A stretch of DNA of 63,171 bases, filler included, from Diploschistes diacapsis (Eukaryota), in assembly GCA_023645945.1 (NCBI GenBank). It is 9 parts of 9 records of this genome, joined end to end, with 100 filler letters (N's around TTAATTAATTAA, not from the genome) between each part and the next. Parts side by side here need not be neighbours in the genome. Positions count along the whole stretch, not along the records: positions 31,856 to 58,637 come from JALAIB010000171.1; 8 more parts are not named here. One strand, given 5' to 3'. The translations under genes and the position numbers were made by a program. The notes beneath the pieces were generated by a model. That model worked only from the letters and a program-made list of their open reading frames with translations. It did not search any database and had not been told where the DNA came from. Positions 1-63,171 of this stretch are shown here, in pieces (position 1 is the stretch's first letter; each line of letters starts with the position of its first letter).

Positions 1-2
1 CG

Positions 3-212
3 TGGGAGCTTATGGGCGGCGTGATTGCGAGGACGGTCAAGTGGCTCTATGGAGGGACGCTGAGGGAGAGGTTCAGGGATTGGTGTCGGGAGCTGAAGGG
101 GTTTTGTGAAGGGAAGGGGGAGGGGGAGGACGGTGCGGAAGGAGAGGAAGGGGATGGGGACAGAGTAGGTGGAGCAGGAAGACGGGATTCGCCGGAAGGG
201 AGAGCGGGCTAG
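3..212 (+). CDS. 3' end of a hypothetical protein, possibly SRPBCC/START (polyketide cyclase-like) fold; 5'-truncated by window edge
   Basis: Frame is open from the edge: WELMGGVIARTVKWLYGGTLRERFRDWCRELKGFCE, resembling the C-terminal helix of fungal SRPBCC proteins. Confidence 0.45.
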   Translation, partial: WELMGGVIARTVKWLYGGTLRERFRDWCRELKGFCEGKGEGEDGAEGEEGDGDRVGGAGRRDSPEGRAG

Positions 213-376
213 TAGAGGTTTGCTGGCACGTCCTCTTCGTGTGTGATAGGAAGGAGGATCTGGAGTATTGCCGATACAACCACTCGCATGGACGTGGGGA
301 ATTCCGCAACATAAGCGCATGAAGAAGTGGCGCACAGGACCAACGTGATGAAGGATTCAAGGGGGCTTTCCATAAA

Positions 377-1413
377 CTAGGCATTCTTGTCCTTTCTCTT
401 CCCAGCTCCCCATGTATGACCGAGGAACGGAATGAGGAACCGCCAAATACCGCCAGGAACCCATCGATCCAGATAGTTGCCGACGGTCACAAGCATAATA
501 CTGCTCCCAGCCCAGATCTCATTGCGATCCCACAGGTGACCCCTGCAAGTCACCAGCTGGCTCACCACCGTCTTCGCGTACTGACGCGTATCGACCCCGA
601 CCCGCTGACTGTAGACCTGCCTCTGTGCATACTGCTCCTCGAAGCCCTCCCACAAGCTGCCAGGCTTCAGGCTCCGGGTCGTGCGGGTGATGTTGCTCTT
701 CACGCCACCGGTGATGACGTTGACGACATGGACGCCGAACGGCGCGAGTTCGGTCCGAAGCGTGTCCCCGTATGAGTGCAGCGCGGCTTTCGAGGCGTTG
801 TATGTTGAGCCCCAGATCATGGGCGTGAGAGCGGCTACAGAGCCGATGTGCACGACCGTGCCGCGAGCAGCAAGGAGGAGAGGCAGGAATGTCTGGTTGA
901 TCATCATCGGGGCGAAGAGGTTGGTCGCGAATAGGGCCTGGATCTCGGGGAGGTCCAGCTCGCTTGCAGGAACGGTGTAGTCTGGCAGTGACAGGTTGTC
1001 AGCACAGCCCTCAAAGCACCTATGGCTTGGGACTTTTAATTGCACGCATATAGCACACTGGTACTAATCAATGGCTCCTCTTACTTCGTCCCGCATTGTT
1101 GACAATGAAATCAAGCCCCCCTCCGCCTACCCTCTTCTCTACCTCTGCGAAGCATGCTTTGATCGACTCGGGATCGTCCACAGTTAGGCTCAGAGCCTCG
1201 ATTCCCTTTTCCGATAGCCGCGACAGTGACTCGGCCTTCCTGGCCGTTGCAAAAACTCGAAAGCCCCGGTCGTTGAACTGGGTAGCAAGATGGGCTCCGA
1301 TACCGGGCCCAGAGCACCTGAAGAAAGGTCGTTAGCTGGGGCTGCTCGTGCAAGGTTGATGCTTAGGCGAGCTCATACCCGGTGATCAACACGGTCTTGC
1401 GCTTATCGGTCAT
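377..1413 (-). CDS. Short-chain dehydrogenase/reductase, AYR1 (1-acyl-DHAP reductase)-like; 2 introns
   Basis: Spliced start MTDKRKTVLITG|CSGPGIG (TGxxxGIG), then VFATAR and catalytic YNASK. Intron GTATGA..CAG at about 1318-1378. Confidence 0.88.
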
Positions 1414-2524
1414 GGTGAAATATATAGAAACGTAGCAGAACGACGCGAAGAGCTACTTCCGTACATCTCGGAGAGTGGTCCAGACTATTATAGTAGCTAT
1501 TCGGCCTCGGCTGCCATTGTAACCAGATATTGACAGCGGCAGGTCCATCTGTAGGAGGCTTCAGGCTAGTCTTGAAAGGTGATGGTCTGTGAGCAGGGAC
1601 GTCAAGGTCTTTTTTACCTCCTTTCAAGCTCTGCAACGATAGAGCACTTCCAACGTTCGAGTTGGCCGCATCCATCCTTCCGAGCAACAGGAACATTAAG
1701 ATACCATAGCTTAGGCGCCAATCAGGCCGTTGTTCAGACCACCTGAAGGATCATGCCCAGGCTACACTACACCCATGCCTTATCGACCAGTTATTTTAAC
1801 TTCATCTGTAATAAGCTATTTTCAAAAACATGGCTGAGGACATATTAGGGCACGGAACATATTGGATGCTTTGAGAAAGCCGTTTTACTATTTTCATGAT
1901 TTATCCAAGAGATGAAGTTGCTCCTTTAGGTGGCTAACCTTATGAGTGGACTACTTCTCTACCTCCTCCTCCATCTTGTGGGGTAGCCTTCTAGCAAAGG
2001 GAGAGAACTTTGATACGAGCTTTATTGGACCCTCTTCTACTGGTTCTCAAGGTTCATCCTGTTCATGAGCCTTCGGAGCTCTTCTATCAATGATACCCTG
2101 GCTCTGTCTGTTCATGTAGATGTATCACTCTTTGGGCGTATACTTCATTTTCTTGTCCATTCCCTACGCCTCGATGACTTTTGGAGATAACAGCATCTCT
2201 GACCACGTCTATGCCAACACCATATCTGGCGAAGAGCGATGGTCTTTCGCCTCTCATACTTTGCTAAGCTTCAGTGGTGTCAATCCACGCTACAAGGTGT
2301 GATGACTTCCCCTGACGTGGTCTGGATATACACGGTTTCAACACTCTGCAACACATGTCTAAGATGTATCAGTACGCTAAGTCTATTGTTTTCATTGTTT
2401 CTCTACGCGTTGAACATTGCTTGAATCGCCTCGTTCTCCCCTATTTAATAAGAGTAGCTGAATCCCGCCTGCTTAAAGTTGAATTGCTTCATCTGCTTCT
2501 TACAGCCCGAGAAAATCCGTCCAT

Positions 2525-3604
2525 ATGTCACCAGCGAGCTTCCCGCAAAACAGGTCCCCAAACACCATCAATCTGTGGGCTTGCAGCCGCGCCTGGGATG
2601 AAGATTCGAGACCTGTGCGCAGCGGGATTGGTGTGTGGCTTGGCCCAGTGTTCAAGCCCACCGAGCATCTGAGCGAATGGGTCGACGATCCCGGCAATAC
2701 GCACCTGCGCTCTGAGATCCAAGCCGGAATCCGTGGTCTGGAGCAAGCCCTCATCCACTACGCTCATGACATTGAGGGAAGAAACGTTGGTCAAGTCGTC
2801 ATACACACTGACTCTGCAAGTCTCGTCGATGCTGCTGTGATCTGGATCCCACAATGGCAGCCACGGTATTTGTTGACAGGGGACAAAGAAATGGCTGATA
2901 AAAAGCTGTACCAGCGCCTATCGGAACTCATCGGCATTTTCCATGTGCAAGGTGTCAAAGTGTTCTTCGACAGGATGGACCCAAGAAACATAGATACTGC
3001 GGCGGACTTGGCCGAGGCGGCGATGATTCGGGAGCTACCGTACAAGCACAACAGGGACGCTTGGGTGAGTTATTCTGCGGGTCCTAGAGGTTTAGTTCTA
3101 ATCAGCGTATCTCAGATCGTTGATCCTCTAGGACACAGTATCTGCCGTCACCGGCATTTGTTCATCCACTACCAGCCGACGCTCCTCTCCTACTTCGACA
3201 ACGCCGAGACCCTCCAGCCAAGCGGCCTGATCATGCTCGGACGCGGTAGCGTGGCGATAAACGTGTTGCTCTGTAACGGAACTACGCGCACGATCATGAT
3301 CGACGATGTATTCCACGTCCCTAACTCTCCCATAAACATTCTGTCTCCGCCTATCGCAGCGCGCCTCCGACCCGGTTTTCTCATACACGATGGGGAGGCC
3401 GTCGCTCTAGCGCAGGAAACGAACCGTCAGACGGTGCTCAAGCTGGCAAGCGGTCCACAAACTCTGTACCCAGCAACAGTCCCCCGAGAATTTAGAATGC
3501 GTATTCCATCGAAGTTCATCTTCCTCCGTGGCGAGAACGAGCCACCTCGTCTGCCGCCAATTCCACAGAATCCGCCTCCTATTGCTTACCGGCTTCAGCG
3601 CTGA
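2525..3604 (+). CDS. RNase HI-like domain fused to a Copia protease-like (Pol beta-barrel) domain; probable 51-nt in-frame intron at 3065-3115
   Basis: RNase HI pattern: GIGVWLG, THLRSEIQA, VVIHTDS, WIPQW, ADKKLYQRL, AADLAEAA. After splicing: WIVDPLGHSICRHRHLF..GRGSV..IDDVFHVPNSPINILS. Intron has GTGAGT, CTAAT and CAG. Confidence 0.65.
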   Translation: MSPASFPQNRSPNTINLWACSRAWDEDSRPVRSGIGVWLGPVFKPTEHLSEWVDDPGNTHLRSEIQAGIRGLEQALIHYAHDIEGRNVGQVVIHTDSASLVDAAVIWIPQWQPRYLLTGDKEMADKKLYQRLSELIGIFHVQGVKVFFDRMDPRNIDTAADLAEAAMIRELPYKHNRDAWVSYSAGPRGLVLISVSQIVDPLGHSICRHRHLFIHYQPTLLSYFDNAETLQPSGLIMLGRGSVAINVLLCNGTTRTIMIDDVFHVPNSPINILSPPIAARLRPGFLIHDGEAVALAQETNRQTVLKLASGPQTLYPATVPREFRMRIPSKFIFLRGENEPPRLPPIPQNPPPIAYRLQR

Positions 3605-4305
3605 TCAGCTTGCATTTTGCGGACCTCCATCGTGTATTGCCGTTGTTGTCCAGTTGTTCTGGAGGGCTTCGATCGATCAGTTTTAGTGCGTGTATGTTTT
3701 CCAGCACATCGAGCGTTTGTTAGCGTGGCGTTTGGTGAGGAAATGTTGTTTGCTCGACTAACAGCATAGATGGCTTTTCTGCCACGCAGCTCTTTTGCGA
3801 AGTAAGGTATTACTTATTGGATTAGATGCAATTTTCAACAACAACCTTTCCGTGACTCTTCATCGAGGTGGTGGTCTTTCGCAGTGCTTGAAGTTGGTTG
3901 ATGTTTCTTGCTCGCTGGCAAATGCAACAAGCTTTCCTTTGCAGCCTTTGTCACGCTATTCTGAGTCGAAGAATATCCCAATTTTGTGCTCGGCCATGTG
4001 CAGCCATTGTCCATGCATAACATCATTTCTAAAATAATCACAATTGTTACACGAATGGCATGTTAACAAAGACTCGCCATTGTGACGAACCGTGGGCCCT
4101 CGGATACTGTCACTAATACAAAATGAAGCCTCACCTCTGTTCCATTTCAGCCCCGAACATCAAACCCAGATTCCACAGCAGCACACCGAATCTTGCCTTC
4201 CTTCAGCCCGTCACCTATTTCCAGAGAAACAATCCCCTTCCGCCCCTTGGCTGACCGCGTTCAGTTCTTCCACCCCATTCAACCACCACCTACTTCAACC
4301 CCGTC

Positions 4306-4463
4306 ATGCCTTCCTTCACCACCATGACCACCACGAAATTGACACGGAGATCCGCCCCAACCTCTTCCTCAACCTCCACCTCCACAGAGCACCATCCTTC
4401 CAAACCCTCTATCCGCATCTCAACCAACATTCCCCCCTCCCCCATCACCACCACCGCCTATCC
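4306..4463 (+). CDS. Possible 5' end of a Ser/Thr-rich protein, cut by the contig end
   Basis: ATG followed by a low-complexity open frame up to the gap; no domain recognised. Confidence 0.25.
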
Positions 4464-4563
4464 NNNNNNNNNNNNNNNNNNNNNNNNNNNNNNNNNNNNN
4501 NNNNNNNTTAATTAATTAANNNNNNNNNNNNNNNNNNNNNNNNNNNNNNNNNNNNNNNNNNNN
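4464..4563. other. Artificial contig-joining spacer
   Basis: N44-TTAATTAATTAA-N44, giving stops in all six frames. Confidence 0.99.
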
Positions 4564-4832
4564 GCAGGATACGGTGGGCGGGGTGACGGGCAAGGCGGGC
4601 GAGACGGTCGGCGGCCTGCTCGGTGGCGGCAAGGGGCAGGGTGGTGGGGAGGACAAGGGCGGTGATGACGGCGGGACGGACGAGCAGTTGCGGTTGAGGC
4701 TGGATTTGAATCTGGATGTGGAGATCCAGCTCAAGGCGAAGATCCATGGTGATTTGACGATTGGGTTGCTGTACGTTGCATGTCGGTTGATTGTGTGCTT
4801 ACCGAGCCTGCTAATCGTATTACAGAAACTAG
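4564..4832 (+). CDS. 3' end of a conserved fungal glycine-rich (LEA-like) protein; intron 4771-4825
   Basis: Conserved tail LRLRLDLNLDVEIQLKAKIHGDLTIGLL. Intron GTACGT..CTAAT..TACAG, then N and stop. Confidence 0.75.
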
Positions 4833-6094
4833 CGGCCACGGAAAGCAAGTCAGCCTGTTGGCATGTTGTCCATACTTTTTAAATGGTATATGAGACGGGG
4901 AAGAATTACAGAAACGATGCAGCGATCCTGCCGGAAAACCCTAACGGGCGTGATTGTTTATAGCCAGGAAATCCAATATTGGACCAAGCCTTTATCTACT
5001 TTATCTCGCGCCTCCAATTCGCAATGCCTGAACATGCAATTACGTCCCGAAGTGCTCTTGATATTAACTTGGAGCACTTCGCAAGCTGATACAACACGAG
5101 GCAATTGGGACGCTATGACCTATCTATCACCAAGGGGGAAAGAGTGCTGTACAACGATGCTAGTAAAAAGTCAACACGCCAAGAACCCCAGGTTTATCAA
5201 CTTCTTGACTTCAACACCCCACATTCTGCACTCAAAAAGTGTTCTTAGAACTCTATATGAGTTTTCTTTTTAAAAAAAAAAGCTTTATATGTCTTGCTAC
5301 GTTCTTATATATATGTCGTTTATTTAAAGTCTACTTTGTGGCTACTCTGAGCTTCATGAGGGGGATGAAGATTTATGAGATCTAAGTTTCCGACCACGAA
5401 GGTGGTGGCTGTTTACCCCGGGGTTTTTTTTTATTTACGACAAAAGCGCGACGGCCATACTTCGCTTCCCCCCGTTTTTTTTGGCATACAAGTGTAGTTA
5501 AGTCTTTAAAAGTTTATCTGATATGCTACACCTTGCTGGCAACCGACGTCGTGGTGGTCGCCGTCGTGTTTGTACAATCGTAAACTAATTTAAGACCGAT
5601 TGGTAGAATCGAGATAAACACCTATAACTTTTAATTAATGATAAGATAACGTCACGTGACTTATATCTTACGAAAAAATTTCGCTTTCTATAGTATAAAG
5701 AATTTTTAATTTCACGTAATTTATCTAACTTCTGTTAGGAATTTAGAGGCTTACAATTAGATTTTTAAACATGGGACTCGTCGGCCGCCAGTTGTAATCT
5801 GATTACTTCGTTTCTTCGTATTTGGGACCGTAACACAGTGTAGGCTCTGTTTATGGAACAGTGACGGCTCCTCCGTAAGATGCGGACATTGCGGACGAAA
5901 TGGTCCTCGATATAGATACTTTGCAAGCTTTTATGCCCACACGACTGAAAGCACGGGGATGCGCCTTAGGATCTGGTATAAAGACGTTGCTGCTTTGCGC
6001 ATCTTTAAAAGGACATGTTCCTTTTGAGTACCCCCTTTGACATCCATCTGGCCTTGTACCTTCACACCCGCATCCAGTGAACGTGTGCACCAAG

Positions 6095-6964
6095 ATGGCA
6101 TCCACAACAGCGCAGAAGACGGCTCTCGTTACCGGCTGTAGCACGGGCGGTATTGGACACGGTCTTGCCGTTGAGTTCGCTAAGAATGGCATCCATGTGT
6201 TCGCAACAGCTCGAAGTTTATCCAAGATGGCCGACCTCGAGAAGACGCCCAACATCACGCTACTCAACCTGGACGTCACGTCACCTTCTTCGATTGCTGA
6301 AGCTCTTGCTGCGGTCAAAGAGAAAACCGGCGGTAGCTTAGATTACCTCGTCAACAATTCCGGATCAGGTTATATAATGCCGGTTCTGGATACGGATATC
6401 GCGACAGCGAAAGCAATGTTCGATGTCAATCTCTGGGGCTTGCTTGCAGTAACACAAGCATTTGCCCCACTTCTGATTGCTGCGCAAGGGATGATAGTGA
6501 ATATCTCATCAATCGCAATGATGCTGCAACCGACTTGGATGAGTCTTTACGCTGCGTCAAAGTCCGCCATGGACATGACCAGCGAGGCACTTCGCGTCGA
6601 GATGGAACCATTGGGAGTCAAGGTCATGACCGTGGTTACCGGAGCAGTAAAAACGCAGATTTTTGCCAACGTGCCCACGAATCGGTTGCCTGAGAGTTCA
6701 GTTTACCGGGCTGCAGAGGCAGAGATTAGGAAGAGAATGCTAGGGGAGGATCTTCCAGGCAGCACCAGCACGGCAAAGTTCTCACGGAGCGTCATAAAAG
6801 ATGTTCTCGCATCTAGAACCGGACATACCTACCGCGGCTATCTTGCGACAGTCTTGCACATCCTTGTCTCAATCCTCCCAGCATCCGTCATGGACCATCT
6901 AGGAAAACAGAACATGGGACTGGACAAGGTGAAGAAGAGCTTCATGGTTTCGAACAATCACTAG
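6095..6964 (+). CDS. Short-chain dehydrogenase/reductase, AYR1-like, intronless
   Basis: TGCSTGGIG, LDYLVNNSG, FDVNLWG and YAASK motifs. Confidence 0.92.
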   Translation: MASTTAQKTALVTGCSTGGIGHGLAVEFAKNGIHVFATARSLSKMADLEKTPNITLLNLDVTSPSSIAEALAAVKEKTGGSLDYLVNNSGSGYIMPVLDTDIATAKAMFDVNLWGLLAVTQAFAPLLIAAQGMIVNISSIAMMLQPTWMSLYAASKSAMDMTSEALRVEMEPLGVKVMTVVTGAVKTQIFANVPTNRLPESSVYRAAEAEIRKRMLGEDLPGSTSTAKFSRSVIKDVLASRTGHTYRGYLATVLHILVSILPASVMDHLGKQNMGLDKVKKSFMVSNNH

Positions 6965-7574
6965 GGTTCTGCGACCCGCGTTCTATTAACTCTGTCAGAA
7001 AAGATCTTCTCTAGTACATTCTCTCGAAACGATACCCGTCAGTGAAGGACGTAGCTAAGAGCGACTCTGAGGAAATTCAAGGACTAGACTGGAAGTAAGA
7101 AAAAGTCTGTCTGGCATTGTCATCCGTACGAGGCTTTATGGCGATAGATATTCCGGAGATTTCATAGTCATTAAGCGTTTGATATACTGGAGTCCAGAAA
7201 GTGTATGCCATTATATAGACTTTGACCTGGTCACCAAGTTAAGAATAGAGGATTTTTAAAGCCTAGAGCGGTCAGTGCCAAGAAGTCTCTCGGACCGAAA
7301 AAGCCGGCCCGAGTGAGTGCACGTGCGCAGCAGCCCTACTCTCGGTCGGTTAGCGCGTAATTTCCCACTCCCACAATCAGGGCAATTTCGAGATCGACTG
7401 ACTTAGCGACCTCACGACGACGAGCATAACTCTGAATCTCTGTAATCACATCTGCCTGGTTGACCACGAGAATTCAAGGTAAGACTAGCATCATTTCTCT
7501 AGCCAACGCTCTACGCGGCCTCTCGCCACAATCTTCTATGCTCTGTCCAAAAGCCGCCCGTTAACGCTGCACAG

Positions 7575-8258
7575 ATGGGTATCTCTCGTGATTCCAGGCA
7601 CAAGAGAGCCGCCACGGGTGCGAAACGTGCCTACTACCGCAAAAAGAGGTGAGGAAGCCCTACTCCATACCCCTTCTTCTCCCTCCCACAACGCCCATCC
7701 ACTCACCTATCCCGCTTCAGAGCCTTCGAAAAAGGCCGCCAACCCGCCAACACCCGCATCGGCGCCAAACGCATCCACCTGGTGCGCACGCGCGGCGGCA
7801 ACCGCAAGTTCCGAGCCCTGCGCCTCGACTCCGGCAACTTCAGCTGGGGCTCCGAGGGCATCGCGCGCAAGACCCGCGTCATCGTCGTCTCCTACCACCC
7901 GGCCAATAACGAGCTCGTGCGCACAAACACCCTGACAAAGTCTGCCGTCGTGCAGATCGACGCCGCCCCGTTCCGGCAATGGTACGAGGCTCACTACGGC
8001 GCGCAGCTCGGGCGTAGACGGCAGGCCAAGTCTGGGCAGCAGGCGGAGGAGGACAAGAAGAAGAGCAAGGCGGTGGAGAAGAAGCAGGCGGCGCGCATGG
8101 CGGAGATGGGCAAGGTGGAGCCCGCGCTGGAGAGGCAGTTCGAGGCGGGCAGGCTGTATGCGGTTGTTTCGTCGAGGCCCGGGCAGTCGGGGCGCTGCGA
8201 TGGGTATGTGCTTGAGGGGGAGGAGCTGGCGTTTTACCAGCGTGCTCTCCGGAGGTGA
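7575..8258 (+). CDS. RPS8: 40S ribosomal protein S8 (eS8); coding intron 7649-7720, 5'UTR intron 7479-7574
   Basis: MGISRDSRHKRAATGAKRAYYRKKR|AFEKGRQPANTRIG..RALRLDSGNFSWGSEG..SSRPGQSGRCDGYVLEGEEL. Confidence 0.98.
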
Positions 8259-9025
8259 AGAAGGAATCAGGGGATCGGGTGCTGATTGGTGGTCATGGTT
8301 GGGCGTAATACTTTGACTGGATCGGCTTGCTTGCTTGACTAGCTAGCCTTTCAGGGAAGATAGCAATGTCGAATCTTTGCCTGTGGCTCAACTCTATGTC
8401 TCACGCAGAGTTGTCTTCCTACTCCTCTTCTGCTTGACGACCACAGTACCCGGAGCGCAGAAATCCGCATGAGGAGTACGATAAGCACAAATTCCGACCC
8501 AGTGTGAGCCTATACTAAGTCGCCTCTCCCTCTCCCTCGCTCTCTCTCTCTCTCCTATCCTCCAATCCACACCGTAAAACCACTAATGTCAAACTCCCCA
8601 TCCTCTCCAAGCTCGCTGACCTTCCCCACCACCTGCAAAATCGCAGTCACAGTCACAGTTCGAGCCGATGCCCCTGCTCAAAAAAGGGCACTATACCAAC
8701 CACCCAGAACTACCGCTCAAGATCGCCCCATTTACCAAGCATCCCCGCCCCATAACCACATAACAAAACACAGACACACACACGCCACCTCTCCATCTTC
8801 TCGCCGCCACTCCCACACAAGAAAAAAAAGAAAAGAAAAAAAGAATCCTCGTGTCTCAACCCCGGCGTTACAGCACAAACCTCTCCGGGAAAAGAAAAAG
8901 AACCTCATCATCCGTATCTCACGCTCCCCGCTCCCACCGCTATCCGCCATCTCTCCAACCCCAAGAACCCAAAAAGGGCCTCCCCCTCCCATGAGCGGAT
9001 GGGATCGATCCACGCAGTGCCCCCC

Positions 9026-9125
9026 NNNNNNNNNNNNNNNNNNNNNNNNNNNNNNNNNNNNNNNNNNNNTTAATTAATTAANNNNNNNNNNNNNNNNNNN
9101 NNNNNNNNNNNNNNNNNNNNNNNNN
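9026..9125. other. Artificial contig-joining spacer
   Basis: N44-TTAATTAATTAA-N44. Confidence 0.99.
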
Positions 9126-10175
9126 ATAATGAGCAGTATAATCTCGATCGCTTAAAACGACCCCGAACTATTATCGAAAATTAAGAAAATAGGTTCTATC
9201 GACGCGCTAAAAGATAGCTAAACACACAATAACACGAATTACTTGAAATAACGTTTGTTAATAGAAATATTATTCGCCGAAGATTCGCCGAAATCGATCC
9301 ATTTTTTAAAAAATATCGAAAGCGTTAACGCTCTTATTTAAATCTTAAAGATATTATAAAACGTCTGAAGTACTTTAAGGTATATAAGAGCTGACGTGCC
9401 GAGGATTGGGCCAATATTTAGTAGATAAATAAATATTTAATATAGATTAATAACGGTGAGATGCGATAATGGATTTAAAAGTATTCCGGGGAGTAATGGC
9501 TGCACGAGCATATCGTTACTAAGTCTAGGAATAAGGAGAATATTATAATAATCGCTTTTATGAAGGCAGACGAGCGCGTTATGTAATATTTCTTCGACGA
9601 ATATTATATAAATAAACGAATAGCTACCGCCGAAACATATTATCGACTTTTACGCGATATTATGTCTTAAATTTACGAGCCTGGATAAGCTTTTTTGTAA
9701 AATAATGCCTTTATATATACAGTTAATAGTATTAAAGTACTTTTAAAAGAATTAAACGTCTAAACGCTCGATCATTTCCCTTATAACCCGGATCTGAACC
9801 CTATCGAGCATCTATGGCCTATATTTAAAGAAAGGGTTTTAAAACTTTATCCAAAATTTAAAATTATGCGCGGGGGTAAGGAGAAGAAGATAGAAATTTT
9901 GAAAGTAATAATTCGAGACGTTTTTGGAGTGCTTTTGAAAGATAGGAAATAAGATTTACTTGCTAGATTAATGCATTTTATATCGAAGCGAATAGAGGCT
10001 TGTATCGACGCGCAAGGATAACAAACTAAATATTAATATAATCTATTATTTAAGAGCTTTAAAATGATTTACTTTGCGCATTCATTAAAGCTTTATTAAG
10101 TGCGCAATAGCTCAATAAAGTTGGTAGGTGGTATTTGTTTATTTGATACCTAACTACTTTTGGCACGTGATTGTA
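9126..10175 (+). mobile_element. RIP-degraded Tc1/mariner (DDE_3-type) DNA transposon, 3' part with right TIR and TA target site
   Basis: Remnant motifs F-*NNA (QDNA-like), FPYNPDLNPIEHLW near 9775-9817, and RIEACIDAQG*QTKY*. The TIR read on the minus strand is CAATCACGTGCCAAAAGTAGTTAGG, ending at 10173 followed by TA. Confidence 0.85.
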
Positions 10176-11740
10176 AATCCGCCGTTAAACGGGAAACTTA
10201 CCGGCACGGCCCCGATTTAATTAATATACGAACCGATATCGGTTCCCAAATACACGAAACGCGGGTATAAATTACGTATATTTATAAATTATAACACACA
10301 ACGATTTTAAGGATTAAACATATTAATAAAATAAATCCTTTTATTCCTTAATAATTCTTTATAACTCGTATAATTTTTATATCTTTTTTACTTCTTTATC
10401 TTTAGATATAATTTAAATAAATTAACAATCTTTTAAATAAAATCATTATAAAAAACTTTTTAAAAGCATTTCTACCCCGTTTGGTATATATATATCCCGC
10501 GATGGAACTCCGAAAGGCTAACGATCGATACTAATAAGAAACGATCTAGTTTTAGTCGGAAATTTTCTTTATGGTTTGCTATTTAACCTATACTCGGAAC
10601 CTAGTGACTGCTAAAGTAATACCTATCTGGCCCCCTTATTCTGGCCTTTCTCTTAAAAGATCTGCTTATACTGCCTGCTCGGTTCCGAGAGCAAAACGGG
10701 TTTGCGAGCTCGTAAATCTCTTCTGTTTAATAGATTAAAGATTTTGTTTATTAATGATGTCTGATAGGTACTTAATTTCTTTATCTCGGAGTTGCGCCGG
10801 CTTATACTCGACGCTTAATTCGTTTACGATCAGAACGTGTTTGTTTCTGTAGATTTTTTAGCTCGATTCGGCGTATGGAGAACGGGTTTAGACCGTTATC
10901 TAGCTCGAGAAAGCATTTACGGGGCTAATAGGCTTATCGATGCGTAAATATGCTAAATATTTAAGCGATTATAGCGCTAATATAGTAATTTAGGTCCCGG
11001 AATGTCCTCGATTATCAATATTTACGCCTACATGAAACGCGGGTCGCGAACGATGTTTTTACGGATTAAATTATTAGTTTGAAACGGATAACTTATTAAT
11101 TAGATAATTTAAACTTATTTAAGGCTATTCGTAGCTATCGCGACTCGTCCGTATCGACGCCGGCTCTTATATTTCATAAATCTATCGTTGGTTTTCTTAC
11201 GTTTTTTTACGCTTCTTTTGATTCGGAATTCCTTTATATTAGCTTAATCTCGTTTGCCGCGTCCGCTCGTTTTCCGCTTATAACTCGTACAGAACCCGTA
11301 ACTGCCTTATTTGATGCTAAATCTATCAGTTCTGAAACGATAATCGAAATTCATATTAACGATCTTTTCGCGTTCCTTTTCGGTTTCGTCTCGGTTTTTA
11401 ATCGCTTGTTACGTTCCGCTAATTTTGTATAAAGTTCCGGTAAGCCCATTTTATTAAGAAAATCTCTTTAATTAATATTGTCGAGTAATATTTAAAATAA
11501 GTACGTTTAGTTCGAGCCGGGCCTCGACGTCGAAATAATTATAAGAAAAGGAGTATACGGAATTCATAAGATTTAAACGATTTAGCTCGGCGGCTGCAGC
11601 ACGGGTTGACGCCGGTTAAGAAACGGAATAAAACGGAAGAAGAAGGGTTAGAAGAGGAACCGGAACGGGCTCGAAAAGTTATAAGAAAGGATACTCGATT
11701 ATTTGAACAATGGGGTTCGGTATATTTATATTTTTTTAAA
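10176..11740. repeat. Unclassified RIP-degraded repeat; may include the 3' LTR of the adjacent Gypsy element
   Basis: AT- and TpA-rich, no ORFs, lies between two TE remnants. Confidence 0.45.
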
Positions 11741-11829
11741 AAGTTTTGTATGTATATTTAGGTTTATTAATAATATCTTTAGATAGCTTTTATAGACATA
11801 AATAAGATCATATTTATCTCTTTTTTAAT

Positions 11830-13583
11830 CTACTCTTTTTGGGCTACGAGTGATATTTATTATAATCATCGATTAAATTTTAAGATTCTTGTAGGTCCTT
11901 AATTTTGATTTATGAATTATATTTATCTGGCCAGCTTAGTTATTTTATATAGTATTATATAATGTCCTTTTCTTTTGTTCTGTCTAGTAATTTCTCGACC
12001 TCCTATTCTTGTTAATCATTTATTAATTCTGGTAGCGGTATTAGCCTATTTTCAGGATCATTATTTCTGGCTTTGTATGATTTAAGCAACGAAATATGGA
12101 ATACCGGATGTAATCCTGAATATTCTTTCGGTAGTACCAACCGGTAAACCTGTAAGCGTGTTGCGTTAATGATGCGGAACGGGCCAATGAATTTATGGGA
12201 TAGTTTTTTGCTAGGTTGTTTAAGATGTAGATTCTTTATAAATAATATTACGAGTTTTCCGATTATGTATGTATGAGGTAAATGTTTCTGATCGAAATAT
12301 TTCTTTTATTACTTCTGAGTATGTTTGATATTCTTTATAAGTTAAACTCGTGCGGTTTATATGCGATCAATCTTCGTTTAAATAACGGATATTTTTCTTT
12401 CGTCGGTTTCGATCTCGAAGCTAAAATAGACTTATGATTCGTAATCGTAGCACGTATAAAATAGGATTATTTTGATCGTTGAATTATACGTAGAATTATA
12501 TGAAAATTTTGTTAATAATAATAGTTTTAATTAATCATTTTAGCCTTCGTAGTAAAATATACGGAGATAATGTTTCAGCGTCTGATTTTGACGCTCTATC
12601 TACCCGTTAGATTACGGGTGGAAAGTGGTGTTTAAGCGCTATCTGGCCTGTATGGCACGATAAAATTGAGATCAATATTGATTCGTCAAGATTAGCTCCC
12701 GATCGGATATAATGCCTTTTAGGGCGCTATATTTCAAAATTACGTCTCGTAAGACTACCGTCGCCAACCCGTCGGACGTTAAGGATTTAATTATGGTAAT
12801 ATATTTTATCATTTTGGTATACCTATCTATTATTACTAAGATAGTATTTATAACCCCTATTGTATTCCTGCTGGGGGGTAATCCCGTGATAAAATCTAAT
12901 GTGATCTCCTGTTAGGGTGCGGACGGTGGCCGGAGGGAATATAGCGTGCTATACGGCTTGTGCCGGGGGACTTTTACCCGTTGGTAGATATCATAGCTGT
13001 TGATATATTTATTGATATATTTTTTTATGTTTTCTTAATAGAATTTTCGGGTTAAAAGCTCGTGGGTACGTTTTACGCCATAATAATTTAATAATTCATA
13101 ATCGTAGGCTAGCCGTAGTAGCTTCGATCTAATATCGTCGTTTTTTGAAACATATATACGGTTTTTATAATAAAGTGTAAAGGTTAATACTACAGTGTGA
13201 CAATAAGGCAGATAAGTGGCTATTCGGTAGCTAGGTTTCTGCTAGACGATAGATGTATTGATGAAATAATTTCTGAAGAACTATCTCTATCTGCGAAAAC
13301 TTTATTCTTATATAAGAACACGCTAGCGGGCCTTAGTATATACTTGACATATCTTTTAATAGCCCCTTATTGGGTTCTGCGTATTATAATTACTTTTTCC
13401 TTTCCTAAACTTTATCCTTAGAGCGTTTAACCCTCGTAACGTACCTTTATTGTCAGTTATACGATAACAGATTTTTAATGTATCGTCAATTTTTTGTGTT
13501 CTAATGATATTAATTATTAATATATAGTTCTATTTAATATTTATTAATTCCTAACTAGCGCGTCGACGGCGAGTCGTTAATAT
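11830..13583 (-). mobile_element. RIP-degraded Ty3/Gypsy chromovirus pol (integrase plus chromodomain)
   Basis: Minus-strand motifs: P*QEITLDFITGLP, RLNTTFHP*SNG*IERQNQ, PSKKLSHKFIGPFRII, LHPVFHISLLK and the chromodomain YYIK*LSWPDKYNS*I. Confidence 0.92.
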
Positions 13584-13683
13584 NNNNNNNNNNNNNNNNN
13601 NNNNNNNNNNNNNNNNNNNNNNNNNNNTTAATTAATTAANNNNNNNNNNNNNNNNNNNNNNNNNNNNNNNNNNNNNNNNNNNN
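13584..13683. other. Artificial contig-joining spacer
   Basis: N44-TTAATTAATTAA-N44. Confidence 0.99.
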
Positions 13684-14050
13684 AATATAAACGATATAAA
13701 AAAGCCGGTTTATATAAAACGTATAATCTATCGTATTAATATCTTTTTTTTAAGATTTAAAAGAATTTAACTCGATTCGTGATTATTAGAACGTGATTAT
13801 ATCTTAATAAATCGACGTATAATAATTAAACGAGGAACTTTAAATACGCGAACAACTTCTCGAACGTTAATAAACTTAATATATTATTAAAAATTTAAAG
13901 CATTAATATAATCGTTCATGTTAATTCTAATAAGATTGAATCGGTATTATGCGACGTAGCCATTATTAAAAAAATCGAAGAAAAAGACGAAAGTTATAAT
14001 GAGAGGTGGCCCACTTCTAGGGATGGCCCACTTCCCCGTCAAACACGTTA
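13684..14050. mobile_element. RIP-degraded end of a pogo/Fot1-like DNA transposon
   Basis: Terminus on the minus strand reads TA-ACGTGTTTGACGGGGAAGTGGGCCATCCCTAGAAGTGGGCCA, with the internal direct repeat typical of Fot1-family TIRs; body is AT-rich. Confidence 0.65.
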
Positions 14051-14439
14051 TGTTAGCTTTTTATTCAAATAGTTTCTTTTTTTAATTTTTTAATCGAAAC
14101 CTTTTCCCTTATAAATATATAATTATACGCAATTCTTTGAGATTAGGCCTAGCCCTTGATAGTATAATGTCCTTTCCTGCGCTGGCGTTTCACGGAATCC
14201 CCTCTAAACACGTTATTAAAGGGTCTACCAAAAATTCATATCGTCATCATTTTACTACTACTGATACCCTTCACGAGTTTATGTCAACACCACCGAGCCT
14301 GAATCGATTTTGTAGACAATTCATTTCTAAATCGTTTCATTCTTCGCCTCCAAATCCTGGAATCCTCAACCTTCGATAAATGTGAATAGTGGTGCCGACC
14401 ATTTGTGTCTAGACGCATTGCTCTTATAGATGTACAACT

Positions 14440-16118
14440 ATGGAGGGGTCAACATTCTGTTCGAAGCATAATGCTGCGCGCCATACTTGCTGGGGATATT
14501 CATTTACGCAAACAGAACATCACATGGACGCAAGCGAAGCAGGTCGTTTGAAGCGTTCCTGGGATAAGTTGGCAGATGATGCCCTTGACAGACTCAACAA
14601 CCTAGACTTGGAGGGTTTGGCAAGAAAAATGATAGTTCCAAAGCCAAAACCCAGCAGTGGACAAAAGCGGGATCTTTTCTGTTTGCTGCGTGATAATGCT
14701 GAAGTTGACCCTGCTTTGAGTAAATTATGGGAACAGGCTAACTCTGTGCCGGAATGGGTGGACTGGCGTCAAATCTCTCGGGGACAAGATGTGTTCTATC
14801 GCTGTCAGTCTCAGCCGGGTGCGTTCAGAAACACCTGTCAACTGACCTTCCCAGATGGCGGCCCTGCACTCACGGGGTTGGCCTTCCAGAGCCTGCTTGG
14901 GGGACTAGGTACCCAGTTCAGAGTTTCAGTACCCCATAGCCTGACTCTGACCTGCAATAGGGGCAGCACGTATCGTGGAAGTTCGATCAGGCTCATATTG
15001 AACGTTGAACGGCTTCACTAAATGTCCCTAGACACTAAGCCGCACTGGAGGGTTTTCGGCCAACGTAGCACGCCACAGGCTTTTCGAGACAACACAGTTC
15101 GTTTTGCAATGTACCCACTCTCTGACTTCTATTCAGCCGGGCGGAGAAGGCTTCGCAGCGTCTATTCGTGTCCGGCTTTTGCACGCTGCAGTCCGCACTC
15201 GAATTCTCAAACTGGCGAAGCTTCGGAAATCCTATTATGATGTCGAGACACTAGGGGTACCGATAAATGATCTTGACTGCATAGCAACGATTGGCACATT
15301 CTCAGCCACACTAGTCTGGGTCGCGCTTCCTAGGCAGGGTATATTCCTTAAGCAAAGAGAAATCGAAGATTTCATAGCGCTCTTCAGGTACGTAGGGCAC
15401 GTAATGGGGACGCCAACCGAATATTTTGCCACACCGAACAAAGCACGTAAGACCATGGAAAGCTTACTTCTCACCGAAATTAAACCCACGCCGACTTCGC
15501 GCATTCTAGCAAGAAACGTTATCGAGAGTCTTGCTGATCAACCACCTGGTGCGAAGCATCCGGCCACTCCTATCTGCTTCCATATCTACCTGTTTCCCGT
15601 TAATACTGGTCTAGGTTATCCATCCAGGCCGTTTCTTGAGGCGACTGCGCGTTGGTTGAATGGCCATGAACTTTCAGACGCACTTGGGCTTAGTCGGCCC
15701 TCCTTGTATCACAATACTTTAGTAGCAGGACAGTGCATGTTTTTCATGTTGGTCTGTTATCTGCATCGTGAGATTCCTATTTTGGATCGTCGGAAGATTG
15801 CTGTATGAAAACATTCGTTTCTATTGCGGTCTTTATTGCTTATTTGAATAGGCGTTGCGCAAAGTCTTCTGGACGGTCATAGTGGAAAGTAAACATGGTT
15901 TGCAGAAAGAAACTGTGTTTGAGTTCAAATACGTTCCAAAGTTTGACAAGGTCACCAAGGTGGGGAGGGCGCCTCGAGTGGCAACAATTGACCAAGGTGT
16001 TGAAAGGAGGAACCTTAGTTTCATCATGTTCACTTGCGTCTTTTTGCTGATATGTGTATATCAGGCTGGCAGATTGGTTGGAGGGTCATTCCATATTGTA
16101 CGTGGGTTCACCATGTAA
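14440..16118 (+). CDS. ER-bound oxygenase MpaB/rubber-oxygenase-like (DUF2236) protein, multi-exon
   Basis: VPEWVDWRQISRGQDVFYR, GEGFAASIRVRLLHAAVR, PINDLDCIATIGTFS and a C-terminal TM segment. Confidence 0.85.
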
Positions 16119-17889
16119 TGCTCCTCTAACATCTACTCATTAGACCTAGCATGAGCTGAAAGTGCCATATCCAAGCAAAACCCAGGCATAGTCCTCGGCT
16201 GTTGAATAAGCAAATGGGTAATGGTGTTCAGCCCTTCAGTTGCTGGGCAGTCCAACGGTGTTCAAAGTGCATAGTTTAAGATGCAATTATTGAAGCCAAC
16301 CTAAAACCCATGTTATCTATACTGGCGTCGATTGCTTCAGCGAAAGAGTAGTAGGTTTCGACGTTGCTGACATGACTAGATAGTGGCTGGTATTCTATGT
16401 TGGCGTAGCTCCTCATTAAAGCTGCAGAAGAAGCATTGAGCTTGTATAGACCCAACGAGGTGTTCTGGCTTCTACAGCTCTGAGTCGGGATCTTTATGAA
16501 GTCCTTTCATAATTAGTTTGCCCTGAGCTTATAGTTTTTGTTATGCTCACACATACGTCTTTGCCGCTCTTAGTGCGTAATGCTTGTTCTCTTTTAGCAT
16601 TCTTCTGAAGGTTGTGCAAAGCAAGCTGTGAAGTTTCTAGCAGCCTCGACTCCCGCCTCACCTCATCCTTCAGAAGCGCCAGGCGATGGGCAGCCGACGT
16701 TAATTGCTCCTCAATTTCGTACTTGCAGTAAAGTCAGCAGAGAGCTCGAGAATGCAGACCATGTTCGCGGACGTTGTTCCTTAACATCAGCTCGTACCCA
16801 AAATGCCAGTCTTTCGTGCCAGGCGGAAAAGGCATGCGAGGAAGACGTTTTGCCAATCTAGATGACTGTTAATATCTGCCCGCATCTCTAGCAACTCGGC
16901 TTCATACGTATTTCGCAAAGTTCTTAGCAGCATGAGAGATTCAACCTCATGTTTTTCAGTATTTTGCAAGGGCCTTGCAAGTTTTAAAACCGAACTTAAC
17001 AAGTTCTTTACTCGCGCCTGGCTTTGACCTGTAGAGACCAGCCATTTGCCCTTCACGGTAGCGATTTTGATTGCTCTGTGTCGAGGCTGTAGCCTTGAGA
17101 ATTCGTTGCTCTCAAGCTCTGGCAAACATCAGATTCGAAGCCCTGCACTGGGTTTAAATGTGTGTACCATCTGTTAAGTCCTCTTGCTCTTGGTCACCCT
17201 TGCGTTTCCGACTTTCTCCCAGTTGTTGAGAACGCCCTGCCAAGTCCATGCTACTAAAACCTGAGCTGGCTGCACCTGTCCTACTAAAGGAGGTGAGAAT
17301 AGGAGTGGTAATGCGGACGTTGCGATTGTTTCTTGGTTCAATAGGTCTATATTTCTTGGGCCTCGTGAATCTATTGCGTTTACACTAAGGTTGGTCAGGA
17401 ATGGCTTTGACAGAAATTATGCGACTTATGTTACCATGATTTATAATTGTATTGTCGGTAAACGATCTCAAGGGGTAACTCTTCCCATTGTTTACAGAAT
17501 GGTGTTCTTTGATCTGACTCGAAGCACTTCGCGTTCAGTTAACAGAGCTGTATAATCTTGTATGACAGTCAGGTGCCAAAAGTAGTCGGTTACTCCGCAC
17601 CCTCCAGAAATATACTGTGCTTGCCAAGCCGTTTGGCTCATGTCGAGCTCCTATATGAGACGAGCCACACTGTCACAAGTTGTGCGCAAATCTGATTCAT
17701 CTATGTAGATTAAAAAGAGTTAAATTCAGAAACAAAGACACTTATGTACTATCAAATGCTGTCGAATGACTGGAGGAAAGCTTGAGGAACGCACATACAA
17801 GATTTAAGTTTGCATGGGGAGGGCGCGGAGCAGCTGGTGCCCCTGATTTATACGGGGGCACTGTATTGTATTATTCCTACTGTGGTTTC

Positions 17890-18139
17890 ACTACGGAGTT
17901 AAGCCCTAAGTCCGAAAAGGCTTGGCAGAATACTTTTTATTTATAAATCTGTAGCTAGACAATTTGAACACACTATACAATCGAATCACATATGGTATTA
18001 ACGAAAAAATAATTTACTTAAAGAGTTCTGACCTCGGTTAGACTTTAAAGGTTAAATTTTAAAAAAAATAAATTCTTTTTCGATCGAAACGATTCGATTC
18101 GTTTGTATTATTCGATTTATTAAGATTTAAGATATAGAT
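17890..18139. repeat. AT-rich RIP-like repeat remnant at contig end
   Basis: TpA-rich, non-coding, runs into the gap. Confidence 0.4.
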
Positions 18140-18239
18140 NNNNNNNNNNNNNNNNNNNNNNNNNNNNNNNNNNNNNNNNNNNNTTAATTAATTAANNNNN
18201 NNNNNNNNNNNNNNNNNNNNNNNNNNNNNNNNNNNNNNN
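18140..18239. other. Artificial contig-joining spacer
   Basis: N44-TTAATTAATTAA-N44. Confidence 0.99.
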
Positions 18240-18483
18240 GGGAAGGGCGAAGGTTGGGGGGATGAAGAAGGGGGAGCGGAAAAAGAGGGTTTCGTTTGGA
18301 TGAAGATTGGCTTTTTGTGGCTTGTGAAAGCGGCTTTATTGTTGTCGGAGTTTTTCTTGCGGAAGCGGTTCTATCGTGGGTCTGTCTATGCTAGTCTATG
18401 GCTATGGCTATTCGCGCTTGCAAAACAGAGGTGCAACGGGTCTAATCTATGATGATCCACGAGTAAGCACTAGAGGGGGACGA

Positions 18484-20089
18484 CTACGGGTACAGGGGTT
18501 CGTGAGGCATCTGCATGTGTCGGCGCATGGGCAGGAACGGTGGCGGATTCGCTTCAATCTTGAGATCGTCGGCAGAAGGTCCCTTGTCGGTGGGTTCGTC
18601 TGGTTTCTCCACTTCTAGCTCTTCGGCCATTCTCATCAAAAACCGAGACGCCTATGCACGGCAGTTAGTGGAAACAAAATGAAATTGACATGGTGATCCT
18701 GCGTACCGGTTTTGCGAACCATCGATCTCCGCCCCATTCGAACCAGCTGAGGTGGCCGCCCATCGTTGTGGTCAGCAGAACGGCGTAAGGGTTAGAGGTG
18801 AATTCGACCCAGGGAATGGCATCACGGTGAACAATCTAACAAACCTTAGTACATGACCCGAGTCCGCCTTGAATAGGAACATACCGGGTCGTCTTCGGCA
18901 TTGATGGCGAGTAGCGGGACGCGAACAGCACAGACCGAGTCACAGGATGAGGCGTCTCGGTAGTATGCGCCCTCGGACGGATATCCCCATACTGGACCCT
19001 GGAGCTCTCTGAGTCGTGTTAGTTACATATACTTAATTCGAAGATGTAATCGCACCGATCAAACTCGTGCAGATACGTGATCTTCCGCACCCTCTCTACG
19101 TTCACTCTAGGGTTCTTTGACACTTCGTCTACGTGCCTAAGAGCTGTTAGCCAACTCCACTGCGCGGATACGCTAATCATCTACCTTTCAAAGAGCTTCT
19201 TCATACTCGTTCCCATAGCTCTCGAGTACACGTTCAAGCCGATCCACGAACTCCGCAACGCAACAGAGCTGACGTCCAAATTCCAGGGATTCGAGCAAAC
19301 GACCGCAGCTTTCAGGGGACACTCATCACCAATCTCACCGAGATACTGCACGCCATAAGGCACATAATATCAGTCATCGCAAGTATACAAACCCGTACGA
19401 TCTCCAATTGAATCCTTACGTACGTTCATCAGAATATTCGCCCCAAGACTGAACCCGATGCCAAATAGCTTTCTCTTCGGCCAAGTTTTCCGTGCCCACG
19501 TAACAATTTGGTGGCAGTCCCATGTAGCACGCGCATTGTACAGGATTCCAGTCGTGAGCTTCGTCCCAGCGCAGCCTCGGCTATTCACCACGCATGCTTC
19601 CCACCCGGCATCTACGAGGGGCTGTAGCACACATCGCAGGTAGATCTCGTGCGAGCCGCCGCTCAGACCGTGCAGAGCGATGACAAGAGGTTTGCCGTCA
19701 TCCTCGCTGCAGTACTTCTCGAACTCGTCCTTCGTGAAGTAGCTCGTCCGCGGCGGCCATGACAATTTGTTCTCATTGGGTAGAGTTTGGGCGGAATAGG
19801 AAGGAACGACAAAGTCCACGGCAAAGGTGCCGGCCAGTTCGGGACGCTCGGAGGAGAAGATGTGGCGCTTGTAGTAGATAAGGATATCGGCCGATTGGGC
19901 CGCGGTCCAGCCTGTCTGGAGGTGTCCGTTGAACAAGAGGGGGTTGAGTCTGCAGGCTGGTGTAGACGCTTCACAGATGGAGAGGAGGGAGTGCGTGGAG
20001 CCGTTGCTGCGTTGCCGGAGGGAGAGGGGCTCCTTGTGGTGGGTGAAGGTCACTTTGCTGTGGCCGGCGAAGCTGGAGAGGTAGTCCAT
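18484..20089 (-). CDS. Alpha/beta hydrolase, EHT1/EEB1/YheT family (medium-chain acyl ester synthase/esterase), multi-exon
   Basis: LNPLLFNGHLQT, LHGLSGGSHEIYLR, NSRGCAG, GFSLGANI and GGHLSWFE; last exon ends EPLYP*. Confidence 0.9.
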
Positions 20090-20483
20090 CCTGTAATACT
20101 TCTGGGAATACGGAATTGAGTAGAGTGGGTACAAAAACTACTTCCAGTAATGGAAGCCAGTAAGCAAGCAGGCTTCAATCAAGCACACCTTCCCACTGGA
20201 TTAAGCGTCTGCTATCTGTCAACATCAACCTATAAGCACAGTGCGTTCAGACCTTCTCAATACCATGAGGCAGTTAAAGGAAAAAGTTCACGGAGCCTGA
20301 GTTTGTTGGAGAATAACAGGAAGCGGTAAAGAACTTAAGCCGGAAACTTGACATGTTGAGCCCTGTCGTGAGGAACTTATGCACCTCCCCAATATGCTAG
20401 AGCGAAACAAATTCATCCGCAAGCCTATATTGTAGAGAAGAGTTGAAGTATGAGGAGGAGGCGATTCGCGATATACCAGACAC

Positions 20484-22681
20484 ATGGCCTTCAATAATGA
20501 AAATTATTACCCTTTCCAGGATCCACGCGTACAGTCCCAATACTCGCGGCCGCAACATCAGCAATATCAGCAGCAGAGTCAGCATCCAGGTTTTTCACCG
20601 CAAACAGTACAAGTCCAGATACCCAAGATCCCACAATACGACGGAACGGCCCTTCAAAGCACGCAATACGCAGGTAGCTATCCAAACGCCCAATATCAGC
20701 ATCGTCACCTCCTGCAGCAGCAGCGCAACAATGAATGCCAGCAACCTCAGACGCCGCGGCAACCGCAGGAACGCAAACCTTCAAAATCTTCACCAAGTTT
20801 AGTATCTTCCAAGGGAGGACATAAGCATGCAGCAACTGCAGATTCGAAGCCTTCCTTACCTAAGCTAGTTTCGCCTGCCAAACCTGCTCAGGCAGAGAAA
20901 GTGAAGCCGAAACCAAAGGAGATTGAACTTGACTACGCTCTCCTTCTTATAGATCTTGCGGAAGAGTACTTTGGCGCCGCATACGGGAGAATTCATTCAG
21001 ACTCAAAGACGAAGGACGACCCTAACCAGGACCCGGATCAGTTCTACAAGCTTGTTGCTACCGGGTTGGTATGTCTAGAGGTCGTACTAAAGGTTCGTTC
21101 GCTAGGATATCAAGGATGTGTTGAAGGCTAATCTAGCAAGCAATGGAAATCCGCCTTAACGCCCTTGCTGGAAGCTGCCGTACGTCTGAGATATGCCTCG
21201 GTGCTTTTCCAGGAGACTGAAAGCCTGATGGAAGCTGAAGAGGCACTAAGTAAAGGAGTATGCAAGTTGAAATACGGACTAAGAAGTTGCTTTGCTGAAG
21301 CCGTACAGATATCTCAATGCGAAAGGGTATGCGAAGCCCCCAAGCGAAATCCTTAGTAATTTCGATTAGTATAAACTGCACGATCTCAAGTATAACATGC
21401 AACATCTCCTGGCTCGGATAAGCTATGCCACAAACTCCAGAGCTGCTTCCAAGTTTCTGGATGCAGCAATCAAGGTTGCTGAGGCGTAAGTAACAAGCTC
21501 TATTAAAGTCCATGACATGACTCTTTCTTCAGGGAACAGCACATTTCGTGGCTATACGCTTTTCGGTTCCTACGGGTTTCCAAGGCTCTTGACGTGAATT
21601 CCACCCAAGAGTCTCTTGCAGCCTTTGCTTTGCTGAAAGTGATCATGAACACCGCCAGCAGCAGAGGCGACGTCGCTATAGTAGCTACCGCTTGTGCTAC
21701 CGAGGCTTTGGCGCATGTCAGTCACTCCAGATCCTCGGAAAGCATCGAGCAGGCTCAAACGGCTCTGGCGACAATCAGGAGCGCTCAAATGAGTTCAGTA
21801 ACGGCCCAGGTACCTAATCTCACTATCATGGCTCATTTCGTCGATGTGATGTGCAGTCTCTTTAGGGACGAGTTCGACATGGCGGTGACCAAGATGACGG
21901 CGATGCACGTTTCTTTAGAGGAACTGAGGGAAAATAGCAGCTGGACAGCTGATGGGACGTTCAGAGTTCCACTGTCTCGGCCAGCAACCAAAGCAGGGGG
22001 TTCCTCCCATGGCATTGTGTTAACTGACCAGTCCGGGCGTTCTTTCCTGCAAGTAAGGTGGCTACCAAAGGATGTGATTTATACTTTGGGCTACATGCTG
22101 AGCGCAGCCGTGACCATGGCAAAAAATCCTCAGGAAAGAATGGCGGAAAGGTTTCTTAAGGAGGCGATGGGTGGGTCCCTCGAATATCATGGATGGTGTG
22201 ACATTGGCGAGCTAATCCATCTAGTGCAACTGGGTGATCCTACGAAAATGGACACCACAAGGATGGAACACAACTGGCGGCATCCTCTGCGTTGTCAAGC
22301 GCAGATTAGTCTAGTGTTCGCGTTGTGCGGGCGAAGCGCATGGGGCGAGGCGAAGAAGGAGCTAACATCACTAAAAGAAATGGCGATAGAGCTCGAGGAG
22401 CAAGCCAACTCTTCCACCATCGTCTTCATCCTCTACCTCGAAGGCATGATCCTCCAAGGCACCGGCGACACCATGGGTGCTCTCTCAATCTACACTAACC
22501 CTCGGCTCGCTACCAACCCCGACGCCCCCCAACCCCGTGAACCCTCCATAGTGCACGACCTCTCCATCCTCGCCGCCCTCAACTCCATCCTCATCGTCCA
22601 CCTCCCCACGCACCCCCAGCACTCCTCCCTCCTTCCTCCCCTCCTCTCCTCCCTGTCCCCCTACAGCTGTCATCTTGCAAT
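20484..22681 (+). CDS. Cohesin loading factor subunit (Scc4/Ssl3/MAU2-like), 3'-truncated
   Basis: Q-rich N-terminus, LLIDLAEEYF, YKLVATGLVCLEVVLK, EAAVRLRYASVLFQETESLMEAEEALSKG and TPR-like helices. Confidence 0.8.
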
Positions 22682-22781
22682 NNNNNNNNNNNNNNNNNNN
22701 NNNNNNNNNNNNNNNNNNNNNNNNNTTAATTAATTAANNNNNNNNNNNNNNNNNNNNNNNNNNNNNNNNNNNNNNNNNNNN
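22682..22781. other. Artificial contig-joining spacer
   Basis: N44-TTAATTAATTAA-N44. Confidence 0.99.
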
Positions 22782-23510
22782 ACGGACGAGATTATTTATT
22801 TTATTATTACGTCGTTTACGTTTTTACGGATCGCGATAATTATATTATAAATTATACGATCCCGCGTTATCTTTTTTTTTTATATCGATATTATATATAA
22901 TAAATCTCGATTCGATATCGCCGTTACGTTAATAATAATAATAATATTATATAATACTTTTAAACGTTTTATTAAACGTTTAGAAATTATTTACGTATAA
23001 TTAAAACGCGTTAAAATTTATTACGATTATTCGTAGGGTATTTACGACGATAAAAAAACGCGTTTTTTACGCCGGGAGGTTTATAAAGAAGTTATAAAAC
23101 CTTCCCGTAATAAATAACGGCGGTAAAAGGAAGCGAGGACGAACGAGCGTAACGAACGCGGCGAACGTAGTAAGGGTAGGCGAGATAAAAGCGATAAAAA
23201 GAACGGAAAAAAGAATAAAAAAGAAAGTAATATTTTTACGATTTAAAATAACGACGAAGATATCGTAAAACATACGATTTTTAAAATTTAATTTATCGTT
23301 ATTATCGATATTAATGATTACGTTAAACGTAATCGTATCGGCGATAAGAAACGTAAAACGAATAAATAAAAAAATATTTATTATATTTAAAAAATAATTA
23401 AAAAAATAAGATTAAAAATAATAAAAAAAACATATAAATCGCGTAAAAAGTAAATAAATATGATTAAAAAAAGAGATAATTTTATAGGTATTTATGGTTA
23501 TAAATAAATT
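22782..23510. repeat. Extremely RIP-mutated repeat relic
   Basis: Very AT-rich; the remaining C and G are mostly in CpG dinucleotides. Confidence 0.75.
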
Positions 23511-23585
23511 TGGGTGATTGAGAAAGTATCTGTAGAACCATGGTACTCATCTTGTAATTTATGTGTACAGTAAACAGAATAGCAC

Positions 23586-24811
23586 TTGCCGATCGTAACG
23601 AGTGCTTGCGCTCTAGGCTTCACTTCACTAGGTTCAATCTTTCGACTTGCAGTTTTCCCAATCATCACAGCATGCACATATCTCATCGGCCAAACATGTC
23701 TGGTCATAATGCCTCGACTACTGCTTACGAATTGCATTGCGGGTTTTGCCTGCACATACTGGACACAGTACCTGATCAGCGCCATTCTCCTTCAGGAGAA
23801 TTTCGAGGATCACGGACCGCTACAGGAGGGCAGCAGACTGGCTAAGCGTGGCGACGATTCCGTGCTGGCGAGAATCAAGTTTGGGCTATTCACTACCGGC
23901 TCAACACGCAATGTGGGTACAAACCACGAGGTCAAAGGTGTTCCTCCTTTCTCGAAGAAAGATCCAGCCTATGTTCCTTCTCGCAGCGCTTTTCTTCTTC
24001 AAAGAGGTTTCCTGGCGCTGTTCGCTTTCCTCGTCGTGGACCTTATGACGGCAAGCCCACCGGACATATCCCAGAACGCAATTACCTTTAGTCGAGCCAA
24101 GGTCCCATTCTTTACGCGTCTAAACGAGATTACGGCCGAGGAATTCAAGGCGAGGGTCATCGTAAGTGCGGGCCAATATATTGGAATCTACTTCGTCACC
24201 ACGCTGCTTCATTCCGTGATCTCTTTCCTCGCGGTACTGAGCGGAGCGTTTGAACCAAAAGATTGGCCACCGTTGTACGGCTCCATCACGGAGATGTGGT
24301 CCCTCCGCCAGTTCTGGGGGTAAGGAAAACCCCAAAGATTAGGTCGATAGCTGATACCCTTTACAGGCGGTTTTGGCACGTTATGATGCGGTTCAAGAAT
24401 GAGAGCGTGGCCAACTGGCTCGCTTGGGATATTCTAAAGTTACAGAGAGGCACCACTCTGGGCCGTTATGCTCACATTTTCTTGGTGTTCATGACTTCTG
24501 GTTGGTGCCATGTATTGATGGACATCATTGGCCCGATTCCACTGGCCGAGTGTGAGGCTTTGCAGTTTTTCTTTACACACGCTCTGCTGTTCATCTTCGA
24601 GGATGCTGTGGTTACTGCTTGGGGGAAGTTTAGGGGGAGGAAGAGGACTGACAAGGACCCAAATGTTTGGATCAAGCTACTTGGCGCGATCTGGGTATGT
24701 GCTGTTCACGTTTGGGCCACACCAGTATGGGTATATCCAGGCTTAAGACACGCAATCGATGGTAAGAAGGCTGAGTTTCTACCCTTCAGCATCGCGCAAC
24801 CATTCCTTTAG
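23586..24811 (+). CDS. Membrane-bound O-acyltransferase (MBOAT_2/wax synthase, Tri7-like); intron 24320-24366; start unclear
   Basis: DWPPLYGSITEMWSLRQFWG|RFWH, FLVFMTSGWCH, LLFIFED and multiple TM segments. An in-frame TAG at 23580 precedes the first TM. Confidence 0.82.
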
Positions 24812-25559
24812 AGTCCGATATTCCCAGTGAGGCAAGCACATAAAACAAGAACACTTGATAAATAAAAACGTCACAAGAGATGAATTTTGATAAAATCTTA
24901 GGCCAGTTAGCGCCAATGCCTAAGGAAGCATGATACCCAGATTGTGTTCATATGGAATGATTCCAATTTTTGTCCCAAAGCACTCATATTCTCCCAAGCA
25001 TTTCTCTTTCGTTTGCGCATCTTACTTCTGCCATCGCCCTCCTGCGATTACGACGCATTGTCGTAAGAGCTTAAGCACCTCCTTACGATGGCACGCTATT
25101 ATTATTGTACGAGTCTGCTCAGAGTAACAGACACTCTCACCTCTCTACTACGTGCCTCAAGTATTTGATTGGCGCACTATAAGCGGCCAACGCGCGTCAA
25201 GAGACTTGCTCTGCACAAACGGACTCTTTATCCATCTGCAAATCCCAGAGTTACAGCCAGGCAACAGTGAATGGTCTTGCTGTGATAGATTACGCGTAGG
25301 CACGTCTTCAAGGCAAGGCAGATCTCGAACAGAAACCACCGCGGTTTTCAGAACGCCAGGTTGCAATTATCTTGGATATCAAAGGACTCGTCCCATCATA
25401 GCGAGGCTTGTGTGTTACTTGGTAGAAGTAGCTCAATTTTGGGCTGAAGAATTTGGATATATGTTCGGGGCAGTATCGTGTTCCTTCTAGTACCTCCAAC
25501 GCTCATGCTTTTTGATCCCTTCAGCTTCTTAGAAAATTCTGTTCCAAACAAATCCCACG

Positions 25560-26699
25560 ATGGTGCTATCGCTCTTCCTTTGCCTTCCGCTTTGGGCCTT
25601 GACGAAAGCCTCAACGTTCAACATTCCGCCTCCGAACGGAACCTATGGAGTTGATGTCAAGGCTCTTGAGTTGATTGACACGTCGCGACTCGACCCGTAC
25701 GCGCCAAAGGCCGAGAATAGGAGTTTGATGGTCTCCGTTTTCTACCCATCGAGGTATTCCGCCAACTGCACTATGAAGTTTGCTCAGTACCTGCCCAATG
25801 CTACTGCTGCATTTGAGAATCAGCAGCTGGCTGTTTATGGTATCCCCAACGGCACGGTCGAGGCACTACGGCTCTCTCTCTGTCCAACTCATGAGACGAC
25901 CCTCCCCATCGTTCGACAGACCCCAGTAGTGTTATTTTCGCCTGGTCTAGGTACGAGCCGACTGTTCTACAGCGCACTGGCACAGTCTGTCGCCAGTCAA
26001 GGATACATCGTCGTGACGGTGGATCATCCGTATGGCGTGGACGTTGTGGAATATCCAGACGGGCGACTCGTGTTTGGAGCCAATATCAGCACAGAAGCAC
26101 AAATCGAGTTCGAAGTCGAGACTCGCACGCAGGATATTGACTTCGTGACGAGAGCGATGTCAAACCCACAGACGTTCAGCCGCGTATTCCCGGCACATAA
26201 CGGGACATTCCAAGCACACACGGTGGCTATGTACGGCCATTCCCTAGGCGGTGCAACCTCTGCTGCCGCAATGCTGAACAACAGTCGCATCACAGGCGGA
26301 GTCAACCTGGATGGGGAACCTGTCGGTCCTGTTCTTTCCCAGGGACTCTCAAGGCCTTTTCTCATCTTCAATCACGAGAACGCGACAAACCCAGGCGAAG
26401 TACAGCTATGGCAGCACCTCGATTGGAGGCTGAGGCTCATGCTTGCCAATTCAACACACGGAACGTTCACTGACTTCCCAGTGCTTGCACAAGTTGCTGG
26501 ACTGGCTAGCCCACTTCCACCCAGCCTAGGTCAAATCATAGGGACGATTCCGGAGCCACGAGGTCAAATGGTGATTGCGACCTACCTTGTTGCCTTCTTT
26601 GACATGGTTTTGCGATGCAAGCCTTCGGGACTACTCCAGAGCGCGAGCCCAGCTTACCCCGAGGTGACGTTTGTGGACCCAACAACAAGTGCAGCGTAG
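25560..26699 (+). CDS. Secreted PAF-acetylhydrolase-like alpha/beta hydrolase, intronless
   Basis: Signal peptide, VVLFSPGLG, VDHPY, GHSLGG nucleophile motif, NLDG and HGTFTD. Confidence 0.9.
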   Translation: MVLSLFLCLPLWALTKASTFNIPPPNGTYGVDVKALELIDTSRLDPYAPKAENRSLMVSVFYPSRYSANCTMKFAQYLPNATAAFENQQLAVYGIPNGTVEALRLSLCPTHETTLPIVRQTPVVLFSPGLGTSRLFYSALAQSVASQGYIVVTVDHPYGVDVVEYPDGRLVFGANISTEAQIEFEVETRTQDIDFVTRAMSNPQTFSRVFPAHNGTFQAHTVAMYGHSLGGATSAAAMLNNSRITGGVNLDGEPVGPVLSQGLSRPFLIFNHENATNPGEVQLWQHLDWRLRLMLANSTHGTFTDFPVLAQVAGLASPLPPSLGQIIGTIPEPRGQMVIATYLVAFFDMVLRCKPSGLLQSASPAYPEVTFVDPTTSAA

Positions 26700-26928
26700 C
26701 TAGTTAGGCGGATGTTGACTACTTACTGCTGTGTATCTTGTTCTTGTCTTGGTCTGGGGACCCGCGTCCTGTACAAGCTATATCCGTGTCTCGAGACTAA
26801 GCATCCAACTCAAGAGATTTGCATACCTAGTGTGTAGAAATAAAAAAGTAGACTGCCAAGCCTTCGGCTTTAATAGCTTTGTTTCCTTAGTAAGACATTA
26901 GTAAGACACTAAAACACTAAGTTATGTA

Positions 26929-27139
26929 ACGTGTTTCACCACGAAACGGAACACTCCACGAAGCGGAACACAATCCCTGCACCTTCGTAAAATATATTTC
27001 TTAAAGGCCGAAGAATGGGGTAGTGTGGTTGAGAACAAGATTTAGCTTCGTACAAATATGGAAGCGCTCGATCTAGCGCAATTACATTATAATGTAGTGT
27101 TCCGCTTCGTGGGGTGTTCCATTTCGTGGTGAAACACGT
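26929..27139. mobile_element. 211-bp MITE of the pogo/Fot1 family with TA target-site duplication
   Basis: 43-bp TIRs at 26929-26971 and 27097-27139 match at 41/43 positions; TA on both sides. Confidence 0.92.
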
Positions 27140-27173
27140 TATTTATATGCCATGCGGATAAACTACCCGGATA

Positions 27174-27220
27174 TACAGTACTGGGCCAAAAGTAGTTAGG
27201 TACACCATAAGCGGCAGTAA
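27174..27220 (+). mobile_element. Tc1-like TIR at contig end
   Basis: TA-CAGTACTGGGCCAAAAGTAGTTAGGTA shares GCCAAAAGTAGTTAGGTA with the TIR ending at 10173. Confidence 0.7.
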
Positions 27221-27320
27221 NNNNNNNNNNNNNNNNNNNNNNNNNNNNNNNNNNNNNNNNNNNNTTAATTAATTAANNNNNNNNNNNNNNNNNNNNNNNN
27301 NNNNNNNNNNNNNNNNNNNN
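27221..27320. other. Artificial contig-joining spacer
   Basis: N44-TTAATTAATTAA-N44. Confidence 0.99.
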
Positions 27321-27340
27321 CCCCACCACCACTCTCCACC

Positions 27341-29126
27341 TCACCCCGCATGCTCCATAATCTCGCTGACCGGCACCCCATCCCTGATCACGGTCTTGAT
27401 CTGCTCCGGCACCGGACACTCCCGATAATCATCCTCCTCGCTCTCGCCCACAAAGTTGATGTTCACCTGGCTGCACTTGCTCGTGAACACCTCCGTCGCC
27501 AGGCTCTCGCCCCCAAGGTACAACGACGCGCCGTCGACCTGGTCCAGCATGATGGTCGGCAGCGTGCCGAGGACCTGCAATTCGAACTTGGGCGTCTTGA
27601 TCACGTCCACTGCACTCACGAGACTGTCCACGATAAGGGAAATGGAGGAAGACGAGTCGACGGAGATGGCGTTCGCCTTGCCGAAGACGCGGATGGTGGT
27701 TTTGTTGCACTTCGTGATGAGGATGGAGTGATTTATGTTGGCTTCGATTTCGAGTATCGAGCCGGGGGCGTCGTAGTTCTCGATCAGCCATTTGTTGGCT
27801 TCGAGAGTCTTGCGCGGGGGCTTCTTCGTGCGCATATTGTTTGGTTTGCGGCCGGGGATGGGAGATTTGCCGCGTCCAGCTGTGGAGGCGGAATTTGTGC
27901 TGTTAAGAGAATCGGAACGTTTGGCGGAGGGAACGCTGGATTGAGTGCGGAGAGACGGGTTCTTGTGAGTTTGTTGCGAAGGGTCGACTTTACGGAGACC
28001 AGAGGTTACGTCGGAGCCCCGAGATAGCTGCTCGAAGACGGCGCCCATGTCAGCAGGAGCGGCTTTGGGAGCCGATTGAGGAGGGGCGCCAGGAGGTGGA
28101 GGAGGAGGGATGTTGAGAGTGGGCGCTGGTGGTGGAGGGGGTGGAGGAGGCGGAGCGGCGCTGCCGGTGGTAGATGTGGATGGTGGTGCGCCTGATTCAA
28201 CTTGGCGGAGGGCTTCCAGGGCGTCGATGCCGTCTTTGTTGTTCCAGGTTAGACCTGAGGGGTAGAATTGCTGGATATAAGCAATGAGTGATTTGCCAAT
28301 GGCGTAGTACGATTGGATCCATTCGATGTGTTTTGGTTCTCTGCGCTTGCTTTAGTACAACATTTCCCATGTTACAGGAGCCTCATACTTTTCTTTGTGC
28401 TCTTGAGCCACTCGGTTGCCGTAGAACTGGACGGAATCCATCATCTCCTTCACATAGTCATGAGGCTTCGGGTCAATGGTAATCCATGCGAGCATTTGTA
28501 TACCCTCAGCAACGGCGGCGAGATGATTGGAGAACATTGAACCGCGGTTAGTATCTTTGACGCTATCCACTGCACCCATTGTCTCTTGTATGCCCTTCAA
28601 TGTCTGGACGTAGGTTTGCGACTGGATGTCTGGCTTCTTGGCTTTCGTGGTGACCATGATGAACTTGCACTCCGCAGAGAAGGCTTTAAGGACAGAAGCT
28701 GCCTGCCCAGTGGGTAAGTGGCTAGTAGTAAGAAAGTTGCGTGTATCCTACCTGTTCTCCCACAGGACCATCCAGCTTCTGACTCAGTCCCACAAACCTT
28801 TTCACTTCCCCATTGATCAGGTTCTCGAAGGCTTCCACGGCGGGTGGGTTTGCAGGAAGTGTCGGCTGAGCTGGCGGAGCGGCTTGTGCTGAGGACGATA
28901 TTGCGGAGGCACTTCGGGGCATTGCGGTCGAGTCGATCGATGCGGAAGCCGACGGACCTCCCAGAGAAGAGGAGGCTATGTCTTCTAGCCGGGACGTCGC
29001 TGCCTCCAGCCTAGGTAGGTCAGTACCCGGTCGACAAATGATGTAGATATGATGTTGAAGAGCTTTAGGATTGTTGGCATACCTCTTGACCAAAGTAGTA
29101 AGGTTATGCATATTGTTCGCTGCCAT
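27341..29126 (-). CDS. SRV2: Adenylyl cyclase-associated protein CAP/Srv2, multi-exon
   Basis: LTTLVKR|LEAATSRLED (RLE motif), poly-Pro region, WH2-like SGLRKVD and a C-CAP beta-helix ending EHAG. Confidence 0.96.
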
Positions 29127-29806
29127 GATGGAAGCTGCCCGGATTAAAGGTAGGCAAGAGCAGCCTGGGAGCTTAACAGCTATGGATAAGTGATCTCAAC
29201 GTAATAATGGGAGATGCGAGAGATTAAAGTCAGCCCAGATTTCATCTAAAACGCCAACATGCTAGTACTGTACAGAGTCAACTATTAGGGACAATAACTA
29301 TAATCCAAAAGGCTCAGTAACAGGATAAAGCTTGTTCATCCTGAAGCTTTTTGTCCGCCTGTCGGGCGTCCAATCGGTACATGCCTGTCCATAGGGCTGA
29401 CCTTCTCTCCGGCTTCAGGCTTCACGACGGCCAACAATGTATCAATGTATCATCTCCATCCATAAGACGACTACTTCATCCCACTCCATCTTGGCTGCCA
29501 CGCTTTCAAAGGCCTTTGGCCTTGTACACCTTGAAGAAAATATCTCGGCCGAGTCCTCAAGCTACTCAATGCATGTGGAGGAGCTACTGCGAGAATGTGT
29601 AGTAATCGGAGACCGTCTATCTCAAAGACCGATTTTATTGATGATGACCCCCACATGCGCTCATATTCGACCAGAACCCCAGTGAGATGGGGCGAAAAGT
29701 ATAAAGGTTGGTGGTACTGCTCGTATATCAATCTCGTCTCCGTACTATACTTCGCGCATGTTATTGTCTCTCAACCAAGAACACTCCTGAGCCCAAAGAG
29801 CCCGCC

Positions 29807-31186
29807 ATGTCTTACAGAATCGGGGAGCTCATCGATTCCAAGTTCCCACATCATGAATCTCTGAAGGCTCTTTGGGATACAAAATGGAAAAGGCCGGCAT
29901 CCATGGCCATATATCCTTTCATGGACGGCAACATAGCCGACTTCGAACCCATCTTCGCCAAGATAGGAGACATGCGTCCTCCCTATGACTTTGATGCCTA
30001 CGCTAGTGCCTTCTTCCCCACTGCAGAAGCTCTGACGAAAGAGGCGGGAACTGCAGAGGAGTCTGGAAACAGAGACAAAGCTAGAGAGCTCTACCTGCGC
30101 GCCGCAGCCGTCTATCGTATATCGCGCTTTCCGGTCCCGCGCTCGCCGAAGCAAAAGCAAGCCTGGGAGCTGAACAAAGAGGTCTATCTCAAGGGCGCTC
30201 GGTTTCTTGACCCGCCCATAAGCCTCGTCAAAGTTCCACATATCCACGGTCTCGCCGGCACCACCGAGGACGGCTCCGAGCTACCCATCTTCGTCAGTCG
30301 ACCGAAGAACACGAGCGGCCCCGTCCCCCTGCTCCTCACCATCTTCGGACTCGACGGCTACCGCACCGAAGGCACACCAAACCACAACTTTCCCATCTCC
30401 CGCGGCTGGGCCTGGGCGTCCGTAGAAATCCCTGGCACGGGCGACAACCCGTCCCTCAAACAGGACCCCAAGAGCCCCGACCGGTGCTGGACCAGCCTTC
30501 TCGACTGGCTGCAGGCGCAAGACTGGGTCGACAGAAAGAGGATCGTGGTCTGGGGCGTGAGCACCGGTGGCTACTACGCGATGCGCATCGCGCACACGCA
30601 TGCCGATCGCCTGCTCGGCGTCGTTGCGCAGGGGGGTGGGGCCCACCACATGTTCGATCCGGAGTGGCTTTCGAAGGTTGGCGACCTGGAATATCCCTTC
30701 GAGTGAGCCACCACCGCCGCCAGCATCTCCCATCTCCCCACTGCCCATTCCCCACCTCTCAAGGTAGCTAACAGCCCCTATTTATATAGTCTCGATCACT
30801 CCCTCTGCGCCAAATTCGGCTACGACAGTGTCGAGGCCATGAAAAGGGACGCGCAGAAGCGCTTCTCGCTCATCGACAACGGCATCTTCAAGATGCCCTG
30901 CACCAAGCTTCTGCTCATCAACGTGCGTCCGCTCCATTGTTTCCCTTTCACATCCCCCCTACCCGAAAAAGAAGTCCATAACTAATCGAAACCGAGACAC
31001 AAACAGGGCGTCAAAGACTCCATCTTCCCCATCGAAGACTCCCTCCTCGCGCTGGAGCGCGGCGGCGCAGCGGAAGCGCGCTTCTTTGCGTCGCCGCACA
31101 TGGGCGAGCCGGGCGCGACGAAGGCGGGGCAGGAGTGGATCGCCGCGCTCATTGCTTCTTCCTCTTCCACTTCTTCTTCGTCCTAG
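29807..31186 (+). CDS. Ayg1-like polyketide-shortening alpha/beta hydrolase; 2 introns
   Basis: HHESLKALWDTKW, YPFMDG, LRAAAVYRISRFP, GLDGYRT, WGVSTGGYYA and HMGEP. Confidence 0.88.
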
Positions 31187-31755
31187 CTTAGCTTACGTGA
31201 CGGCATGCACAATGGAACTGGAAATGTTATATGAACAGGGGGGGGAGGGGGAAGGGAATGGTTGGCTGGCGCTTAGCGAAAAGGGGCAGGGCCCTAGCCG
31301 CCCTCTCTTCTGGATCAAGGGCAGTTCGGAAGTTCAAAAGGTTGCTGCTACTACTTTTGTTCGGTGACGGGGGGTTCTCCACCGCGAACATCACATCCGT
31401 AATCTAGTAATCGTGGTCTGGTTATATCGCGGGAGAACTGCAACACGCTGCCTAGAATTTCTACGGAAAAAGCCTCTACGTCAAGTACGAGTCGCGGCTT
31501 TTTGTCCACCCCTAAGTCTATGTTCGGCCCCGAATCGAGTTCTCATGTATGTATTCGTCTTGGCTACGTAACTTCGATTCACTACCCTTCCGCTCCTTCT
31601 GCGTCGAGACCTTGACATTCACCACAGCATAGTACACGAAAAGCAAAGAACCGTCTACTGACAAGCTTCCATTACTATCTATTGCTGCTATCTCTAGCAA
31701 ATCCACGAGTATACTAGCAAGCTCATGCATGATCAAGTATCGAGCTATCCCACCC

Positions 31756-31855
31756 NNNNNNNNNNNNNNNNNNNNNNNNNNNNNNNNNNNNNNNNNNNNT
31801 TAATTAATTAANNNNNNNNNNNNNNNNNNNNNNNNNNNNNNNNNNNNNNNNNNNN
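31756..31855. other. Artificial contig-joining spacer
   Basis: N44-TTAATTAATTAA-N44. Confidence 0.99.
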
Positions 31856-32160
31856 GCCTATAAACGCTTTATATACCTCGCGAGGATATTTTCTTATTTA
31901 ATAATTAAAAATTACTACGCTTTATAATTAACAAATTTTTCAGAACGGCCATTAAACTTGTCGAGAAGGGAAGAAAAAGAGATATTATTACGCCGAACGA
32001 TTTCACGGAACGACAGCAAGAAGAATCGAGTTTTCGCTTCGATGAAAGCATTTTCCATCATCGAGAATATCTAGGATTAAATTAGTAAAAAATAAAAAAA
32101 TTTTTAGAACTTACAATAGATAAAAAAGGGGAGGGCATTTTAGGTATAAAAAGCGCTTAT
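31856..32160. repeat. AT-rich RIP-like remnant at the start of the 26.8-kb contig
   Basis: TpA-rich, no ORF. Confidence 0.45.
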
Positions 32161-32592
32161 GGATGATCGGTTACTAGGGTCCGCTCGGTTACTAGGGGCA
32201 ACACTCTAGTGATCGCGAGAGGCTCGGCCCTAACAGCGGCCAGCAGTTGGTTTCCTGATGTGTTGGATCCCGGGGAAGGAATTGGCATATACCTGCAACG
32301 AAGAAAAAGCTGGACTAAGAGTTTCGACCACAGACCCACCTCGAGCACACTTTCATGAAAATTGTGAGTGCATATCATAAACGCATCATTTCCGGACTTC
32401 TGCGGCTAGCTGCATCACCAGCGACGGTACTGCCGGAAATCCAGAACATATCATACGAGTGACATATCGCACGAGAGTCTTTTCCCATGCATTCGCCAGG
32501 ACGGCCGCAGAGATTCTGGTTTCTCGTGTCCATGTCAACAACAATGGACGTGATTTTTGGTGGGTCGCTCCCCCTGATATTACGTCGTAATA

Positions 32593-34082
32593 TCAATTGC
32601 TTGTACAGCTATCATTGTGCCCGCCATCGTCTTGATTATCGGCGCCGGTTCCACCCTCGCCAGAATCATCTCCAGCACTTTCATCACTACTGGGCACAGC
32701 ATTACCATCACCCGCACCAAATGAAACAACATTGTAGTTGTAGTTGTACAGACTGCAACCAGAGTCTACCACATCCACATTACTCACGGCTCGACCGATG
32801 ATAACTTCATTTTGAACAACTTCGACCATCTGGATTCCGACTTTCACACCCTTGATACTTCCGTAAGTCAGACCAGTAACACCCTGGGTACTGTGAAGCA
32901 GTGTCTTGCCAGTGTAGACATTAATAGTGGCATCGATGCTCACCGGTAGCAGGACAGCATAATTGATAGCATCGAATCCGTTCTTGGATCCGTCCGGCTT
33001 GCCCAAATGGTCTGCACATGTAGTGTTCAGAGATAGAGGTCGATACCACATTGAACCTTGAGGACTGGTCGTATTCGGAAGGATTTCTGCTATCGTTTTT
33101 GCATTTCCCTTGAATGCCTTGATAAATGGCCCCATTACTTGACGCCATGCTGAATGGTCATATATGGCATACGCTTTGATGGCCTCACTGGTAGAAATCT
33201 GACTGTCAAAGACATTGCCCATGCTAAATCCATTAACGTTGGACATTCTGAAATATGGACAACTTACTAGTGCCCTTCGCCAGCATCATTCCAAGTGAGG
33301 ATCTCAACCATATCTGGGTTGACCTCGAGAATCTGTTGCATCTTCATAGGTAGATTAGCTTCTCCAATTCTCATCCAGTTCCAGACATCATTGTTGGTGC
33401 CAGGCATGTGCTTGTACTGGAAGGTCGACAACGCCATCATATACGTCTTGCCTCTGCCGTTTGCATGAGCAGCATCTTTCATCTCTTGGTCGATATTGCT
33501 GGTCACGTTTACGACACCATTTTGTATCTCTGGCCATGCAGACTCCCACCCAAAGACGCCATTAGCGACAGGGAAATCTCCAAAGAAATTATCGCCATAG
33601 TCTTTGGCATTGTCGAAGTTCGGCATGAAGTAGACGTCTTGACCAAGCTTGTCTATCACTTCATCCTTCCACCATTGGTTTGGACTGCTTGATCCCTGGT
33701 TCAAGGTGCCGCCACTGAAAATCGATACAAATGGTAGATTGTTGTGTTCGTAGTAGGAAATGTCGTCCGTATAATTCTTAATGCCTTGAATCCACTGCGT
33801 GCTGTCGCTGGTAGCGTAGGTATCGATGGAGAAGAATAATTTGAAGTCGGCGTTCTTGATTAATCTGAAGAGCCGTTCTAGCGACGCGGTAGCCCATGAA
33901 GATGTCCAGTCTCCCATGTTGAGCGCGAAAGCATCGAGACCAAGATCGATGGCATCTTGAATATCTTTCTTAGCATCAGCATCACTACGACATGATTAAC
34001 TCGCTGTGGATGCCCAAAACAAAGGACTAACAAATAATTTACAAATCCGAAATTCTCACCTGACCATAAAATCCCACTTAAT
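32593..34082 (-). CDS. Glycoside hydrolase family 71 (alpha-1,3-glucanase/mutanase); first exon with signal peptide not found, possible pseudogene
   Basis: DIQDAIDLGLDAFALN, FKLFFSID, FGWESAWP, VEILTWNDAGEGH|YMGN, DHSAW and WYRP. A 44-nt intron lies near 33225-33268. Confidence 0.85.
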
Positions 34083-34824
34083 CTGGTTTCATTGCATTAG
34101 CGCAGCTATTTCGAGAGCAGATGTTTCAAAGGCATGATGTTTTGCGGCACAGAAAAAGAATAACAAATCATATAATTTAAATATTTATAAAATAATATAA
34201 ATATGTATGGATCGGCTTCGATATGCTATAAGCTGGGAGTAGATACTGCTTGAGTACTGGAACGATATTCGAGAAATCCTGCCATAGAAGTGTCCGGCGT
34301 GGTCTGTAGAGTGAAAGCCTACGCTGTTGTGTCCCTACAATCAATAGCTTATGTATCACTACAGAATGACCAGGAGGAGGTTACCTTTCGACCTTTCATG
34401 CATAGAAAGCCTTTTAGGAAATTGCACTGGTCAAGCCATTTTTTTGAAGTTTTATAGTGAATGAACTCGGAATATTCTATGCTGGCTGCATCGAGAAAGA
34501 CTGTGCTCCATGGAAGAGGCCGACGATGGTGGGTGCGTTGGCGGAAACATATCATGTCTAACAGATGTTCATTTCTTCCAGGTGGTGATTTGATCTGCAA
34601 GGATTTGCAAAAGTGTCGATCATTTATCTTTAGAAGGTCTGTGGATTCTTGAGTAGTGCCAGAGATTCTTTCCAGCAGAACGGGAAGAAATGCTAGGACC
34701 TGGTTTATAGTACTGAGTATAGGCATGTAGGCATGACATTCCTTAATATGCTAGAAAGCTTAGAAGGATGCCTGCAACACAATTGTGAAGGTCCATAAAG
34801 TAATCTTCCATATGAGGCACGTTT

Positions 34825-37337
34825 TCAACCCAGTTTGAAGGTTTGAAGTTGTCCTGGTCTAGTTTTGCGCATATTCCGTTCTATGATGCGAGCTCTGACT
34901 CCAAGATTAGAGCGATGAACAGCCGAAGCATGATTGCAGAATTGATCAGGATCTTGTATCAGTTTGCCGCAATCTGGAATAGGACAAATGAATGCGCCAA
35001 CCTGATATTGAAAGTGTACCATTTGATAGTGTCGCCTCAGATGGTCCTTGCGTTTGAAGAGATGGTTGTGGATTTCTGGCTTATAGCAGAAAAGACAAAC
35101 ATTTCGCGGTAATGTAGACCGTATTTTAGAAAATCTTCGGAAGCTTTAAGATGTTAGATGCTCGTTGTGACCTCTTTCTTTCCGGTGCCCGTTGTGGTGT
35201 AATCGGTCTTTGTGTTTTGGGTATTATAGTAAATTTATGTATTTAATAGTTACGGTTCTCCTGCGGTATTTGCCAGCATGATTTCCATGTCAGTAAAAAC
35301 TGGCTCTAAGCACAGAGCCTCGCCTGTAACAACTACAGGATTGCATTGGGCCGAGAAAACTTAACTCGTCTTATTTTTAACTTATTCAATATGTTCTTTA
35401 TTCACAGGACATGACTTGCTATCGATTCGAACTAGCTCGATTAATAAGCAAAAACGTGCCATAGATTTTATGATAAATACAAAATTCTCGTTGTCTATAG
35501 GACAGAATAGCTTGTCTATAAGCCGCTCACGTTCTGGCAACGAATCCCTGGATAGAGGTATCATCGCCCGTAAAGCGGGAGCTTCTCCTTTTAACTACAA
35601 CAGCATGTAGAATGGAAGTTGTCCAATAACTCCTTAAAAGCGATTCTTTCATAATTAAACTTCAACGTGCGAATGGTCTAAGTCATTAAGACCAATTCTT
35701 AATGACGACGACGATCAGGATAATCCGATGATGCTTTGTTAAGCTGTCCGTAAGTACTCTTGAACTGTAAATATAGTTCATAATATTGCTTTTATGCAGC
35801 TAAGAGATCGTCTTTCTGATATAAATGCTCTTTTTAAGTCGACGATAATGCTTTTAACAAATTTGGATCGCTACGCAGCCTGAGCTTGCCCATCTCTTTT
35901 ATCATGTCTAAACGAGATTCCATACCGAGAAATACAGCTTGCACGTCAACGACAACGCTTAACGAGAGATAATGCTTGAGGAAGGTTTCGGATCGAGCGT
36001 GACCCATGATTTGATTACGTTGTTGATCACTCACTCCTCGATCTGAAATCTTCAGCATTATACAACATCAGATATATTGTTAATATTACCTGTCAATTCT
36101 GTGCCAACCTCTCGCCGGAAGCAGTAAGAACGAAAGTCATGTTCCAGCCCCGCTAGTCGACCAAGTCGTTTACATTCTTCACTTACATGAGAAGCCGAAA
36201 GAGCTTGGCTTGGATGGATTTCCGCACCTCCAATCTACGAATGCCACGCCCGAAAGACAGAAATATTAAAAATATCCGCACGGAATTTAAACTCAATCGC
36301 TATTCTCCTTTCGGGACTTTTGAAGGTGTACAGTTTTAATGGCGTCAGGCCCTACTCCATCAGAATTATATAGAAAGCCTTGTCCGCGAAGGCCAGTCCG
36401 AAAAAATGGAATATTAGACACATCGTAGGACACTAGCGATTTTCGTAGAGCGTGATCGTCTTTAAAGAGGGACGTTTTCTCTTGCCTTTATCGAAACGAA
36501 TTGTCACTTCGAGGAAAAGTAATAAACTTCCATTCGGAAGTTGCAAAAGCTTGAGCTTCACATCCCGATACAAAAATGCTTAATTAGGCCTTTTATAACT
36601 AATACTCTCGACGATCGCACCAGATCTCGCGCCAGTATAGGCGAGGAACGGAAACACCGTAAGTAACTGTAACCTCTCACGTTCGTAGGGAAAGCGAGAT
36701 GTATCGAACGTCCAATAATAATAAAGCATACCCATCAACGCATAATGACCAACAGTATATGTCTACTTCATACCACGTATCAAAGAATGCTTAAGGGCGA
36801 AGGCGTTCTATAAATATTACCTGAAATTAGTATAAATCGACCATTGTATTTACTATCACTCGCGTTCGCCACCGGCTTACCAATATGATCTGATACACAT
36901 TGATGGGTCTTGTCGTAGTACAGCTCACGTATCGATTTCCATGTCGTCTCGAAAATGGTCAACCTACGCGCTCGAGGATGAGATTTGCGATACCATTCGA
37001 GGAAAAGAATGAAAGTCTTAGTGTCAGAATTCTCCAAGAGCTTTCCTAGGCCCTTCTTGCGATAGGTCCTACAGAATCCGTAAAGGTCAGCAGCCAAAAA
37101 TACAGGACTCGAGGATGCTTACTCTCGCCATGTATCCCACCACCGTGCCTAAAGCCGCACCGTGGCATCTGCGAGCTCACGTTGAATCATAGGTACATCC
37201 AAAGCATTAACCTCCTAAAGAAGCCCAAACATCTCTTCATCAGAGACTTCCGAGACGAAATTGCTGCCGTTGTCGGACTCACGGTCAGCATCGACAAACG
37301 GGCTTATATAAGGGTTCATATACTGAAATGCTGGCAT
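34825..37337 (-). pseudogene. DUF3435-like tyrosine recombinase with a C-terminal C2H2 finger (Starship captain-like), inactivated by stop codons
   Basis: ERERLQL..AYTGARSGAIVES, LYRDVKL, FRSYCFRR, RNQIMGH..TFLKHY..VDVQAVFLG and CPIPDC..FCNHASAVH. In-frame TAG/TAA stops near 37216, 37150 and 36581. Confidence 0.85.
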
Positions 37338-38301
37338 GATTCTCTGTCAATAATAAAAGGATGGAGAAAGTAGCTAAGGTCACAGAGTGAAGCAAGAAGA
37401 GAAAAATAAGGACGCAATATGAGAGAGAGACAGAAAGACAATCGAAAGAAATAGAGAACAGCATCCTCGAGAAATGCTTCAGATTCAAGCTACCTCAGGC
37501 GGAAGCGCTCAATATCAGCCACGAGCAGGATGGTCAGACCGATCTTCGTGATGGAGGGCAGCATGATACGGCGAGAGCCGTTTGGATACATGACGAGGAG
37601 CGAAAGATTGCACGAAGAGCAGCGTACTGAAAAAAAGCAGTAAAGTGAAGGCAGACTCCCAGCAGACAGCAGCAAGACGAGTAGTAGCAGAAAAGCGAAG
37701 GGAGCAGCATCGAAAAGACGAGGCAGCAAGCAGCAAACTAAACCGCATCCGGCCAGCTAAACCCTTTGAGGAAATCTCGGACACAGAGATGACGCGCTAA
37801 GTTAGGTTCCATACAAATTTTTATGTGCATTTCCTAGAGCAGCTCATTTTCAGAGCTTAATGCGTCGCTTTTCAGGCCATCTAAATCTAGAGAGAGAACC
37901 TTCTTGTAACAGCTGTAGCTCGTTTATGTAATGCATACTAATTACTATGGGAACTAGATATGAGCTATACGGCTTGGCAAGCACACTATATTTGGACAGG
38001 GTGGGGAGCAGGTGGTGCTCATGAATCATCTCGTACAGATAGATGTAGTACTAAGTATAACGACATCAAGCAAAATTCACAGCTGCAAACCTTAGTCCCA
38101 TTACTCCCATGTCTTGACGTCAATGACGATGATGCCATGACGACGCCATGGTGGTGCGGCTATATAATCCAGACGGACAATAAGAATCCACAAGTCGATA
38201 TTCACCATCAACCAAAGAATACAATAGCGAGAAAACCATCTTAGGACTTTGCCATTGCGAGAATTACCCCAACAAACACCTACATTAACTGCATCACGAT
38301 A

Positions 38302-38880
38302 ATGGACGGCGACAACACAGCGAAAACCTTCGACGCGGGCGCCAACTCGGCCACAAAGGGCGGCGTCGACTTCACCGACTCGATCCACGAGGGCGCACAC
38401 CAAGGGGTAATGCGATGTTCCTCCAATCCTCACCCTAACCCTCCTCTCTTTAGCCCACCTCACACATTATTCCCCCCTTCTCTTTCATCACCCTCTCTTC
38501 ACCATCTTCAACCCCAGTCCCACCTTATCAGGTCGAGTTCCCTTATACTGATTGGCTGACCGTCTATCCAGCAAGCCGCCGGCGACAAAACCACGGGCCA
38601 CGGCACCTCGGTATTCGACAAGCAGGGCGCTATCGGGAAGCACTTTACCGGTTGGTATTCCTCTTTACTCCTCTCCTCTCAAAGCTCTGCTCTTACCTTG
38701 TCCCTGAGAAACGATGGGATACAGTGCTGACTTGATATAGAGCAAGGCGCTCTGGGCGGAACGGCCCAAAACGTTGGCGGGCCGTTTGACAAGGAAGGCG
38801 CGATTGGCAAGCAGTTTACGACCCAGGGAGGTATTGGGGGGATGGCGCAGAAGTTGGCGGACCAGAATCAGCAGCACTAG
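38302..38880 (+). CDS. Small (about 107 aa) glycine-rich fungal protein with internal repeats; 2 introns
   Basis: MDGDNTAK..HQG|QAAGDK..FDKQGAIGKHFT|EQGALGGTAQNVGGPFDKEGAIGKQFTTQGGIGG; GT-AG introns with branch sites. Confidence 0.75.
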
Positions 38881-38984
38881 GAAGAGAGGGGGATTGAGCG
38901 GACTGCGGCATGGGGGTTCTGTAAAATATAGTTCTATTGCTTTGGCCAGAAAGGTTATGGCTTAGGCGTGAAGACCAATGGATG

Positions 38985-39140
38985 CTATTCCTAAGCTTTC
39001 CGAGTTCCTGCTCGACACCCTTTGTCGCGTCCGCAGCCTGCTTGCTCCACTGTGCAATCTGCAAAGAAGCCGTGCGTCAGCGTGTCAAAGTGTCTCCACT
39101 CGACGTTGTTGCCCGCACTGTCGAGCTTGTGCGCGTACTT
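38985..39140 (-). pseudogene. C-terminal fragment of an HSL-family (Abhydrolase_3) esterase, frameshifted
   Basis: YAHKLDSAGNNVEWRHFDTLTHGF, a 1-nt shift, then LQIAQWSKQAADA; no upstream exons recognised. Confidence 0.55.
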
Positions 39141-39364
39141 GATATTATCTAAGTTTTCCCAACTTGGCGAACAGCGTCGAGTATTTGAAGTAAGAAGATA
39201 CACTTTCACTTATATACGTCATTAGCTCTTATCCCCGTCTCTTTCTCCGGGGTGCGTTACAAACTATGACGTCCGAAATCGTGAGAAGTCTACATTTGCA
39301 AACAACGCCATGGCCACCCTTCACCCCTGTGGTAGAGCCATCGAAGGCAGACTACCATCCTACT

Positions 39365-39413
39365 CATCATCATCATCTTCTTCTTCTTCTTCTTCTTCTT
39401 CTTCTTCTTCTTC
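39365..39413. repeat. Compound (TCA)n(TCT)n microsatellite
   Basis: Directly visible, about 50 nt upstream of the ATG at 39462. Confidence 0.95.
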
Positions 39414-39461
39414 TCCTCATCACTTGTTATTGCGAAGCCCATCTGAACGTACTGTATCACC

Positions 39462-40884
39462 ATGTCGGATCCAAAGGCCCCCAACATTGGCATCAGAGAC
39501 ACGCCCGCATGGAACCTCTACCAGCGGGAAAACTTCTGGAAGGTGAATGAGGGCGAGGTGCCTCCCTTCAATACAGGTAAGTGAGCGATTAAGCGCTGCG
39601 GTACATGTAGTCTGATTATATTCTAGACCCGGGCAAACTTGAAGAACTTGCGAAACAGAAGCTCACCCAAAACGGCTGGTCTGTCTTTCTTCCGTTCCTC
39701 TCCTATCGTGACCCTGATTGCATTCAAGGCTATACGCCTCTTCCAATGCCGGCCAATCCTACACCCACCTCGCGAACCGCCAAGCTTTCTTCCGCCACCG
39801 CATAATACCGCGCATGCTCGTCGACACCAACACCCGCACCACCAGCACCACTATTTTCGGCCACAAGGTTTCCGCCCCTATCGGCATGGCCCCCATTGGT
39901 ATCAACAAGATCTATCATCCCGCAGGCGAGCTGCCCGTCGCCAAGGTCGCCAAGGAGCTGAACATCCCCTACTCTCTCTCCACCGCCGGATCGCAGCCTA
40001 TCGAAGATGTGGGCAAGGCCAATGGCCAGGGCCCACGCTTCTACCAACTATACATGCCACACGACGACGAACTGACGGTCAGCCTGCTGAAAAGGGCGTG
40101 GAACAGCGGTTTCGACGTCTGCATCCTCACGATCGATACATGGCAGCTGGGCTGGCGCCACGACGACATAGCGACCTCCAACTACGCTTTCTACCACGGC
40201 ATGGGCGCCGACTTGGGCTTGAGCGACCCTGTATTCCAGAAGCGCCTGACGGAGGTGGGCATCGACCCGGCAAAGGAGCCGGAGAAGGCGGGCGCGATGT
40301 GGATCGACAGTGTCTGGCATGGGCGGGCGTGGAGCTGGGAGAAGATACCGTGGCTAATCAAGACGTGGAAGGAGATCAGCGGCGGGCGGCCTTTCTGCCT
40401 GAAGGGCATCCAGAGCGTGGCGGATGCGAATAAGGCGGTCGAGGTTGGCTGCGACGGCATTGTCGTGAGCAACCACGCGGGACGCCAGGTGGACGGCGCC
40501 ATCGCCAGCCTGGATGCGCTGGAGAACATTGTGGACGCCGTGGGCGACAGGACGTACATCATGTATGACTCGGGCGTGCGCGGTGCGGCGGACATCGTCA
40601 AGGCGCTGGCGCTGGGCGCCAAGTTCGTGTTCGTTGGGCGCCTGTGGGTCTGGGGCCTGAGCGTTATGGGCGAGCATGGCGTGAGGCACGTCATGAAGGG
40701 GCTGCTGGCCGAGTTGGACATTCTGTTTAACGTGGCTGGCATCCAGAACGTGGACCAGATAAACCGGAGTCTGCTAGGTGAGTAGCCCGAAGTTTCCGTA
40801 ACGCGAATATATGGTGTAGCTAAATTTTTGGTAGAATCGTACCCAAAGGGCTATGCCATGATAGCCGAGAGGTCTAAGTTATAG
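39462..40884 (+). CDS. FMN-dependent alpha-hydroxy acid dehydrogenase/oxidase (lactate 2-monooxygenase-like), with PTS1; 3 introns
   Basis: MAPIG, FYQLY, LKGIQ, SNHAGRQVD and DSGVRG; last exon ends ERSKL*. Confidence 0.94.
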
Positions 40885-40903
40885 CTTCCCTGGTGCAGCC
40901 ATA

Positions 40904-41313
40904 CGGTCACGTTCCAAAAGTAGTGAGCCTGGCCCAAAAAAAACTAAAACCTGCGCATTTACGAGGCTCCCACCTTGACAAATAAAAATTTTTAAAGTCA
41001 AGGACTTTACAAGGAGCCTTCCAAAGTACCGTTATAAGATTTAAACTCGCTTTAAATAACAATGTAAGTATTTGAAGTGTATCGTTGTCACGAAATATCG
41101 TGGAAGCGGTACGTTCTCGATCTCTGTAACGTAATTATTTTCATCCCTGCTTCAATATTTTTGAAAAAAAGAAAATCGAGTGAGTATAAGCTGCTTCCAT
41201 TCCCCCCCCCGGATTGTTAAAAGCCTTATTCGTGGTAGGACAACTTTGTGAAATGGGAGCTTTTTTCCGTTTAATTTGGGGGGAAGGGCTTATTACTTTT
41301 TGACCGAGTACTG
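40904..41313. mobile_element. Degenerate Tc1-like MITE (about 410 bp)
   Basis: Left end TA-CGGTCACGTTCCAAAAGTAGTGAGCC; right end (reverse complement) TA-CAGTACTCGGTCAAAAAGTAATAAGCC; AT-rich interior. Confidence 0.5.
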
Positions 41314-42517
41314 TATATTCACACCGTACATGTGTATAGAGTGTGTCAAACATCTAGCGATAAGGATAAGTTGATGACTATAAGTTATATCCACCGCGAT
41401 GTCAAGACCGTTAGAACAATATAAAATACATCCTGGTGTCGCTGCCCGTTCCTAGTCAAAAGAAATACTGGCCAGGTGGCTATATATCAGACAGACTCGG
41501 CTTGGGGAGTTCTACGATGATCTGATCTTCGATGTCCTCCCAGGCGGCTCGGGACCGATTATGGCGTCGGACCTGGAGGACTTTCTATAGTAAGTGCACT
41601 TCAGATTCGTCTTCCGAAACTCACATATGCTAACATTAGCCGCCCCTAACAAACGCGAAGCTGCCCGCCGGTTGGAAACCCCCCCCCCCCTTAGATGACA
41701 ATCATCAACCTCAACACTAGTGTAATGGAGAGCCTCACCGAGGCGACAAGTATTCGAGATATTAAGAACATGGGCCGGAAGTTGGCAGGTTGGGTGCTCA
41801 GAAGCTGGCTTCCGTTCTAAATCATGACTTTTGATCCATATTTCCTAATTGTCACGTCAAGTTTTTTGCGATCGATCTTCTATCAGTCTTAACCATACAC
41901 GCGACAATGAAGGGCCCAATTTCAGTTGTGGAATGACAAATCAGAGCGATAGGTTGCAGGAATCTTGGCACGCCCTATGGGTGAGGGTTACGAATGTTCC
42001 CTCTTCGCTTCTTGTTGCGCACGTCAAGCGGTGAAGATCACAACTCGTATCGAATGCTGGTTACATGGTGTGTCCAGCCATCGCAGGAAAGGTATCGAGC
42101 TATCTTCACAACTCCAATCTCTCACGCCAGGAATGGCCAATTGCCCGCTTTACCCTCTATGATATTCTGTGTCTAAGACATGTAGGCTATTCTGCCGTGA
42201 TGCGGTACGCGAAACTATCACTTGGGACAGTGCCAGGAAGTAACGGAGCCTCTTTTGACATGGAATGCCAATCTTTGTACTACCAAGATGCTGGGGGGGT
42301 CCTCGGGTATTGTGCAAGTTGCATCGAAGGCTAAGGGCGACCTCCTGGGAGCCGAATTCACTATAGGAAACGCCACAGAGCCGTAGGAATATGCGCTATA
42401 TTCTGCCGCTTATGGCCTCCTTGGTAGGACAACGACCTTCAAATATAAGTTGTTGGCAATCCCCAGCCGCTTGGCTTGACTGCTTGCTCAGAGGGTTCCC
42501 TATCCGGCGCGATCAAT

Positions 42518-44203
42518 ATGAATCACGGTGAAAGCTTCATGGCCTTGGACGATGATAAGACTTGTGAAGTAAGCCATCTTGCTCTTCTCAGCAACCCAGA
42601 AGTGACTTTCGACATTTCGTTGAACGAACCTTCTCAACATTCATCAAGATGGCAGAGTCGAAGATGGTGGCCAAAGAGGTGGATAAAGTGGTTACAACCC
42701 GGCAACACTGGAGCGTCTTATGCCGGTCTTCCATCTGAGGTAGAACTTGAGGAGGCGGATGAGAAAGTCACTGATACCATGTCGGAGCAAACCATGGTGG
42801 ATAAGGATGAAACTGCAAGGCACTATCTTGTATTGAGCCGCATCTACAAGTCATTCGTTTGGCTACTGCCAAGCTTCCTCCACCGCTATCTCATGGAAGT
42901 ACCTAAATCAGAAAGCAAGCCAGGCCCGACAGATTACCTAGACGGTATCAGAGGTGTCGCCTCACTCTTCGTCTTTCTAAACCACTACTTAGTTCAGATT
43001 CACCCAGGGTTTGTCGACTACGGCTATGGCCATGACGCTGATTCCGTGAGCATCTTCCAGCTCCCCTTCATCCGACTTTTCTACTCTGGAGCAACAATGG
43101 TTACAGTATTCTTTGTTGTCTCGGGCTACGTCTTGTCTCGGAGATGTGTACTGGCGATACGGCAGGAGAACAACAAGAAGCTGTACCAGGCTCTCAGTTC
43201 GATGGCATTCAGACGTGGCATCAGATTATTTCTGCCTTGCATCGTCATCTCCTCCATAGTTCTGATGGCAGTATTCATTGGCTGGATACCGTCTAGAGTA
43301 CAGCCAGAGAAGTGGACTGCTGGAAAAGAATTGGCCAACTACATCCGCTATCTCGACCAAGAGCTTTTCAGAATGTGGGAATGGGGAGTTAGTTTCACGG
43401 GCTTCTACTCCTACCAACTGTGGACCATCCCCGTGGAATTCAAATGCTCACTGATACTCTTCATGGAGATCCTACTGGTGTCGCAATGCCACACTTATCT
43501 ACGAATCTTCATTCACTCAGCCTTGATCATTTATCTCTTTGCCGATGTTCGGTGGGATATAGCCTGTTTTATCGCCGGTCTGCTGCTTGCCGAAGCAAGC
43601 GCGATCTACGAAGAGAGTAGTGATAAGCGCGCCGCGGCAGCTGACGATCTCAACAAGCCACTGGAGTTTCACCGGAGGAAACCTCTCCATATAAAGATCA
43701 TCAAGCCCTTGCTCTGGGCAGCGCTGATCATGGGTTGCTACATTGGAGGATATCCCACGGCCGATGCGGCCAACACCCCAGGGTACGGCTGGCTCGCAAA
43801 CATGTCGCATGACGGAGAACCAAGAACAAAATTACGGTTCTGGCTTGCCATTGCCGGAATCCTGATTGTCAGCCCCTGTTGCTTCCTACCTACGGCGCAA
43901 CGATTCTTCAGCACTCGCCTAGCGCGGTATCTCGGCAAAAATTCTTTTGGTCTGTATCTTGTCCACGGATTCATGAACCGCACGGTCCGGTACTTCCTAT
44001 GGGATGCATTCTGGAAAGTCTTGCAATACACGGGCCACAAGGATCAGGAGCTTCAGTACGACGAGGGCTGGATTCTCTCGACAATACTCTATATCCCGAT
44101 CGTCTTCTGGTTTGCGGACGTCTTTACGAGGGCCGTAGATCAGCCGACGGTAAGATTCGCCAAATGGGTGGAAGCGAAATGCTTTAGGCAACAGAAGCTG
44201 TGA
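42518..44203 (+). CDS. Acyltransferase family 3 membrane O-acyltransferase, intronless
   Basis: YLDGIRGVASLFVFLNH, FFVVSGYVLS, RRGIRLFLP, LWTIPVEF and YLGKNSFGLYLVH. Confidence 0.93.
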   Translation: MNHGESFMALDDDKTCEVSHLALLSNPEVTFDISLNEPSQHSSRWQSRRWWPKRWIKWLQPGNTGASYAGLPSEVELEEADEKVTDTMSEQTMVDKDETARHYLVLSRIYKSFVWLLPSFLHRYLMEVPKSESKPGPTDYLDGIRGVASLFVFLNHYLVQIHPGFVDYGYGHDADSVSIFQLPFIRLFYSGATMVTVFFVVSGYVLSRRCVLAIRQENNKKLYQALSSMAFRRGIRLFLPCIVISSIVLMAVFIGWIPSRVQPEKWTAGKELANYIRYLDQELFRMWEWGVSFTGFYSYQLWTIPVEFKCSLILFMEILLVSQCHTYLRIFIHSALIIYLFADVRWDIACFIAGLLLAEASAIYEESSDKRAAAADDLNKPLEFHRRKPLHIKIIKPLLWAALIMGCYIGGYPTADAANTPGYGWLANMSHDGEPRTKLRFWLAIAGILIVSPCCFLPTAQRFFSTRLARYLGKNSFGLYLVHGFMNRTVRYFLWDAFWKVLQYTGHKDQELQYDEGWILSTILYIPIVFWFADVFTRAVDQPTVRFAKWVEAKCFRQQKL

Positions 44204-45242
44204 CCATCAAGTCGAACGAATCCTTTGATGTTTGCAACGCCCAGAGGGGTCACTTTACGAACGATGAGGTATCCCGCCCGCATTGATCTGGATATCGGGG
44301 GTCTATAGATGGTTTTTGGGTTCGACATTGAATTCAAGAGCTTTATTCGAAGTTGCTGTTGTGCATGTAGTTTAGGACTAGAGTTATTCTGTTAATGTGC
44401 TTTCAACCTCAATGCCAAGCAAAAGATACTATTCCACCTGATAATACCTACCCAGGAGCGTCCCTGGATGCTTCAGAACAACTATAGAATAAAACCGAAA
44501 GGTTCTGGGGGAGAGCTTCAAGTACAATAATTTTGTTATGTACCTAGTCCTTCTCAAGCATTCTTTGAGCTCTTATCTAGGCAGAAAGTGGTGGAAGAGG
44601 TATTTGCTGAGCACCATGTTTTTGCAAGCACAAAGCTTGCGAGACCAGTGGCAGCTTCAGCTTTGACCCAAGTTAGAGCCGAGGACGGTTTGAGCTCCAC
44701 AGTAGAGCTTGTGTCGTCCAAGTCCAACCTGAGCTTTTCAGCGCTGTCTTGACATTCCAAGGGTAGCAGCATGATGAATGCAAACAAAATCTTAGCTAGG
44801 ACCGTCCACATTGCCAAAGATTTGATCACAATGAAAAACATGTTAATATTTAGAGCTGGCGAAGCTGGTTGAATTGCCGCAGGCACATACAGAGCGGAAC
44901 TATGAATTTCAAGTCTTCACGATAACCGAATGAATGGCATGCTTAGACGTGTGATCACTGATAAAGGGGGGCTCCTGTAACGGTATTCAAAATCACAAAG
45001 CAATGCAAGCTTGCTCTCGACCGTGACTGGAAAGGTTGAAACGCATGGCTGCTTGGCTGTCGGCAACTTTGAACTTCGGCCACAGAGTACTTCGACTGCT
45101 TGCAGATGATCTTGCACAGCTTCGCATTAGGCCCTGAGTATTGCCCCTTATATATACAGAATAGCATTAAAAACCGTTATGTTCGCTGGCCAAGTCTGCT
45201 ACGACTCTCTCGCCCTTGACGTGCCTGTAATGCTCGCCAACA

Positions 45243-46734
45243 CTACGTACTCGTCAGCGGCTGGCCGCTGAGCGTTTGCTCGAAGTATTGAAGAGCAGCC
45301 CGTGGCTGGTAGTAAGGTACTTCGTGGCCAGCCTCATAGACCTGTAGCCAGCTGAGGTTGTTGACATTTTTGTACAGCCCACTGGCGTTGCCATTGACGG
45401 TATACGACTTCAGAGCTGTGTTCACGAATTCGGACTGACCCGACCACGATATCGAGTTGGCCACGTTGAACCCTCCCTGATAGTTGCAGATCCAGTCAGC
45501 ATCGCCGGCGATGAGAGAAACGCGGAGTCCGCTCGACACCAAAGCCCCCAAGGTTGACAGGAAAGAGCGAGAGTCGTCCCCAGTGTTGGAAAACTTGTTG
45601 TAGGGCGCGTTGGGACATTCTTGATAGGTCTTACTGGCACCAATAGCCTTCATGACAGAAGCGCTTTGAAGGTAAGTCACGTATGTCTCCGGTGGATAAG
45701 GGTCATTCGAGGGCTCCCGGACATCGTATACGTCGAAGTTTGCAGCTTCCGAAATCGGCCCCTCGATGTCGCTGTAGCAGACGTTGTCGGCATTTTCGCA
45801 AGCAGAGTTCTGGCTGGTCGCAGTCTGGGAGGTACATTGCTGGAGAGCCGGCAAGCAGTTCTGGGTGTAGGAGCTCATGTAGCTCGTGTGCTGGGACTGC
45901 GTGATGATTTGCTTGTAGGTGTTGTTGTAGCTGTAGTCGATGTAGGCTCTGTATTGGATGGCCGGGTCATACCAGCCGTTGTTGATACCCAGAGCAACAA
46001 GGTCGATCTTCTCACCGGTTACCGACCCACTCGCAATAGCCGAGTTCTGCTGCTCGAAATAGCTTGAAAATTCTGGACCGTAATGTCCACCGTAGCTTTC
46101 GGTAAAGAGTCCAAAGTTCCGGCTCTCGTACTGAGGGAACTGCGTGTAGAATGCCTGCAGCAGTTTCCACACGTATGGAGCAGCAGTCACGGTAGAAGTG
46201 ACGCTATCAGTTCCGTAGCTGAAGCCGGTGCCGATGGGCTGATCGACATATAGCATGTTGGCGTACGAGTTGAAGCTGTACGGGTTGAGGGATGGGGTGG
46301 AGGCGCCATTGACAAAGTGGCACGGTCCGTTCTCCTGGAAGAGTCCAATCATACTGGAGCAACCAGGGCCTCCGTTGAGCCACAAGGCTAGCGGAGCAGT
46401 GGTGGGGCTGTTGCGTGCTTCAAAGAACCAGAACCCTAACTCCATGTCAGTATACCGGAATGGCTCAAGTGGCCGAGGTACGGAGCATACACATGTTCAT
46501 GTTTGTGCCGACGGAAAGGTATCCAGAGTACTGGTTGACACCGGGAGTCGTCTCACAGATGCCAGAATTTGTCACGAATTCGAGCTTGGCGCCCGTGGCA
46601 GCATGCTCGAAGACGGTGTAGTTCACGCCATCGCGTTCAACAAAAGACCGCCTGTCTACCGGGCCGGCAGGAACAGCCGCGACTAGAGCGGCGCATAGAA
46701 CAAGGCCAAGGCTAGCAAGACTAGGAAACCGCAT
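45243..46734 (-). CDS. Secreted serine carboxypeptidase S10 (carboxypeptidase S1-like); 1 intron
   Basis: Signal peptide, WLNGGPGCSS, DQPIGTGFSY, TESYGGHY, GDADWICN and EAGHEVP. Confidence 0.96.
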
Positions 46735-47770
46735 GATGAACAGTATTGCGGTGAAACAAGCTGGAACCACTCAATCGCAAAAATGGTGGGACAATACATG
46801 ATTTTATATCATGTCCGTGGATTGACCTTTCGGTCACATGCCCAACGCTTTGCCTTATCATTGCCAAGTAGCTGCAATATTTCGCAAGGGAGGCTCGGTG
46901 AATACCGAAAGTGAATACGGACGAAGCAAGGGATAGATTAAAGAAAGCAAGCTTATGGGTGGTAAAAGAACTCGGGATGACATGACATGCAGGGCCAGCC
47001 GGATGGCTCCCTTTATTGAGCAAATGAGAATCAAGACCACATGCGATGAAATCCCATAGCCGTAGTGATTAGGGGCCTTCCGACCAACACCAAAGCGTTA
47101 ATTGAAGTGGAAGCGAATCCAACTGCGGAGATCAAGCAGGAAGAGTAAAGAGCATCCATCAAATTGCGCTAAGAAACGGCTAACGGGGTGCTAGATGATG
47201 CACAACATTCTAAAGCCCGAGGTGGCAAAGATAAGAACACAAAGCCAGAGCCTATATCATACGATCAGTGCGCAAGGTCGTGATCACAAGAGTGATGTAA
47301 AGCTTACAACTAAAGCGAAGCAACCCAACGACTGGTTATAGGTGAGGGTAGAAAAGAGAGTAATAACGCCAAATGGTTACGGAGCATGAATCGAAAAGGA
47401 AGGAGGAATAAATTTGAGGTAGGAGCAAAGTGAAGGCACGGAGTACAATATCTATTTCCGCTACTGGGCCTGGGTGTGCATATATATATATATATTCCTG
47501 CTCATTACATTAAGTAAACTATTAACGGGAGTTACCTCTATTGCAAAACCGCCGCAGATGCAGATGCAGATGCAGTAGCATACGGACGGGGAATTTCCGA
47601 TATCATGTTGTTTGATTATGTCGGCGACTCTATTTTTATCGATTGCAGCAGAACCTTCTTTTAATGGGCGCTCGGTTTGGGCCATGATGGACGTTCAAAT
47701 CTTTGATTCGAAGATCGAAAGGCTGTTAGAGATATGCTGCTGCTGCCTGCTGGAGGGCTCGAGCACTGAA

Positions 47771-48430
47771 AGTCTGGCGTGCCAAAAGTAGTTAAATCCC
47801 CCCCATTTCTCACCAAAATTGATCAACTTTATACCCAAATACTATCTTCTCCAGCAATGTGGCAATTCGAAAGTTCAAAAAACTATGAAGAACATTAAAA
47901 GCATTATGTATACAGAAAACTTGTTTTCGTTTCTCTTACTTTTTTCTTAAAAACCTAAGACGGAGGTAAATATTCAAAAAAATCCCCGTCGAAAATCGCA
48001 TTTATGATGTGCAGTGACTGTATGCTCGTGACGTCTTAAGGCCCCTATAAAAATTCTTAAAAACCGAGAAAGATACTGCTGGAATTTTTTAGAAATTCAA
48101 ACTCGTTTTCGCGGAGATATAAGGCTAAAACAATGATAATGATTGATTGTGTCGACTTAACCTGTATTGCCCTAGTATATTTATACACGATTGTTTAGCT
48201 ATAAAACTTCCACTTCAGAAGAAACCAGCCGTATATAATGAGGATTATTGATAACAAGTATCGAAATAACCATTTTTATAATTAAATAAATTATTAAGCC
48301 TAGAAAGAAGAGTATTCCGGTGGTGGCAGCAGCAGTGAAAGTCTGAACCTATGACCTTCAAATACATCTGCCAGCAGTCGTCTTAAACCATTCGTATAAT
48401 ACCTCCAATACCTATAATTGTGTTATTAAA
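47771..48430. repeat. AT-rich degenerate repeat starting with a Tc1-like TIR motif
   Basis: GTGCCAAAAGTAGTTAA at about 47779, followed by AT-rich non-coding sequence. Confidence 0.45.
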
Positions 48431-49015
48431 TCACCTTTTATTCAAATCACGGAGACGAAAGATGCGAAGCCGATGCTCAATCTCCATCTCCATATTCCAT
48501 ATCTCGCACGAAGCTATGTGATATGTCCGACGTCGAGGATGGAACTGCTTTACGCGTATTTTGCTTGGGTTTGTGTCCATCTTCGGGCTTGTGGTGCTTT
48601 CCAATGCCGAGACAGCGCGTGTAAAGGATCTTAGACCTTTCTCCCCGCCCAATTGTCTTTCGAGTGCCGGGTTTGGGCCCTGCTTGTTCAGGTTCCTCGG
48701 GGCCGATGATCCGAGATTTGCTTTTCGCTTTCGCACCTTTTGCACGAGTTCATTAGGGCTCTTTGTAATTGAGATACATGATGGGTATAGTTGAGACCAC
48801 GATCGGCCAAGGACCACAAGAGGGCAGCGGTCTTGAGCTCTGGACAAGCCCTACTGGCCTGATACGTGCGCATACGTGTTCCAAGCAGCAGGCTGAGTGA
48901 TTGGAAGCACTTCGTAAAACTATATAGCAGCTGTTGCCGGAACATTGTTTCCCTAGATATCTTCTTCAAGTTATCACATTATAGGCTACCAATATTATTT
49001 TGTCCTTCAAACAAG

Positions 49016-50367
49016 ATGGCTTCCCATACAAAACAACCTCACGTCCTTATCGTCGGAGCCGGACTCGCAGGTCTAGCACTTGCCCAAGCGCTCCGCAAAC
49101 AGGGCATAACCTTCGAGATCTATGAGCGCGATGCCAACGTCCATGCCCGTTTCCAGGGCTGGGCCATCGCTTTACACAGGTAACCTTCACCCTTCATCTG
49201 CATGCGAGGCCCAACCTGACTGGCGTAGGGTGCTGGCAGACTTTAATGAAGCCATGCCCGAGGACTTGGGCTCGGTCGAGAGCACGAGCCATTTCCTGCC
49301 ACTCGATCTCCATGCCAAATTCGTCATATATACCCACAGCGAAGCAAGGACCATAGCCGAAGACGTCCCAGAGCACCGGCTTATTCGGGCCAACCGCTTG
49401 AGGTTAAGAGAGTACCTCGCCAAAAACCTGCATATCAACTGGAGCAAGAAGTTCACCAGTATCATGGAGAAGGATGACTCTGTAACTCTGCACTTCGAGG
49501 ACGGCACCTCGGCCACAGGCGATGTACTGGTCGGCGCTGATGGGGTTCATAGCCATGGTAAATTAGCAGCGTATTTGAAAAGAATGGCCCGGCGCTAACG
49601 GATGCCGAAGTTCGCTCATACCTCTATGATGGCAGAGAGCTGCTGCGGAATCTCCCAGTTGACGCGGTCGTTGGCCAAGTGACGCTCAACAAAGAACAAT
49701 ATGAGAAACAGCTTGAGATAGGCCGCTCAGCTTACATCGCCTTGGGCCCTGATGGCCAGCGTATCTTTGTTGGCCTAAATTCCGTCGACCGCGACGCACG
49801 GCATGCGCAGTATTATTGGATATACATCTTCCACAGCCAGACGGCTGTCGAAGGACCAGCATATTGGACACACCATTCGAAGCAAGAGCAATACAATCTT
49901 GTGCTCAAGGGCACCGAGCCTCTTGAACCGAAACTCGCGGAGATTGTGCGGATAACGAAGCCCGAAAAGATCGTGGTTCCCGGAATTGTGCTTCGGGACT
50001 TGAACCTAGAGTCAATGCCAAACAGACGCGTGACGCTAGTAGGAGATGCAGCTCATGCCATGGCTCCGAGTAAGTTCTCCACTCTCCTCCGAGGTGAACA
50101 CCGTTAACCTGAGCCTCAGACCGCGGCGAAGGTGGGAATCATGCCATTCAGGACTCTTTGAACCTTGCACGTGCCATAGCCAAAGCTGGTTCAGGCGACA
50201 TCCTACCGCATCTTAAGGAATACCAGGATGAGATGCTCGTACGAGGAAACGAAGCCGTCAATAAGTCTAGAGCAGCAGCAATGGACCGTGGTGAGGGTAC
50301 AGTTCTTGGATGGAGCGGTTGGTCAAAGCCAGCCCCTTCAAAAGCCTCAGCCATAGAAGCTCATTAG
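49016..50367 (+). CDS. FAD-dependent monooxygenase (FAD_binding_3); 3 introns
   Basis: VLIVGAGLAGL, FQGWAI, LVGADGVHS and VTLVGDAAHAMAP..RGEGGNHAIQD. Confidence 0.93.
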
Positions 50368-50585
50368 GCGATTGATATAGAAAAAGCGCTAAGGCTAGTG
50401 TGTGGCTCTCTTTCGTTTTCACTCCTTCATGTCTAGGCTCCAATTAAGGTTCATAGCGACTTCACTAGCCAGACTTTGCATTGCTAGCCATTTTGTTATC
50501 GGGACTACCCTTATCAGCTATCACTCTTGTACCAAATCGCCACATCTCCATCCTGTTCTTTAGCGCAGCATCAAAATTCCTTTCG

Positions 50586-51795
50586 CTAGGCGAGAAGTGT
50601 CAAGCCCCCTGTTCTTGAATTAGCTCTAATGCTGAACATGGCAATGAAGTTCAACGAGAAAAAACAATATATATTGCTTGGGAATAAAGTGAAAAAGAGA
50701 ACGTGCCATCAATTTTGATATCAGCACCTGTGATGTAGCTTCCGGCCTGGCTACATAGCATGATAACAACACCAGCCAACTCGTCAGCTCTTCCCATCCG
50801 GCCCATGGGCGTCCTTGAGATCCAAACCCTCCTCGACTGATCAAGCGCCTCGCCCTCGTTCAGGATGGTGTCCATGTATCCGGGGCTGATGCAATTCACT
50901 CTGATTCCATAGCAGGCCCACTCTGCAGCTAGGCAATGAGTCATGTGTACGATTCCGGCCTTCGAGACGTTGTAAGCTAGCTGCGGCTGAGGAAAGTTGA
51001 CCTGATGGGCGGAGGTTGAGGCAATGAAGACGATGGAACGGTTGAATATCCTATGATCCGAGGACTTCAAGTCAATCATAGTCTTCGCAACGGCCTTTGC
51101 AACAAGAAAGGCTCCCGTTGTATTGACGTTCTGAACCTGTCTCCACTTATCTGCGGTAATATTAAGAGCATGATCGCAGTGAACTATACCAGCGCAGCAT
51201 AAAAGCATGTCTATCCGCTTGAAGTGTAAAAGTATAGCTTCAATATTTTCCGTGATCTTTGCTTCATCGGTAGTATCGACGTTGAAGAACAACACATCAG
51301 CCAAAGGGAAATCTCCCCGTAAACTATCAAGCTTCTCGTTTGGCAGCTCGACAACATCGAATATAGCGAGGTTCCGTAATCCATGTTCAAGCAGCGCTCT
51401 TGCAGACTCCGAGCCGAGGATTCCTAGGCCACCAGTCACTGACCAACATCATACCGAGTCAGCGTCTGACGCGAGAATGGTTGAAGACGTCCTTCATGCC
51501 GCGATTAGATGCCATCGTGTGAACCTTTGGATCTAACATGCCATTCAAAGACCAGCCAAGGCGGTCACGAAGAACAGAGACCCATCATCGATAGAGCTTA
51601 AGCACTTATTGTCTAGGAAAGGAGAAAGAGAGGGCGAAACAAACCGAGTGCGGTCCTGCCGGCCACGGAAAATCTTGCAACAGCCCTAGACTCAGGCCTA
51701 TATGGAGAGCTGGTAGCTGCAAAGGAGGGGTCGATAGGGTCCATACCATCTCCCAACCTCATCTGAGCAATTTCTTTTTGAGGTACGTGAGGCAT
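50586..51795 (-). CDS. SDR, D-arabinitol 2-dehydrogenase/sorbose reductase-like; predicted GC-AG final intron
   Basis: VTGGLGILG, NFPQPQLAYNVSK, RVNCISPGYMDTILNEG, TPMGRMG and IDG|GLTLLA*. Confidence 0.88.
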
Positions 51796-52649
51796 GGTGA
51801 TCTCGACCAAAGGTTGATGCGCAAACGGACGGAGGAAGCAGTTCGACTCCGGAGCAGGTACTGCGCCGCTCTTTCAGCGCATATAGTGTGTCTGCCAAGC
51901 CGTTTAGCTCATCTCTAGTTCCCATAGTAATTTGTATGCATTACATATATAAGCCACAGCTGACACTGTCGCAAGAAGGTTATCTAGATATTGATGATCT
52001 AGATAGCCTGAAAAGCGACGCATTAAGCTCTGAAAAAGAGGTCTGAAATGTACGGAGAGATGTCAAAATCAGAATATAAAATATTGGGTGTTGCTGTGAT
52101 ATCGCTGTCACATGATTAACATCTATGTCCCATTTATGAAATCTAAGACACCGCTCATACAAATTTGTATGGGACCTAACTTAAGAGTGTTATGCAAAAT
52201 AATTATCAGCCCTACAGATTTGTATCTGCTCCGGGGTCGAACTGCACCTCAAGCCATTATTGTTCCAGCGGTGTGTGATTTTGCAGGTATATGGAAAAAT
52301 GCTTGACGTGCTTTTACTAGAAGATGCTACTCTGGTGACAGCGTTCTAGATATAAGCCTCAATGATCACCCTTGTCATCATCGCGCAGTCTCCGTCTGAA
52401 AACAACAATTTGAGCGGCACAGAAATCCTTCCACGGGCTGCCCTGGGCAATGCACGATGTGCACAATGGGACGCATTGCGAGTTGGATTCAACCCGTTGC
52501 TCAGCTTTTTTTGGTGGCTGCTCGTTAGAGTCGTCGCGACGGTAGCGTTGGCTTCCAGAGGATTTTAAGTGTGAGTTCATGCGCTCATACACTTGGGGAG
52601 AGCTTATTTTTCCTCTTAGGTTCTGCCTGATATGCGAGCATTCGATTAT

Positions 52650-53445
52650 CATATTACTAGCATTCCTTCCTTTTGTCACATCAGAACGCTACTACCCAGA
52701 CGGCACGAGTGCGACAAATAACTAGCCCTGCAACCCCAGCGCGAAGAAAGCGTCTGCTGCGCATCCGGCACAATATGCACTGCTGACGGTATATATCTGG
52801 ACCTAGAGCCCGGCAACAGCGAGTACAATCGGGGCGCCTGCACTGACAAGTCATGGAACGACCCTGCTTGCCCGACGTTCTGCAAAGAATGTGAGTTAAA
52901 CCCATTGCACCGCTACCGCGGAGTACTCCTGGGGGCCTTAAGAGTTCAGTCCTCCTGACAAAGTCCAGAGCGAACTCGAATTTTTTCTCAAACATGGCTT
53001 CATGCGGCAACCAAGGCACCTTCCTTTGTCAGTGCAATTCCTCCGCCTGCTCCAATTGACAATCGGATTTCCATCGGCCTTCCAGTTCCTTACGCCGTTC
53101 CCAGCTCCAGCGGCGCTAGTAAAATAACCACAGGAATTGCGATTATAACCTCTGGCGGTAGCACGGTCACGGTGGCGCTAGCAACGAGTTCGCCGGTTAA
53201 TGGTTCCGCCGGCTGCTACGGGCTCCGTGCATGGTCCCTCGCAGACTGGGGCTGCAACGTTGTCTCTCAAGTCGTCTAGTGGGGGCTTAGACGAAGGCGC
53301 AAAGATTGGTATCGGTGTTGGCGTATCATTGGGCGTGCTCTTCCTTGGTGCAGCGGCCGTGGCGGGATTCTTGTTAGGAAGAATGAGCTCAAGGAAAGAC
53401 GGCGTTAATGGAGAACAATCATACCATGGCTATGATACGACGTGA
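52650..53445 (+). pseudogene. Disrupted Cys-rich ectodomain/Ser-Thr stalk/single-TM (Mid2-like) cell-surface protein
   Basis: YYPDGT..*PC.., a frameshift, CCASGTIC..RGACTDKSWNDPACPTFC, then GAKIGIGVGVSLG TM. Confidence 0.7.
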
Positions 53446-54151
53446 TGCGGGATATGTCAAGGTCAAAATTGGTATCCGTCGCCGGGAGTGCCAATGGGGA
53501 TTTCCATCGAAGCCGGTAGTTGGTTCACGGTAGGGGTATAACTCCATAGTGGAGGCGGAGGCAAGGACGCCGAGGACGGGGTTGTCGGACGATGGAAGGA
53601 ACGAGCTGTACGGTTAAGCATAGTTTGCCCAAGTGATGGAGCGTAACGAAGCCCCTGGGGAAATACTTGCATTTAGCATACGGCGTTCGATATTTAAGGG
53701 AAGATGGGGATGAGCGGAACATCCCAAAAGAAAGAATGCCAACCAGTTCGTTGATGACTTGATAAATTATTCTCTTGAAAGCATATATCAGAGATAAATT
53801 TTGTACAGTGTCAAGTACACATGATCGTGACTTTTGAGCTGTTAAGTTGCCTGCAATGCTATATGCAGTAGGAAAAAAGCCTTCAATAGGTGTGTATTTG
53901 CGTGTATTACACGTGCTTTATGTTTTTAAGAGCTTAAAAGACGCTTCAGAGGACACTTGCCTGAGAGTTCAGGGGTGAACTTCAAACCCTTTCTTGTTTT
54001 ATAATTCATCCGAAATATCTTTCGAGCTGCTATAAAGCATACAGTATATAAGCATACAGTAATGTCCGAAAAGGCTCACTAAAAAAGTGAATTCTGCTTC
54101 ACCCACGCGGATGGCAGCCACACGTTTTGCTGCCAGCCAGACGTTGGGAAA

Positions 54152-55020
54152 GTGATAAGGAATGGCTCGGAAGATCCTTATTTTGTTCTTCTACTGACAT
54201 GTCTGCCAAATCTTAGAGAGCTAGACTTTGGATCCTACAGTCTTGATTTTCCGCTTCTCACGTTGCCTTTAGAGTGCCTTGCAACATTGCATACCCTCAC
54301 CATCTTACCGCTCCCCTTAATGAATCTACTCCATGTGACTATCTGTCAGCCGAACATGGGTGGCTTCATTAGTGTTGATTTGGTTCGAGCATTCATTCGA
54401 ATACTCTCCGTACGTGTCATTTGTGGCCGTGCAATAGACGCTTAGGTATTCTGAAGGATGGGATACTGAGTCAGGGTTTTCTAAATCCAACCTAAAGCGC
54501 TTTCTGCTGGAAAGTAGCAGGGTAAGAGCTTCTATGGGGTTTTCCTGTTTGATTGTACCACTGATCTGGCGGATTTCAGGTATGAATTTGGATCGTCAAA
54601 TGTCGGAGGCAAAGAGTGGGAAGCCGAGCCCATTATCCAAGCTCCCATTTCAGCTACGATAACGTCCGTTTGACCAAGTCCCAAGCTCCCTACTGAAACT
54701 GACATCTGCTCCAGGTAGAAGCACCAACTCACTGCCCTGCCCTCAAAGGCTTCGAGAGACTCGAAAGTCTACACTGTGGATGGAGAGACATCGTGCCAGA
54801 TTCGGGTGAAGAGGATCTGGAGCCACACCAGAAGTACTGTTGCAGGGTTTTTACTCTCAAGCCGACGAATCTGATACGCCCTTATTTGGTCTATCATAAC
54901 CTCTACCTACTTCTCTCAAGACGCTTGAGCTCTATGCCTGTCCAATTGCGGAAATTGACGCTGTGATAATGATAATGGAATCGAAGCGTGAGTGCTTATC
55001 CAATCTTAAGACCATCTGGG
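54152..55020 (+). pseudogene. Decayed LRR/F-box-like gene fragment
   Basis: LLLTCLPNLRELDF and other LxxL patches broken by stops. Confidence 0.3.
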
Positions 55021-58000
55021 TTTGCGGCACGGTCTGGAGATAGAAGAACTGACGCTTAGGAAAGGTCCCAAGTGGGAGTCCCTACTCACTTCTATTGGGC
55101 CCTGTGAGCTCTGTAATTGTCTAAAGGAGCAAACTGGTGCTGTGTCATGGATGTCAGGAACGAAGGATGAGTGGCTACCCAATCTTAAACCATTTGGGTT
55201 TGGGGTGGCGACTATCGTTGGGAGATTAAAGAGCTAGCGCTGAGGAGAGGTCCTGAGTACAAGTCCCAATTCTCAGCATATTATGAGATCTTTAGCATAT
55301 AATTGGAGAAGTTGGATGCCGCCACTTGCTGTGACCAGCACTGAATTGACAATGCATAGCCCATGGTCCTTGCATGAAAGTATGAGCGTTCATTATCTAA
55401 AGGACTGAAGGTCGATTCCTGCCACCCACCGACGTGTACTGTCTTCTCAGATAATATCCGATCAGACATACCGCAACCTTAAGAGCTTGACAGGCCGCTT
55501 CCAACGTACATAACGGTGTCCAAAGTGGATGGGCATTCTGCATATTCAAAGGGGATGTGATACGCCATCCGATAGATGCAGACTAGACATCGTCCTAAGT
55601 TCTATTTACTAGTTTAGCTTACAGGCCGAAGCGCCTTGGAGGACATTTAGTATGTGCAAATCATATAGCTATCTCAGAGGCATCTATCACCGGCCAAGCT
55701 TCTTCGTAGCAGCATCCTTGTTCTTTGTCAATCGTCTTCCACGCACTCTCTATCCTAGCACTCTTCTTCTGCTGCTCTATATTTGGCTTCTCCCTACAAG
55801 GCTTGTAGTTTCCGTTCACAACCCACCAGACACGCTGAGCGTATCCACGATTTTGCCTTACACACGCGGGGCCCGGATCCTTGTCCCATTTCTTTCAAGT
55901 AAGCGACCATGAGATCCGCAGTCCTTTGGTGCTGCGCGTCCTGATCGTTCTGCTTCTTCCCGTTCTTGCCCTGATCCCTGGCGGCTTTTTTTTGCCAGCG
56001 TGCTCCAGGGCTTTGCTGAGAGATTTGCCCGCTCCGGAAAGGGCGGAATCTAGGAAAGAGAACTGTGGGAAAGAGTGGAGAGCAAGGGGGCGATGTCGCG
56101 AAAATCCAAGGGAAGACCGTCGGGGCTGGAACGGAAATGCGCAGGATCGGGAGGGGGGAATTGAAGACCGAATGCTCCACTTGCTATCTCCCTTGAGTTC
56201 AGCCCAAAAGCGATTTCCTGAAAGTAGATTGGCGGAGTGTAGGGATAAGATCTCGGATATGCCCCCATCTGCATGAGATTTTATATCTGAGTCGGGGCAA
56301 TCCGCCGACCGGTCCACCGAGTTTGCTGATGTGCTGCAGAGCGATGGAAGCGCGCTGAATAGACAAACAAGGGGTATTGATATCAAAAGTGGCTAGAGCG
56401 AGAAGAACATGATCAAGAACTCAGATAGAAGGCCTTAGCTTGATTGTAGCCTGCTACCGACCAAACCCTTTGAGGCGGCCAGAAAAACGACGAATAGAGA
56501 TTCATATAAATAGAACCAAAGCTGCATTGAACGAAGATTGATCAAATGGAAATGCGAGTGAAAATGCTGATTTATCTTACCTGGCAGTAACAATGGGATT
56601 GAGTCTACTGTATATGAGAGCTAAGTGTCTCCCCACCCCCCCCATCTAAGGTAAATCGGCACATCTGCCGCTTCGGGCAATATAAAAAACCTCGCCGCCC
56701 TCACCCATCTCGTCGCGCGACCTGGGTGTCCAACACCCAGCCCCGGTGACGCTGCTCACCCATCGTAACCCTTCCATCCCTCAGTGCTAGTGACCACCCT
56801 CCGCCCGCCTCGACCAATCTGCTTCTCATCTCCTCCGTGGTCAACATCTCCACTGGTGACATATGGATCTGTTTCTGGCTCGCAGGAACCTGCTTCTTGG
56901 GCCAGCCAGCCAGCAAGCGGAGCCAAAATTGGCTCCCCAAGAACCGGCGTCCGAAACGCTGAAGAGAGATCCGTTCCCGGATTCCTTTTTCCCTCTCTAC
57001 TGCCACTCTTCTCTCGTCTCTTTTCTTGTTCCTTCCTCCTCTCACTCAGCTCCCTTACCCGATCTTCGCCTCATCTCCTCGTTCCGTTGCTCGTTTGCGT
57101 TTTCCTCTCTACCCTTGTGTTCTATTTCCCCTATAGAGTTCGGCTGTCACCACCGGTTTTCCTTCTTTGCTGTGGGCAAAAAGCGTACTGCTGAAGAGTA
57201 CCATGAGACACCTGATGCTAATGGCTGGGAAGAGGGTGCTAGCGAGGAAGAAGATTACGTGGTCCTCGAATAAGATAAACCGTCCGGCAGGTACAAGTTG
57301 AATCAGTAGAAGGCTTTGAATCAGTGGATAACGTGAGATTTCCCGGCCCAACCGTTGAGCTGGCGGTGTTCTCTCTTTTCAATTCCGCTGACGGTACGAA
57401 ACCCAGTTTTATATCCTGTAAAGAAATCTCAACCTCCCAGGAGTCGCCGTTGGTACCTAGTGTTGCAATTCAATGAGGGTAAGTGGGCATCAGCCAAAAC
57501 CCTGAAAATGCCAAGAAGGAGCTTCTTTTGGCTCTTTTTCCAGATCTCGCAGCACAGCCGTACAGTAACCGACAAGGCAGCTCTTTGGAGTTCTTGGAAG
57601 CCGAAAGAGGTTCGCCCAGTGGCGACGAGTCCAAACCTCTCTTTTGTCCGGGTTTGTCCGCGGAGCGCTGCGCATTAATGAGTGGGAGATGGGCCTGAAA
57701 TGGCCACAACCCCCTCTGCCAGTTTTAGGCGACTCTCAGATGCCCTTTCTGTGCTTTTTCTTTCCTAGGGTGTAGGCAAGTCCGGCGTCCACTGCCTACA
57801 AATGTCACGGCAGTGTTGGAAGCCTGAGGTGAACGGATTGCATTGTCTAAGAGAACAGAAACTTGCATAGTGTATACAAGGGAGCGAGGGCCTGACCTGA
57901 TAGATATACACCAGGCTGGCCCCAAGCCCTGAGCCCTAAACCCTACGCGAAGGCGTAGGGCAGAAAGGCCTAATGGTGACGACATCAGGCGGTCGAGGTC

Positions 58001-58339
58001 AGGGAATGCCCAAAGTAGGGCCGAAGGCAATGGGCGATGGCAGTCCTGCGACAATAGCACATTGATTGATTCGGGAATTCAAACGAGGGTCATAGGAGGG
58101 TCCCATTTCGGTATTTCGGTGCTCTTAACGAGACTGCCAATTTCCACAGGCCGTGGCTCTTGGGGACCCGAATCAACCAAACAGTTGATTCAGTACAGGA
58201 TGACCTTAGATACCTGTGACTCGCAAAATCTGTGTTCGGAATTTCTACGCGGTTCAAGGCGGGATAAATTGACGCCGAGCTTCACCACGACGCTCACCTG
58301 CCCCGCTGCTTTTAAGCTCCCCCGCATGACAGATACGCA

Positions 58340-58637
58340 TTGCCCTACCCACGGGCTACCCAACCCAGCCCGGCCCTATACCCACGCCGGGCTGGGTATG
58401 GGCTCGATTTTCGAACCCGAAAACCATCCTGGGTGGGCTGAAATGATTCTAAACCCAGCCCTACAACCATCGGTGCGCCCGCCAAGAAAAAGACCTTAAT
58501 ATACTAAGATTACAGCTTGAATACCAAAAATACTTCGAGATACAGCCTAAATACGATAATTACGGGTATGGGTACAACAAATTTCGAGCCCAATGGGTAA
58601 GCCCAACAAAACCCAGCCCATATGGGGTACCCACGGG
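58340..58637. repeat. ACCCA/TGGGT-rich terminal region of a probable DNA transposon (hAT-like), at contig end
   Basis: TACCCACGGG occurs twice; a perfect 12-bp inverted repeat lies at 58363-58374 and 58386-58397. Confidence 0.5.
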
Positions 58638-58737
58638 NNNNNNNNNNNNNNNNNNNNNNNNNNNNNNNNNNNNNNNNNNNNTTAATTAATTAANNNNNNN
58701 NNNNNNNNNNNNNNNNNNNNNNNNNNNNNNNNNNNNN
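58638..58737. other. Artificial contig-joining spacer
   Basis: N44-TTAATTAATTAA-N44. Confidence 0.99.
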
Positions 58738-59092
58738 GTGGTGAGGAGGGGGGTTTGGATAAGTCTTGGGTGGGGTTTTCGGGAGTCGGGCTATTGGAGA
58801 CGGGGGATGGGTGGCTCACTCGTTTAATATGTATAGCTTTTCGGCGGATGTGTCTTGTTCGAGGAGCTTGGACGTTACTTTGCGCTCGGCGGCTAGCACG
58901 ATGCCGTCGTTGGCGAGGATGCCGATTGCGGTTCCGGCGAGCGAGATGGCTTCGAGGGCATATTCGACTTGGTAGAGGCGGCCTTCGGGGGAGAATATGG
59001 TAGTCTGAGTGCTGGGGTTAGCAGCTGCTCAGGCAAGAGCTTGGTAAGTATATCGGGAGCTCGCTCACCCTCGAATCGTATCTTCGTGACAT
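58738..59092 (-). CDS. PRE9: 20S proteasome subunit alpha-3, 5' exons (3'-truncated)
   Basis: [56 protein letters not shown]. Confidence 0.96.
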
Positions 59093-59757
59093 CGTATGGG
59101 ATAGTTATATGGAGCTTCCGTAGAGTGAAAGGAATAGAGAAAAATGGATTTGAGAGGTTACTGGGGCCCACTTTATTGGGTCGGCGAGATGCTGTTTGCT
59201 CAATTCTTGCGGCAAGACCTTGCTTGCTGAAGCTTCAAGCTCCGGCCAGGCAGTCGGATTCTACGCGGCTACGGCTACTACGGCTACACCAAGCGAGCGC
59301 CAAGACCCGTTGGATACCCGATAAAGATAAGCTCGGGCCGATATCAGAAGAATATGGGGAAGACTGGTAATTGACTCCATATTGAACAATTTGCCATTGC
59401 TGTAAACTCCATATCCCAAATTTGGAAGTAACTTCCTACACATTCAATGAAAAGAGCCTTGTACAATGGCAAAGCTTTCCAATAATTTGCTAGTTATGGC
59501 TGCTCATTTCAAATTACCTTCAAGACCGAAATTCGTATTCCAACACGGTATGATGTTATTTAAGGCAAATCCAAAGGATAAAGCATGTTGCGCCCCCGAG
59601 CTGCCCCCCGCCTATTCAAGGTTCACAACTGAACGATCTAGGCCAGACTATGACTCTGCTGCTGTCATTTGCAGTTGTGAGCGTGTTCTTGCATCGCCTA
59701 GTCTGAAAAAGCTTCACAGTCTGTTCCATGGTTTGAATTGTCGCTTCTCTCACGAAC

Positions 59758-60571
59758 TCAACTCCCCAATAGTTGGCTCACTTCAGCCTGAACGAGAACA
59801 AGTCGGCGCGTCAATTTCTTGACCTGGTTTTGGAGAAGTTCTGGAGAGCTCGCATTTGACCCTTTGGTGAGTGCTGTCAGCTGCGCCTTTATGTCGCTTT
59901 TCAATTCTGCTTTTTGTCCCGCGAGGCTGTAGTCCAAATGCTCGAGGCAAGTTTCAAGTAGATCGTCAAAAACCGCCTTGAGATGCTGCTGGCCAGTCTC
60001 CGCAAGTTTTTGGTCAAATTTTCCATCAAGACTGGCAGCCAAGCTTTTATTTGATTTCGCGATCTCTGAGACCATAACAATGCGGACGAACTGTTCCAGA
60101 GTTGTAGAATGACTTCTCAAAGCATCGACAGCTTGAGAACATTTGCCACTGTTGTCAAGTTCCGTTTCGTCCGAAAGCGATCGATTCAACTCTTGGCTCG
60201 TTTTCGAACATTCCTGCGCATGCTCAGTTCGCTTGACGGAGACAACTGATCAGATATGAGAAATTCATTAATGCTACTTACCGAGCTTGAAGCTTAGGTG
60301 GCAACGACGAGCCACGGCCACGCTTAGAAGACGGGTTCAAAGAGCATTTGTGCTTTCCACTTAGGCCCTTGGACGTACAATATGCACAATTCAGCCGCTT
60401 GTCCGGCTTGAGACAGGGTTTGCTGTCCATCCGACAAGCGCGACACTTCTTCTCTTCTGGCAACAGCAGTAGTCCTGGGAACTCATCTAGCATGCGTTGT
60501 ACACACTTGTGGTGGCCGCTCACGCCCCGAGCCCAAACGGGGTATGAGACGGGTACTTGAATCACTGACAT
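59758..60571 (-). CDS. Hypothetical protein with a Cys6 (Zn2Cys6-like) motif and coiled region; splicing uncertain
   Basis: CRACRMDSKPCLKPDKRLNCAYC..C, a GTAAGT donor near 60281 and a downstream helical ORF. Confidence 0.4.
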
Positions 60572-61492
60572 TGGGATGAAGGAGAGTCGTCACACAGGTC
60601 TCGCGTCTAGCTAAGGTCAGTGTGCCGACAATGAAACAGTCCTTGTCAGAAACTCCTGGAGCAGCGGTTCCTTAACCGTTCTTTCTCAAGCACGATAAAG
60701 GCCTCGTTATTTCAATGAAAATATGCTCATCAAGAAACTTTGCATACCTGTGTTATGGAGTGGAAGTAAGATGGACAAGAATCCCGCAAGGTTTGGCTTC
60801 GAACAAGTAGGCAGATTATAAACAGGGAAGAAGTTGCAATTACATTGACAAAGAGGAAGAGGTGATCGGAAAACAAAACAACAAGCAAAAGGTGGGAGCA
60901 CTGCATCACGGTTTTTGCAGGTAGACTCATCTTGTAAGTCTCTAGGATACTTGCGTGCATTCAATTGTGACAGGTCATAAAGACCATTCTTGCCAACCAC
61001 CGCAATTGGTTCCTTATGGATATTGGCTCTCCGTGTTCTCGGGCTCGCGAACTCCTTTATCGGGCTGATCAACAGCCACGTGGGCACCCGTCTCGTAATC
61101 CAAGGGATAGACACAATAGAACGGCAGCAGACTGTTTCGACCTGCAGACTTTATATTTCGTGATTGTTCAGCCATTTCAGGCTTCTTAGTGCAAAAATCA
61201 AAAGGACTTCCTCGTAAGAGTCAGGCGTAGCAGTCTCATGCATGCCGTTTGATGCTAATGTTCATGATAAGAGTCAATACAGAGCCTTCAAGTAGCCATG
61301 GATACTCGCCGTTATTGTGTGTCTGCATGGCCCAACCACCATACAGAGTTGTCCTGGCTTAGTATAGGTGTGGTTGAGCGTGAGGTAGGATTTTCTTGAC
61401 GCCGGAAAATCTTCGGTCCCCAAATTTTGCCCCATCTTTAGTCCACCAGCCAACTCCTAAAGATTGAATTGAGACTTGACGCAGCAGCAGCG

Positions 61493-63171
61493 ATGCTAAG
61501 GTCGACTCACAAAGTTGCGCCTGGCGCAGCGCCTTTGCCAGAAGGCTGGACCGAGCACAAAGCTCCAACGGGTAAGCTCCACTTGATGTGCTCTCCAATG
61601 CAACGCAACTTATGAATGTCTTAGAGCTCTGCTGAAGTGCGTGATATGTAGGCCATTCATATTATTATAATGCTACGACGAAAACTTCGACCTACATTCG
61701 CCCAACGGCTCCCGTAGAAATCCATATCGAGCCTGCTGCTCCCTTGTTAACAGACCAACCACCAACTTTACAAAACTATGGCTTTCAAACTGGCTATGGC
61801 GCACAACCATTTCCCAACACCCTTGGAGTCAATGGGGGTGGTCCTCAAAGTTTTCAGCACCAGCGACGAGAACCTAGACCTGAACCTAAAGATAGACCAC
61901 GATCCAAGCAAGCTATACCTGGCTGCTCGCCATGGCTCTTAGTCAAGACGAAGCTCGGCCGACGGTTCGTGTACAACCCCGACCAAGGCGAGAGCTTTTG
62001 GAAGTTTCCCCCAGATGTTCTCAAGTGTGTGGTGGAGCTCGATCGGAAGGAGCGCGAACGCAGGGAACGCCGCGAGCGGGGCGAGCCTAGTGAATCGGAA
62101 AAAGAGGAGGAGGTCTCGCCTGAAAAGGCCGAGAAGGAATTTGATAGTGAAGAGTATGAAGAAGTCGAAGTCACGGATGACGAAGAAGGCAAAGGGGGAA
62201 ATAAACGATTGAAAACCGAAGAAGACAAGCCTGAAGGGCCGGTAGAGTTCAACGAAGATGATATCGCGTACCAACTCGCCCAGATGGGCCAAGGCGAAGA
62301 AGACTATGGGGAAGACCAAGGAGCCTGGGTCGAAGACTACGAAGAACCGCCGCTGGAGGAGGAAGACTCCGAAGCTCTATTCACGGACCTGCTCAACGAC
62401 TTCCACATCAACCCCTACACACCGTGGGAGAATATCATCGAGGAAGGTATAATCATAGATGATCCCAGGTACATTTGCCTTACAACCATGAAAGCGCGAC
62501 GCGAGGTCTTCGACAAATGGAGCCGCAACCGAATACAGCAACTCAAGGAACAGCGCGAAAAGCAAGAAAAGAAGGACCCGCGAATCGCCTACTTCGCCTT
62601 CCTCGAGAAGAACGCGACGCCGAGACTCTACTGGCCCGAGTTCAAGCGCAAGTACAAGAAAGAGCCCGAAATGCGCGATACCAAGCTCTCCGACAAGGAT
62701 CGAGAGAAGGCCTACAGAGAGTACATCAACCGTAAGCTAGCGCCCTATCGATTCTCCCAATTTGATCGATATTTACAATGATACAGGCCTCAAGCTCCCC
62801 CTCCCGACCCTAAAATCCGACCTCTCCGCCCTCCTCAAGTCCCAACCCCTCCACCTGCTCAACCGCTCCACAAGCCTCTCCGCCCTCCCCACCGCCATCC
62901 TAACGGATCTCCGCTACACCTCGCTCCGCGCCTCGGACCGGGATCCGCTGATCGAAGCATACATAACCCTTCAACCGCCTGCGCCGGAGCCGACAGAATC
63001 CTCGGCGGACGAGGTTGCCGAGGCGCTGCGGACAAAGGCAGAACGGGAGAGGCGGGAGCTGGCGCTGAGGGAGAGGGAGAGGAAGGTGGAGGAGGAGAGG
63101 AAGAGGAGGGAGGGGAGGGAGAGGTATAGCAAGGGGATGCTGAGAGAGGGGGAGCAGGAGGTTAGCAGGGC
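61493..63171 (+). CDS. WW/FF-domain transcription elongation/splicing factor (TCERG1/CA150-like), 3'-truncated
   Basis: PLPEGWTEHKAPT|GHSYYYN..STYIRP (WW), WLLVKTKLGRRFVYNP..SFWKFP and FF-like INPYTPWE..DPRY. Confidence 0.9.

Follow-up and report, generated by a model that had tools for sequence, protein, structure and literature searches.

To our knowledge, the host genes that have been built from parts of retroelements are derivatives of capsid, envelope, integrase or Ty3-type protease. Ty1 p22, a truncated Gag, and mouse Fv1 are retroelement-derived restriction or decoy proteins, and Ddi1, with its retroelement-type protease fold, keeps the catalytic aspartate and is not of the Copia type. 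For RNase H enzymes, the first aspartate of the active site is essential. A fusion between an Asp-less Copia-type barrel and a cellular RNase H1 was not found in the literature searched, as judged by the search listings. These showed no paper on PF22936 and, for Pol_BBD, the papers listed were on plants to judge by their titles, and a combination of RNase_H with Pol_BBD is not described in the portion of PMC3985635 covered. Here we describe a gene from the lichen-associated fungus Diploschistes diacapsis that appears to join the two.

The gene lies at positions 2525-3604 (plus strand) of the window, by which we mean the whole stretch of DNA analysed (63,171 nucleotides, filler included). As the window is a string of nine contigs with N/TTAATTAATTAA spacers between them, only positions 1-4463 are physically linked to the gene, and the mobile-element and neighbour context seen is about 2 kb on each side within this contig of 4463 bases. 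The gene-rich neighbours beyond position 4463 were rejected as context, since they are on other contigs. The gene model has the following parts:

2525..3064, plus strand: exon 1, Met1-Trp180, with the RNase H1-type domain at about aa 12-170 (from the ORF, Pfam and AF2/Foldseek)
3065..3115, plus strand: intron of 51 nt with GTGAGT donor, CTAAT branch-like site and CAG acceptor, predicted from the sequence
3116..3604, plus strand: exon 2 including the stop codon, with the Copia-protease-like barrel and a conserved tail (from Pfam Pol_BBD, hhalign and AF2)

The reading frame extends without interruption from 2483 to the stop codon at 3602-3604, with an ATG at 2525. Read through, it would encode 359 aa; the spliced product of the two exons would have 342 aa (1026 coding bases). 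In alignments, the start methionine is level with the amino termini of the relatives P0003, P0005 and P0044. The predicted intron is in frame and free of stop codons, and interrupts the protein at W|IVDPLG, as the initial annotation had it when it placed a canonical 51-nt intron inside a W|IVD motif. All seven close relatives read W-V-S/C at the exon/intron junction, and in six of them the ORF ends 0-15 codons past the junction, just inside the intron, which speaks for an intron position common to the clade. Base composition (GC 0.55, TpA/ApT 0.57, (CpA+TpG)/(ApC+GpT) 1.22) gives no RIP signature in the gene by these three indices, at the thresholds that we assume for them, and the frame had rightly been described as intact and not affected by RIP. 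Other pieces of the window do carry a RIP signature.

The fusion is not private to the window gene and belongs to an older family in which the distant members mostly have an intact RNase H site. An exhaustive phmmer search with a single query sequence gave 40 matches, the longest of at most 660 aa, and both halves were spanned by eight distant proteins (P0008-P0015, 23-29% identity to the window protein) and by P0002, a close relative. Chance similarity is excluded because all eight distant relatives pass both Pfam cut-offs, with 39-77 bits for RNase_H and 32-50 bits for Pol_BBD, where E among relatives goes down to 4e-13; they also align to the window protein across both halves (E 2e-18 to 4e-7). 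Judged by sequence, there is a small RNase_H + Pol_BBD family. All members found come from metagenome assemblies or from a single transcriptome, and those looked up had no functional name and no NCBI or UniProt accession. Among the distant members, one was recovered as a Trinity transcript, which shows that in its case the fused form is transcribed. Members of the window clade, at 52-68% identity, share open frames, the junction and conserved blocks. In the tree, the stem of this clade measures 1.82 changes per column (support 100/100), compared with 0.47 for the stem of the distant clade and 0.11-0.42 for branches within the window clade; so long a stem fits a release from catalytic constraint. 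The probable common origin of the fusion is based on the shared carboxy-terminal half, not on the tree.

Wider searches added little. A scan of JGI metagenomes with the clade alignment A3 returned 213 pattern matches and no relative, and the same scan with the distant alignment A6 returned 75 loci that all match the RNase H part only; tblastn of eight C-terminal halves against these 75 loci gave no match. Viral contigs yielded 25 pattern matches and no relatives, prokaryote genomes a single weak locus covering query residues 5-53 only, and ESM Atlas, queried with P0009, no usable match. Word-indexed protein searches contributed close-clade fragments and no longer fused forms.

The amino-terminal half follows RNase HI, as was first noted. 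Pfam RNase_H (PF00075) matches aa 47-137 with E 1.9e-4 and 22.1 bits, under the cut-off of 25.8. An AF2 model of this half has an RNase H fold, with pLDDT mostly 70-90 over aa 11-170 and 80-90 over most of the domain, and its best solved match in Foldseek is the catalytic domain of human RNase H1 (PDB 2qk9, 2qkb, 2qkk; E 1.3e-9, TMt 0.75-0.81); E. coli RNase HI follows at E 5e-8 and weaker. The family profile likewise matches human RNase H1 at E 1.6e-23 and rows for retroviral RNase H at 2e-9 to 2e-5. Closest to this half are stand-alone RNase H proteins of small size and cellular RNase H1 that carries a Cauli_VI hybrid-binding domain, and RVT_1, RVT_2 or rve were present in none of the 23 relatives scanned. 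The RNase H half thus looks cellular in type rather than retroelement-derived. What stands of the proposal that this is a domesticated retroelement gene is the Copia-like carboxy-terminal half; the origin of the RNase H half, judged by its nearest relatives and by the best match to human RNase H1, speaks against it. A rearranged Copia pol gene was rejected for the same cellular character and for the absence of reverse transcriptase and integrase.

The active site of this half can be followed along exon 1:

2570..2587, plus strand: NLWACS, where the first catalytic Asp is lost; relatives read DGAC (alignment A1 and motif table)
2708..2725, plus strand: RSEIQA, catalytic Glu kept; the preceding N-Q has become H-L, compared with TNQRAEI in human RNase H1
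2804..2821, plus strand: HTDSAS, second catalytic Asp kept; D96 is invariant in A2 and nearly so in A1
2843..2905, plus strand: remodelled region, WIPQWQPRY...MADKK against W.P.WK.NGY...V.N in relatives, aligned to WKKNGW of human RNase H1
2906..2968, plus strand: LYQRLSELIGIFHVQGVKVFF, the block with the strongest conservation in the window clade, with the invariant columns of A3
2996..3022, plus strand: TAADLAEAA, where Ala stands at the position of the last catalytic Asp and an Asp follows one residue later (AADLA against RADALA); the upstream His is lost

The loss of the first aspartate had been recognised, but in a different register: it is not DG that was replaced by ACS, but DGAC that became LWAC (D to L, G to W). 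This aspartate is missing in all four window-clade sequences that cover the site, which have Leu, Ile or Val there, and present in six of seven distant members that cover it. The Glu (RSEIQA) and the second Asp (TDS) had correctly been seen as kept, and are so in 5/5 and 6/6 clade sequences, respectively. Loss of the last aspartate is likewise confirmed: its position is Ala or Val in six of six clade sequences, and although ADLA occurs in 6/8 clade members, P0005 and P0045 read AAALA and therefore do not even have the shifted Asp. Another aspartate, in the W/R-D of the loop after strand 1, is conserved in the clade (5/5). The full D-E-D-D tetrad is found in five of seven distant members covering all four sites and is incomplete in the window protein and in every close-clade sequence that covers them. 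Both tryptophans of WIPQW are kept in the window protein. At conserved RNase H1 motif positions the clade has gone from TNQ to T/S-x-L, from V-x-N to M-x-D and from WKxNGY to WQPxY. We take the changed positions to be residues that contact the RNA/DNA hybrid, and the WKKNGW stretch of human RNase H1 to be its basic protrusion. Because residues at these conserved motif positions were replaced, the initial suggestion of a nucleic-acid-hybrid binder is weakened.

For the carboxy-terminal half, the initial reading of a Copia protease pattern with DSG changed to DPL finds support in Pfam Pol_BBD (PF22936), which matches exon 2 with E 8.8e-6 and 26.4 bits, under the cut-off of 27, and the whole protein with 24.9 bits. 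Position 1 of the profile is a Trp, and the intron falls one residue into the profile. We take Pol_BBD to be the Copia protease region (MEROPS family A11), in keeping with its position in P0029, where two Pol_BBD copies follow Retrotran_gag_2 and a CCHC knuckle (read from the sequence); hhalign matches the barrel to P0029 with a probability of 86% and E 5e-6. Four stretches of exon 2 are of interest:

3116..3145, plus strand: IVDPLGHSIC, the place of the protease D-S/T-G; it reads D-P-L, with profile position 1, W, before the intron
3236..3346, plus strand: LGRGSV ... DDVFHVPNSPINILS, the G-x-G and HVP..N.LS blocks of the barrel
3434..3472, plus strand: VLKLASGPQTLYP, a block conserved family-wide and lying beyond the Pfam profile (alignments A1 and A7)
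3527..3589, plus strand: RGENEPPRLPPIPQNPPPIAY, a proline-rich tail conserved in the window clade only

The D-P-L marks what is presumably the catalytic Asp site of the protease. Among the distant members this position is Ala or Ser in 8/8 and Asp in 0/8, and P0002 reads S-S-G at the place of D-S/T-G. With the aspartate missing in every distant member, the barrel is probably a non-catalytic module throughout the family. Other barrel positions (G42, G44, V65, P69, N74) are invariant or nearly so in A5 and A7. The proline-rich tail is present in all four close-clade C-terminal halves (window, P0002, P0007, P0046) and absent from distant members. Structure predictions say less about this half. 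Beta structure predominates in the AF2 model, at a pLDDT of 65, and Foldseek gave no match in PDB (best E 0.43) or in BFVD (best E 0.34), where a caulimovirid polyprotein at rank 3 was not significant (probability 0.60, E 0.47). The top row in VIA-align, the retropepsin-like domain of Ddi1, was not significant either (Z 2.4, rmsd 4.7 over 88 residues), and no solved relative was found by sequence profile, as all rows fell at profile positions 165 or lower. A homodimer prediction with two copies of the barrel (A7) scored 0.00, with an uncertain partner fold and the alignment left unused, and speaks neither for nor against pairing. A significant fold match was thus obtained for the amino-terminal half (Foldseek E of about 1e-9 to human RNase H1), and none for the carboxy-terminal one. 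That both folds are probably inactive, as first proposed, agrees with two incomplete active sites, one without its first and last Asp and the other reading D-P-L.

The coding sequence is under purifying selection. Variants were taken from four other runs (X2-X5, all DNA contigs, none showing an exon-exon joint) and are population or near-species variants, not an orthologue codon alignment. Among the differences listed, synonymous and non-synonymous changes numbered 7/4 in X2, 3/4 in X3, 9/1 in X4 and 1/1 in X5; the pooled unique changes among those listed, 15 synonymous and 9 non-synonymous, give a pN/pS of 0.19 (p 5.6e-5), so this dN/dS-type check does not fit neutrality. For single runs, again among the differences listed, pN/pS was 0.03 in X4 and 0.44, not significant, in X3. 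X4 also covers the intron: among its listed differences, 4 of 51 intron bases and 10 of 623 exon bases are changed (Fisher p 0.017), and divergence in the intron, at 7.8%, is about fivefold that in the exons (1.6%) and close to the synonymous rate (pS 6.3%). Together with the homologues, pN/pS led us to reject a chance ORF.

As best explained, the window gene would be a protein-coding gene and not a fragment of a transposable element. The main competing view is that it is an accessory ORF or stranded piece of a mobile element, such as a Copia derivative that is non-autonomous and has taken up an RNase H, and that its conservation reflects selection on the element. The homology of the C-terminal half to the Copia gag-pol region and the patchy occurrence of the family, in metagenome assemblies and one transcriptome, would fit this view. 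So would the short contig of 4463 bases, since distant LTRs could sit off its ends, and sightings on one contig weakly support a single copy, because metagenome assemblers collapse repeats. However, the initial annotation saw no reverse transcriptase, integrase or LTRs, and on the contig (1-4463) Pfam finds no reverse transcriptase, integrase or gag, nor does a direct repeat of at least 20 nt bracket the gene there. The only other Pfam match on the contig is an ordinary SDR gene 1.2 kb upstream. Within the 63-kb window there is no second copy of the gene, and the relatives lie within contigs of 14-83 kb (83 kb for P0044, 47 kb for P0002, 27 kb for P0010, 22 kb for P0013 and 15 kb for P0009), each on 1-2 contigs. 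A predicted spliceosomal intron at a position conserved across the clade, the absence from the gene of the RIP signature seen in other window pieces, and the pN/pS of 0.19 among the differences listed argue in the same direction. We consider a mobile-element origin unlikely.

Another view accepts the host gene and holds that, with a remodelled active site, its RNase H half continues to cleave or to bind hybrids while tethered by the barrel; the loop Asp and the shifted ADLA Asp would complement the remaining Glu and Asp. The invariance of these last two in the clade, the W/R-D Asp in 5/5 and ADLA in 6/8 members, the two WIPQW tryptophans and an RNase H fold predicted at pLDDT 80-90 over most of the domain are what one would expect under this view. 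It is nevertheless quite unlikely in our eyes, as the first Asp, essential in RNase H enzymes, is Leu, Ile or Val, P0005 and P0045 are without even the shifted Asp, and the motif changes came jointly (N-Q to x-L, N to D, while WKxNGY gave up its Lys and its Asn-Gly); the length of the stem agrees with a release from catalytic constraint. If, on the other hand, the gene were a decaying relic, its frame open only for lack of time, two broken catalytic sites and two Pfam scores under their cut-offs would find a simple explanation. Against decay speak 1026 open coding bases with intact splice signals, and clade members that keep frames, junction and conserved blocks at 52-68% identity; among the differences listed, so do the pN/pS of 0.19 (p 5.6e-5; 0.03 in X4) and the intron of X4, with a divergence roughly fivefold that of the exons. 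A relic is therefore very improbable.

The explanation that we favor, with a probability only slightly above one half (roughly 0.55), is that of a low-copy, two-exon fungal gene whose product combines a cellular-type RNase H1 domain with a non-catalytic Copia-type barrel and acts as a pseudoenzyme, by binding. With both active sites broken, binding and not cutting is its probable mode of action. In this rare eukaryotic family, the catalytic domain of a cellular-type RNase H1 would be joined to a barrel whose homologue lies directly after Gag in Copia-type elements, and distant members with the full D-E-D-D would presumably be nucleases. As retropepsins act as dimers, the barrel would, by analogy, most likely be a protein-protein or dimerisation module. 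In the window clade, a burst of substitutions may have cost the protein its first and last Asp, its His and conserved RNase H1 motif residues, after which purifying selection would have set in again. The conserved LYxRLSELIGIFHVQGIKV, WQPxY and EPPRLPPIP tail point to protein partners. The partner of the dead barrel might be a second copy of itself or the protease region of Copia Gag or Gag-Pol, in which case the family could be a retroelement-directed adaptor and the window clade its nuclease-free decoy form.

A more far-reaching version of this idea is a eukaryotic anti-Copia system that has so far gone unrecognised. The dead protease domain would form heterodimers with Gag-protease or Gag-Pol and bring the RNase H1 nuclease into Copia particles, where it would destroy RNA/DNA intermediates, and the lichen-fungus clade would have turned into a nuclease-free, dominant-negative poison of protease dimerisation. 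This is a speculation to which we give low odds. If the barrel does target Copia Gag-protease, it would represent a new type of transposon control, and if it has no Copia target, the gene would still be a clean double pseudoenzyme under selection. Members with an intact nuclease site and a clade in which this site is lost while selection persists form a natural series, through which the role of the barrel can be tested directly.

How does the window protein compare with described systems? With human RNASEH1 it shares the fold, and the family profile spans the whole domain, including the W..WK.NGW.. stretch, with D-E-D-D kept in distant members. The window protein differs by having no amino-terminal Cauli_VI hybrid-binding domain and a carboxy-terminal barrel instead, and in its clade the first and last Asp and the His are missing, as are N-Q and N at conserved motif positions. 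With the protease region of Ty1/Copia (Pseudoviridae) Gag-Pol, the barrel has the pattern W-I-x-[D]-x-x-..H-M/I-C..F..G-x-G-x-V..V-x-H-V-P..N-L-x-S in common. It does not have the D-S/T-G, which is D-P-L in the window and starts with Ala or Ser in 8/8 distant members; it comes after an RNase H domain, with no gag before and no integrase or reverse transcriptase after it, and it has a family-specific conserved block (VLQL..GP..LYP) beyond the profile. Ddi1-type RVP host genes offer a parallel in that a retroelement-type protease fold resides in a cellular multidomain protein, but the fold match here reaches only Z 2.4 and there is no sequence similarity between Ddi1 and the barrel. Ty1 p22 and mouse Fv1 share a concept with the proposed model, by analogy only: a retroelement piece kept by the host could disturb assembly by co-assembling. 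In the window gene, however, this piece would be derived from the protease and not from the capsid, and it is fused to a nuclease domain of the cellular type.

The gene at window 2525-3604 lies on the first of the nine separate contigs that make up the window (4463, 4462, 4458, 4456, 4442, 4439, 4435, 26782 and 4434 bases), and its product is recorded in the protein database on a 4463-base contig. Since the pieces are joined by spacers, only window 1-4463 is physically linked to the gene. The many ordinary genes beyond 4463 are not context for it, because they sit on other pieces; adjacency across a spacer is not real, and the pieces may come from more than one organism. The relevant features are:

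377-1063 and 1068-1331, minus strand: two-exon short-chain dehydrogenase (SDR) gene, whose larger exon matches adh_short at E 2.5e-21
2525-3604, plus strand: the gene studied
3065-3115, plus strand: candidate intron
4307-4463, plus strand: start of a Pro/Ser/Thr-rich ORF (MPSFTTMTTTKL...) with no assigned family, open at the contig end
4464-4563, 9026-9125, 13584-13683, 18140-18239, 22682-22781, 27221-27320, 31756-31855 and 58638-58737: spacers, each 44 N, TTAATTAATTAA and 44 N

The SDR gene is divergent to the gene studied, about 1.2 kb upstream, and is the sole other recognisable gene on the contig.

An open frame runs from 2483 as far as the stop codon at 3602-3604 and contains an ATG at 2525. 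As the initial annotation proposed, this intact ORF holds what looks like a canonical intron: the 51-nt stretch starts with GTGAGT, ends with CAG and has CTAAT 13-17 bases ahead of its end. The stretch keeps the frame and has no stop, the predicted product being 359 aa unspliced versus 342 aa spliced. At the junction, each of the seven close relatives has W-V-S or W-V-C, the translation to be expected of a GTNAGY or GTNTGY donor, and in six of them the ORF ends 0-15 codons further on. P0046, one of the close relatives, is a separate ORF starting at the exon 2 homologue, its recorded contig equal in size to that of P0004; another, P0002, reads through the junction with an unrelated 16-residue insert. 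In X4, a contig from another sequencing run, the intron differs at 4 of 51 bases versus 10 of 623 bases of covered exon (Fisher p 0.017), an intron rate of 7.8% that is near the pS of 6.3%. All of this speaks for a conserved intron.

The gene is real and under constraint. Contigs of four other runs (X2 to X5) cover the locus at 95-99% identity, and X2 covers 2300-3782 collinearly with 18 differences. Neutral evolution, which would have spoken against a host gene, is contradicted by the coding differences: pooled unique changes among the differences listed (15 synonymous, 9 non-synonymous) give a pN/pS of 0.19 (p 5.6e-5), from runs that have variants in common and from contigs of which some have a depth of 2-5.

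Coding differences from the window gene, among those listed, with Nei-Gojobori-type site counts
X2: 7 synonymous, 4 non-synonymous, pN/pS 0.18 (p 0.005)
X3: 3 synonymous, 4 non-synonymous, pN/pS 0.44 (p 0.24)
X4: 9 synonymous, 1 non-synonymous, pN/pS 0.03 (p 1.5e-5)
X5: 1 synonymous, 1 non-synonymous, pN/pS 0.30 (p 0.41)

Among the runs with the locus, the best match is labelled lichen metagenome; others are labelled rock metagenome or go under organism codes. A 325-base X3 contig, considered as a paralogue, matches 3166-3207 only (42 bases, 8 mismatches) between unrelated GC-rich flanks, and is probably a chance or foreign match.

The shortness of its contig and the collapse of repeats in metagenome assemblies would fit a gene that is a transposable element, or a piece of one, instead of a host gene. 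However, neither reverse transcriptase (RT), integrase nor gag is present on the 4463-base contig, no repeat of at least 20 nt flanks the gene, and the window contains the gene just once. This agrees with the initial annotation, which had seen no RT, integrase or LTRs and would have yielded to a multicopy locus within an element. The conserved intron and the neighbouring SDR gene also argue for a host gene, as do the relatives, which lie on long contigs and each on only one or two of them. Moreover, the gene (GC 0.55, GC3 0.63) is free of a signature of repeat-induced mutation (RIP) by its composition indices (TpA/ApT 0.57, (CpA+TpG)/(ApC+GpT) 1.22), as had been claimed. Such a signature is present in two other pieces, where window 10001-14000 is AT-rich (GC 0.33) and RIP-like (1.10 and 0.62, respectively).

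Turning back to the gene itself, we find an RNase H1-type fold joined to Copia Pol_BBD-type sequence. Exon 1 narrowly misses the curated cut-off of Pfam RNase_H (PF00075; E 1.9e-4, 22.1 bits against 25.8), and exon 2 that of Pol_BBD (PF22936; E 8.8e-6, 26.4 bits against 27). An AlphaFold2 model of the unspliced protein from a 10-sequence alignment has a mean pLDDT of 70 and a pTM of 0.73, with the intron-encoded residues 184-202 below 50. The N-half has its best Foldseek match in the catalytic domain of human RNase H1 (E 1.3e-9, TMt 0.75-0.81), ahead of E. coli RNase HI and further RNase H chains, which bears out its proposed identity; by sequence, the family profile finds human RNase H1 at E 1.6e-23 versus 2e-9 to 2e-5 for retroviral RNase H. 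Modelled alone, the C-half, the proposed protease-like barrel, is mostly beta (pLDDT 65), and Foldseek gives no significant match (best E 0.43 in the PDB, 0.34 in BFVD); of 48,161 chains compared by VIA-align, Ddi1 ranks first with its retropepsin-like domain, at a Z of only 2.4. Because the structural searches gave nothing significant, the Copia assignment rests on sequence and not on fold. On that side, besides the Pol_BBD score, stands P0029, a gag-type relative with Retrotran_gag_2, two Pol_BBD copies and, as its sequence shows, a CCHC knuckle. It matches the barrel by hhalign (probability 86%, E 5e-6), which places the domain directly after a Copia-type Gag, at the site of the Copia protease.

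Among 1.84 billion representative proteins, searched exhaustively with phmmer, 40 matched at E 1e-3 or better, none longer than 660 aa. The close clade (52-68% identity) comprises P0002, with both halves, and the fragments P0003-P0007, with P0044-P0046 added from word-indexed searches. The same architecture, which the initial annotation had suggested looking for, recurs in eight distant proteins (P0008-P0015; 269-335 aa, 23-29% identity) that align across both halves, carry both domains in a single uninterrupted ORF, and all pass both Pfam cut-offs (RNase_H 39-77 bits, Pol_BBD 32-50 bits). The other matches are P0029 and RNase H-only proteins (108-660 aa); in some of the latter the Cauli_VI domain known from cellular RNase H1 is also present. 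None of the 23 relatives scanned, of the 40, has RVT_1, RVT_2 or rve; matches to PF13456 do occur, but this family, named "RVT_3", we take to be RNase H-like. Nine of ten relatives whose sources were looked up are nameless entries from ENA or Logan metagenome assemblies. The tenth, P0014, and its isoform P0050 are Trinity transcripts of 306 and 353 aa from a EukProt transcriptome that bears the label Protostelium nocturnum. The fused form is thus transcribed somewhere and, the label being amoebozoan, the family may extend beyond fungi, unless the transcript is a contaminant. This is a rare family, in which no member looked up bears a functional name.

To judge from aligned residues, both canonical active sites are incomplete. 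The distant members show D(GAC), (A)E(L), D(S) and (A)D(xLA) at the four RNase H positions, and five of the seven that cover all four (P0010 is truncated) have the full set; the exceptions are P0012, whose fourth position is N, and P0015, whose first is S and whose fourth is again N. In the window clade, Glu (5/5) and the second Asp (6/6) are retained and the first and last Asp are lost, as initially described for the window protein: the first is Leu, Ile or Val in 4/4 (LWAC, IWAC, VWCA, VCTC), and the fourth aligns with Ala or Val in 6/6. Most members have an Asp one position later, P0005 and P0045 (AAALA) being the exceptions, and the clade has also lost the His that lies upstream of the last Asp. 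T-N-Q-x-A-E has become T/S-x-L-R-S-E, the Asn of V-x-N is Asp in 6/6, and W-K-x-N-G-Y is W-Q-P-x-Y in 5/6. These positions align to TNQRAEI, WKKNGW and VINKEDF of human RNase H1, presumably RNA/DNA hybrid contacts and the basic protrusion. In the loop after strand 1, RAWDED (window 2588-2605, aa 22-27) carries an Asp found in 5/5 close-clade sequences (W/R-D), at a position that reads N-G in distant members; this Asp may compensate as an acidic residue or belong to a new surface.

Position 1 of the Pol_BBD profile is the Trp of W-I-V, and at position 4, as we read it, stands the Asp that opens the Copia protease signature D-S/T-G. This position is Ala or Ser in 8/8 distant members and Ser in P0002; in the window protein it is Asp followed by Pro-Leu, consistent with the DSG-to-DPL change noted initially. 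Older family members have mostly retained the nuclease site, and never the protease Asp. Both tandem copies in P0029 (469 aa) are without the signature Asp (W-T-I-S-I-A-T, W-C-F-S-S-A-T), and in this protein, too, the Copia-protease-like barrels are dead.

In a midpoint-rooted maximum-likelihood tree built from 20 sequences with an RNase H domain (N-halves for the window clade, full length for distant rows), the stem of the window clade measures 1.82 changes per column (support 100/100) and the branches inside that clade 0.11-0.42; for the distant two-domain clade the stem is 0.47 (support 95/98). The branch lengths fit a burst of change around active-site loss, followed by renewed constraint. 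The tree leaves the branching order of the two clades unsettled, and a common origin of the fusion is suggested by the shared C-half, not by the tree.

Together, our data suggest a model for this family. As retropepsins act as dimers, the barrel may have joined the protein as a module for binding or dimerisation rather than catalysis, and the ancestral protein would have been an RNase H brought to its partner by that module. The window clade would then have given up the nuclease and the hybrid contacts, which would leave its protein as a scaffold or decoy. Clade-specific conserved blocks (LYxRLSELIGIFHVQGIKV, WQPxY, and the tail EPPRLPPIP in 4/4) suggest surfaces for protein partners. The most specific reading, that the barrel pairs with a Copia Gag-protease, is putative, if plausible, and we give it a probability of roughly 0.1-0.3.

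The observation is a solid one, and for the literature searched this is a new family: the RNase_H plus Pol_BBD architecture is not described there, including the passages of PMC3985635 covered and, judging from titles, the broader searches. Of the papers that mention Pol_BBD, those listed are by title about plants. The window protein is like cellular RNase H1 in fold and like the Copia protease region in sequence, but differs from both in its incomplete catalytic residues, and we regard it as diverged kin of the two enzyme families rather than as a working enzyme of either. As a host protein with a retroelement-derived domain, and as a pseudoenzyme, it is of a known kind.

Follow-up and report, generated by a model that had tools for sequence, protein, structure and literature searches.

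The window analysed here, a stretch of 63,171 nucleotides assigned to Diploschistes diacapsis (GCA_023645945.1), originates from a metagenome bin (lichen metagenome) and consists of several contigs strung together with artificial N spacers, eight of which were counted. The true contig that carries the locus described below spans 31856-58637. On its minus strand it harbors a non-coding region that starts with the motif CGCGT, followed by a disabled gene for a DUF3435 tyrosine recombinase and an apparently intact gene for a GH71 alpha-1,3-glucanase (Table 1). As the contig ends at 31856, 0.7 kb past GH71, what lies to the left of the recombinase is limited to this gene and a high-copy repeat. 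The genes for rpS8e, Scc4 and CAP left of 31.7 kb were discarded as evidence against leftward cargo, since they reside on other contigs beyond the N spacers. The comparison set comprised 22 related loci (L numbers) and four public metagenome runs, among them X1, X2 and X3.

Table 1 Features of the recombinase locus, with positions counted along the window
Feature	Position	Strand	Basis or remark
Artificial contig spacer	31756..31855		N44, 12-base all-frame stop linker, N44
GH71 alpha-1,3-glucanase gene	32593..33995	-	Apparently intact; Pfam PF03659 on two exons
Sequence 3' of the recombinase gene common to other element copies	34150..34824	-	X2 and second X1 contigs
DUF3435 tyrosine-recombinase ("captain"-type) pseudogene	34825..37337	-	Colinear PF11917 fragments, tblastn with P0002/P0003, stops
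Exon 3	36042-34825	-	Recombinase pseudogene
C2H2-like zinc-finger pair, C-terminal	34915..35097	-	C-x2-C-x18-H-x4-H and C-x4-C-x12-H-x4-H
16-nt frameshifting deletion	35607..35617 (about 35610/35609)	-	Five residues and one base gone relative to P0002/P0003
Putative catalytic core	35969..36639	-	Motifs from tblastn and MAFFT alignments
Tyr in FLKHY	35983-35969	-	Invariant in P0002 and P0003
His in IMGH	36010-35999	-	Invariant in P0002 and P0003
Intron 2	36043..36089	-	47 nt, GT..AG, apparently intact
Exon 2	36816-36090	-	Recombinase pseudogene
Arg in YCFRR	36126-36112	-	Invariant in P0002 and P0003
Arg in YTGAR	36639-36625	-	Invariant in P0002 and P0003
Intron 1	36817..36863	-	Non-canonical ends GC..AA
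Exon 1	37337-36864	-	Recombinase pseudogene
Non-coding 5' terminal region	37338..37796	-	459 nt from terminus to ATG; first ~120 nt align with relatives' termini
Element 5' terminus CGCGT	37792..37796	-	Boundary 37796/37797
Short interspersed repeat, ~150 bp, outside the element	37843..37991		Copies and depth peaks

A disabled DUF3435 recombinase gene

The two proteins closest to the window gene are P0002, an intact ENA metagenome protein of 652 aa (72% identity, E 3e-152), and P0003, a hypothetical protein of 778 aa from Lambiella insularis (50% identity) with precomputed matches to PF00589 and PF11917. With both as tblastn queries, the gene spans from an ATG at 37337 to a TGA at 34827-34825. 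An earlier note on this DNA had extended the gene to 37935; the end at 34825 was retained, but 37338-37796 represents the non-coding 5' terminal part of the element, and 37797-37935 consists of flank and unrelated repeat. When the minus-strand stop-to-stop fragments were searched, without repair, against Pfam PF11917 (cut-off 25.8 bits), four of them matched in colinear order: 36580-36762 to profile positions 6-50, 36433-36579 to positions 50-90, 36058-36234 to positions 163-209 (36.1 bits, E 4.9e-9) and 35834-36067 to positions 213-277 (52.2 bits, E 6.1e-14). Two of the four exceed the cut-off individually, and intact relatives reach 127-193 bits. Together with the tblastn alignments, these matches argue for the captain-type recombinase that the note had proposed. 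All four motifs that it had named (YTGAR, YCFRR, IMGH and FLKHY) were found and are conserved in both homologues. Fragment 36058-36234 also matched PF00589 below threshold (E 0.0026), P0003 showed a weak match to XerC/XerA (E 0.4), and a PDB sequence search with P0003 yielded sub-threshold matches only.

The single C-terminal C2H2 finger predicted earlier is real and forms part of a pair, as judged from ligand conservation among the relatives. The eight Cys/His ligand positions (35097-34915) are kept in 15/15 to 17/18 relatives, the exceptions being copies degraded by repeat-induced point mutation (RIP), and non-ligand Cys and His residues in the finger region show no conservation among the relatives. 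The ORF piece with the finger pair has no stop inside. Database support for the fingers is weak (Pfam zf-C2H2, E 0.03; ADR1 fingers, E 0.056). Located at the C-terminus of the recombinase, the pair would probably serve as a DNA-binding aid.

With its lesions, the window copy is unable to make a protein. The aligned exons contain 17 distinct in-frame stops (8 TAA, 9 TAG and 0 TGA), and at 8 of them one or both homologues have Gln. The gene had been described as broken by such codons, and this holds, but it carries other lesions too. At the 16-nt deletion the frame switches at NFHS/YMLL without any intervening sequence, where the homologues have the five extra residues NADLD (P0002) or TADLD (P0003). 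Intron 1, whose donor carries a T>C change, is canonical (GT..AG, 53-62 nt) and situated at exactly the same codon boundary in all five relatives examined; use of a nearby CAG acceptor in the window copy would shift the frame. Intron 2 is backed by P0003, in which ELT is joined straight to DRGVSD.

A mutation signature resembling RIP

The direction of mutation was deduced from protein alignments with P0002 and P0003 and not from a DNA copy as reference. Compared to P0002, 57 single-step transitions are C>T or G>A and 17 are the reverse (binomial p 3e-6); compared to P0003, 56 run in the RIP direction and 21 in the opposite one. The C>T changes occur at CpA in 23 of 32 cases and at CpG in only two; for CpA, the 12 intact relatives taken together give 28 of 106 (Fisher p 6e-6). 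G>A changes fall at TpG in 8/25 cases versus 18/235 in the intact relatives (p 0.001), a weak context. By the same method, the direction ratios amount to 0.9-2.2 in intact relatives and to about 9 in the heavily degraded loci L012 and L014. The composite RIP index (CRI) ranges from -0.10 to -0.27 over 34.9-37.4 kb and is about -0.8 in the flanks; it is -0.81 at 34.0-34.8 kb and -0.86 in GH71, which bears no RIP signature. The classical thresholds for RIP (TpA/ApT >0.89; (CpA+TpG)/(ApC+GpT) <1.03; CRI >0) are missed by the gene as a whole (0.83, 1.10 and -0.27, respectively), and its best 1-kb windows score 0.87, 0.97 and -0.10; relative to the flanks, the values are shifted toward RIP. The S10 peptidase gene, which is intact and located on the same contig, has a similar CRI (-0.05).

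Measured against these internal controls, the damage is RIP-like in direction and context, in line with the earlier proposal. RIP itself was probably the agent, or else a process leaving the same signature. The stops could also stem from general GC-to-AT pressure on neutral sequence, which would agree with the classical indices staying below threshold and with the two lesions that are not of RIP type (deletion of 16 nt and T>C at the intron donor). However, ordinary decay of this kind appears unlikely in view of the preference for CpA over CpG, the complete lack of TGA among the stops, and the fact that the 12 intact relatives display no such bias and the RIP-degraded ones a stronger one.

RIP, a fungal defence against repeats, requires repeated sequence, and further copies of the element in the public runs, all of them metagenomes, would fit this requirement as well as the duplication that had been postulated. 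X2 contigs match 34327-36537 (182 differing letters, 32 gaps) and 36546-37833 (87 differing letters, 23 gaps); with differences listed from 34193, this copy is roughly 92-93% alike over 34327-37833. A second X1 contig matches 34197-34554, from where the match skips to 35973 (one contig with a side of 67); as it is only about 85% alike, it may belong to another organism in the sample.

The 5' terminus and the extent of the element

In an alignment with 10 related loci, homology to the window begins exactly at the invariant CGCGT (11/11 termini), and the upstream sequence is unrelated in each. In the relatives, 1027-1300 nt separate the terminus from the downstream position that corresponds to P0002 residue 1, a geometry that predicted the window terminus at about 37798. 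In all, 18 termini were examined, and the relatives have 17 distinct 5' flanks. By these alignments, 37796/37797 is identified as a genuine transposon 5' end. The boundary that had been expected near 37.8-37.95 kb thus exists, with its position just below that range. Nothing coding lies between the terminus and the ATG at 37337, a layout also found in the relatives with a defined terminus, and the recombinase is the first gene inside the 5' boundary, as previously assumed.

Two TTAC sites (37906-37909 and 37928-37931) had been named as weak boundary candidates, which proved wrong. Both lie 110-135 bp outside the element within the interspersed repeat, and both are also kept in the other copy of this repeat at 51881-52040, which is inverted and 82% identical; a partial copy is present at 17593-17655. 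Depth at the repeat peaks at 801 in X1, 1258 in X2 and 249 in X3, with about 100, 100 and 3 nearby. Rfam and tRNA scans of 37843-37991 gave no match, so that the repeat is not a 5S- or tRNA-derived target. No TTAC-type or TTAC(N7)A target was found beside any of the 18 termini in the window and the relatives. Three sites with joints or loose ends (37835, 37841 and 37910) were rejected as element features, as they belong to variants of the repeat. The X2 copy extends 37 nt beyond the terminus, to 37833, which could mean that both copies sit at one insertion site or that both had this kind of repeat as their target.

The boundary might also be a misassembly in which unlinked regions were joined at the interspersed repeat. 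The sequence does come from a metagenome bin, and the repeat contains two breaks, at 37876 and 37939, in the Logan unitigs of the probable source run. The terminus at 37796, however, is set by homology to other elements and not by assembly, it lies 47 bp inside a unitig covering 32181-37876 without a difference, and the X1 depth is similar on both sides (about 106 vs 88-107). We therefore regard a chimera as quite improbable.

In the relatives, the recombinase is likewise the first gene. Their elements measure about 11-13 kb or more, a length that rests on approximately located 3' ends and is small for Starships. Sir2 follows the recombinase in nine group-1 loci; a ferric reductase, which is a recognised Starship auxiliary gene, occurs in L001, L005, L009, L010 and L020, and unknown ORFs are present as well. 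Behind the recombinase, homology among copies extends over 5-13 kb in all relatives with enough flank, and in the group-1 relatives conservation of the gene that comes next to the recombinase extends over at least 4.5 kb between copies. Copies that are 96-98.5% identical stand behind different flanks; L010 and L020, for example, have 13.1 kb in common at 98.5% identity. Such near-identical copies at different sites suggest current or recent activity. In none of the loci was the 5' terminus found again in inverted orientation. A group-1 3' end in CGCGAA was rejected, since it is really an alignment break at a 45-nt indel, and the group-1 3' ends are accordingly approximate only.

The unit that the window element has in common with its other copies is about 3.65 kb long and contains one gene. 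It could thus be a compact mobile unit of about 3.7 kb, the size of a Crypton, consisting of the recombinase alone and never having held any cargo; DUF3435-containing repeats were indeed first annotated as Cryptons in one study (excerpts of PMC9156397). Such a unit is nevertheless highly improbable, given that relatives with enough flank have 5-13 kb in common, with Sir2 and ferric-reductase genes, and that DUF3435 recombinases form a clade apart from Cryptons in the same excerpts (PMC9156397).

As to the content beyond the recombinase gene, GH71 is the only candidate on the cargo side, where it is encoded in the same orientation as the recombinase. Its best database match is 53% identical, and its best named matches, from Eurotiales and Polyporales, reach 45-48%. 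The only named match recognised as a Lecanoromycete, which we take Blastenia to be, is 31% identical. The FMN dehydrogenase across the boundary has matches of 84-89%, including several lichen fungi. GC3 of GH71 (0.43-0.56) falls within what the other genes show (0.47-0.83) and is uninformative. As it has no close orthologue, GH71 may be cargo, and we consider the chances about even between this and a stump of ~3.65 kb only.

Searches for the far end of the element remained negative. Near 34.15 kb a 3' terminus was not seen, no match in the window was obtained with the 120-nt 3' region of L001 and L009, and tblastx of 31856-34830 against the 22 loci gave no match. None of the relatives' cargo genes was found in the window. 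The Starship auxiliary genes comprise DUF3723, FRE, PLP and NLR; Pfam detected none of these families in 40 of the 63 window ORFs of at least 130 aa. The four runs provided no convincing bridging contig for an empty site, and no direct repeats were found for this copy, of which only the 5' end was located. The window copy is therefore not a delimited Starship. An X1 joint (33477>40271) was rejected as an empty site, as it is represented by one contig with a side of 22 letters and would halve two genes. Over the right flank (38.5-50 kb), X2 and X3 contigs have a depth of about 97 and about 3, respectively. GH71 (32.5-34.2 kb) is nearly bare (X2, 0.6-7; X3, 0-0.5), and the recombinase is also bare in X3. 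Since gaps of this kind in contig cover prove nothing and none is bridged by a contig, a presence/absence reading from the boundary was not used as evidence.

These observations bear on whether the locus is a truncated relic, of which the first ~3.65 kb (about 34.15-37.80 kb) are left, the rest being deleted and GH71 being a host or accessory neighbour that was never carried. The homology of the other copies, confined to about 34.15-34.2 to 37.83 kb, is consistent with a relic, although a match limited to about 34.15-37.83 kb agrees with a long element no less than with a short stump. The RIP-like shift is likewise restricted to 34.9-37.4 kb, and GH71 and 34.0-34.8 kb look untouched. No auxiliary or relatives' cargo genes lie leftward, and the conserved next gene of the group-1 relatives has no counterpart of this kind in the window. 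On the other hand, a terminus near 34.15 kb was not seen, and GH71 has the position and orientation of cargo and lacks a close orthologue, unlike the FMN dehydrogenase. On balance, we rate the probability of a truncated relic as somewhat short of even.

Taken together, the locus most probably represents an inactivated 5' end belonging to a Starship-type transposon of a lichen-metagenome fungus, with a captain disabled mostly by RIP-like mutation. The element starts at 37796 and reads leftward on the minus strand, with 459 nt of conserved terminal sequence preceding its first gene, the DUF3435 tyrosine recombinase with C-terminal zinc fingers. Recombinases of this kind mediate Starship excision and re-insertion, and this one may have moved the element. 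After the element had become repeated, RIP, or a process with the same signature, would have turned C to T and G to A and thereby many Gln codons to TAA or TAG; the 16-nt deletion and the damaged intron would have worsened the inactivation.

A wider reading would be that lichen-associated fungi harbor a lineage of compact Starships, undescribed in the literature examined, that also brought GH71 into this genome. Its traits would be a captain with double zinc fingers, a 5' end in CGCGT, no TTAC-type target, a length of about 11-13 kb or more, Sir2 and ferric reductase as cargo, and recent movement. We consider this joint reading doubtful; if true, it would mean that a Starship had carried a cell-wall enzyme horizontally into a lichen symbiont.

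Comparison with known mobile elements

Starships are the main known vehicles that move whole gene sets between fungi. Their captains are tyrosine recombinases of the DUF3435 type, HhpA of Hephaestus being one (Gluck-Thaler et al. 2022; Urquhart et al. 2023; Gluck-Thaler & Vogan 2024). The part that Starships play in lichen fungi was reportedly first described in 2026. A single dead captain as found at the window locus is ordinary by itself. What is gained is a 5' end, precise to the nucleotide, for a captain clade with zinc fingers from lichen-type metagenomes, along with a small, repeatable cargo of Sir2 and ferric reductase in the relatives. Such a terminus would allow insertion screening in short-read metagenome contigs without long-read assemblies. 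If GH71 is cargo, the locus would also be a concrete case of a Starship-delivered, cell-wall-active enzyme in a lichen fungus.

In passages of PMC11162782, captains are described as recombinases of the DUF3435 type that sit at the 5' end of Starships and have a median length of 812 aa. The window gene resembles them in its DUF3435 domain, its position as the first gene behind the 5' end and its inward transcription, and the likeness extends to the relatives' cargo, which includes a ferric-reductase auxiliary gene, and to P0003, whose 778 aa are close to the published median. It differs in that the window copy is a pseudogene, that a TTAC(N7)A-type target is absent and that the relatives are only about 11-13 kb long or slightly more. 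The captain-type assignment is suggested by the DUF3435 domain and the position at the 5' end, and not by placement in a tree.

With fungal Cryptons, the locus shares a tyrosine recombinase as sole enzyme and a Crypton-sized unit (about 3.7 kb) common to the copies. In contrast to Cryptons, the recombinase belongs to the Pfam family DUF3435, which stands apart from Crypton recombinases in published trees, and the relatives are multi-gene elements; the two are set apart here by family and by descriptions. The Enterprise captain of Podospora is similar in possessing an extra zinc-finger DNA-binding module, accompanied there by a chromo domain (part of PMC11162782). The likeness is one of domain type; the window gene has a tandem C2H2-like pair at its C-terminus, and a chromo domain was not detected in it. 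The captain of the Starship Wallaby likewise has many premature stops in a recognisable coding region (passages of PMC11162782), and degradation of Starships by RIP is mentioned in portions of PMC13486527. Those elements are delimited, whereas the window element is not.

A similar setting is provided by the lichen-forming fungi, in which captains and RIP both occur and for which a survey counted 1,508 recombinases, many of them without a delimited element (Tagirdzhanova et al., PNAS 2026, PMC13486527, in extracts). The captain of Tangerine described there has only 283 aa, and most captains of the Tangerine family are without the core-binding domain, unlike the intact homologue here, whose 778 aa include zinc fingers and a long N-terminal part. 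In other respects, the window locus resembles the captains of Tangerine and of lichen fungi as depicted in these extracts (PMC13486527): the host is lichen-associated, repeats are subject to RIP, recombinases occur without a delimited element, and the recombinase comes first, at 0.5-1.4 kb from the 5' end.

The recombinase gene and its lesions

The recombinase pseudogene lies on the contig at 31856-58637, where minus-strand stop-to-stop fragments between 35.8 and 36.8 kb matched PF11917 (DUF3435; Pfam) in colinear order. Two of these fragments exceeded the curated cut-off alone (36.1 and 52.2 bits vs 25.8), which confirms the DUF3435 recombinase proposed in an earlier note on this DNA. A word-based homologue search, in which stops were treated as X, led from 1112 candidates to two relatives: P0002 (652 aa, from an ENA metagenome; 72% identical to the window recombinase) and P0003, a hypothetical protein of 778 aa from the lichen fungus Lambiella insularis (50% identical; precomputed PF00589 and PF11917). 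Using both in tblastn, the gene was placed on the minus strand from an ATG at 37337 to a stop at 34827-34825. The motifs YTGAR, YCFRR, IMGH and FLKHY, listed in the same note, are all present and invariant in P0002 and P0003. The C-terminal C2H2 finger noted earlier is present as a pair: two C2H2-like fingers lie within the stop-free piece 35145-34828, and their eight ligand positions are conserved in 15/15 to 17/18 relatives. This does not hold for four further Cys/His positions, and the database matches behind the C2H2 label are weak (Pfam E 0.03, ADR1 E 0.056).

The aligned exons contain 17 distinct in-frame stops (8 TAA, 9 TAG and 0 TGA). These lie opposite Gln in 6/12 cases in the P0002 alignments and in 4/13 in the P0003 alignments; 8/17 do so in at least one homologue. 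A 16-nt frameshift at about 35610|35609 leaves five residues and one base absent compared to both P0002 and P0003, and an additional frame change falls within a poorly conserved linker at 35.24-35.12 kb. For intron 1, the neighbouring CAG acceptor would change the reading frame.

Positions of features in the window
Feature	Position	Strand	Remarks
Artificial spacers	4464-4563, 9026-9125, 13584-13683, 18140-18239, 22682-22781, 27221-27320, 31756-31855, 58638-58737		N44-linker-N44
CGCGT 5' terminus	37796-37792	minus	459 nt upstream of ATG; 2 nt off the position predicted from the relatives' geometry
Interspersed repeat	37843-37991		about 150 bp; inverted copy at 51881-52040, 82% identical; partial copy on another contig
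Intron 1	36863-36817	minus	ends GC..AA here; GT..AG of 53-62 nt in 5/5 relatives examined
Intron 2	36089-36043	minus	normal GT..AG; removed by splicing in P0003
GH71 alpha-1,3-glucanase gene	32593-33995	minus, same orientation as recombinase	apparently intact

Direction and context of the mutations

The direction of the base changes was deduced from the protein alignments, taking for each mismatched codon the single base change that yields the homologue residue. Compared to P0002, 57 mismatches were explained only by window-side C>T/G>A changes, against 17 that required the opposite direction (p 3e-6); for P0003, the corresponding numbers were 56 and 21. The next base after the 32 C>T changes was A in 23 cases and G in 2, and 8 of the 25 G>A changes were preceded by T. 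As a control, the same script was run on 22 related metagenome loci. The 12 intact relatives among them gave direction ratios of 0.9-2.2, with CpA in 28/106 and TpG in 18/235, from which the window differed with Fisher p 6e-6 (CpA) and 0.001 (TpG). Three loci served as positive controls (L012, L014 and L009; 15-51 TAA/TAG stops, GC 38-44%) and are RIP-degraded copies of group-1 elements, one of the subfamilies among the loci. The plainly degraded L012 and L014 (37-51 stops, GC 38-42%) showed ratios of 5-9 and CpA in 44/49 and 44/47. Judged by these ratios and contexts, the damage in the window is intermediate between intact and heavily mutated copies.

The dinucleotide indices agree with RIP in direction only, and the usual thresholds are not reached in the window gene. 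The composite RIP index (CRI) was -0.10 to -0.27 over 34.9-37.4 kb vs about -0.8 in the flanks, and one intact gene on the same contig has a CRI similar to that of the damaged recombinase. The direction (57:17), CpA context and lack of TGA support the earlier proposal of RIP-type inactivation; not all lesions are stops, the 16-nt frameshift being one exception. In our reading, the recombinase bears light to moderate RIP together with a few lesions of other kinds. Elsewhere in the window, the whole contig 9126-13583 (GC 33%, TpA/ApT 1.10, substrate index 0.65, CRI +0.45) is probably a heavily RIP-mutated repeat, and its indices suggest that RIP acts in this bin.

Element terminus and related elements

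The 22 loci (protein identity 36-62%) were recovered by searching metagenome contigs with a profile from P0002 and P0003, and fall into three subfamilies by all-against-all blastn. Within each subfamily, a single sharp point upstream of the recombinase marks the start of homology, which extends 5-13 kb downstream, while the preceding sequence is unrelated among loci (17 distinct flanks in all). When the termini of ten relatives were aligned with the window, homology started at an invariant CGCGT (11/11). This terminus places the boundary expected at 37.8-37.95 kb within a few bases of the lower limit of that range. The TTAC sites at 37906-37909 and 37928-37931, offered as boundary candidates, instead lie inside an interspersed repeat, and both are conserved in its inverted copy. 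In three runs this repeat peaks at 8-80x the surrounding depth; Rfam and tRNA scans gave no match to it. The element ends within about 10-45 bp of the repeat, which may reflect a target preference. Between the repeat and an FMN-dependent dehydrogenase gene, short plus-strand open frames with repeated Gly-rich motifs (38.25-38.9 kb) were read, from translation alone, as a putative small stress-protein-like gene. A trinucleotide microsatellite follows at 39351-39428 (poly-Leu, poly-Ser or poly-Lys by frame).

Behind the group-1 recombinase come a convergent Sir2-family gene (9 loci), then an unknown ORF, a ferric reductase (in L001, L005 and L009) and a further unknown ORF; mutual similarity ends after about 10.7-12.6 kb, the 3' ends being approximate. 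Group 2 (L010, L020) has a ferric reductase too. L010 and L020 match over 13.1 kb with 98.5% identity, and the 5' flanks preceding them differ. L001, L002 and L005 are 96-98% identical, with L002 and L005 in different flanks and L001 beginning at a contig end. Such near-identical copies behind different flanks point to recent movement. Upstream of the 5' terminus, L005:5287-8071 and L019:166-5244 hold a second, more divergent ferric reductase and the same unknown ORF, as if one element lay directly behind another's tail, head-to-tail or nested. In L002, an open frame of 1744 aa that encodes AAA_11/AAA_12 helicase domains (L002:16707-21938) follows the divergence from its sister copies at L002:14373 and could be alternative cargo or flank. 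An NLR-like gene (PNP_UDP, NACHT and TPR domains; L011:5380-8290) lies just upstream of, and hence outside, a group-2 5' terminus.

Sequence behind the recombinase and comparison with known Starships

Logan contigs of four runs were compared with window 31856-50000. In X1, the probable source run, one contig covered 32181-37876 with zero differences. A second X1 contig (8968 nt) aligned to 34197-34554 with about 85% likeness before jumping to 35973; it resembles a degenerate copy with an internal deletion and, given that likeness, may come from another organism. In run X2, contigs on 34327-36537 and 36546-37833 had 182 and 87 differing letters and 32 and 23 gaps; their depth was roughly one quarter of that in the right flank. 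The recombinase sequence is therefore repeated in these samples, and the unit common to the copies spans about 34.15-37.83 kb.

Downstream of the recombinase, 675 nt common to other copies precede the GH71 gene, beyond which lie 0.4 kb of unique sequence and a high-copy repeat (31857-32210; summed depths 600, 2051 and 115 in X1, X2 and a third run, X3) that terminates the contig. A second such repeat occurs at 47.7-47.85 kb (about 300, 377 and 32). The window comprises nine contigs and eight spacers with a 12-base all-frame stop linker; seven of the contigs measure 4435-4463 bp and are sorted by falling size. Since these are joined contigs, no linkage can be inferred across a spacer, and genes left of 31756 are unlinked to the recombinase locus. 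The ribosomal protein S8e, cohesin loader and CAP genes located there were thus dropped as an argument against leftward cargo. On another separate contig, an open frame at 2483-3604 whose matches to RNase H and Pol beta-barrel are weak is a retroelement remnant.

A search limited by shared words gave 105 GH71 matches among 524 candidates, the best at 53% (a JGI metagenome fragment) and the best named ones at 45-48% (Penicillium/Talaromyces, Thermoascus and polypore basidiomycetes). Blastenia, presumably the only Lecanoromycete among the named matches, reached 31%. The FMN-dependent dehydrogenase immediately beyond the boundary has matches of 84-89%, several lichen fungi included; by comparison, GH71 looks like an accessory gene, which is consistent with cargo. 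It is about equally probable that the element is a short stump and GH71 never was cargo: the unit common to the copies is short, and the mutations are confined to the recombinase, with no RIP-like shift in the dinucleotide indices of GH71. None of the relatives' cargo genes was found in the window.

The window DNA is fungal and stems from a lichen metagenome, the label of the run in which 98% of its sampled words occur. Starships were reported from lichen fungi in 2026, together with RIP and 1,508 captain-type recombinases (PMC13486527). Ferric reductases, as in the relatives, are one of four auxiliary gene families on Starships (PMC9156397; PMC13486527), and the relatives are organised as Starships are, with sizes towards the lower limit. 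The passages covered from the Starship, captain and Crypton literature contained no account of the CGCGT terminus or of the present zinc-finger captain clade, and we claim no novelty for them. DUF3435 recombinases form a clade separate from Cryptons (PMC9156397), captains are those at the 5' end of Starships, and many predicted captains are pseudogenes (PMC11162782). Premature stops are numerous in the Wallaby captain, as in the window recombinase, and the Enterprise captain has a zinc finger (PMC11162782). Given these published captains with stops or a zinc finger, the lichen hosts and RIP, the dead captain locus belongs to an already known kind, the Starship captains.
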